In this document: one piece after another, positions 1 to 37,261 of the stretch
How the letters are laid out: each line of letters begins with the position of its first letter
Numbering within the stretch: position 1 is the first letter of the stretch
Source of the DNA: Cyanophora paradoxa CCMP329
Taxonomy: Eukaryota; Plantae; Glaucophyta
Reading direction: 5' to 3'
Assembly: GCA_004431415.1 (NCBI GenBank)
Contig: QPMI01000506.1
Span: 1 to 37,261 of the forward strand
DNA length: 37,261 nucleotides
The notes under the pieces: generated by a model
What the model saw: the letters and a program-made list of their open reading frames with translations, nothing else
Databases searched by the model: none
What the model was told of the DNA's origin: nothing
Position numbers and translations under genes: made by a program

Positions 1-3000
1 CGAGCTCGGCGAGCCGCAGCGCCTCCGCCAGCAGGCAGCTCTTCCCGTGCCCGGGCTCCCCTCCAGGAAGAGCGCCCCCGCCCCCGCCCCGGGCCCCGCC
101 TCCCGCGCCCCGCCACGAACTCGACCACCGCCCGCAGCGCCCCCTCCGGCCCCGCACGCACCCCGCCGCCGCCGCCGCCGCCCACAGCCGCTCGACGAGC
201 GGGGCGGGCGGGGCGGAGGCCGGAGCGGGGACTCGGGGCGCTGGGGCGGCCGGGCTCGGGCTCGTCGGGGTCGAGGGCGGAGAGGGCGAGGAGGAGGTCG
301 CCGGGGCGGCCCCGCCCCGCAGCGCCACCTCCGACGCCCGCCGGATGCGCCGCCGCAGGCCCTCGTTCAGCAGCCGCGCCTCCGGCTCCGCCCCGTCCCC
401 CTTCGCCAGCACCGCGAAGGCCGCCAGCGGCCCCTCCGCCCCTTCAGCCGCACGGGGGCAGCGGGTCGAGCAGCAGGCGCGGCCCCGCCGCCTCCCGCGT
501 CGCCGCGTCGCACCAGACGGCGCCCCCGGCCGCCGCCGCCAGCCGCGCCGCCATGTTCGCCGCGTGGCCCAGCACTGCGCCCCGGCCCGTGAGCCGCCCC
601 GCGCAGACCAGGGCGCGCGGCGGGCGAGGGCGCGCCGGAGTACTCGCGGCGGGCCTCGTCCCCGACGATGCCTGCGCGCCGCCCGCCCCGCCGCTCAGAG
701 CGCGCGCGCGCTCCGACGCGGAGGGCGGCGGCGGGGCTCTAGGCGCCCGGGACGAGGGCTGGCGAAAGAGAAGAACACGGAGTACAAGCAAGCTCGACGC
801 TCGCCGGAAAGGGCGGGCGGGCGTGCAAGGGCCGCCTCGGGGGCTCGGGGCGGCGCACCGCAGAAGAGGCGGCCGGTGGCGATGCCGACGGAGACGGGCC
901 CGAGGCCCTGCTCCCGGAAGCCGTCCCGGATGCGCAGCGCCTGCCGGGCCGGCCTCAGCCCGGCCGCCCCCAGGCCGCCCCGCCCGCCCCGCGCCGCGCT
1001 CACCGCAGTGCACGCCCGCAGCGGGTCGTCCGAGTGGAGGGCGCCCACGACGCCCCACTGCCCCCGCCCCGCAGCGTGGGCCGCCGGGGAGCGGGGGGGC
1101 GGGGGCGGGGGCGTGGGGGCGGGCGGACGGTGAGGAAGCAGGCGAGGCCCTTATCGTCGCAGAAGAGGGAGCGGAGGACGCCCTCCGTCGACCGCGCCGC
1201 CGCCAGCACCGTCCCCGCGCACGCCTGCCCCGGCCGCCGCCGCAGCGGGGTGAGCGCGAGGGCGGCGAGGCAGCGGGGCGGGCGGGGGCACCTCGAGCCA
1301 GGAGAGGCGCTCAGGGGGGAACTCGTCGGCCTCGGCCTCACCCACGCCGGCGGCCTCCCCGGGGAGCTCGACGCCGCCCAGCGAGACGAAGGCCGCCGTC
1401 ACCACCCGCATCTCCGACACCGGCCTGCCCGCCCCGGCCCCCTCAGCGCCACCCCCCGCCTCGACCCAGGGGCGCCCCAGGGGCCGCTGCTGCGCCTCGC
1501 GGGTCGCACATGGCGTCGTGGTCGAGGGTCCAGCGGATGTCCTCGGGGAGGTGCGCCGCCATCGCCGCGTAGTAGGCCCGCGAGGCCTGCGCCCCGGCCT
1601 CCCGCCCGCCCTGGCCCCCGCTCAGCCGCCGCCGCAGCGCCGCCGCCGCCGAGCCCCGCAGCGCGAACGAGGCCCGCGAGGGGCGCGGCTCCTCCTCCTT
1701 CGGGCCGCGGGGGCCCGCCCCTGGGGAGGGGCCGGCGGTGCGCCCCCGAAGAGCTCGCGGAGGCGCCGGAGGGAGCCCGAGCGAGCGGAGCCGCCGCCGG
1801 CGCCCGCCGCCGCCACCGCCGCCGCCACCGCCGGCGAGAACGAGGGCGAGGGCGGCTCCGAGGCCGCCGCCGGCGCCTCCGCGCCCCGCCCTCGCCCTCG
1901 CCCTCGCCGCCGTCCTCGCCCTCGCGCGCCCCGTACACCTCGTACCCCTCCGGCGTCACCTCGAGGGCGCGCGCCCGCAGGCGCACCGCGCGACGGCGGC
2001 GACCTGCGCGGCAGTGAGCTCGGGGCGGGGCGGGGCACGGGGGAGGGGTGTGCGGGGCGGGCGGGGCGGGCCTCGGGGCGAGGCAGAGGCAGCCGGCGGC
2101 GGCGAGGCGGAGGCCCGTGGCGAGGCGCGGGATGGCCGCCCCGACCACCGCGATCTCCTCCCGGCCCCGCGGCCCTCCTCCGCCCCGCCCCGCCCCCGCC
2201 GAGGCGGATGGCGAACATGCGCCCCGCGGCGACGGCCGCGTGCAGCGGGAGCCTGCGCGCGACGCCCCGTGAGGCGCGGCGGCGTGGGGCGAGCCTCCCC
2301 GAGCGCCCGGGGTCGGCGGCGCACGCGTCCTCGGCGGGCTCCTCGCCGGCCTCCCCCTCGTACTCGACCTCGTCGTGCGCCTCGCGCCTCGCGCAGGTGC
2401 AGACGGACTCGGCGGCGATGCGGACGGCGGCGCGGCAGGCGGCCTCGGCGCCCCCAAAGGGGCCGTCCTCGCCGTACACCAGCACGAGCAGCGCGTCCCC
2501 CAGGAACCGCACCTGCGCCCCCGGGCCCGGGCTCCGGCTCGAGGCGGACGGGCGGGGGCCGGGGGGCGCTTCGCGCGCACCACGTCGCCCCCGTGGGCCC
2601 GCACGACGCGCAGCACCCGCGCGAAGGTCCGGTTGAGGGCCCCGCTAAGCGCGTCGGCGCCGCGGCGCTGCTGGGGCGTCAGGGGCGGGGGCGGGGGTCG
2701 GGGGGGCGGGGGGGCGGGCCTCGGCGTTCATGGGGGACTCGGCGGCGGCGAGGGCGATGAGGCGCTGCGCGGCCGCCACGCTCCCGCTGACGTCGATGAG
2801 GACGCTCGCCGCGTAGAAGGGGCGGGCCCCAGGGCCGCCGGGGGCGGGCGGGGGCGGCGGGCCCACGAGGAAGGAGGAGCGGCGGCGGGAGCGGCGGCCG
2901 AGGCTCGAGGCGAGGGAGTCGGGGTCGCCGGCGGGGCGGCGGCGGCGAAGGGCTCCTCCTCGGGGGCCTCGAGGAGGCCGGGGGAGGTCGCGCTGCTCGC

Positions 3001-3442
3001 CTCCGTCGTCGCCCCGCCGGCCCCTTGCCCGTCGACGCGCTCTCCGGCAGCCGCAGCTCCCCGAGCCCGTCCTCCGAGCACGCGCTCGCCGCCCGCCCGC
3101 GCCCGAGCGCCCCGCGCCCCGCCGCCTCGGCCGCCCAGCGGAGCTGCAGGTCCGAGAGGAAGGCCGCGGCGCTCGCCTGGCGCGCCCGGAGCGGCCCCGC
3201 CGCCGCCTCCAACTCCGCCTGCGGCACCGGATCCCCCAGGGCCGCCTTCTGCGCCCACGCCGGCCCCCGCCCGGTTCAGGCCTCGCAGTCTTCCCCGCGG
3301 CGGGAGGGCGGGGGGCGTGCGGCGCGCAACGCACCGGGTCCTCTTCGACTTCGTGCTCCTCCCCAGCGCCGACGACGGCCGAGGAGCACGAGAGGGCCCG
3401 TGGCCGCCCCGCCACCGACTTCCGCCGCGGCGCGACGATCAT
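1..3442 (-). CDS. Soluble adenylyl cyclase-like protein (two class III cyclase domains + P-loop/STAND NTPase), multi-exon, runs off the window edge
   Basis: Exons encode C1 motifs 'PFYAASVLIDVSG', 'LSGTLNRTF', 'HGGDVVR|FLGDALL' and C2 motifs 'SEMRVVTAAFV', 'LFCDDKG', 'VSVGIATGRLFCG', 'LGHAANMAARL'. A Walker A 'LFLEG(E)PGHGKSCLL' lies at about 30-75 (needs one G restored in a G-run). Start codon uncertain. Confidence 0.8.
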
Positions 3443-4055
3443 GGGGCCGGTCTCACCCTCTTCTGACGACCGCGCGACGGTCCATTTTTCCTCGCCCGCC
3501 GACGCGCTCTAGATCTACGGCACAGATAATGGATGTGCGGCCGATTACGTGCACGCGTACGCCGCACCGTCCCAGCGCGCGCGCCGGCGTAAACGAACGT
3601 GCCACGGTGCGCACTGCGGCACAAATTATGAAAGCTGCAGCTGGTGGCTCGCACGCATTGGCAGCAAGCCGGTCATGTGCTACGGTTCTTTTGCTTGCCG
3701 GCCGCGGCTTGATCAGAGGCTGCGAAGCCCACTGCAGCTGGCTGGGCGCGCTGCGAGTTCGGGCTGGTCACGCCTCGGCTTCAGTGACATTGTGCGCAGA
3801 ATTCATGAAAGGCTCCGATCCTTGAGCTGCGCTGCCTGCGCACCCGAGTGCTGCTATGGCCACGCACGTGCTCAAGAACGCGTCAACCACAGCGCTAGCT
3901 GCCCGCCGTACGCGTCGCAACGCCGTCGGCGCCGGTCCATACGACGTCGACTAGTACCGGTACTGTACTGGTCGATTCGCGCCCGACTGGGTCCGAGTGC
4001 TCGTACCCCCAACTCAGGCTCGTACCCCCAAAGTCCAGGCTCATACCCCCTGGAG

Positions 4056-5433
4056 ATGGCGTTCAGCACGAGCGGCCTCGGCCTTGCCGTGTCTCCGGCG
4101 CGGGCGCCGTCGACAGCGGTTTCGAAGTGCTCTTTCGTCGGCCAGCGCCTCCAGAAGGTAACTGCTGGCAATCACTCGAAACATTGCATGGCGGGCTGAA
4201 AGATCGGCCCGCAGACGTCGACCAAGCCGGAATCGGCTGCGTCTTTCCACGTCGCGGCGTCCAGCGAGTCGGCCCCGTCCGGGCGTCGTCAGTTCGTCGG
4301 CGCCCTCGCGGGCGTCGCCGCTCTCATCGCCACTGGCGACCGCGTCCTCGCGGCCGGTGCCGAAGTACGCCTCCTCCTCCCCCTGCCCGCCGCACGCCGC
4401 CGTTTTGCACGCCCCAGCCTCCCACGTGCACCGTGCCGGCCCGGCGCCGAATCCAAGCGCGGAGCTGCCGCGCATCGTCTCTAGCACTGGGCTAACGAGC
4501 GAGGCATCGCCCGGACGCTCCGCTGACGTCGCGGGCGGCCTCGCGGCAGGGCGGCCTGGAGCCTGACCGCAGCGCGTGCGTCGCCCGATCGCGGGGCGGC
4601 CTCCCCCCGCGGGGGCCCACCGGGACGCCCGCAGGCTGCTGATCAAGGTCCCCGAGTCGTCCTTCAAGACCACCGAGTCGGGCCTCAAGGTCCGCGCCCC
4701 GCAGCCGCCCCTCCCGCCCGCCCCCACCCCGCGCTGACCCGCCTCGCAGTACGCTGACGTCAAGGTGCGCCCGCGCTCGTGGCGGGCCGGGGCCGGAGGC
4801 GGGGCGCGCGCGCGGGGGGGCGGTGGGGGGTCGGGGCGAGCGGGGGCGGGGGCGGTGCAGGTGGGGACGGGCCCCGGGGCGGAGAAGGGCGAGACGATCG
4901 TCATCGCCTACCGCGGCTCCCTCCCCGACGGCCGCGTCCGCCCCGCCCCCGCCCGCCCCGCCCCGCCCCGCCCGACCGCCCCCGCCCCGCGCCAGACCGT
5001 GCTGAGCACCTACGCCGACGGCGTGGGGGACGGCAAGCCGGCCCAGTACCGCTTCGGCGTCGGCGAGGTCATCCCCGGCCTCGACGAGGGTTCGAGTCCC
5101 CCCGGGCCCCTTTCGGGGCGGCGTGGCGAGGGGCGGCGCAGGCGTGGCGACGATGCGCGTGGGCGGGCAGCGGCGCCTCATCGTGCCGCCGAGCCTCGCC
5201 TTCGGCTCCAAGGTCGTCAAGGCCGCCCCGGGTGAGCTCCACCCCCCCCCGGGCGCACGGCGGCCGCCCCCCCCGAGCCCCCCGCCAGGCAAGCCGTCGA
5301 TCCCCGCCAACACGACCCTCACCTTCGACGTCGAGCTGCTGCTCATCCCCGGTGCCCATCCCCGTCGCGCCGCCCTGCACCCCGATCCCGCGTGCCTCAT
5401 GCGCGCCCCGCAGGCAAGGACGAGGACGAGTAA
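4056..5433 (+). CDS. FKBP-type peptidyl-prolyl cis-trans isomerase, plastid thylakoid-lumen targeted
   Basis: Spliced product: MAFSTSG...SFVGQRLQK|TSTK...SGRRQFVGALAGVAALIATGDRVLAA...TTESGLK|YADVK|VGTG...YRG...FGVGEVIPGLDE|GVATMRVGGQRRLIVPPSLAFG...IPANTTLTFDVELL...PGKDEDE*. Canonical FKBP motifs with GT-AG introns. Confidence 0.92.
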
Positions 5434-5667
5434 GCGGCACGTCTGCGAGGCCCCGCCCTGCGCCCTTCCTTTCGGGCCGCTCTGGGTTTGTTGTACTGTA
5501 CCCTGTACCCGCGAAATGCGTCGAGAACGCGTTCGTCTGCTCTCAGCAGTGCGGGGCGGCCGCGGTGTTCTTGAAATGCACATATCGGCCGATAGAGTGG
5601 ACTGCACCGCGCGCGCCCTGCACGCCCTCCGTATACCCGAGCATCTCGGGGCGCGGGCGGGGCGGGG

Positions 5668-7655
5668 CTAGGGGGGGGAGGCGGGCGCCGGGGGGCCGAG
5701 GGCGACGCCTGCGCGCCGGGCGAGGATGGCGAGCATGCGCTCCGCCGCGTCCCCTCCCCCCGCCCCCTCCTCCTCCAGCTCCTCCTCCTCGCCGCCCTCC
5801 TCCTCCTCCCCGCCGCCGGGGCGCAGCGCGCGCGCCACGTCCTCGTCGCCCTCTTCCGCGCTCGCCACAAACGCGTCATCGCCCTCGCCCTCGCCCTCGC
5901 CCTCGCCCTCGCCCTCGCCCTCGCCGACGGCCTCGCCGTCGCCCTCGCCCTCGCCATCGGCCTCGGCCTCCTCCGCGAGGAGGCCGGCCCCGAGCGCCGC
6001 CGCCTCCTCCAGGCTCAGGAGAGGCGCCTCCTCCTCCCCCTCCCCGCTCTCGCCCTCCCCCTCGGGCCCCCGACTCGCCGCGGCCGCTGCCGCCTGCCCC
6101 TCCGCGGGCGGCGCCGGGCGGCGTCTCGGGGTGATGCGGGGGGCGATGCCCCCCGGCCACCCCCCCGCCTGCCAAGGGCGTCACACAGGGCGGGGCGCCC
6201 CACAAGGCGCAGCCGGCGAGGGCGCTGCGTGCCTTGCGTTTGTGGGGGCGGTTGGCCTGCACGGGCCGCCGCGGCGTCTCCCGCCTCCGCTTGGGCGGCG
6301 CCTTGCGGCTGGGCGGGGGTGAGGAGGCGGGGCCCGGGGGCGGGGCGGGGCGGGGCGGGGGCGGGGCACCGGCCGTCGCCCTCGTAGACGTCGCGCCAGA
6401 GGACGTCGGGGCCGCCCCGCACGCTCCGCTCCGACTCCCACGCCGCCGCGTGCCGCTTCAGCATGTGCTCCTCCACCTGCCCCCGGCCCCGCTCGCCCCC
6501 GCCACCAAGGCCGCGCTCCCGCCGGCGCGCGCGTGCCTGGAGGCGCTGGATCTGGCCCATGATCTTCCCCTGCAGCGCCGCGAGGTAGTGCTGCGCGGCG
6601 AGGCGGTCGGAGAGGGAAAGGCCCGGGGGGTACGGGCGCGGCGACGGAAGGGGCCCCGCACGGAGTCGTTCTCGAGGTCGCGGAGGATCTCCTGGGGCCC
6701 CTGCGCGGGGCGGCTTGCCAGCGCACGGAGCTTCTCCTTGTACACCGTGGGGTCCACCGGCGGCGGCCCCGCCGCCCCCAGCACCACCGCAGACGAGGTG
6801 GAGGAGGACGGCCCCGCCACCGGCGGCGGCGGCTGCGGCGGCACGGGAACCAGCGCGAGCGCGCTGGAGACGGCCGCCGCCGCGGGCTGGCCGGGGACGC
6901 CGGCCGGCGCCCGGGGGCGGCGGCGGGGCGCGCGAGGTGCGCGAGGGAGGGCGGGAGGGGCGGGGCGGTGGGCGCCGTCACGGGCGACGAGGAGGAGGGT
7001 GCGAGGCCGAGCGAGGAAGAAGGGGAGGGCTGGGCGAGCCCCGAGCGGATCGGCGGCCGCACGAAGGGCGGGCGCGGCGCTGTCGCCGCGCGGGGCGGCC
7101 CCGGCGCTGCCGCCAGCGTCAACAGCGCGCCGGGTGCGGAGCGATCGCGCCGCGAACCATTGTGGGACCCCGGAGCGGCCAAGGCCGAGGGCGGGGGTGC
7201 TCGCGGCTGAGCAGACACTCTGGCGGGCTGCTGGATCCGCGCGGCGGGAGCTGCGAGCGGGGAGGATGCCATCAGCACGACAGGCAAGCAAGCACGTCGA
7301 GCTAAGGGCGCCGCGGCGGGCAGAACGCACTTTCAGGCGCTCGTGCGGCCGGAATACCGACGCGCGCGACGCTGCTGACGGGCAGCGGCACGGCGGAGGC
7401 GGCTGGGAGCGCTTTGGGCGCCGCTGCGGCCGCGGGCTGCCCCGCGCCCTCCGCAGGTCTTGCGGCAGTTGCTTCTGGGGCGCTGAGCGCAAGCGCATTC
7501 GAGCTCGACGCGGCTGTTTCGGTTCCTGGCGCGTCCGGGTTGGGCGGCGGGGTCGGCGCAGCAGACGGGGTCGGCGCGGCCCGCGAGGCTGGACGGACGC
7601 GGTTTACGACCGGTCTGAAGTGCTTCGCGGGCCCCTTTGGCCCGGGCTCCTCCAT
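5668..7655 (-). CDS. Hypothetical protein, Pro/Ala-rich N-terminus and acidic (GE)n C-terminus, multi-exon
   Basis: Coding-like segments 'VDPTVYKEKLRALA', 'QEILRDLENDS', 'HYLAALQGKIMGQIQRLQ', 'VEEHMLKRHAAAWESE' separated by intron-like tracts. No family recognised and boundaries are approximate. Confidence 0.45.
5881..5955. repeat. (GCCCTC)n hexamer repeat encoding a Gly-Glu tract on the minus strand
   Basis: Seven perfect GCCCTC units at 5881-5922, then degenerate units. Confidence 0.85.
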
Positions 7656-7854
7656 CGGACTTCGTCGATGCGGGTACAGGTGCGAATTCCTGCCGGCTTA
7701 TCTGATCCAGCTCATCGTCCCCGGCCCGCTGCTGTCTCTTGGTTATAGGCGCAGATCGCAGCTGGCTGCAGCTATCCAGCTCATCAAGGTCTTGCTCCTC
7801 GTGAGCTTGAGCGTACTTGTAGCAGCGCTTTCGAGCCCAGAGACAGGCTGCCAC

Positions 7855-10097
7855 ATGTCCGCGCTTCGGCCGGTAGTCAGCGTGGAAGGGCTGAACGGTG
7901 TCCTGAGCGAGGTCGTCGTCCTCAGCACGCGCGGGAGCGCGTACTTCGCCGAGCGCATCAGTGACTTGCTGACGGTGCATTCGTCCGGCGCTAGCCGTCT
8001 GCCAGCTTCGCGTCGCGCTAACGCGCCGCGTGCGTCTCTAACGCGCCGCGCCAGAGTGGCGGCAAGGACGCGCTGCACGTCATCCGCGGCTATGTCGAGG
8101 TGAAGCGAGCCCAAACGCATCGAAGTTCAGCGCTTTGACGCCCGCCTTGTGCAGCGCAAGGAGTTTAAGGGCGGGGAGCAGTACGTGCGTTCGGTGGCCC
8201 ATGCCGGCGCTCGTGCGTCGCTCACCCGGCCGCGCAGTACCGGATCCGGCTACCGGCGCAGAACCCGCTCTCCCCGCGGCGCTCCAGGACGCCCGGCGAA
8301 ACAGATCAGGCGCGCCCGAGTGTTAGCAGGCCCCCGCATTTCACCCCAGCTCCGCGCCGCTCAACCGTACCCCGGACGCGCAGGACGCCTCGGAGCACAT
8401 AGAGAAGGGGTCCCGCGTGGACCTGTTCGGCCGGTGCCCCTCCCCGCACTCCGAGCCCCCGCCGGGTGGCCCCGAGGGGCGGGCGCAGGACGGTAGTGTA
8501 CGTGGCGTCGACGGCGGAGGACTCCGACCTGCTCGAGCTCCTCCGTGCGGCCCGCCCATGCCCCTCCCGCCCCCGCCCGCCCCTTCGACCCGCACCTCGC
8601 CGCCCCCCTCCCCAGGCGTTGGCATGGAGCTCGCGGCGTGCGGCCCCTCTTCGCCCCTTCCATCGCCCTTCCTCTCTCACGCGCGGGCAGGCTGGGTACG
8701 CGGCGCCGCATCTTCGTCGTGCCCTTCTTGGGGTACAGCACTATGGAGCGCGCCGTCCTCTCCGGCGAGGTTGGCCCGCAACCCTTCCCCCCCCCCCCCC
8801 CCCCCCCCCCTCCCCTCCCGCCTTCCCTCAGGCCCTGCGCAGGTCGTGACGGCCAAGGCGAACGCGCGTCTCATGTCCGCCATCCCCCATGGGAGGTCTG
8901 CACCCCCCCGGATTCCGAACTCCCCCTGTACCCCCCAAATTCCGACCTCCTACTGTACCCCTCCCCGATCTATCGCCAGCCTGGGGAACGTGTTCCTTTT
9001 CATGGACCTCCACGTCTCCGGCCTCCTCCAGGTGCACATGTACCCCTTCCCTACCCCCACCCCCCACTTCACATCCCCCCCCCCTCGCTTTACATCCTGT
9101 CCGACCGGGTACCTCAGTACTTTGAGGGCCCGACGGTGGCGCTCGAGCTCTACGGCGAGAGGGTGCGGCTTCTCTACACCCCCTTTGGCCGCGTACCCCC
9201 GCCGAGCGCCCCCCGCGCGCGCAGCCACTGTGCGACGGGATTCGGTCGCTCGGCCTCGCCCCCGGCTGTGCGCCAGCCCGCCCGCCCGCCCCGCGAAGCT
9301 GCAACTCAGCGAAACCGCCGTACCCCACCAGCCTTCATGTTCGGCAGCGCGGACCTCGGCCGTGCGTGCCCGGCGCCCCTCGCTCCGCCCATCCTCCCTG
9401 GGCTGGGCGCTGAGGGGGCGGGCAGGGCCGAAGTGGGTGCAGGCGTTCGCGGACCTCTTCAAGGTGGACCTCGCCCTCGTCCGCAAGAGCCGCTCCCCGG
9501 ACGGCGAGCAGACCCACGGTGCCCGCCCCCGCCTCCAGCTGCCGCCCGACCCCGAGCTCGAGGGCGACCCCCCGGCAGTCATGGAGATCATCGGCAACGT
9601 CACGGGCAAGGCCGTCGTCATGTGCGCCCCGCCCCGCCCCGCCCCGCCCCGCCCCGCCCCCGGAGACGTCCGAGTCGATCTCCGGCAGCTACGACGACAT
9701 GACCCGCACGGGGGGCTCCCTCATCAACGCCGCCAAGGCCCGCCCCCCCCCCCCTCCACACCCACCCGGCGTGGCGCGCCTGATCTCCGGGGCGCGCAGG
9801 CGTACCTGGAGAAGGGGGCGTCGGCGGTGTACGCGGTGCTCTCGCACCTGGCGCTGGCCTCGCCCGAGCACGCGGCGCTCCTGGAGCGCTCGCCCATCGC
9901 CCGCATCGTCGCCACCAACTCCCACCCCGCCACCCAGTGGCCCGAGGTCCGCGCCTCCCCCAAGTTCCTCATCGTCGACGCCACCCCCGAGTTCGTCAAG
10001 GTCCGCCCCCTCCAGCCTGCCCCCTCCGCGCCCGCCCCTCCATTGCCCCTTACCGATACCCCTCGCCCAGTCCCTCTTCCGCATCGTCTTCCAGTAG
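7855..10097 (+). CDS. prs: Ribose-phosphate pyrophosphokinase (PRPP synthetase)
   Basis: Exons: 'VVVLSTRGSAYFAERISDLL', 'RKEFKGGEQY', 'FVVPFLGYSTMERAVLSGE|VVTAKANARLMSAIP', 'FMDLH', 'FGSADLGR', 'LVRKSR', 'IIGNVTGKAVV..YDDMTRTGGSLINAAK' (PRPP-binding loop), 'VYAVLSH', 'IVATNSHP'. Last exon SLFRIVFQ*. Confidence 0.92.
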
Positions 10098-11065
10098 CTT
10101 TGGTTCCGGAATCTCTCGCCAGCGTGCCAGCTTCTTGCACAACTCCCCCCTCGCGTTGCACAGCCTTCCTTTCCTTTCAGAAACCCCCAATCAAAATTTG
10201 TCCTCTAAACAGCTGCTGTACAATCCATGCCTACGAGAGGCGATTGCCACGCGAGGCCATCCAATTGCAAGAGCATAAAAGCGCGATGCAAAACTTGTAC
10301 TCGTGCTTATCAGGCCTACGCCTGCAGACAATTCAAAAAATCAGCCGCTGGCCGCTGAGGAGCGTAAGCTTAAGCCGTAAGCTTGAGCGTGCGCGCGCGA
10401 AGCGGGCTCGATCGCGAGCCGGCGCGCGCCAGTTCGCGCATGCGCACCGCAGAATTTGATCACGAGTCGGAGCTGCGTCTCTTGTTCCAGGGCGCGGGCC
10501 CGAGAGCATCCTCCATACCGAACGCCCGTAGCACACGCCCAGGGTCTGCTCGGTGCGGCTGCGCGCCGCGAAAATCGCGCGGGGGTCATATTCCGAACCC
10601 CGCGGTCGGCCCAAATCCCTACATCTGTAGGATACGCACCGCGAAATCGTGCGAAGGCGGCTGCAGCTCTCGCTCGCGGGCGTCCTGCACCTGCAGCGGC
10701 GCGCGCGCACACCAGTGATTATCGATCATGATCATGAGCTCGAGGCGCGCGCGCGGGCCCGGGCATGCGCATGCGAACCGTGCCATACACCTTCTCATCG
10801 GTACTGACGGCCCCCACCAGGCTCGCCGCGCTGTAGACGCGGGTCGGATCAATTCTGTGCGGCTGGGGCGCGCGCGGCAAGAACGTAAGTGTCGAATTTT
10901 TCAGGCCGCGCTCGTGCGCTCGAACGCGCACCCTCTGGCACTGGCGCCGGGGTGAGAGAGAGCGCCCTGCGTGCTCCGACGGCGCCGACATTGCTTCTTG
11001 AATTTTAGTTATAATTAATTCGCGCCTCGGAACACACTCAATCGTGTACCCAGGCTCGAAGCTTG

Positions 11066-12912
11066 ATGGCGGCCGCGCTGGCCTCCCTTGGCGCGCAAGC
11101 GGTCTCTGCGGCGTCGCAGCTTCTTCGTCAATCGGGCTTTGATGGCTTGGTAAGTGTCACCGAGCACGCTTTCGGATCCGCTGTTGGGACGAATCGTGAC
11201 GCGGATTCGCACGTCATCGCAGGCGCGCGCCCTCGACGATGCACTCAGCGGCAACGCGCACTGTGCGCGGTCTTATCCCTGCAGCGACCGAGCCGGACTC
11301 TCGCCGCGGCTGACTTGTGCATGCCCTCATGACGGCAGGCGCCGCGTCGTCGAGAGAGCGGGTCCTCGCCCTCACGCATGTGAAAGTGGAGTGGCCCGTT
11401 GGGTGCGGACTGAAGCGCCCTGCGCGCTTCGGGGCCAACCCCGCCGCGCTCAATGGACTCGAGTTCGAGCCGCTCACGCGCCTCCGCCGGCTGACGCGGA
11501 CGCCGCAGGTCGGACCTGGGCCTTCTCTCGTGCCAGTCGGTGGTCGTGGCGGTCATCCTGCCCTCCGCGCCCCTGGATCGATTCCGATGGCTCTCTTCCA
11601 ACCCGCTCCACCAGACGCTTCAGGTCGGGCAGGGCGCCGGCGGGGCCGGAACGCGCGCGCGGCGGCCGCTTGCCAACCAGGCGACCGGGGGCGCAGAACG
11701 TGGCGCACGCGGCGCAGGCGCTGGAGGCGCAGGGCGCGTCGGTGTGCATCGTGGGGCGGCGAGCGCAGCACGAGTCGTTCCTGCGGCGCGTGCTCCACCT
11801 CTACGGCCTGGCGGACCGCGTGCGCGTGGCCTTCGATGACGGGGACGACCTCTACGGTGTGTGCCGTAGCTGCTGCGCCTCGGAGAGGGCGAATTGAATT
11901 CGAAAAAGGGTACAGGATGCCTCGGCCTCCTCGAGCTCCCCCTCGTGCCCGCCGCCCTCGTCCCGGGGGCCCTCCTCGCCCCCCGCCTCCCCCTCCTCCG
12001 CCGCGCCTACCGCTACGGCGTCCACCTCGCAGGGCCCCTCAAGTACCGCCGCGGGTCCGCCTCGCCCCCGCCCCGCCCCGCCCCGCACCGCCGCGCTCCG
12101 CCCCGCCCCGCCTATCTGCTTCTAGAAATCCCCCTGGCATGGGCACGCTGGCGTTGATTCCTGCGCGCCCCCCAAGTTTTCGGCTTTGACTTCCATTTGA
12201 CCCGCCGGCGCCGGGCCCTCCAGAGCAATCGCGGTGTTCCGCAATTACGAGCTGCGAGAGCTCCGACTCGGCCGCTCCGCGGGGTACGCCCCCCTATGCG
12301 GCCCGTGGCGACACCCGTACGCGGCGCTCAGCGGCTCCGGGCCGGCGCGCAGGTTCGACTCGCCGGTGCCCGAGATCGACGCGGCGGCCCTCGCGCCCGT
12401 CGTCGCCGCCGCGCTCGCCCCGCCGGCCTCGAGCTCTGCGCCCTCCTCCCCCGCGGCCCCCGCCCAGCCCGCCCCCTTGCGTGAGCCCCCTCCTGCCCTC
12501 TCCCCCCGCCCCCACGCGCGCGCAGTCGAACGCTTCCCGCAGCAGAGGAGGCGGCCCCGCCCGGCCCACTGGCCGCCCCAGCCCCCCCGCCCCACTGGCC
12601 GCCGGTGCGCCTCGGGCGGAACTTCCGGCCGCGAACCGCCGACGCGATGCGCGCGCAGGGCGGGCGGGGCCGGACGCGGGGAAGGCCCCGGCGGCTGCGG
12701 AGGCGCCGGCCGGCGCGCCGAGGCCGCCCAAGGCTCCGGCGGCAGCGACTGAGGCAGAGACGCCGGCTCCGGCGGAGGAGAAGGGAGCGGAGGGGGAGCC
12801 GGGGCCGGCCGCGGCGCCGAAGGCGGGGGCGGGGCCGGCCGGCGAGGCGCCGAAGAAGGGGAAGCACAAGAAGGGCAAGGGGCCCAAGGGCAGCGCCCAG
12901 CAGCCGGCGTGA
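11066..12912 (+). CDS. Hypothetical protein, possible thioredoxin-fold (AhpC/TSA-2-like) domain with low-complexity Lys-rich tail
   Basis: 'VVVAVILP...NVAHAAQALEAQGASVCIVG...FLRR...VRVAFDDGDDLYG|CLGLL' resembles the peroxiredoxin-like pattern. No CxxC seen. Ends ...KKGKHKKGKGPKGSAQQPA*. Confidence 0.45.
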
Positions 12913-13350
12913 GCGCGGGCACCGCCAGCGCGGCCGTGCCGCAGCGATGCGCCGGCGTATACAGGGGGCGATCGCGAGGCTCGTGGACAGATATCGATGC
13001 CAGTGCCCCGCCCCGGCCCCCGGCCGGCGCCGTCGGCCCCTCATTATTCATTTTCTAGCCCCTGCTACCGGAAGGCTAACCATAATCTGTACGTGGAGCT
13101 TTGTGTTTCAAGCTTGAAGTTTATCCGCCGTTTTGTATTCTTAGGTTAATCAAATTAAAGACTCTGAAATCGAAGCTATGCCAGCTTGTAATAAAGCCAC
13201 ATGTACAAATGAAACATACTATAGATAATCATGAATTGATCATGAATAAGCTTATAATTAGCGCCGCAAGTTACTAGTATACGTAGCGGCTGGCCATTGC
13301 GCGCGCCGCGGCGGCCGCGCGCGCGGCGCGCGCCTGGCCCCATATATATG

Positions 13351-14240
13351 GCGCCGGACGTGAGTCAGGAGAGGATTTGCATTAGCACACAACAACAACT
13401 ACTAGGAGTTTCACATCGCCCAATTTATCTCTCCGACTAGATAACACTGAGGACCGTCGAGTGCTGTGCTCTGTCTAAGTGATGAGAAATTCTATCTACG
13501 TCCTATATCTACAAATGGGGCGAGAGGCCGAAAGATACACCTGCAGAAAAAGCCCAGCGCCCTACGCAGACCGATGAAGGCAAACAGAGCGCGCAAACAC
13601 CCTCCAGACATGGAAGTCCGCCCTAGGGAAGACCCACGTATAGCGGAGGGCAAGAAAGGCACTACGCCTGACAAGCAAAGGTCGACGGAAAGACCTGAGC
13701 TTCCCTGCATGTGGAAAAGACCCGCCATCTAGCGACTCGACTGCGAGGAGATGAGGAGCGGAACGAAATGAGAAAGCGCCGATGAGCTCCAGCGCCAAGC
13801 AAGGGAGCGGGGGCCGGGCGCCGTCCGCGTGTTGACGGAACACGTCGCCGCGCCAGTGTGCCACGCCAAGGCTGCCGCGCGTTCACTAACGCTGCGGCGC
13901 GTGGCGGCGTGGGCTTTGCGCGAAAGCCGGCCGACTTTGCGGCCAGCCGACGTCGCCGCGGCCGCTCCCGCGGCGCTCCTCGCCGCGCCGGAGACAACAT
14001 AGAAGCAATCCCCTAACGCGCGCGCTCCTGAATCTCCTACGGAATGGCCGGCAACGAGGCCCGCCGCCGAGAACGCCAACTCGACACCCATTTCGCGCCG
14101 CCGCTCGGCGCGCCAGCCGCCTACCTCACGCTGGTCACGCTGAGCGACAGCGGCGGCGCCATGGACGGGCCGCAGCCAGCCGCGCGCCGACGCGGTGGGA
14201 AATTTTCTCGTACCCGTCTCTACGCGCCGGACGTGAGTCA
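13351..14240. repeat. 856-bp segment bracketed by a perfect 17-bp direct repeat GCGCCGGACGTGAGTCA
   Basis: Identical 17-mers at 13351-13367 and 14224-14240. No convincing coding region between them. Confidence 0.6.
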
Positions 14241-14949
14241 CGTGACATGCATGCGCCGCATGAATTCGAATCGATATCGCGGCATGATGCGCGGGCTTAC
14301 AATTAATGTATTCGAAGCCTTCAAGCCTATATAGCTAGTTCAAGGCTTTGAAGGTTAAGCTTTGGCCAGCCCCCTGGCCTCTTAGGAGGTCCGAATTCCG
14401 AATCGAAAAATGAAAACTCGAAATTCTTTTTTTTGAAAGGCGAGTTTGTTTTTCACGCAACTGGTACTTGCACTGGTACTACTAATTGAGCACTTTGCCG
14501 GCTCCTAGCCAGAGTCCTAGGCTCCTTCGTTAACAAGATTCCCCTACTAGGCTAATACCGGTAGGCTACTAGTACTAGTATACGTTCGGATTCATCGGAC
14601 TCCGGGAATCGATTGATCGGATGCGCGCCGCGCGCGGCGCGATCCGATGATCATGATCGCGCCGCGGCGCGCGAGACTCTGAGTCTCTGACTCTGAGAGA
14701 GACTCTGACTCGGAGAGCTCGCCGAGTCGGCGCCAGGCTCGCCGCCAGCTGCAGCTATAGCTACCGGTACTACTCATGATCAGGCTGGTCCGGTACTAGT
14801 ACTAGTATCTGCAGCCTGCAGGCTGCAGCATACGGTTGCTGCATACCGTAGTGTGCACTGTGCAGTATACGTAGGTTTAGCTTTAGATCTAGATCTACAG
14901 CAGCAGCAGACTCTGAGAGAAGCGCTAGCATCGATATCGATATCGGGCG

Positions 14950-15124
14950 ATGATGCGCGTTCGGCCCTCGCGGACGGCCGGAGCCGCGGTCGACGTTTCT
15001 ATAGCTACACCTGGAGCCCTCGGCGCCCTAGGCCTGCTGCTGGCGGCGCTCGTCGCGTCGTCGGCGGTTTTCGCGGATGGCACTTTCGACAGCGGCCGCG
15101 GCCTCGTCAGCGGCCCGCTGGGAG
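14950..15124 (+). CDS. Probable first exon (signal-peptide-like) of the host surface/secreted-protein gene interrupted by the element
   Basis: MMRVRPS...GALGALGLLLAALVASSAVFADGTFDSGRGLVSGPLG, followed by donor GTGCGT at 15125 (phase 1). Joins in frame to the exon after the acceptor at 34634. Confidence 0.55.
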
Positions 15125-15427
15125 GTGCGTCTTCTAGATCTGCCGATTCATATATATGTGCTCCTGTACATAACTATATATATAGGGTTGCCGTGTCCGT
15201 TTCCCTCTCATGCTTAACCGCTTGCGACCTCTGCTGCATATACATGTGCATCATTTCGAAGCCGTTCGCGCATGTATATATATATATATATATGCATATG
15301 CATGCGATCGCGATCGCGAGCGCCAGCGCTAGCTGCAGCTATAGCTAGCGCTAGCGCTGCATGCATATGCGCACCTGCATATATATGCATATGCATATTT
15401 TTTCGCGCGATCGATCATTAGCTCGGC

Positions 15428-15503
15428 TATCAGGGACTAACGTGTGCAACCCCCCCCCCCGGTATACGTCAATTCAAACTCGGCGGCAAATTTTTGAACA
15501 TGG
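15428..15503 (+). repeat. Left terminal inverted repeat (degenerate)
   Basis: TATCAGGGactaacGTGTGCAaCCCCCCC..TCAATTC..CGGcGGcaaaTtTTTGaAcATGG aligns with the reverse complement of 34468-34536 (TGTCAGGGccttgGTGTGCACCCCCCC..TCAATTC.CGGaGGgATTGTTGtAtATGG). Confidence 0.8.
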
Positions 15504-18500
15504 CGGCACCGGCGGCACCCGCGGCGGGCTCCGTGCCCGCGGGAGAAATCGAACGTGTCGTGATCCACAGGAAGGGCAGCCCGGATGCGCCGCCTGTGCA
15601 TTTCAAGCCGGACATGCTCAACGCCCGCCCCGTTGACGTTGTCCTGCGGCTGCTCAAGACGACTGTGTTTCAGAATCTGGACGCCGAGAACATGGAATTC
15701 GTGCTCGAGAAGCGCCACGACGGCACGTCGGAGGAGCTCGAAGACATCAGCCTCCTGTGCTCCACCTCGGGCTGGAAGACGGGCAAGCAGGGCGTCTACT
15801 ACACGGCAATGGGTGCGCGTGCTCACGCTAACCGCCGCCCGCGCTAACCGCTCGGCGCGCAGACGACCAGCCCGAGGTCGCCGCGCCGGCCGAGCCCGCC
15901 CAACGGGCGGCCACCTTCGGGGTCCGGTTTAGCGGCCGCTCCAGTCAGGGCCTTGCGGACGCGGTCGCGAGCTCGGGGCGCGGTGCGCTCGCAATCGCCG
16001 CCATGTCGATTCAAATTTTGGCGCCCAACTGACATTCAAATTTTGGCGCCACGCGCACAGGCTCGGGCGGGCCCACGATCGTGCGCCCGCATCCTCGCGT
16101 CGCCATGCGATCCTCCTCACGCTATACGCGCAGCCGGAGGGGTTCGACCCCCTCGGCAAGGTGGCCCCTCGCGCCCAGGTGACGACGAATGCGAAGGCCA
16201 AGGCCGCCGCGGCCGCGGTCACTCAGAAAGAGAAGGTCATGGCTGCGGCGGGTGCCGCGGTGAAGAGCGGAAAGGGAATCGAGGCAGTCAAGCCTACGCC
16301 CTTCTCATTCGCGACCTACGCCCCGGCCGCGGACGCGGCCTGGAAGCCTCTCCACGACATGCTCGCGATCCTCGGGAAGAGTTCCGCACCGAGTGCGTCG
16401 CGATCCTCGGCTCGTTGCTTCCGTGATTGCGCGGGTCTTCCTTTCGAACCTGATCGCGCGTCTTCGTCGCAGTACACATCCTGAGCGAGGAGATTTTCGT
16501 GAACTACTTCGACCCGAAGGGCTTCGAGATGGCGCGGAACATCACGAACCGCAGCGCGAACCAGCCGGAGTGGGGGAACACGCTGACTGTTGCCACGGCT
16601 GTCATCACCGAGATCGTGGATCCGAGCAACCCCGCGAAGAAGATGCATGTCGTCCCCCTGGACAACATCGAGAAGATGTGGGTCATGCAGGTTAGCCGCC
16701 TAGCAGCATGCATTGCGTCCTCTTCTTCCCCATCCCACCTCTTCCTTTTTTCCTTCTTTCTCTGTGCTCACTGCATGCTTTTTGAACACCCGCAGGACCC
16801 TGTCAGCATGCAGGACTGGAACCTCTTCGTGAACAAGCACTTGGCCAAACCGACTGGCCAGCACATCATCTTCATGGGCGAACCCACCGCCAAGATTGTC
16901 AGGGACGTGCGTGCATGCCCTTTGATTCCTCTTCTCTGGCCTCTAGAGCACACTGACCGCTTGCTTTCGAGCAGTTCGTAAACAAGAAGGCTGAATTGGC
17001 CGCCCGCCGGAGCCGTGGTGTGGCCGACTTCCAGGAGCCCCGGTACAACGTCGTCTTCAAGCTCGGGACGTCCGGGAAGGATCCAACGACCATCACAATC
17101 GAGATCGAAGGCATGCTTGATCCGCACCCCTACACGCAGCTCGCTGGTCTGTGCTCCTTTCTCCTTTCTTGGCTTGTGCTCCTTTCTGTAAAGGTCCCTC
17201 TTCAGTCTAACCTTAGCACCTGCTCTTCTATCTGCAGATGCATTCTCAGCGTTCATGACGAAGAAGCTGAACGCTGAGGAGCCCCTGGAAGTGTACAAGA
17301 TGTTCGTCCCCAACAAGCCGCCGAAGGGCGCGGGCCGGCGGCCCAACAACTTCCAGGACGCCGTGAATGAAATCACCCCTGACAACTTCCCAGTGTCCAG
17401 TGCGTTGTGCTCTCCTGGCACCCGATGCACCGCGCCCTTCTCTGATGCATGTGCCCCGTGCAGAGCTCACCGAGGTGATGGCCTACGAGGCGAACTGCAA
17501 CTACATCGGTGTGGTGCTCACATCGATGTACTTCGAGCGGGGGTCGCAGCATGCCATCCTGCGGACGATGACTACGCCCGAAAAGGTTCTCAGACTGCCC
17601 TTCCTGCTTAGTTCCCCTCTGTCCACCGAATCTCACTCTGGTGCTGAGCAGAAATACTCCCTCAACCGCAAGGACCCGGAGCGGCTGGTCAATCCCACGT
17701 CGGGCGGCGCCCTCCTGCAGTCGTATGTCAACGGCATTGCAATGTGCCACGCCGCCATGTTCCACAAGATGTGCCCCACCGACGTCCTCAAGCTGCGGGA
17801 CGGCATGACTCGCCCGCTCTCGGTCTGTGACAGCTCAGGCTCCAACCCAACCCTTGCAGGGACTGCCTGACTCTTGCAGCAGCTCCGCATCGAGGATGCC
17901 CATCGGGAGCTCGTGAACCTGGAGCTGCGGCCGTACGTCGTCCCGGAGGACAAGCTCGAGGACGCGATGAAGGATGCCCGCAACGGTACGCCCGTTTCTG
18001 CCCCTCGCCGTCCCCTGTCTCATGCTTCTGGAGCAGGGAAGTCTGCTTTCCTCGTCCATCCTTGCAGTGTTTGCGGCTACAAGCGCATCGGCAACCCGGA
18101 GCACGACGAAATTGTGGAGAAGTTCAGCAGGACCAGCAAGCACGTCTTCGTCTGCGACTGGCTCGGCTACAAGTGCTACCAGGGGCCCTGCTTCGGCGTG
18201 TGCCGGCAGGGGTCCAAGGACTTCTGCCACTGCGAGGAGGAGGACGGGCCCGTGGAGGACGTGGAACACGTGGAGAAAACGCCGGCGCCTCCGAAGCGGG
18301 GCCGGCGGTCCAAGACGGAGAAGGAGGCAGCAGCCCAGGCCCTCCCTGCGGCCCCGCCCCTCCCTGACCCCAAGCTCGGCTCCTCCTCTTCCGATCCCCT
18401 CCCTCTCGACACCCCGGCCGCCTCGAGCTCCCGTCCGGCGGCGGAGGGTTCGCGCAAGCGTGCCCGCACGATGAACTACGCCGTCCTCGCCAGCGGCGGG

Positions 18501-18554
18501 CTCGACCTGGAGGCCGCAAAGGAGAAGGCGCAGCAGGAGAAGGGGCAGCAGTAG
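15500..18554 (+). CDS. Cargo gene A: large orphan multi-exon protein with a Cys/His-rich C-terminal region
   Basis: About 10 GT-AG introns. The junctions checked splice in frame (YYTAM|DDQPE...SSGR|GSGGPTI|PEGFDPLGK...). Contains 'VCDWLGYKCYQGPCFGVCRQGSKDFCHC' and NLS-like 'PKRGRR', 'RKRAR'. Confidence 0.8.
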
Positions 18555-18965
18555 TTGCTCTGAAGTAGCTGCTAGCTCTGCACAGCAGTAGCTGCAGATA
18601 GCCTGTGCTCTTGGTAGGATTTTATTTTCCTTCATGTCCATTCCGAGCTCTCCCGCTGGGCTCGCAACTCTATATATGTATCCATGTGTTTGCTATCTAT
18701 AGTAATGTGCTGTCTATCGCTGTGTATGTATCTATGTCGGCTGTTTATCGCTGTGTATGTATTTGTGTGCAATCTGGATTGATTTCGTATGTGTGCCTGC
18801 GCTCTCCTCTCTGCGTGCCTGGCCATGCATGCATCCCTTCAAGGTTCCCTTCCCAAGTTGACAACAACATCTCGTGTTCAGAGCACGACTCAGCGACACG
18901 TTCACAGAGCTTCACGCGGAACAGGAAGCGCCGCGGGAGGGGAGCGACCCCCGCACGGCTAGCGC

Positions 18966-19571
18966 CTAGCGCCAGCAGTTGCGGCAGCGAGCGCCCTCCT
19001 TGTTGTACTTGGGGTCCGAGGCCCGGAGCGCCTCCTCCGAGCTGAACTCGGGCCAGAGGATCTTCCCCTTCATCTGCGCGCACCGCCTTTAGCTACTGAG
19101 TGCCTCAAAGCCGGGGCACGCGAGCTGTACGCACGCGGAGGGCCGGGCACGTCGGGTTCTGGCCCGAGACCTTGGAGACCTTGTGGATCTTGCCCGTCGA
19201 CGGACTCCCGGTGTACTTCTCGTTCGGTGGAGGAGGAGATGCGTTGCGCCGAGCTTGCGCGCGGCGGGCTGCGGGGGGCGCAGGGCGCTGACCTAGCTCG
19301 GCGCGGATGGCGGTTCAAAACGAGGACGCGCCACGGGCGACGGCGGCCGCGTACCTTCCTCGACTTCCGTCTTTATCGTGCGCACCTCCACCGTGAGCGC
19401 CTCCAGCTGCCGCTGGAGGTCGGCGATGAGCTCGCGTTCGGAGGGAGCGGCGCCCGCAGCGGACGCCGGCTCGGGGGCTGCTGCAGGCCGCCGGAAAGTG
19501 AACTCCTTGCCGCGAAGCGGCCCGGACTCAAAGACGCCGGCCGCGGCAGGTGCCGGGTTGCGCGAGTCCAT
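18966..19571 (-). CDS. Cargo gene C: short coiled coil plus Ada metal-binding-like Zn domain
   Basis: Three exons in frame: MDSRN...LIADLQRQLEALTVEVRTIKTEVEE|GQR...YTGSPSTGKIHKVSKVSGQNPTCPALR|MKGKILWPEFSSEEALRASDPKYNKEGARCRNCWR*. Confidence 0.65.
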
Positions 19572-19575
19572 GGGT

Positions 19576-19591
19576 TTGACGGCGTCGTCAA
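19576..19591. promoter_or_regulatory. Palindromic TTGACG-N4-CGTCAA motif in the 43-bp gap between divergent genes C and B
   Basis: Same motif at 34094-34109, with one-mismatch copies at 22039-22054 and 31319-31334. Confidence 0.55.
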
Positions 19592-19614
19592 GCCAGGGGG
19601 TACGCGTCGTTACC

Positions 19615-21593
19615 ATGCTCCCGGCTGCGGCCGCCGGTGCTCCTGCGCCGCCCGTGGCGGCTGTCGCGGCCGCGCAGTTTGAGCAGCCGGGTGAGCAGCT
19701 CCCCGACCTCATCGTAACAGCCGTGAAGGATATATCGAAGCACGGCGAGAACACCGTGTCACTGGCACCGGCGAAACTAGATGCTTTCATCGCCGAAGTG
19801 GCGGCGATCTTCGACGTTCCCGAATTCGCACGGCCCTTGCTCAAACTCTACGTGGTGCTCTGCGGCGCTGGCCACTGGGTGCCCAACCAGCAGGTCGGCA
19901 GTTCGCCGCCCGTCGATGCTCGCCTGCTTCTGAATGCGCGCAGATATTCGACAAGCACATCCGGCAGGGAAATCTATACTACTTCATCAGCACCAACCCC
20001 TGCGATGTGCCGAAGCTGCTCGCGGAGCAGGCGAAGTCGGCGGAGCAGCTGCACCACAGGCAGCGCGGGCGGGGCATCGGCGCCACGTCCAAGCCAAAGC
20101 GAACCCCGCAGCAGGTTCGGCCCGCGCAGACAGGCGCGCGCGGCATGTTCACTGCTGAACAAAATCGAGCAGCACACAGACCAACTCAACTTGCAGTGGA
20201 TCCAGAAGACCGTGGGCCAGCGGAAACTCTTCCTGGCAACCAAAAAACCAAGCTCTTGCTGGGGAGCGCGACGAAGTTCGTCGCCGAGAAAGCCACGAAA
20301 TGTGCCCAGCAGAGGACGAAGGCTTCCTTGTCCCTCGCCGCAGATCTGTGAGCATTCTGATGGTGAACCCCGTCTGCGCTCCGCTGACTCGTATCTGCAG
20401 GCTTTCGTGTGCCGAGATGTGCAAGCGGGAAGCCGGGGACGTTGTGTTTCCTGACGATAAGATGAACGATATGGAGAGTCTCATGAGCAAGCACGTGGTT
20501 GAGAAACAGCCGATTTCTCTGGCCGAAGCTAAACCGTTCATCGTATTCCTGGTGAATCAACAGTTCAAATCCGAGACTAAATTGCGTGCTCTCTTTATGG
20601 AGAATCTCAAAACCTCCCACAACATCGACAGCGTGGTTTGTGTCCTTCCCTTCACTCTCCTGCCCGCATCCTGATCACGGCTCACAGAAGGCAATTGCCG
20701 GGCTGGAGAGCAGGAGAATGCATCGGACGAGCCAGGGCACGTTTGTGCTTGCGCGTACTAAATTCCGTCGGGTCCGGCTGCAGCTCACGGGTCAGCAGAT
20801 GAGGAGGAGGAGGAGGAAGAGGAGGCTCGTCGCCGCACTCCAGAGGAGCGGGCCCTCCTTCTCAATGCCATGGCGGACAAAGCGTTGGCTGGAGCAGGGC
20901 GGGGCCCTTCCCCGCCTCCTGCCCTGCCTCCTGCCCCGCCTGCTGCTATACCTCCACCCCCCCCTGTGGATCTTCAGAAGGAGGAGGAGGGGGGGGGGGA
21001 AGAGGAGGACGAGGACGAGGACGAGGATGTGGCTCCTGACGGCGTCGAGGCCGATGATGGCACGTGTGAACCCGAAAGACTCCCGTCTGTATCCTAACTT
21101 TCTTCAGAATCGAAGCGATCGAAGGCGGGGGGCAGCAGCAAGGGCCCCAAGGAGAAGAGCACAGGAAGGAAGAAAAGACGAATCACGTGCGTGTAGCCCT
21201 TCCCTTCAATTGTGTGTTCTTTTACACGTGAATGATCGAAATCGCAGCGAGACCGATGAGATCCCGCTGCCTGAAATTCGGGTTGTAGACCAGGCCGGAA
21301 GGAAGAACGTTGTGGACGTTCATTTCCAGATTCCAGCAGGCGTGTGCAAGTTGGAGGAGAAGCAGAGGCATGCAGTCATTTGGAAGCGGGTTCTGGAGAA
21401 CGGGCGCAACACGATTCCACTCAAGCTCGACATGTCGACCAGGATGTGGAAAGAGAAAAAAGCCTTCAACAAGGAAGGAATACAGGTGTGGTCAGCAATA
21501 GTCGAAAGCAACGGCAATGGTGGCCTCGCCATAGTCAAAAAAAGCAAGAACAGCCGGGTCTTAGACACTAACAATCCAGATGCTAAACCCTAG
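19615..21593 (+). CDS. Cargo gene B: orphan multi-exon protein with acidic/Pro-rich linker
   Basis: Coding exons 'QLPDLIVTAVKDISKHGENTVSL...GHWVPNQQ|IFDKHIRQGNLYYF', 'AKPFIVFLVNQQFKSETKLRALF', poly-E/P tracts, and final exon '...VVDVHFQIP...GIQVWSAIV...NPDAKP*'. Confidence 0.7.
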
Positions 21594-21679
21594 CATGTTT
21601 CTTCAGTGCAATGCTTTCTTGTCCTTTCGTAACCACGCGTCCGGGGGTTGAGGGTGTGCAATCATCTCTGTACTCTGTA

Positions 21680-22345
21680 CTCGTGAACATCCAGAGAAAG
21701 AACTACCTTGACCAGAGACTGCAGCTAGCCGAGATGCGAGCAGCTCCAGAGAAAGAACTACCTTGACCAGAGACTGCCTAGCTATAGCCATATGCCTAGC
21801 TGCAGCTCGCGTGAGTGTCCATATGCCTAGCTGCAACTGCGGGACGAGCGCAAGGACTCGATGGGCGCACGGGGCTCAAGAAGAGGGGGAAGCGCGGCCG
21901 ATGCAGACGCGCTTGCGTGCCACGGTGCGCGCTTTCGCCACGCAGCCGTGGGCCCTTCCGCGACTCCGGTGATCGTAATGCTCCCGTCAGGCTTGCCGGA
22001 GGGCGTGCCAAAGCCGCAGCGGGACGCCACCTGCGGTATTGACGCCATCGTAAATGGCCCGTGCGGCGCCGCGGGCGGTGCACGGGCGCTGCGCCGGCGA
22101 TGGGATCGCAGTCTGTGTGCGTACCGTAGGCGGATGCGAGCCTCGGGCGTGCCTATTCGCAGCCCGCCGCGAGGAACAGGTGGTGTTGCCAACTGGCACG
22201 CCCGAGCGAGGCGGCGCGGGATGGGGCTGGGCGGCGCCCAGGTCACTGGCGGCTCGCTCGCGCCGAGCTCGCTGCAGGAGCGCTCGGCGGGCTCCGGGAT
22301 GGCTGAGTCCGGTGTACCGGGAGGTGTTGGGTACGCAGCGAAATG
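21680..22345 (+). repeat. Internal long repeat, copy 1 (leader ending at the ATG of the truncated transposase)
   Basis: Colinear with the reverse complement of 31036-31647. Includes small internal duplications (CCAGAGAAAGAACTACCTTGACCAGAGACTGC twice, 21691-21777). Confidence 0.9.
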
Positions 22346-23117
22346 GCCGCGGGTGGCGCGAGCCCGGCCCAGCCAAGCAGCATCGAGGAGGAGACTCTGC
22401 GCGGCTACGTGGACCAGAGGAAGACGGCCGCTGAGATACTGACTCTGCTAGCCGAGCAGCACGGCATCAACCTCAACAGGCGCGCTCTGCGCTCCAGGCT
22501 CCGCGAGCTTGGCCTCTCAACGAACTACGCTCTCTCTTTCAATGTCCTTTGTGTCGCCGTGCTGGAGGTTGTTAACTTAAATGGCCCCCTTTTCGGCGGC
22601 GGCATGATCCGCACGGCCCTCCGCGCCCAAGGCATCACAGCGTCGAAGTCGAGGATTCGGAAGGCCCTCGCGGTGTTCGATCCGGTGTGGCGCGAGGTCC
22701 GCGGGATCCGCGCGATCCTCCGCGAGCGAGGAATCAAAGCGTCGGAGTCATGGATTCAGCGCGTCGCCAGCGCCGCGGCCATGAAGATAGAGTGCGATCT
22801 GCCATGCTGCACTAGTATATCCCCAGTCTATCCCAATCTGGCTCACGCGTGCCTTGCCGCGGTGTGCAGGTCACACATGCCCGTGCCCTACAACCCAGCT
22901 GTGCAGGGCCGGAAGGAGCTCCGCGATCGCTTCGTCAACTACGCCCGCGCGCGCCCCCGATACAACGGGTCCGCGCCGCTGCAATGCGTTCCGCTGTTCC
23001 GCTGAGGCGCTGCTTGCTCACAGGTACTTCGCATTTGCCTACGGCTGGACCCTCGGTCCCGACCAGCCCGAGAAAATCTACAGACCTATAGATATGTACA
23101 GGTCAATGATGGAGTAG
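22343..23117 (+). pseudogene. Truncated paralog of the IS3EU-like transposase (HTH regions plus first catalytic-Asp strand only)
   Basis: 'IEEETLRGYVDQRKTAAEILTLLAEQHGINLNRRALRSRLRELGLSTNYALS...MIRTALRAQGITASKSRIRKALAVFDP' aligns with the gene at 33961, and 'GWTLGPDQPEK' matches 'GWSVGFDQNEK'. No second D or E motif found downstream. Confidence 0.75.
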
Positions 23118-23351
23118 GTGACTCGTGTGCATGTGCCCTTCGCATCCTTCACTTTGCACGTTCCTTGCTTGTGCCCTTTCATTTGTGTACAATTATTCTT
23201 TAAGCAGCTACTTTTGCTCCTTTGACACGCTGCACAAGCCACAGGGGCCGCCGGGCAAGAAAGGCAATCAATATGGACTTAAAAGCATCTGAACAGAAAA
23301 ACAATGAAGCCTGAGGGGATCTCTCGGAGTTGAAGCCCTACAAAGATCTCA

Positions 23352-24214
23352 TTAAGGGCGTGCATCCAGCATCACACCGATGTAGTCGCAACCCGCTCTG
23401 TAGGCCATGATGTCCTTGAGATCTGCATCGGGCACATTTATCAGCAAAGGCGCGGCACGTCTAGGCGCAGCAAATGGAATGACCACGCACTGTCCTTCGT
23501 GCGCACCCGCACTCCAATTCGTCGCGCATCCTCTTGCCAAGGATCTGCGAGCAGAACTAAGGCACGTGGCATCGCACTGCGAGCTCCGAGCATCGTACTG
23601 CGAAGATCGAGCTCGCCTCCTCGACCTCACGGATTCGGGCGTTCGCATCGGCCCGCGCCTTCTCAGACTTGCTCAGCTCCTCTTTCACCTCGCGGTACCT
23701 GTCGCATACGTCCTGCCGCAGAGCTGAGGCATGCTGAGCGGCCGCATGCGCATCGCACGCGCACCTTTGTCAGTCCCAGATCGACCTCACGGATTCGGGC
23801 GTTCGCATCGGCCAGCGCCTTCTGAGACTTGCTCAGCTCCTCTTTCACCTCGCGGTACCTGTCGCATACGTCCTGCCGCAGAGCTGAGGCATGCTGAGCG
23901 GCCGCATGCGCATCGCACGCGCACCTTTGTCAGTCCCAGAATCTGCGGTCCGACGAATTCGTTCGCTCTCTCCCTGGCCTCCATCTCGGCCACCTTTCGG
24001 TGCAAAGTGTCCACCTCCGCTTGCTTATCGGCAAGCCTCTCGTTGAGGTGCTGTGGGAATTCCGAAGTTCATCAGATAGCTGGTGGCGCCCGCTACCGTC
24101 GCGCGGACCACAAAGGCAACGCACATTCAGACTGTGCTCGACGATCGTCATGACTTTCTCGTTGCAGCAAGGCCGCTCCACTTGCGTGCTGCTGTCCACC
24201 GACGCTCCCGCCAT
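23352..24214 (-). CDS. Cargo gene D: coiled-coil protein with a duplicated exon; 3' part related to gene A
   Basis: 'HLNERLADKQAEVDTLHRKVAEMEARE', two copies of 'DVCDRYREVKEELSKS.KA.ADANARIREV', then 'DLKDIMAYRAGCDYIGVML'. The 3' end is uncertain. Confidence 0.55.
23621..23940. repeat. 160-bp tandem duplication (52-nt intron + 108-nt exon)
   Basis: 23621-23780 and 23781-23940 differ at only two positions seen. Confidence 0.95.
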
Positions 24215-24295
24215 CGTCTTGGGGTAGTGTGAACCCCCGAGCGGCATTCCGCGGCAGAACGCGTTCTTTGAACGTTCGCGACAATCCGCGTCATC

Positions 24296-25587
24296 CGCGG
24301 CAACCGCGGCATTTTGAGTCTATCCGCGGCAACTCCGCGGCAGTTACGTGAGAATTAATTAACCACGAAATTAAAAAAGGGGGGTAGTCCAAATGACGCG
24401 GCATCTTCGCGGCATTCCGCGCTACTAACAAATTCTGCGGCAATTACCGGTAGATGTCGTTAAATCCGGCAGTTGGCGACAGAACGCGGCATCCAAGGCG
24501 TCGTCGCGCTGCTTTCGCGGCTCTCGCCCGAGAATTAATTAACCACGAAATTAAAAAGTGGGGTAGTGTGATTGACGCGGTGTTTCCGCGGCACTCCGCG
24601 CTACTAGCGGCAATTAGCGGTTCTCGCGAGGTTTGTCGGCATTTTGCGGCTCTACAGAACCGCGGCGTCGCTTCGTATGTCCCGATGAGGCGCAGATCAT
24701 GAGCTTCATGATCATGACGCGCGTTTCCTCCGCATCATGATGCAGGCATGTTCAGAGGAACTATATAAGTATTTTAATCATGCTTAGAACGTGTGCGCTT
24801 TTTCCACAGACCACCCTAGCTTCAGTGCTTTATGGCAATTCATGAATTGTCAGTCTGACAGTTCATCCTGTACTTTTCTGTTCGACACATGTGTCTGTGG
24901 TCTGCATGCACAATCCGCCTCCTCCTAAACATGATTAAAATATTTATAGAGTACCTCTGGACATGCAGGCATCATGACGCGGGAGAAAACGCGCCTCATG
25001 ATCATGAAGCTCACGATCCGCGCCAGATGGCAAGCCAGAATTGACGCCGCGATTCGTATTTGCCGCGAACAACCGCAATGTACCGCGATTGTCAAATCAT
25101 GCCGCGGTTAGGGAAAACTGCCGCGAAGTTGCCGCGTTATTTGGACTACCCCCCTTTTTTATTTCGTGGTTAATTAATTCTTGGGAAACCGTCGCGTAGA
25201 AAACGCGATTCCATCGCGGATGCCGCATTTTGACGCTAACTACCGAATTTGACGACGTGTGGCAGTAATTGCCGCTAGTAGCGCGGAGTGCCGCGGAAAC
25301 ACCGCGTCAATCACACTACCCCCACTTTTTAATTTCGTGGTTAATTAATTCTCGGGCGAGAGCCGCGAAAGCAGCGCGACGACGCCTTGGATGCCGCGTT
25401 CTGTCGCCAACTGCCGGATTTAACGACATCTACCGGTAATTGCCGCAGAATTTGTTAGTAGCGCGGAATGCCGCGAAGATGCCGCGTCATTTGGACTACC
25501 CCCCTTTTTTAATTTCGTGGTTAATTAATTCTCACGTAACTGCCGCGGAGTTGCCGCGGATAGACTCAAAATGCCGCGGTTGCCGCG
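24296..25587. repeat. 1.3-kb palindrome/foldback built from ~180-bp units
   Basis: 24296-24616 is a near-perfect inverted copy of 25266-25587. Inner imperfect arms at ~24690-24812 and ~24893-25023. The core GAATTAATTAACCACGAAAT(T)AAAAA..GGGGTAGT occurs 5 times. Confidence 0.95.
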
Positions 25588-25852
25588 ACACGTCGCGCGC
25601 TCACTCGCGTCACATTTCTTCCCATCCCATCAAGAGCCGCGCTCTTTCTTTTGCCATCGCATCCCGCTTCGACGCACAGTGCATGCGGTGTCGCGTTGGC
25701 GCGTGCGCAGCCGCAGGCCAGTCTGCCATCCCAGAGCTAGCTGCTGGCATGAGAGAGACTGGGTTCATTTGGATGGGAGAAGAAACAGAACCGGAAAAGA
25801 GAGAAAAGGAGGTCTACAACGCCAGGATAGCGCGTGAGATACGAGAAGAGAG

Positions 25853-26767
25853 CTAGCGAGCCAGCACGCTCCAGTACAGCTGCCCGTACGGGACGAAGAT
25901 CTCCATCCCTGCTTGAGGACGCAGTCGGCGACTAGCCAGACCTGCCCGTCCTTCTCCACGCGGAAGAAGGCGTTGTTCGAGAAGCGGGGTGAGTCCCGGG
26001 CTTATCCGCGTCATTTGCGAAGCGCGCTAGGCTCGCCTCCGGAAAGTCGGTGGCGTCGAGGACGTACGTGTGCCCGTACTTGCCTTTGAACGAGATGCTG
26101 TAGAGGCGACGCGAGGGCTCGCGAGCGAAAATCTCCAGCGCTTGAGTCTTCGTGTAGATCGTCCCGCGGTACGGGGTGATGAGGTCACCTGGTCTGAAAA
26201 CAACTGCACCACGGCGCACGCCCGGCCGCTCCACGAAGAGGCCGGTCCCGGCGCGCCAGATGCCCGACTGCTTCGGCAGAAGCCAGCCCGCGCGGCGATC
26301 GATGCCGATGGCAGCGGTGGTGCGCGGCAGACGGCCTCGCCGCGGGGTCTGCGGCAAACTTTACTCGCAGCGATACTGGCGGCACGAGCGGCAGTCGAAC
26401 GAGCGCACGCTCACACCACGCGTCCTTGCCGTTACCTGCCGGCAGCGAGTGCAGCTGGCAGTTAGCGCACAGGCGACCCACTGGCGGCGCAGCGCACTCA
26501 GCGCACATACCAGTTCAGTACCTCCGGCCGAAGCGAGACGACGCAGCTGCCTATACATTTTGCTTCGGAACTGCCCACCAGCTCGAGATCCCAGCGCTGG
26601 GGCTTCGGTACCGGTACCCCCTGCCGGAGCACCCGCCGTCCCGTTCTCCTGCTGTGAGCTCAACGGCAAGGCTTCTGCTCAGCTCCTACCGCGGTGCTAG
26701 CCCTCTTGTGCTAAATCACGCCCGCACGCCCCGCGCAATCTTCGGGAATTCCCGCGCTGACGCCCAT
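25853..26767 (-). CDS. SET-domain lysine methyltransferase (compact, virus-like architecture)
   Basis: 'KQSGIWRAGTGLF...FRPGDLITPYRG...YVLDATD...SLARFANDA...NNAFF...VWLVA...LKQGMEIFVPYGQLYW'. Two single-base losses in C/G runs must be restored. The 5' exon structure is uncertain. Confidence 0.88.
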
Positions 26768-26812
26768 TTGGGCAGCCGTCAATACACATAGGCGGCCTTC
26801 GGCACGGCAGAC

Positions 26813-28808
26813 ATGTCAGCGCCGGCCGAGGAACGGAAGCGGAGGCCGCGTACAGACGCGCAGACAAGCGAGCCGGGCGCGGGAAAGGCCGCGCGCAGGA
26901 ATCGTGCTGCCCGGATGCCGGCGGCCAACCGAGCTGGGGGCTAGCCAACGGCTTTTACGATCTGGATCCCGATACAGGATTGCCCGTCGGCGTGCGGCAC
27001 CTGGAGCAGACATGCATGATCCTCGGCGTGAAGGACACGTTCAGCAAGCAGGTGTACGATCCCTTGACGGGGCAGCAAGTCAAGCGCAACACCCAGCTTT
27101 ACACAGATAGCTCGAAGCGTGTCGTTCACGTCTGCGAGATCTGCAGGATCCTCCTTTGGATCGGGGCTATCGCTGGCCGCGCGTGCGCCCGCCGCGGTAA
27201 CTCGTGCGCGGTGTTCGCTGACTCTGCCTGCAGGTGTGCTATCTCGGAATCGGTGTATTATGGGGAAAACGGAGTATGCGGGCCTCCTGTGATCACGCAT
27301 ATGCACACATGCGTGCAAATGCTCGCGCAAGTGCAAGCCGTTTACATGCACGTGTACAAGGACGCACCACGCGAGACGCTGAGAGATTTCCTGGTCGGCT
27401 CGCTGCCGACGCCTTCAAGAAGGATCCGCCGCTGCGCCTGGCCGCAGCGCTCGTTGCTGTCCTCCCGCTGCAGCCCCCCGCGGCAGATGCCGCGGCAGAT
27501 GGGGTTGTTTCCCCCCCGCTCCTCCTCCTTTGCCGCACCTCCTCCCCGCCTCTCCTTTGCCCTCCCCGCCTCTCCCTTTGCCCCTCCCTCCGCCTCTCCC
27601 TTCGCCCTCCCCCGCCTCCTTCCGTTCCTCCCCAGCCCTCCTGCCACCCCTCCTGCCTCCACTCCCCGTCCCCGCCCGCCTGCCGTCGCCGTCTCGCCCT
27701 TTCTCGGAGGATTAGGCCTGCCCGAGCAGCAGCTCTACGCTCTGTGGGCATGTCGATTCCTGTGGTCGACGTCGAGATCGAAAATCCTACACCGGCCACA
27801 ACCGATAGGAATGAATGGGATGAAGGGGAGGAATGCATAGCTTCCGACCAGAAGCCGGGTATGCTGCAGAATGCACAGTTGATGGCAATTGACTGACAGT
27901 TCCATGCCAGGTCGTCAGGAACTGAAGCCGATGAAGATCAGCGACGCCAAGAAACCAGTACGAGAGTATGTGCGGAATGTCATTGATGACTTGGCGATGA
28001 TCCCGAAGACGGCAAGATTCCACTTACTACCTCTCAAGTGCAGACAGGTAAACGTACAGTTCTTCGTTCTGTCTCAGATCAATGGTTTTGACCGACTTCT
28101 TCCGTGTGTGTCTGTGCCTCAGGCATCTATCTTCTCATGCTTGTCAGCAGTCAATGGAGAAACCCGCTGTGGCATGTGGAGAGCCCGTGCCCTTCGGCCT
28201 CCTCGACAACACGGCCTACATTCATCTGCTGGTCGACTTAGCTCGACAGGGCAAGCATGTGCTCTTTTGCTTCAACACAAATCACAGGACACCCACAGGG
28301 CGTGAGGTTGGACACTGGTGTGCCGTGCAGACTGCTTCCGTAGATCGATGTCTGATGCAACACACAGGATTCTCGGCTACCTCGCAAAGAAGGACGTCAG
28401 ACTGTCTGCACCTTCGCCGATTCAATGAATTGGACGAAAACATTGGGTAAGGTTGCAGATATGCTCCACTCCCATAGAGTAAGTGTGCTGGGAACATCTA
28501 CGACCACGCTGTTCAGTTTAATTGCGTCGATGTGAGTTCTTTTCTAGAGTATCTGTATTGTCTTTCTGATGCACTTTGCTCCAGTGCGGTGTGTGGATCT
28601 GGGCTGCTGTGTACACGCTCATGTTCCCACATGTAGCGATAGCCAGCTCAACGTGCAGGCTGCTCTCCGCTCACAGCTGCTCACAAGTAAACCAGATGGA
28701 AGTGCGAATGAGTGCTGGATCAGGCAGTGGAGGGAACGGATCCGCAAGCTAGCTCTTGTAGTTTGTGACCCTGCCCGGGATGACGAGGATCTCAAGCTTG
28801 AGCCCTGA
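26813..28808 (+). CDS. Ulp1/SENP-type (clan CE, C48-like) cysteine protease with N-terminal Cys/His region
   Basis: 'HVLFCFNTNH...VGHW' (His at 28313), 'TFADSMNW' (Asp at 28419), 'AVQFNCVD|CGVWIW' (Cys at 28585, after an intron), C-terminal 'IRQWRERIRKL'. Confidence 0.8.
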
Positions 28809-28854
28809 ATCAAAATATTTACATTGTGCGCACAGATGCATACAAAGCCTGCGA

Positions 28855-31038
28855 TTATCTTCTCATGCTCGCTACGGCACGTTCTACAGTGCGCTGCCTG
28901 TGCTGGGCAATCTTCGCGAGGGCGCGCCTGGCGTTGTTTCGCCTCGCGCACTCTCTTTGTGCCGACAGTGGGGGCGGCGCTGACGCGCGCTGCTGTGAGC
29001 CGCTTCCGCTGTTCCACGCCTCCTTCTGCTTCAGCTGCTCTTCGTTCTCTTCGTTCTCTGACTCCTGCTCCTCCTCTTCCGCTCCTGCTCCTCCTCTCCT
29101 CTTCCTCCTCCTCTTCCTCCTCCTCTTCCTCCTGCTCTCCTGTGCACGCCGCGTTGCTTGCCGCCGCTCATCCTTTGCACGCCGCATCGCTTGCCGCCGC
29201 TCCTCCTTCCTCTCTCTTCTTCTCCTTGACTCCGAGCACTCAAGGCCTAAAAGGCATGTGTTAGGAATGCGATGCATGAACATCCAGTATCCAGAGGCAC
29301 GCACAGTACCACTTGCCCTCGGGTATGGTGGCATCCGAAAAACCAGCACATTCGACGTGCCACGCCCTGCCGCACGCCTCCCATCGCAGATGAGGAGTTC
29401 GCCATTCAGAGAGGGATCATCCTCCGATCCGGCCAAATGGCATTTCTGGCAGCAGCAGGCGAGGCCTACACAAAACGTTAGCGAGGTCTTGAATCGCGAA
29501 TGTAATGCAAAGGACACACAGAGATATTCCATCATTTTGAATCCATTCTCGACCACGAAGTTCACACATTCAGGGTGGTAGGCGTTCATGCATCTCTCCC
29601 TGACGTGCTTTCGCTTGATGCACGCCTCTTCCGACCGCCGCAGCCGCCCGGCTCGTGCTGGCAGATGGATTCCTTGTTGTGGCAGCACAAGTAGGGGTGG
29701 CTGTGGTAGTTGGGAAGTTTTCGCCGCAGACGAGGCAACGATAAGTCATCGCCGTCCAGGCTGCCTGCGGTAGTCTGGAGGGGGAGAGGGGTGCTTGAGA
29801 CTGAGAACCTGCGCCCGCATCTACTGCCTCCGCAATGATTAAAGCCTCCGTTGCCTGAAGGCGACGTCATCGTGGAAGTGCTGGTTGCACTCCTTGAACT
29901 CAGCCTCGGAGATGGTCTTCACTCTCTCACCGCTGAGCCTTGCCACAGTGCGGATATCCATGCGACTGTAAAGAGATCAGAAAGGGTACTGTCACAGGGG
30001 GTGGGTGGGGGGGGGCGGATTAGTATGTACCACTCAGGACAGGACGCCTCCCGTGCTTCAGCAGGTCCATGATGCAGGATTCATGGAACTTGTGGGAACA
30101 GATCTTCCCTCGCTGTCGGCCACCGTCACAGGGAGCCCTCTCTCAGGATCCTGGACTGAGCTCAAACAGACTGAGCAGGTTGCATTGATCCCGATCAGAA
30201 GATCAACAGCCTCTTGTCCTCCTTCGAAATTGATGCACGTGCTCTGCACGTTCACGACTGTCAGCAAAAACATCTGCTATGCAGCAGCATCTGCAGACCT
30301 CAGCTCCTGTATAGCGCCTCGGACAAGTCCATAGCCGCCATCTCGGCTAACTCCTCCTCCGTGGGGGGCAGAGAACTTCTTCAGCAGGAGCGGGCGTGGG
30401 CGGCACAGGATCGACCTAGGGGCGCCGCACGACTGTAAGAGATTGGTACAACTGTTGTGCAGCAGCAGAGCACGCACTCGACTGGAACGAAGAACAGGAA
30501 CACGGGCACACGGCCAGGCACATCCGGCGACGCAGCCGGCGCGGGTGGCGCCGCTCCTCAGCCTTGTTTTCAGTTAGCTCTGATTCATTCCTGTACAGGT
30601 ATCATCAGCGCGGATGGCGACGGATCGCGGGCAACGCACGTCGCAGTGACCGTTGCACTAAGGGCGATCGGCTCCGGCGACGGGCGAGGGGGAGTGCGGA
30701 GCGCAATCGTGCACGTCAACGGTCGCTTTCTGAGGCGGGCTGCAGCTGATGGCGGTGGCTGGCGCTGGCTGCTGGCTGGCGTCGACGTCTTGGTCGGCGG
30801 GCTGCGCAGCGAACAGCTGTCTGCAGGTGCTGTCCTCAACAGCTGTCTTAGCTATGAGGTCCTCGGGTGGCGCCGGCGGCTGCGGCTTCGGTCCTTCAAA
30901 GCCGCCGTTTGCCCAGTCAGCAATCGCTTCCGCGTGACGGTACTTGATCCAGTGGTTACGCTCGGCTATATAGCTTTCACGGCGCGCCTTTTGGGGTGTG
31001 TTGAGCTGCGCCGGCGAGGCCAGACGCGGCGTGCGCAT
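28855..31038 (-). CDS. RING-H2 + tandem PHD finger protein (putative chromatin-reading E3 ubiquitin ligase)
   Basis: RING 'CSVCL...KICSHKFHESCIMDLLKHGEASCPEC|R' at ~30177-29965. PHD-like 'CLVCGE...CMNAYHPEC'. Canonical PHD 'CQKC...ELLICDGEACGRAWHVECAGFSDATIPEGKWY|CLEC' at ~29455-29235. Charged tail. Several 1-bp homopolymer frameshifts. Confidence 0.85.
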
Positions 31039-31647
31039 TTTCGATGTGTACCCAATTCTCCGGGTACACGGACTCAGCCATCCGGAGCCCGCCGAGCGCT
31101 CCTGCAGCGAGCTCGGCGCGAGCGAGCCGCCAGTGACCTGGGCGCCGCCCAGCCCGCCCCGCGCGCCTCGCTCGGCGTGCCAGTTGGCAACACCACCTGT
31201 TCCTCGCGCGGGCTGCGAATAGGCACGCCCGAGGCTCGCATCCGCCTACGGTACACACACAGACTGCGATCCCATCGCCGGCGCAGCGCCGTGCACCGCC
31301 GCGGCGCCGCACGGGCCATTTACGATGGCGTCAATACGCAGGTGGCGTCCCGCTGCGGCTTCGGCGCGCGCTCCGGCAAGCCTGGCGGGAGCATTACGAT
31401 CGCCGGAGTCGCGGAAGGCCCACGGCTGCGTGGCGAAAGCGCGCACGCAAGCGCGTCTGCATCGGCCGCGCTTCCCCTCTTCTTGAGCCCCGTGCGCCCC
31501 ATCGAGTCCTTGCGCTCGTCCCGCACCTGCAGGCATTTGGAAACTCACTCGAGCTGCAGGTATTGTCGGGAGCTGCTCGCATCTAGGCTGGCTGCAGCCG
31601 AGGTGAAGCTTGAAGGTAGTTCTGTCTCTGGATGTTCATCCCGAGCT
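31036..31647 (-). repeat. Internal long repeat, copy 2 (leader ending at the ATG of the RING-PHD gene)
   Basis: Inverted homologue of 21680-22345. Similarity stops at the start codon in both copies. Confidence 0.9.
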
Positions 31648-31791
31648 CTAGGCCTAGGTCAATGTCACTTTGCTGTATGTGGATGTTTCCATTTCCTTTC
31701 CCGCCCAGTGCGAGCAGGAGAGAGCGTTTCATTAGACATAGCCAGAGCTAGCTATATCAAGCTAGGGCTAGAGGGCCGCTAGAGGGCTAGC

Positions 31792-33961
31792 CTAGCGGGC
31801 CGGGGGCGCGCACGAGGGGATCGAAATTGTGCACATAATAAAGAAAGCTGCACGCATTTCCTGGGGCTCCAGCAGGTACTCGTCCGGTGGGAAGAAGCCA
31901 TCCCTGCATTGACCGGGCACGGGGCGCGTCGTTGTTGGCGGTGCGTCGTGCACCACTGCATCCAGCCGGGATGGACACATCGTACAGGTGCAGGTCGGAA
32001 AGCTGCTCGTTCAGCTGCAGCATGAACAAGAAGAGCCGGGGGAGCCCTCCAAGGGGGTTGCTGGAGTACTGCTCCGCAATGCGTCCACGTACCCCGGAGC
32101 TTCCTCATCATACTCCCGCCGAAGTTGACCACATGCTTCCAGATCTCCTTCAAGTCCTCATTGCATTCCTTGAACATCTCGTCCCGCAGCATCCTGAGCG
32201 TGAGGAAGCTTGATAAACAATGAAGGGAGTGCCGGGGCAGGTAATTTCACACCGGAGAGTCGTGCGGGGTTCGTCAAAGACGACGAAGTCGGCTCAACGG
32301 GTCCTTCATGCGGCTGTCAAGGACCGAGCCGTTGACAGAGCCGCCCTCTGGTTGTGGATATCCTTCATTTCCGTCCACTCTGGCAGGTTGAACATCAGAG
32401 GCCGCATGTAGTTCATGTTCTCGCGCCTGCACCCGGGCCCAGTGAGCTGGGACAGCACAATTTAAAGAACAGGGAACAGGTGCCGCAGTGCATACCACCA
32501 GTCTGGCCTGCCGTTCTGCCCCCCGTCTCCTTGGAGCCTGAATTCACGTGGTGGTTCAGCTGTTCTTCGCGATGGCGAGGCCGTACTCCATCACGTACAT
32601 GGTCGCCTTCGCCATGGCAAACAGCTGTTGAGGTCGAGTCTGAATGCAAGCGGAGAATAATAAGCATGCATGCCAAGTGAATTCGAATGCACGCATGCAA
32701 ATTAAGAGCTCTTAATTTGGCAAGTCTCAGCAGAAGTAACTGATTGTAGCCTTCCAACATGTACATAGGATGGCCATCATGGTCTGTAGCTGTCATCGAC
32801 TGGCGGGTCGCACGAAGGGCACCTGTTGTACCACTCGAGCATCTCCAGCATCACAGCCGCATCCACGATGGGCTTCGTGACCTTGACATTCACCCACCTG
32901 CCATGGAGTGTTACCGGAGAGAGCAAATACAGAAGGAATGCGTGGGGGAGAGGGCGTGTCCATCACCTCAATTCTTCTCGACCTTCGGGTTCGGTAGGAT
33001 GGGCCACCATGACGGCGTCGCGCAGGTCGTTGGGATCTTCGAAGTTGAGCCTCCGCCAGGGAAGGCCGGTGGTGGGGTCCGTGATGTTGCCCTTCGCAAT
33101 TTCCTCGTCGATCAGCCGCTCGTTTCCTCCAGCACGAGCGCCTTTCGGTGGCCGCGCCCGGGGTCAGGTGCGGCGCAGGTGAGCAAGAGGAGTGGGAGGG
33201 AGCACACGTGGGCTGTCCAGGTCAGCCGGTTCTCTGCGCCGCAGTCCGAGGAGACCGTGTCGAAGACCCCGAACTCCTCACGACCGACCTGCAGCTCTGG
33301 GGTCACGGAGCACGCAGCTGCGAGGCGTGTGCCCCTCGCGCGCACTTGTACAGTTTGTAGCCTTGTATAGTGGAGCGAGCAAGCCCGCAATGCAGTCCAG
33401 GATGAATGTGGACGTATTCTCCACGGCCGCGAAGATGTAGACGTTCGTGTACGGCACCGCCTTCTCGTTCTGGTCGAAACCGACACTCCAGCCGAAGAAC
33501 TTCCTGCGCACAAGGCGTGCGTCAGCGCGGCGCGGCGGTGCGGCACGGGCGGCGTGGCGGCGCGGACCCGTAGAAGGTCGAGCGGTGGATGGACCTGCGC
33601 TTTTTCGCGAACTCGCCCAGGCGAACGTTGCGTCCCGTCGGATCCAGCTCCGCGAGGGCGTGCTGAATCCTAGACTTCGCCACAGTGATGCCCGCGGCCC
33701 TGAGCGCCCGCGGATCGCGTCGTAGCCGTATCCGTCGCCGCACAAAGTCGCCGCTTCTTCTACGACATCGTAAACTGCCTCCTTTGAGAGAGAGTAGTCC
33801 GTCGAGAGGTCGAGGTCGCTGAGCTTGTAGCGCAGGGCGCGCATCGAAATCTGGATTTGGTGCTCCTCGTGCAGCAGAGCCACGATCTCCCTCGCCTTTC
33901 TCTTCTGAGCCACATACTCCTCCAGAATCTCCGGGTCGATGTAAATCTCGAAGCCGCTCAT
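31792..33961 (-). CDS. IS3EU-like DDE transposase (integrase-core family), multi-exon
   Basis: N-terminal HTH-like 'ISMRALRYKLSDLDL', 'GYGYDAI.RALRAAGITVAKSRIQHALAELDP'. Catalytic core D 'WSVGFDQNEK...YIFAAVENTSTFIL', D 'FGVFDTVSSDCGAEN', E 'PSY.NPKVEKN(W)', then 'KNS(W)NHH'. These parallel the family pattern WHxDG..K / xxDxGxEN / SxxNxxIERxW / WNxH. The 3' end is approximate. Confidence 0.85.
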
Positions 33962-34093
33962 TGCGAGGCGAACCGCAATGAGCGCCCGCAGCTCCGTGCA
34001 CTAGGCTATCGCTGTTTTGGCCGCTGGGGCGGCTCTCCGGCGGTCTGCGCCGGCTGTTCCCGCGGTCGAAAAATTCACTGCACCCCCCCTCCC

Positions 34094-34109
34094 TTGACGC
34101 TGTCGTCAA
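34094..34109. promoter_or_regulatory. TTGACG-N4-CGTCAA motif about 130 bp upstream of the transposase ATG
   Basis: Exact match to the motif at 19576-19591. Confidence 0.55.
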
Positions 34110-34467
34110 AACCGAGTGCTGGGCCGCGTCGGGCGCGCGCAGCATCTTCAGCGACCTAGCATCGCATCCGTGGTAGGTTTGAGCGCTGCCGCATGCATCT
34201 GAGTGCCCGAGCTGGCGCCCGCACGCTCGACGGGCGCGCGTCCAGGGCAGCGCGCGCGCAGCCCGCCCGGCCACACGAACCACTTGTATGTATGATACAA
34301 AGACCTCTTACGCTACTAGCTCGCCGGCGCCGCGCCCGGGCTCCTGTTCACTATGCCAGGATCGGCTGCCAGGGACTGCCTGCCTGGCCGCTGCCATGCC
34401 CGGTGCATGTGCTACGTATTTGTTCCACCAAGGAGCGCCCGCTCGCCGCCCCTGCCTTGCACCATGA

Positions 34468-34536
34468 CCATATACAACAATCCCTCCGGGAATTGAAGCA
34501 AATGCTCCTGGGGGGGTGCACACCAAGGCCCTGACA
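34468..34536 (-). repeat. Right terminal inverted repeat (degenerate), followed by TSD CTCGGC at 34537-34542
   Basis: Ends ...GGGGGGGTGCACACCAAGGCCCTGACA|CTCGGC and matches the left TIR in blocks. Confidence 0.8.
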
Positions 34537-34634
34537 CTCGGCGGCTTTCGCGCAATCTTTTATATGAAATAAGATCCTAATTATAAGCTCGAATCTTGAC
34601 CCCGTAGCTGGTCGCGCCGCGCCCCCGCGCGCAG

Positions 34635-37036
34635 TGAACCGTGTGTCGGCGGGGCGTTCGGCGCGGACGCGGGGAGGGCGTCCTGTGCTTCGTCGCCTCC
34701 CCGAAGGACGGGTCCCTCATCGCCGCGTCGGCGACCCGTCCGCCGCGAATTCGAAGGACTCCCACCTCGTCAAGGTGCACTTTGCGCGGTCGCTCAAGGC
34801 TGCCGCATGTGCACGCGGGCGGCCGCTGACTCGCGCCACGCCCGGCTCCGCGATCGATATCGCTTGCGATCGCAGCTCAGCGCGCCGACATGGACGACGG
34901 TGGCGGCGACGTCGCGGGAGCTCGGCCTGACGCAGGCGGAGGTCGAGGGCGGCCCAAGGTCCTCCAGAAGGGCGCCATGAACTGCACCATCGACGCCGCA
35001 GGTGCGCATAATTGAATAGAATATAAATATATATTGTACATGTGCTCGCGCTCGAGCAGCTCTTGACGGCGCGTGCGCTGCAGGCAGTACGCGTACTTCG
35101 CGAGCTCGCGGGAGGTGATTCAGGTCGACGCCGCCACGCTCGCGACGACCGCCACCTACCAGCTCGATCCGGACAGGGCCTACGGCGTCGTTGCGATCCA
35201 CGCCGCCGGCAATCATGTGCGTCTGGCCCCTCGCATTGACAATTCATATTAATAATTTGCGAACTGTATCACAGGTTTACGTCGTCGCTTCCCGCCGAAG
35301 CGCAGTGAGCATGAGCGGCGACAGCCCCGTCGGTCGTGTCGATCGCCTCAATACTGCGGCGGTCTCGCCCGACCTCGGGGGCCATGAAGCGGGACCTGCG
35401 TGCCGTGGCCATGCGCCTCGCCGTCAACCAGTCGGTCGATCTCCCCGCGACCCTCGGCCGCCGCGCGCGTCGGTCCTGGCGCCCACGGCGGGCCTCCTCT
35501 TCGTGGCCGGCGACGGCCTCGGGCGCGGGTGCTCCGCCTCGACGACATCACCGTCCACGCCGACGCGCCGCGGATCACGGAGGGCAGCGCCGCGATGGAG
35601 GGCCCGTACAGCGGGGCCGTCGTGGAGAAGGACGGGCGCCTCTACGTCCTCTCCCTCCCAACCCGCCCCGACCCCGACGCCGTCCCAAGCCCTAGCCGAG
35701 CCCGTCCCCTTCCGCGACGCCGAGCCGACTCCGGCTCCCGTTTGCAATCCCTGCATGTTCAGACGGCCTTGCTCGCGGCCGCGGGGGCGCCGGCGCTCGC
35801 GAGGAGCACGGGCGGTCGCTGCTCTCCTTGCCGAGCTGCGGCAATTGCGCGGGCGGACAGCTACCTGCGGGGCAGTCGTGCACGCAGTGCTCTGCTCCTG
35901 CTCCTTATTGCCCACCCGGGGTAATTGGCTGCGGCCCTCCTCCCATGAGAATTCGCCGCTCTAGATCTCTCCTTTCGGACGCTGCGGGCGCGCACGCCCT
36001 CCTCACGCTCTTCCACTTCGGAGTTTCTGGTAGCTCGTGCGCTTATGCATATATATGTTTACGATTGTTTTCGTTTCTTTCCATTCATGTGCATGATACC
36101 CCGGTATCGTGCTGTTTGCAGCGTGACGATCTCGCGCAATGACACGTATCGCGCTGAGCTCTCGGTGCGCCGAATCGCACTTTTGTTAATAAAAAACAAG
36201 TCCGACGTGCACATCAACATGTTAATGCTTGATGTCGCTGCGCAGCCTCCTCTCCGTCCTCCTCGAGCCTGCCCTTCCTCTTCTTCCCCTGCGCCTCCGT
36301 CATCCCGGCGCCAACGCCGCCCCGACTGACGCGCGCGCCTACGCCATCGTCCCCTCGGAAGGCGGCCACGGTGCTTTGCACGCGTTTCTCGGTTTCACTT
36401 GCGGAATTCGAAGGACGCTCATCGCTGACCAGCGGCCGCTTGCGCATAGCGATCGCGGCCTTCTCGCTGTATCCCTCGCTGAGCAAGGTCGGACCGCCAG
36501 CTCGATCAACGGCAACCTCTCGAAGGTCCTGCAGGTGCGACTCGCAATTCGCTTCAGCAACGCTGGCGCCATCTCCGGTTTTTCCGGCTCTCAAATTCGA
36601 CTGCCCTTCAGGTGGTCCGCGCGGGCCGAACAGCGCCACCGTCTTCATGGGGTCCCGGGGGTGCCGACCCCACGCCGTCGCCCAGCCCGAGCCCGTCGCG
36701 TCTGCGACCCGAGCCCGACCCCGTCTGCGACGCCGAGCCCGTCGCCGACGCCGATCCCGTTGACGACGCCGAGGCCTTGCACACTCTCAGAGTCTGCTTT
36801 GAAAACAAACGCCACTCTAGATCTCGAGCTCGATCTTTGTCAGCGGCATTCCCATGTGCGCGAACTGCGTTGCCAACGCCCTGGCGGATGGAGCAGCGTG
36901 CGAGCAGTGCTACCAATGCGTTTCTTGCAACACCCCTTGTCGGAAACGTGCACTGCTTGAGGAGAAGAACGTTAACGCGTCGACGGCTGCGGTAACGATC
37001 GCAAACCGACGCACAGGCGCTATTGGCGGAAGGTGA
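34635..37036 (+). CDS. Downstream exons of the host surface/secreted protein (beta-strand-rich repeats, P/S/T stalks, Cys-rich modules)
   Basis: 'QYAYFASSREVIQVDAATLATTATYQL', 'VYVVAS', 'GLLFVAGDG', 'DGRLYVLS', PSPTPSATPSPSPTP tracts, and CxxC-rich ends ('CANCVAN...CEQCYQCVSCNTPC'). Frameshifts are present and the exon structure is approximate. Confidence 0.55.
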
Positions 37037-37261
37037 CGGCGGCATTGTGCTCTGTCCGGGATGCAGATTGTCGGCCGATTGTGATACGTCAATTGGATTT
37101 GTGAGATCAGGAGGCTCCTGTGGCGGTTGCCCAGCACTAGTCGGCATTCACGTTCAATTCTTGACTACGAGAGAGATACTGACACAGGCGAGTGCGATGA
37201 CTGAGAACTCGAATGACGTGCACGTTACATTAACGTATATTTTTTTTCAGGATAGCCCAAT

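Follow-up and report, generated by a model that had tools for sequence, protein, structure and literature searches.

Architecture of the element

The window, i.e., the whole 37,261-nt stretch of DNA analysed (Cyanophora paradoxa contig tig00020921), contains a 19.1-kb element at positions 15428-34536, which carries nine spliced genes including a transposase by our own reading (Table 1). This count agrees with the sequence-only reading, which had proposed about nine; in four of the five copies, G3 and G4 are merged into one database model, giving eight to nine. The three tight gene pairs noted earlier are also present, with gaps of 43 nt between the G2 and G3 starts, 45 nt between the G6 and G7 starts (both figures vary with the start codon chosen) and 46 nt between the G7 and G8 stops. 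GC content is 0.60 within the element versus 0.75 in the host genes at positions 1-13000. Numerous 1-bp frame breaks interrupt the genes of the window copy and are probably long-read errors. These breaks, the palindrome, the inverted duplicate leader and the transposase paralogue (Table 1) are additional to the features noted earlier. An Rfam search gave no match.

The claimed 6-bp TSD, CTCGGC, was found directly outside both termini, immediately flanking TATCAGGG (15428) and CCCTGACA (34529-34536) in this one copy. The pair 15428/34536 is the top combination of TSD and inverted ends across 2.6 kb x 3.2 kb of flanking sequence; its score was matched in 3 of 150 shuffles, making the pair moderately significant when taken alone. 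End-anchored alignment confirmed that the inverted similarity, described earlier as block-wise over about 70 bp, is real but imperfect: seven of the eight terminal bases agree, and the similarity is good over about 28 bp and patchy to about 60-70 bp. Ends this degenerate are unexpected in so young a family and count against the transposon reading.

Table 1. Features of the element and its immediate flanks in the window
Feature	Position	Strand	Basis or remark
Left TSD CTCGGC	15422..15427	+	sequence
Left imperfect TIR, starts TA	15428..15490	+	end-anchored alignment
G1, multi-exon gene, ~11 introns	15500..18554	+	sequence
G2, small three-exon protein, coiled stretch and C-terminal Cys/His cluster	18966..19571	-	sequence
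Perfect dyad TTGACG-N4-CGTCAA	19576..19591	.	within 43-nt gap of divergent G2/G3 starts
G3, multi-exon protein, acidic and proline-rich tracts	19615..21593	+	near-identical models, five contigs
G4 leader, inverted duplicate (~92%) of G8 leader; one-mismatch dyad at 22039	21684..22343	+
G4, core-less paralogue of transposase N-terminal HTH	22343..23117	+	Clr5 domain above Pfam cut-off
G5, spliced coiled-coil protein	23352..24214	-	sequence
1.29-kb palindrome	24296..25587	.	sequence
G6, SET-domain-like protein, motif-level	25853..26767	-	motifs by eye; frame breaks in window copy
G7, Ulp1/C48-like cysteine protease, motif-level	26813..28808	+	catalytic residues by position
G8, RING-H2 finger, PHD finger(s), acidic tail	28855..31038	-	weak profile matches
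G8 leader; one-mismatch dyad at 31319	31039..31638	-
G9, DDE transposase, Clr5-like HTH and PF24764 core	31790..33961	-	profile, alignment, structure model
Perfect dyad TTGACG-N4-CGTCAA	34094..34109	.	133-148 nt 5' of transposase start
Right imperfect TIR, ends CA	34478..34536	-	end-anchored alignment
Right TSD CTCGGC	34537..34542	+	sequence

Transposase

As anticipated, a transposase with an integrase-like DDE core lies near the right end. G9 scores 27.2 bits against PF24764, above the cut-off of 26, and combines an N-terminal HTH with a core that lacks the HHCC motif and in which the three acidic residues align (D142, D200 and E268 in P0006 numbering, near 33475, 33246 and 32979). The window copy of G9 contains about ten 1-bp frame breaks. 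A PDB sequence search with the transposase returned no match; its predicted structure resembles those of retroviral integrases, Mu and TnsB. As far as checked, all 49 matches to the transposase profile are pieces of the element or members of the transposase's own family.

By eye, G9 matches the IS3EU/GingerRoot block of a published alignment; its motif around the first aspartate is unlike that of any of the 14 curated IS3EU cores shown. In a tree that left out IS3/IS481/Ginger outgroups and the curated references, whose cores were compared by eye, the transposase sits on a long branch and groups with a subclade sister to the curated set (100/99). Profile, alignment and tree agree with the earlier IS3EU-type call; the predicted enzyme probably belongs to the IS3EU/GingerRoot lineage, in this sister subclade.

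Accessory genes and internal repeats

The remaining genes encode several putative regulators. G8 has one well-supported PHD finger and another likely one; its Pfam matches to RING (E 5e-4) and PHD (E 7e-4) both fall below cut-off, and its best match to a PHD chain has E 3.5e-4. All six PDB matches of G6 are SETD8/KMT5A chains, at E about 1; exon by exon G6 gave no Pfam match, the single-sequence fold of its SET piece reached pLDDT 35, and a plasmid search for SET relatives yielded nothing informative. In G7, His, Asp, Gln and Cys occur in C48 order and context across four exons, an intron (28532-28584) splitting the Cys motif, and profile searches with the exons taken separately found no match. 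Spliced genes were queried exon by exon with exons unjoined, full-length sequences being database gene models, and for this reason the SET and Ulp1 calls remain motif-level.

G4 retains 65% nucleotide identity over 322 bp to the HTH region of the transposase. G1 ends in a Cys/His cluster that appears PHD-like by eye, one of its exons (17430-17518) is 76% identical to an exon of G5, and exon-by-exon searches of Pfam, NCBIfam and PHROG found no match; the same databases gave nothing informative for the exons of G2, G3, G5, G6 and G7. For G3, a protein search found neither a host parent nor an outside relative. G5 holds a 160-bp tandem duplication (23621-23940).

A 16-bp dyad is found upstream of five genes, transposase and cargo alike. 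The palindrome has 320-bp arms that are 99.7% complementary and made of 171-bp units, with symmetry weakening toward the centre. Inspection of its flanks revealed no duplication; a nested foldback or MITE was considered and is not established, there being no flanking TSD and a degenerate unit reaching the G5 start.

Copies elsewhere in the genome

Near-identical element gene models occur on at least nine contigs including tig00020921, several copies lying mid-contig in gene-rich contigs as judged from gene-number ranges. The copies, further ones having been expected by the sequence-only reading, are near-identical and lie within different gene-rich contigs. Transposase models on tig00020921, tig00020553, tig00020927, tig00001049, tig00000113 and tig00000743 are identical in all tiled stretches, and one further identical sequence stands under another accession; tig00020927 could represent the window locus itself. 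G3 models, with or without G4, are found on tig00020921, tig00001049, tig00000215, tig00020689 and tig00000912. Scans of metagenomic and viral sequence yielded no genomic DNA of further C. paradoxa copies.

The sequence-only reading had staked its proposal on homologous transposases being linked to the cargo, and such linkage was found on four other contigs. Transposase and G3 are spaced four gene numbers apart on both tig00020921 (g15925/g15929) and tig00001049 (g6672/g6676), and for tig00000215 their accessions are offset by 6, the contig of that transposase being inferred. Model g10609, adjoining g10610, fuses the transposase with G8, while g3882 fuses transposase exon 1 with the left end; a second contig (P0003) shares homology up to 44 bp from that end. 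Therefore, the cargo moves together with the transposase, as shown for G3, G4, G8 and the left end.

Relation to known mobile elements

The element shares with IS3EU (Repbase; PMC10045372) the 6-bp TSD, inverted ends, a DDE core without HHCC, the N-terminal HTH, and three acidic residues that match in spacing and context. It differs in its 19.1-kb length, nine genes and glaucophyte host, and in ending TA..CA, whereas complete IS3EU families are always TA..TA-ended (PMC10045372). GingerRoot elements (PMC6839031) are likewise large (3.9-12.9 kb), with the same transposase lineage, 6-bp TSD and extra coding DNA, and their occasional TG..CA ends can be likened to the CA right end here; however, they have 100-150-bp TIRs and only host gene fragments, in contrast to the Cyanophora element, whose ends are short and imperfect and whose extra genes seem whole and element-specific.

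Also comparable are the TET-carrying IS3EU of rust fungi with three genes (PMC12730594) and Styx, a 7.9-kb IS3EU with four coding sequences (PMC10853768). Both combine an IS3EU transposase and 6-bp TSD with additional whole genes, among them a chromatin-modifying gene proposed to help evade silencing, but they carry TET and alpha-kinase rather than SET-like, Ulp1-like and RING/PHD genes, and three or four genes rather than nine. These cases correct the earlier statement that IS3EU elements typically carry only one or two genes. Because multi-gene IS3EU have been published (PMC12730594, PMC10853768), the novelty here is one of degree: the element is about 1.5 to 2.4x the length of described lineage members for which sizes were found (GingerRoot 12.9 kb, Styx 7.9 kb). 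No description of the Cyanophora element was found in the literature, Repbase lying outside the search.

Relatives from anchovy and a chytrid (L004-L007) belong to the same transposase subclade and are 4.2-9.7-kb inverted-repeat transposons; the anchovy elements have ends AA..TT, a 6-bp TSD in two of three copies and a second gene that terminates in a RING finger, a domain also predicted in the Cyanophora element. Unlike it, the anchovy and chytrid elements are smaller, with two or three called genes and perfect TIRs of 26 or 240 bp, and at the protein level they show no resemblance to the cargo of the Cyanophora element.

HarbingerS, SET-carrying MuDR and KDZ also pair DNA transposons with chromatin-modifying accessory genes (PMC12730594), but their transposases are unrelated and their TSD lengths differ; KDZ membership (KDZ transposase, 8-bp TSD for Zisupton) is excluded by the PF24764 transposase and the 6-bp TSD. 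Of the analogies drawn earlier, KDZ is the nearer: the cargo looks element-specific and regulatory, as in KDZ or HarbingerS, more than like host genes captured in the manner of Starships. Starships are likewise large multi-gene mobile units, but much larger ones with a tyrosine recombinase and variable host-benefit cargo, whereas the Cyanophora element pairs a DDE transposase with cargo that is fixed and of a regulatory type. Starship membership, for which the first gene should encode a DUF3435 tyrosine recombinase, was rejected on the DDE nature of the mobilizing enzyme and the lack of a DUF3435 Pfam match in the scanned G1 pieces.

Origin and proposed function

Taken together, the 19.1-kb element is very probably a cut-and-paste transposon from the IS3EU/GingerRoot lineage that amplified recently and has eight co-moving accessory genes, likely anti-silencing in role. 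Multiple copies could also reflect a block of host genes and a small transposon that was segmentally duplicated or assembled repeatedly, the TSD having arisen by chance: duplicate features account for 34.7 Mb of the assembly (PMC6704402), overlapping contigs could make a single locus appear as both g15929 and g15931, and the end score was equalled in three of the shuffles mentioned above. Yet element parts lie on at least nine contigs, in some mid-contig, with homology that comes as close as 44 bp to the predicted left end; the GC step separates the element from host genes, G4 derives from the transposase, and transposase and cargo promoters have the dyad in common, all of which makes such duplication very improbable. 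The passive pick-up of host gene fragments as neutral baggage, as in Pack-type elements, is very improbable as well. GingerRoot elements do carry gene fragments (PMC6839031), the internal duplications and the g3882 derivative indicate a rearranging interior, and the cargo domains are divergent; but the cargo genes seem whole, with starts, stops and introns, are spaced 43-46 bp apart, share the dyad upstream of five genes and include G7, in which all four catalytic positions seem to be present, and G3, for which the search turned up no host parent and no outside relative.

Giant viruses also carry SET, RING and Ulp1-like genes, and four cargo genes here are without assignment, which could suit a remnant of a giant virus or of a Polinton-like virus, an integrase user of 14-40 kb with inverted ends and a 6-bp TSD. 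Size and TSD length would fit Polintons/PLVs, and endogenized giant-virus regions are present in C. paradoxa (PMC12344493). Such an origin is nonetheless highly improbable given the intron-dense genes, the PF24764-type transposase matching the IS3EU/GingerRoot block and the lack of relatives of the transposase, G3/G4, one G1 exon and G6 in IMG/VR. Consistent with the earlier remark that no capsid or polymerase gene is visible, exon-by-exon searches of Pfam, PHROG and NCBIfam found no match to a polymerase, packaging ATPase or capsid, although divergent capsids could escape them.

Under the preferred transposon reading, and by analogy with the family mechanism, the transposase would use its HTH region to bind the imperfect ends, excise the unit and reinsert it with a 6-bp stagger, the eight other genes moving along as long-standing accessory genes. 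C. paradoxa silences repeats through CpG methylation (PMC12344493), and there is precedent for transposons carrying SET genes (PMC12730594). The cargo most likely consists of element-specific accessory genes countering host silencing, not Starship-type host cargo, and judging from its domains would likely keep the element expressed despite this methylation: PHD fingers may read histone marks and the SET-like G6 may write them, while the RING protein and the Ulp1-like protease may act on ubiquitin and SUMO. G4, an HTH that lacks the catalytic core, is probably a modulator of transposition or expression, while the common dyad probably co-regulates the genes. It is tempting, albeit doubtful, to go further and regard the element as a self-regulating anti-silencing regulon. 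A factor encoded by the element itself, perhaps G4, would recognise the dyad, and the genes would together provide histone reading, methylation, ubiquitination and deSUMOylation so that the element is turned on; the element would then be the prototype of a giant IS3EU-like algal lineage. Hints of such a lineage come from a second family that has diverged (tig00001343_g8330, 42% identical) and from metagenomic relatives (L001-L003).

With this element, the IS3EU/GingerRoot lineage would reach into glaucophytes and up to 19 kb and nine genes. A young family with a fixed set of chromatin and ubiquitin/SUMO genes, in an alga that can be cultured and whose methylome is published, allows a direct test of whether host silencing is overcome by the accessory genes of transposons, and dozens of annotated Cyanophora “genes” are parts of a transposon.

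Element boundaries and gene content

[quoted passage not shown] This end pair scored highest when 13001-15600 was scanned against 33961-37200 for 6-bp direct repeats with inverted ends between them, a score reached in 3/150 shuffles. GC content is 60%, against 75% in host genes at 1-13000. The two strands together encode, by our reading, nine spliced genes, the number anticipated, with G1-G8 as cargo and G9 as transposase. The three gaps put at about 45 bp measure 43 and 45 nt between the start codons of the divergent pairs G2/G3 and G6/G7, and 46 nt between the stops of convergent G7/G8.

Features of the element and its flanks
Feature	Position	Detail
Left flank	13050-15420	56% GC (lower), many short palindromes and TA runs, no long repeats
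Element	15428-34536	
Perfect dyad	19576	between G2 and G3
Duplicated leaders	21684-22343 / 31039-31638	~600 bp, inverted, G4 and G8, up to first codons; apparent intron
One-mismatch dyad	22039	upstream of G4
Tandem duplication	23621-23940	160 bp, 98%, in G5; covers an intron and an exon
Palindrome	24220-25587	1.29 kb; 320-bp near-perfect arms of 171-bp units with AT-rich core and dyad half-sites
One-mismatch dyad	31319	upstream of G8
Perfect dyad	34094	upstream of transposase
Right flank	34660-37261	spliced host gene, plus strand; Pro-Ser/Pro-Asp repeats, small Cys cluster

Transposase lineage

The transposase model P0006 matches PF24764 above cut-off and Clr5 weakly, its D142, D200 and E268 align with relatives, and its AlphaFold model (pLDDT 68) has structural matches in the integrases of foamy virus, RSV and HIV and in Mu and TnsB, bearing out the proposed DDE integrase core. 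A profile search gave 49 matches, and PF24764 is present in 20/24 aligned proteins. Some relatives carry the motifs of curated IS3EU/GingerRoot cores (PMC10045372 Data S3); others share the Cyanophora variant following the first aspartate, found in 0/14 curated IS3EU cores. A tree with no outgroup splits these groups (100/99); in it the Cyanophora sequence has a long branch and clusters with the variant relatives. Three short environmental contigs (one from ERR10034898) hold closer transposase relatives, at lengths that would not reach any cargo; L001 matches at 61-74% in pieces, with similar intron positions.

Variant-group members at anchovy and chytrid loci are themselves transposons. Three anchovy loci (9.0-9.7 kb) have 240-bp inverted ends with AA..TT termini, 6-bp duplications at two of the three, and a second, convergent gene ending in a RING finger; this family may be undescribed. 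One of them, L006, has an additional insertion and a deletion. The 4.2-kb chytrid element (L004, 9643-13840) has two convergent genes, a 26-bp inverted repeat, a 7-bp direct repeat and ends reading TATGG..CCATA, as described for IS3EU of rust fungi. The label IS3EU-like is therefore right; strict IS3EU membership fails on the TA..TA terminus rule and is not established by the tree.

Copies and linkage of cargo to transposase

Database matches to the transposase ORF are solely C. paradoxa gene models, on tig00020921 (the window itself, as g15925 tiles it exactly), tig00020553, tig00020927, tig00001049, tig00000113 and tig00000743, plus one further accession identical in sequence to a transposase model. 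G3 or G3+G4 models lie on tig00020921, tig00001049, tig00000215, tig00020689 and tig00000912. A second, diverged C. paradoxa transposase family (tig00001343_g8330) is 42% identical over 117 residues.

The decisive expectation, linkage of transposase to cargo beyond the window, is borne out. G3 and transposase are g15925/g15929 on tig00020921 and g6672/g6676 on tig00001049; the tig00000215 G3+G4 model lies six accessions from an identical transposase whose contig is inferred; on tig00020553, g10609 fuses the transposase 3' part with G8, and g10610 adjoins. On tig00000743, g3882 fuses transposase exon 1, via unrelated sequence, with the antisense of 15666-15472, reaching to within 44 bp of the left end, an arrangement collinear with a putative internally deleted copy. 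Residues 146-271 of this model have no match in the window, so the deleted copy contains other DNA. Gene-number ranges place the tig00020553 and tig00000113 copies mid-contig, so they are not end overlaps, as the tig00020927 copy may be. Such joins and neighbourhoods on other contigs indicate that cargo travels with the transposase.

Placed on the six-frame translation of the window, the models match exactly along 93-100% of their length (g3882, 62%); the breaks are shifts of frame rather than substitutions. They fall mostly at short homopolymer runs, at positions varying from contig to contig, the same 1-bp losses distinguish the two leader copies, and the assembly is PacBio (PMC6704402), from which we infer long-read consensus errors in repeats, although the breaks may instead reflect decay of element genes.

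Nature of the element and its cargo

The element has defined boundaries, occurs in several copies, encodes a DDE enzyme and has genes that move with it. That it is a transposon is very probable; that it carries its own accessory genes is, against three rival explanations, a reading we hold with good confidence. Going by the genes that define those classes, it is not a Polinton, Starship or KDZ element. IS3EU elements insert by cut-and-paste with a 6-bp stagger; by family knowledge this element would do likewise, and it works like an IS3EU element. Multi-gene members are known: TET elements with three genes, Styx with four coding sequences in 7.9 kb, and GingerRoot, which reaches 12.9 kb and carries gene fragments. 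The present element exceeds these in size and gene number, and has a core-less transposase paralogue and a common promoter dyad. Styx copies with broken transposases are still mobile in trans (PMC10853768).

Whether the cargo comprises accessory regulators is an even call. G8 contains a RING-H2 piece (Pfam E 5e-4, exons searched singly) as well as pieces of PHD type, which match in Pfam at E 7e-4 and match PHD fingers in the PDB at a best E of 3.5e-4. G6 has SET motifs in order by eye, PDB matching SETD8 only, at E about 1, and G7 has His, Asp, Gln and Cys spread over four exons in the order seen in C48 proteases, with no profile match; as exons were searched separately, the SET-like and C48-like calls stay motif-level. 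G4 is a copy of the HTH region of the transposase at 65% nucleotide identity and lacks the catalytic core; it is preceded by an inverted duplicate (92%) of G8's leader, and looks like a chimera of that leader and the transposase 5' end. G1 and G5 have one exon in common; the search returned no relatives of G3 beyond the element. Profile searches (Pfam, PHROG, NCBIfam) gave no assignment for G1, G2, G3 or G5. C. paradoxa repeats are methylated at CpG (32% overall; PMC12344493), and other DNA transposons are known to carry SET and TET genes (PMC12730594), which suggests that the accessory genes might oppose host silencing.

A 16-bp dyad, TTGACG-N4-CGTCAA, lies upstream of five element genes, the G4 and G8 dyads being one site, duplicated. 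The pattern was matched in 0/100 shuffles, for a motif picked after inspection. Half-sites lie upstream of G1 (33 nt), G6 (10 nt) and G7 (36 nt); host flanks lack the full dyad, with one two-mismatch site at 7107. The palindrome, at which no TSD was seen, may be a nested foldback element or an amplified regulatory array; a degenerate 171-bp unit directly adjoins the G5 start.

What the first reader, a model, noticed from the sequence alone, without database searches (positions are those of the whole stretch)
25853..31038. Contiguous chromatin/ubiquitin toolkit: SET writer, SUMO-type protease and RING-PHD reader-ligase
Seen: three adjacent genes (SET divergent from Ulp1, Ulp1 convergent with RING-PHD-PHD) separated by ~45 bp. 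Known: histone lysine methylation, SUMOylation and ubiquitin ligases are core to TE silencing, and Ulp1 capture alone is known in Mutator- and Zisupton-type elements. Inference: a transposon-encoded anti-silencing or self-chromatin-programming module. I know no DDE transposon with all three.
Basis: partly seen in the sequence, partly recalled or inferred. Interest (0 to 1): 0.88.

Follow-up and report, generated by a model that had tools for sequence, protein, structure and literature searches.

The report
Transposon carrying three chromatin-type genes
A 19-kb cut-and-paste transposon in the alga Cyanophora paradoxa carries three intact, spliced and transcribed genes (a small virus-like SET methyltransferase, a probable Ulp1-type protease and a RING plus PHD finger protein); this could let the element tamper with host chromatin control, but that function is untested.

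Summary
The window is Cyanophora paradoxa. Its apparent frameshifts are PacBio homopolymer deletions: independent DNA and RNA contigs insert the missing bases. RNA contigs from three studies show all three genes spliced at short GT-AG introns.

- **Gene A** is a 190-aa stand-alone SET protein. This rests on profile hits, an AlphaFold model and Foldseek matches. Its nearest relative (40% identity) lies on a giant-virus contig. The family has Asp where the canonical NHS motif has His.
- **Gene B** ends in a probable Ulp1/C48 protease. The support is a His-Asp-Gln-Cys motif and protein-language-model neighbours; no HMM matched.
- **Gene C** has a RING-H2 and two PHD fingers. It could only be tested in pieces, which gave sub-threshold Pfam hits.

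All three sit inside a 19,109-bp IS3EU/GingerRoot-like transposon (imperfect inverted ends, perfect 6-bp target duplication), present in roughly six near-identical copies.

The anti-silencing function is inference only. SET and Ulp1 cargo are each known in other DNA transposons, and I found no report of this trio. This scan also noted, on other DNA of the same genome, a different transposon with fused DOT1-Ulp1-SET cargo. I rate it a new variant of a known kind.

The parts
25853..26558 (-). Gene A: 190-aa stand-alone SET-domain protein. CDS exons 26558-26508, 26432-26409 and 26348-25853. Introns 26433-26507 and 26349-26408. The 3' UTR reaches at least 25755.
   Evidence: Spliced RNA contigs in X15, X17 and X19. 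The public EukProt model P0002 is the same protein. Pfam SET E = 2.1e-4. 61 of 62 homologues hit Pfam SET. Family profile against PDB: KMT2D/EZH2, E = 3e-19. AlphaFold pLDDT 82; Foldseek matches SET8, MLL1 and SET7/9.
26559..26812 (.). Head-to-head region between the start codons of genes A and B. The 5' ends of the two transcripts overlap. It includes the 5'-UTR intron of gene B (26693-26774).
   Evidence: One RNA contig (X15 record 1) runs from gene A into gene B with the introns of both strands removed. Sequence.
26813..28808 (+). Gene B: about 580-aa protein. It has a Cys/His-rich N-terminal region of unknown kind, a Pro-rich linker and a C-terminal Ulp1/C48-like protease core (about 27910-28750). 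Introns: 27183-27233, 27858-27909, 28045-28119, 28318-28367 and 28532-28584.
   Evidence: Splice joints in three RNA runs. Intron 28318-28367 was refined from the sequence. The EukProt model P0005, from another copy, has GHW..FADS..VQFNCVDCG, that is His, Asp, Gln and Cys in C48 order. ESM Atlas: 21 of 30 nearest clusters are Peptidase_C48, score 0.94, 183 shared features. Pfam, NCBIfam and PDB sequence searches found nothing. The single-sequence AlphaFold model was unusable.
28809..28854 (.). 46-bp gap between the stop codons of the convergent genes B and C. The 3' UTRs overlap.
   Evidence: Stops. Gene B RNA contigs run on to 29054, inside the gene C coding region.
28855..31038 (-). Gene C: about 600-aa protein with a RING-H2 (about 29950-30180), a first PHD-like finger (about 29530-29760), a second canonical PHD finger (about 29230-29460) and a Lys/Arg/Glu-rich tail. 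Introns: 30590-30638, 30416-30476, 30244-30298, 29966-30030, 29465-29518 and 29246-29303.
   Evidence: Splice joints in three RNA runs, refined. Pfam on pieces: zf-RING_2 E = 5e-4, PHD E = 1.7e-3 and 0.019, NSD PHD1 E = 6.7e-4. The ligand patterns CSVC..CSHKFHESC..CPEC and CCQKC..CDGC..H..C..CLEC can be read across one assembly indel or a splice site. No full-length model was obtained.
15428..34536 (.). The host element: a 19,109-bp IS3EU/GingerRoot-like DNA transposon. Its ends read TATCAGGG... and ...CCCTGACA. They form an imperfect terminal inverted repeat of about 27 nt. The target-site duplication CTCGGC lies at 15422-15427 and 34537-34542.
   Evidence: A 6-bp duplication and TA/TG..CA termini are the published marks of IS3EU/GingerRoot (PMC10045372). 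Element GC is 60% against 75% in the left flank.
31700..34000 (-). Putative transposase gene, fragmented here by introns and assembly errors. It has an N-terminal helix-turn-helix and the start of an integrase-type DDE core. The 3' limit is approximate.
   Evidence: Clr5/HTH hit, E = 1.5e-3. IS3-like 'GYGYDAIRG..LRAAGITVAKSRIQ' and 'GFDQNEK..' segments. ESM Atlas neighbours are integrase-core PF24764/rve clusters, score 0.88, 174 shared features. No Pfam rve hit.
31039..31597 (.). Upstream region of gene C. It is one arm of a roughly 560-bp inverted duplication, about 95% identical. The other arm (about 21780-22342) ends at the ATG of a transposase-like helix-turn-helix gene (22343-23005, plus strand).
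   Evidence: Each arm carries one copy of the near-palindromic TTGACG-N4-CGTCAA motif.

Best explanation
**What it is (shown).** The three genes are functional-looking cargo of a young, multi-copy IS3EU/GingerRoot-type cut-and-paste transposon of Cyanophora paradoxa. Each gene is intact, has its own short introns and is transcribed in laboratory cultures. They encode:
- a minimal SET-domain lysine methyltransferase of a small, stand-alone subfamily whose nearest members sit on giant-virus contigs;
- a protein ending in a CE-clan (Ulp1/SENP-like) cysteine protease;
- a RING-H2 E3-type protein with two PHD fingers.

**How it most likely works (inferred).** The products act in the nucleus, on histones or on SUMO- or ubiquitin-marked chromatin regulators. 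The PHD fingers would dock the RING ligase on histone H3 tails. The protease would strip a ubiquitin-like modifier from silencing or repair factors. The SET protein would write a lysine mark. The net effect would keep the element's chromatin permissive, or otherwise favour its transposition.

I put 'real, expressed transposon cargo with these domains' at about 0.9. I put 'the module counteracts or reprograms chromatin-based control of the element' at about 0.4. The figure given is for the two together.
For: **Intactness and expression**
- One DNA contig set and RNA contigs from three studies make the same corrections to the window, and the RNA contigs are spliced at canonical sites.
- The errors look like PacBio errors: the 12 listed are nearly all missing bases, mostly beside short C or G runs, against only three substitutions. 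The genome paper describes PacBio RSII, Canu and Quiver (PMC6704402).

**Domain identities**
- SET. P0002 keeps every invariant residue of its family (N137, N151, E175, Y180), so it has been under constraint since it diverged from relatives at 40% identity or less.
- Protease: catalytic His, Asp, Gln and Cys in order, with Gln to Cys spacing of 6 as in yeast Ulp1 (the Ulp1 figure is from my own knowledge). C48 neighbours in the ESM Atlas.
- RING and PHD: and the ligand patterns.

**Transposon**
- Inverted ends and a perfect 6-bp target duplication.
- Integrase-type transposase lead.

**Copy number**
- Contig word depth of 307-316, against 44-56 for unrelated contigs in the same DNA run (a rough guide only).
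- SET gene models on four different assembly contigs.
- The SET and gene B neighbours are repeated on contig tig00000113 as g5682 and g5681.

**Precedent**
- Transposons are known to carry epigenetic modifiers: SET in HarbingerS and MuDR, TET/JBP in IS3EU and others, and VANC in VANDAL (PMC12730594).
- In Cyanophora, 5mC is enriched on young transposons (PMC12344493), so there is a silencing system to counter.
Against: - No activity, substrate or phenotype is known.
- The SET family has Asp where canonical enzymes have the His of NHS. In SUV39H1, loss of that His abolishes activity (my own knowledge), so catalysis must be shown.
- The protease has no HMM or structural confirmation, and the model used (P0005) comes from another error-prone copy.
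- Gene C was never seen as one protein.
- The copies are almost identical, so selection within the family cannot be measured.
- Expression of cargo does not show that it benefits the element.
- The best-studied small viral SET (PBCV-1 vSET, my own knowledge) represses transcription. That is the opposite of anti-silencing.
Confidence: 0.5

Rival explanations
1. The cargo serves the mechanics of transposition rather than chromatin control. SUMO or ubiquitin handling by the protease and the RING ligase would manage the DNA-damage response at excision and insertion sites, or the stability of the transposase. The PHD fingers would steer insertion to particular chromatin.
For: Ulp1 or OTU protease domains are fused directly to Ginger1 transposases, once together with a PHD finger. 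The authors proposed a role in transposition or repair (PMC2836005). Gene C and a transposase-like helix-turn-helix gene share a duplicated 560-bp upstream region, which suggests co-regulation with the transposition machinery.
Against: This gives no role to a histone-type SET enzyme. Here the genes are separate from the transposase, not fused to it. No direct evidence exists either way.
Confidence: 0.2
2. The genes are passengers. They were picked up recently, at least the SET gene from a giant virus or a virus-like source. They ride along and are transcribed, but give the element no advantage.
For: The nearest SET relative (40% identity, E = 4e-20) is on a contig with an NCLDV major capsid gene. 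Two further relatives lie beside Pox_A32 ATPase genes. Foldseek against viral models returns giant-virus SET proteins. The element's GC (60%) is below the genome mean of 67.6% (PMC6704402). TET/JBP cargo moves passively between transposon families (PMC12730594).
Against: All three open reading frames and their catalytic or ligand residues are intact, and each has host-type introns. Three chromatin/ubiquitin-type genes side by side is hard to credit as a random pick-up. The tree support for a virus-specific grouping is weak (SH-aLRT 88), and the family also has a bacterial member.
Confidence: 0.15
3. The genes are decayed captures or pseudogenes unique to this copy.
For: The raw window shows many frame breaks. 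Pfam finds nothing on the raw open reading frames.
Against: Wherever the RNA contigs cover a listed break, they and the DNA contig make the same correction; breaks in introns are corrected by the DNA contig. The pattern is the signature of a sequencing error. Other copies break at other places. Spliced transcripts exist in three studies.
Confidence: 0.03
4. This is not transposon cargo. It is an ordinary host gene cluster inside a segmental duplication.
For: The DDE core of the transposase was not confirmed by an HMM in this copy.
Against: The element has precise inverted ends with a perfect 6-bp duplication. Depth is about six times that of the comparison contigs. Gene models lie on four contigs. 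Other windows report units of the same length, 19.1-19.2 kb (leads only).
Confidence: 0.04

Closest known systems
SET-carrying DNA transposons (HarbingerS; MuDR families of Phytophthora), as cited in PMC12730594
   Same: A DDE transposon carries its own SET-domain histone-methyltransferase-type gene, read as a counter-measure to silencing.
   Different: The transposon superfamily differs (IS3EU/GingerRoot-like). The SET here is a 190-aa stand-alone protein of a virus- and bacteria-type subfamily with NDA in place of NHS. It comes with two further chromatin/ubiquitin-type genes. I could not compare sequences with the Repbase entries.
Ulp1-bearing transposons: Mutator-like KI-MULEs, and Ginger1 (Ulp1 with or without PHD fused to the transposase), PMC2836005
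   Same: A C48-type protease, and in one Ginger1 family a PHD finger, travel with a DDE transposase.
   Different: Here the protease is a separate spliced gene, is too divergent for the Pfam C48 model, and the PHD fingers sit in a third gene together with a RING.
Fungal IS3EU families carrying TET/JBP dioxygenase and alpha-kinase genes (PMC12730594)
   Same: The same superfamily marks (6-bp target duplication, TA-type termini) and several accessory genes, one of which targets an epigenetic mark.
   Different: The cargo differs (DNA demethylation versus histone and ubiquitin-like modifiers) and the host is a glaucophyte alga. At 19.1 kb with about nine genes, this element is much larger.
Giant-virus SET proteins, with PBCV-1 vSET as the studied example (the vSET properties are from my own knowledge)
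   Same: Small stand-alone SET proteins ending in a ..YG..YW motif. The nearest sequence relatives and the best viral fold matches are giant-virus proteins.
   Different: vSET keeps the NHS motif, whereas this subfamily has NDA. The Cyanophora gene has introns and lies in a transposon. It lacks the Cys-rich N-terminus seen in several viral relatives.
VANDAL21 VANC anti-silencing protein of Arabidopsis (cited in PMC12730594)
   Same: It shows the principle: a DNA transposon encodes a factor that lifts its own epigenetic silencing.
   Different: VANC is a sequence-specific DNA-binding protein, not an enzyme set. There is no homology.
Another Cyanophora transposon family with a fused DOT1-like, Ulp1-like and AWS-SET-postSET gene
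   Same: The same genome and the same theme: a recently multiplied cut-and-paste element carrying SET and Ulp1-like modules.
   Different: In that family the modules are fused in one polypeptide, with a DOT1-like domain and a canonical AWS-SET-postSET. Here there are three separate genes, a minimal SET, and a RING-PHD protein.

Membership tests
SET-domain lysine methyltransferases (Pfam PF00856) | Significant profile match over the whole domain | tested here: met
   P0002 alone scores 22.1 bits, E = 2.1e-4, just under the 22.4 cut-off. 61 of 62 phmmer relatives hit SET, best E = 1.8e-15. The family profile hits KMT2D, KMT2C and EZH2 at E = 3e-19.
SET-domain lysine methyltransferases (Pfam PF00856) | SET fold | tested here: met
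   AlphaFold model with a 62-sequence alignment: mean pLDDT 82, domain above 90. Foldseek probability 1.00 to SET8, MLL1, MLL3 and SET7/9, target-normalised TM up to 0.73.
SET-domain lysine methyltransferases (Pfam PF00856) | Cofactor-pocket motif (R)F/Y-x-N-H-S/C | tested here: not met
   The motif reads RFANDA. Asn is kept, His is replaced by Asp, and Ser/Cys by Ala. The same holds across the subfamily (ARYANDA consensus).
SET-domain lysine methyltransferases (Pfam PF00856) | C-terminal catalytic Tyr (E-x-x-x-x-Y-G) | tested here: met
   In EIFVPYG, E175 and Y180 are invariant in the 62-sequence alignment.
SET-domain lysine methyltransferases (Pfam PF00856) | Methyltransferase activity on a lysine substrate | not testable with these tools
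   Needs an enzyme assay.
Ulp1/SENP cysteine proteases (MEROPS C48, Pfam PF02902) | Profile match to Peptidase_C48 | tested here: not met
   No Pfam hit at E up to 10 on P0005 or its parts. No hit on window pieces. No PDB or NCBIfam sequence hit. P0005 is a gene model from an error-prone copy.
Ulp1/SENP cysteine proteases (MEROPS C48, Pfam PF02902) | Catalytic His, Asp, Gln (oxyanion hole) and Cys in that order, with typical local motifs | tested here: met
   GHW, then FADS 19 residues later, then VQFNCVDCG with Gln to Cys spacing of 6. The window exons give the same motifs.
Ulp1/SENP cysteine proteases (MEROPS C48, Pfam PF02902) | CE-clan fold | tested here: inconclusive
   The single-sequence AlphaFold model has pLDDT 37. 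Only the order of strands and helices fits. ESM Atlas neighbours are 21 of 30 C48 clusters at 0.94, which is a lead and not a test.
RING-H2 E3 ligases | C3H2C3 zinc-ligand pattern and a profile match | tested here: inconclusive
   The 40-aa piece scores zf-RING_2 20.7 bits (cut-off 27.3), E = 5e-4, and zf-rbx1 E = 1.9e-3. The full pattern CSVC..C.H..H..C..CPEC appears only when read across one assembly indel and one splice site.
PHD fingers (Pfam PF00628) | C4HC3 pattern and a profile match | tested here: inconclusive
   C-terminal halves: PHD E = 1.7e-3 and NSD PHD1 E = 6.7e-4 for finger 2; PHD E = 0.019 for finger 1. All are below the cut-off because the pieces are halves. Finger 2 has the complete C4HC3 pattern across an indel and a splice site. 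The N-terminal half of finger 1 is atypical.
IS3EU/GingerRoot DNA transposons | 6-bp target-site duplication | tested here: met
   CTCGGC at 15422-15427 and at 34537-34542. Rule from PMC10045372.
IS3EU/GingerRoot DNA transposons | Terminal inverted repeats with TA..TA (or TG..CA) termini | tested here: met
   The left end reads TATCAGGG and the right end, reverse-complemented, reads TGTCAGGG. That is TA at one end and CA at the other. About 21 of 27 positions match.
IS3EU/GingerRoot DNA transposons | IS3/IS481-like DDE (integrase-core) transposase | tested here: inconclusive
   Helix-turn-helix hits only (Clr5 E = 1.5e-3; HTH_21 E = 2.9e-3 on the paralogue), and no rve hit. ESM Atlas neighbours are integrase-core PF24764/rve clusters, 0.88, 174 shared features. 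No phylogeny with Repbase IS3EU transposases was possible.

The most novel reading that the evidence does not exclude
A giant IS3EU-type transposon has assembled a three-part chromatin toolkit: a lysine-methyl writer, a ubiquitin-like-modifier eraser, and a histone-reading E3 ligase. At least the writer would be drawn from the giant-virus gene pool. The element would use the toolkit to escape the 5mC and heterochromatin silencing that otherwise marks young transposons in Cyanophora. Together with the DOT1-Ulp1-SET fusion noted on another element of the same genome, this would make glaucophyte transposons the first known carriers of multi-enzyme anti-silencing systems.
Probability: 0.25. Interest if true: 0.85.

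Novelty: new variant of a known kind. Interest (0 to 1): 0.62.

Why it matters
Transposons that fight back against host silencing are known from only a few cases: VANC in Arabidopsis, probably TET/JBP in fungi, and SET in some Harbinger and MuDR elements. This element is young, multi-copy and transcribed, and it sits in an early-branching alga. It carries three different chromatin or ubiquitin-type genes side by side. That offers a tractable system: three small proteins to express, methylome data on the species already published, and cultures in hand. With it one can ask whether mobile elements deploy combined writer, eraser and reader tools. It also links transposon cargo to the giant-virus SET pool. 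On the practical side, it shows that the published Cyanophora assembly still carries about 1% indel errors in repeats, and these break its gene models there.

Tried and rejected
**Searches that gave nothing**
- Pfam on raw ORFs of the trio and of the rest of the element found nothing, or only helix-turn-helix hits. The pieces are cut by introns and assembly errors.
- Exact look-up of P0002 in contig collections: not on record.
- Word-based search for a gene C model: blank. The tool's length window (163-518 aa) may simply exclude it, so this says nothing.
- phmmer of P0002 and of the protease part against PDB sequences: no meaningful hit.
- NCBIfam: nothing.
- Single-sequence AlphaFold of the protease part: pLDDT 37, unusable, so not sent to a fold search.
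- Pattern scans for relatives of the SET and protease parts found none in viral contigs, and a scan for the protease part found none in metagenome contigs.
- tblastn of gene B and C pieces against the 13 fetched contigs that carry SET relatives, mostly virus-like: no co-occurrence of the trio there.

**Readings considered and dropped**
- A quick maximum-likelihood tree of 62 SET proteins groups the Cyanophora protein with the NCLDV-context protein P0006, but at SH-aLRT 88 only. No direction of transfer is claimed.
- The two '15-nt micro-exons' suggested by the read table are alignment artefacts beside single-base assembly errors.

Gene C was therefore searched in pieces only, by reference. The full-length proteins used (P0002, P0005) are public gene models.

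Full report
**Source and sequence quality**

The window comes from Cyanophora paradoxa. The SET exon retrieves a 100% identical public gene model, tig00001049_g6674.t1, in EukProt set EP00741. The genome paper describes a PacBio RSII, Canu and Quiver assembly with a mean intron length of 86 bp (PMC6704402).

I laid contigs from one DNA run (X5) and three RNA-type runs from three studies (X15, X17, X19) on 25700-31100. This gave 53 small differences. Of the 12 listed, 11 are bases missing from the window, mostly next to short C or G runs, and there are only three substitutions. Ten of the 12 are corrected the same way by all four runs; the two that lie in introns (26454, 27187) are corrected by the DNA contig only. 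The two breaks inside the SET domain (+C after 25906, +G after 25985) are among the ten. Gene models of other copies break at other places. The 'frameshifts' are therefore assembly errors, not decay.

**Gene structures and expression**

The RNA contigs, but not the DNA contig, skip short stretches bounded by GT..AG on the coding strand.

| Gene | Strand | Start | Stop | Introns |
|---|---|---|---|---|
| A (SET) | minus | ATG 26558 | 25853-25855 | 26433-26507, 26349-26408 |
| B (Ulp1-like) | plus | ATG 26813 | 28806-28808 | 26693-26774 (5' UTR), 27183-27233, 27858-27909, 28045-28119, 28318-28367, 28532-28584 |
| C (RING, PHD, PHD) | minus | ATG 31038 | 28855-28857 | 30590-30638, 30416-30476, 30244-30298, 29966-30030, 29465-29518, 29246-29303 |

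- Two apparent 15-nt micro-exons in the read table are alignment artefacts beside one-base errors.
- A and B are head to head, 254 bp between start codons, and their 5' ends overlap: one RNA contig spans both.
- B and C are tail to tail, 46 bp between stops, and their 3' ends overlap.
- Contigs cannot give expression levels or strands. They do show spliced RNA of all three genes in three independent studies.

**Gene A is a SET protein**

- The intact public model P0002 (190 aa) equals the exon translations once the two errors are allowed for.
- On its own it scores just under the Pfam SET cut-off: 22.1 against 22.4 bits, E = 2.1e-4, covering profile positions 10-105 of 105.
- An exhaustive phmmer search of 1.84 billion representatives gave 76 hits at E of 1e-3 or better. 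Most are 130-250-aa stand-alone proteins.
- 61 of 62 aligned members hit Pfam SET, best E = 1.8e-15.
- The family profile hits KMT2D, KMT2C and EZH2 at about 3e-19.
- An AlphaFold model built with that alignment has pLDDT above 90 over the domain. It matches SET8, MLL1, MLL3 and SET7/9 and, among viral models, giant-virus SET proteins.
- The family consensus is ..AG.GLFA..ARYANDA..NNA..EIFV.YG..YW. The Cyanophora protein keeps all invariant positions.
- Asp replaces the His of the canonical NHS motif throughout the family, so catalysis has to be demonstrated, not assumed.

**Relatives of the SET gene**

- The nearest relative is P0006 (40% identity, E = 4e-20). It lies on a 14-kb contig together with an NCLDV major capsid gene.
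- P0015 and P0081 lie next to Pox_A32-type ATPase genes.
- P0010 is in a clearly bacterial context.
- A quick tree places the Cyanophora protein with P0006, but with SH-aLRT of only 88.
- No Cyanophora protein outside this cluster appeared among the close hits.

The gene is therefore not a recent copy of a host SET gene. A link to the giant-virus gene pool is a reasonable lead, but neither the link nor a direction of transfer is shown.

**Gene B**

- The model P0005 (tig00000113_g5681, next to SET copy g5682 on another contig) follows the true frame where the window has errors.
- Its C-terminal 150 residues carry GHW, then FADS, then VQFNCVDCG. That is His, Asp, Gln and Cys in the order typical of Ulp1/SENP proteases. 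The Gln to Cys spacing is 6, as in yeast Ulp1 (the Ulp1 numbering is from my own knowledge).
- In the ESM Atlas, 21 of the 30 nearest clusters are Peptidase_C48, at score 0.94 with 183 shared features.
- Against this, Pfam, NCBIfam and PDB sequence searches found nothing, and the single-sequence fold failed.
- I call it a probable (about 80%) CE-clan, Ulp1-like protease. Its substrate (SUMO, NEDD8 or ubiquitin) is open.
- Its Cys/His-rich N-terminal region has no match.

**Gene C**

No full-length model could be retrieved (the tool's length window may explain the blank). The evidence from pieces is as follows.

- A 40-aa piece hits zf-RING_2 (E = 5e-4) and RING-H2 models.
- The C-terminal halves of two fingers hit PHD (E = 1.7e-3 and 0.019) and the NSD PHD1 model (E = 6.7e-4).
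- Read across one indel and one splice site, the RING is C-x2-C..C-x-H-x2-H-x2-C..C-P-E-C.
- The second finger is a complete C4HC3 PHD ending W-Y-C-L-E-C.
- A Lys/Arg/Glu-rich tail follows.

**The host element**

The element spans 15428-34536 and has imperfect inverted ends of about 27 nt (TATCAGGG... and TGTCAGGG...).
- It is flanked by a perfect CTCGGC duplication. A 6-bp duplication and TA or TG..CA termini are the published marks of IS3EU/GingerRoot (PMC10045372).
- The transposase gene lies on the minus strand from about 34000. It has an IS3-like helix-turn-helix and the start of a DDE core. Its Atlas neighbours are integrase-core families, but no Pfam rve hit was obtained from this fragmented copy.
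- Copy number is roughly six. The evidence is contig depth of 307-316 against 44-56 (a rough guide), SET models on four contigs, and unchecked notes of other 19.1-19.2-kb copies.
- The DNA contigs are collapsed without branching, so the copies are almost identical. That points to recent spread and rules out a dN/dS test.

**Mechanism**

Shown: the genes are intact, spliced and transcribed; they are cargo of a young transposon; the SET fold and its family-level constraint are established.

Inferred: the three products act on chromatin or on ubiquitin-like modification of nuclear factors, to the element's benefit. My preferred reading is interference with chromatin-based silencing (about 0.4). 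Cyanophora methylates young transposons (PMC12344493), and several transposons carry epigenetic modifiers (PMC12730594).

Rivals:
- A role in transposition or repair, as proposed for the Ulp1 and OTU domains of Ginger1 (PMC2836005).
- Neutral passengers of viral origin.
- Pseudogenes or a host gene cluster, both effectively excluded.

**Comparison and novelty**

SET cargo (HarbingerS, Phytophthora MuDR), Ulp1 with or without PHD (Mutator, Ginger1), and multi-gene IS3EU elements with TET/JBP and a kinase are all published. Full-text searches found no transposon with this trio and nothing on Cyanophora transposon cargo.

This scan has also noted, on other DNA of the same genome, a different transposon family with a fused DOT1-like, Ulp1-like and SET gene (not checked here). 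Chromatin-enzyme cargo therefore seems to be a recurring theme in this alga. I rate the finding a new variant of a known kind.

Noticed in passing
window 25700-31100 (probably all repeats of this assembly): About 1% residual indel error: 53 differences in 5.4 kb. The 12 listed are nearly all missing bases, mostly beside short C or G runs. The public gene models of this element are truncated or mis-spliced as a result. For example, the SET models are 128, 163, 169 and 190 aa long for the same gene.
   Followed up: yes
window 21780-22342 and 31039-31597: A roughly 560-bp inverted duplication, about 95% identical. Each arm ends exactly at a start codon: gene C at 31038 and a helix-turn-helix gene at 22343. 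It looks like a duplicated promoter and 5' UTR shared by a cargo gene and a transposase-like gene.
   Followed up: partly
window 22343-23005 (+): A second, apparently truncated transposase-like gene with Clr5 (E = 1e-4) and HTH_21 (E = 3e-3) hits and IS3-like helix-turn-helix repeats. It lies in inverted orientation to the main transposase gene at the right end.
   Followed up: partly
window 24296-25587: A large palindrome with perfect 268-nt arms (24296-24563 and 25320-25587), built from units of about 170-180 nt. It lies near the middle of the element.
   Followed up: no
window 19576, 22039, 31319, 34094: The palindromic motif TTGACG-N4-CGTCAA occurs four times (two exact, two with one mismatch), against 0.07 expected by chance. 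None lies between genes A and B.
   Followed up: partly
window 17436-17518 and 23368-23450; 23621-23940: A diverged inverted paralogous segment, 76% identical, that encodes similar peptides (..MAYEANCNYIGV.. and ..MAYRAGCDYIGV..). This suggests a gene duplicated inside the element. Nearby is a 160-bp tandem duplication, 98% identical.
   Followed up: no
window 30399 and 30886: In both DNA and RNA runs, other contigs share sequence with gene C up to these points and then continue into unrelated sequence. They may be a variant element or a paralogue that shares part of gene C.
   Followed up: no
window 1-13000 against 15428-34536: The left flank has 75% GC, up to 82% per kb, and is full of GC-rich short repeats. 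The element has 60% GC, below the genome mean of 67.6%.
   Followed up: partly
L001 9415-9945; P0007, P0008, P0012: Several of the nearest SET relatives, at least two of them from giant-virus contigs, carry an N-terminal Cys-rich motif (..RC..C..GPYCWIH..) that the Cyanophora protein lacks. The Cyanophora protein has an Arg-rich, disordered N-terminus instead.
   Followed up: no
window 26508-26692 and 28809-29054: Transcripts of genes A and B overlap at their 5' ends, and those of genes B and C at their 3' ends. These are possible sources of double-stranded RNA, in a species reported to have many exonic small RNAs (PMC3700990, abstract only).
   Followed up: no
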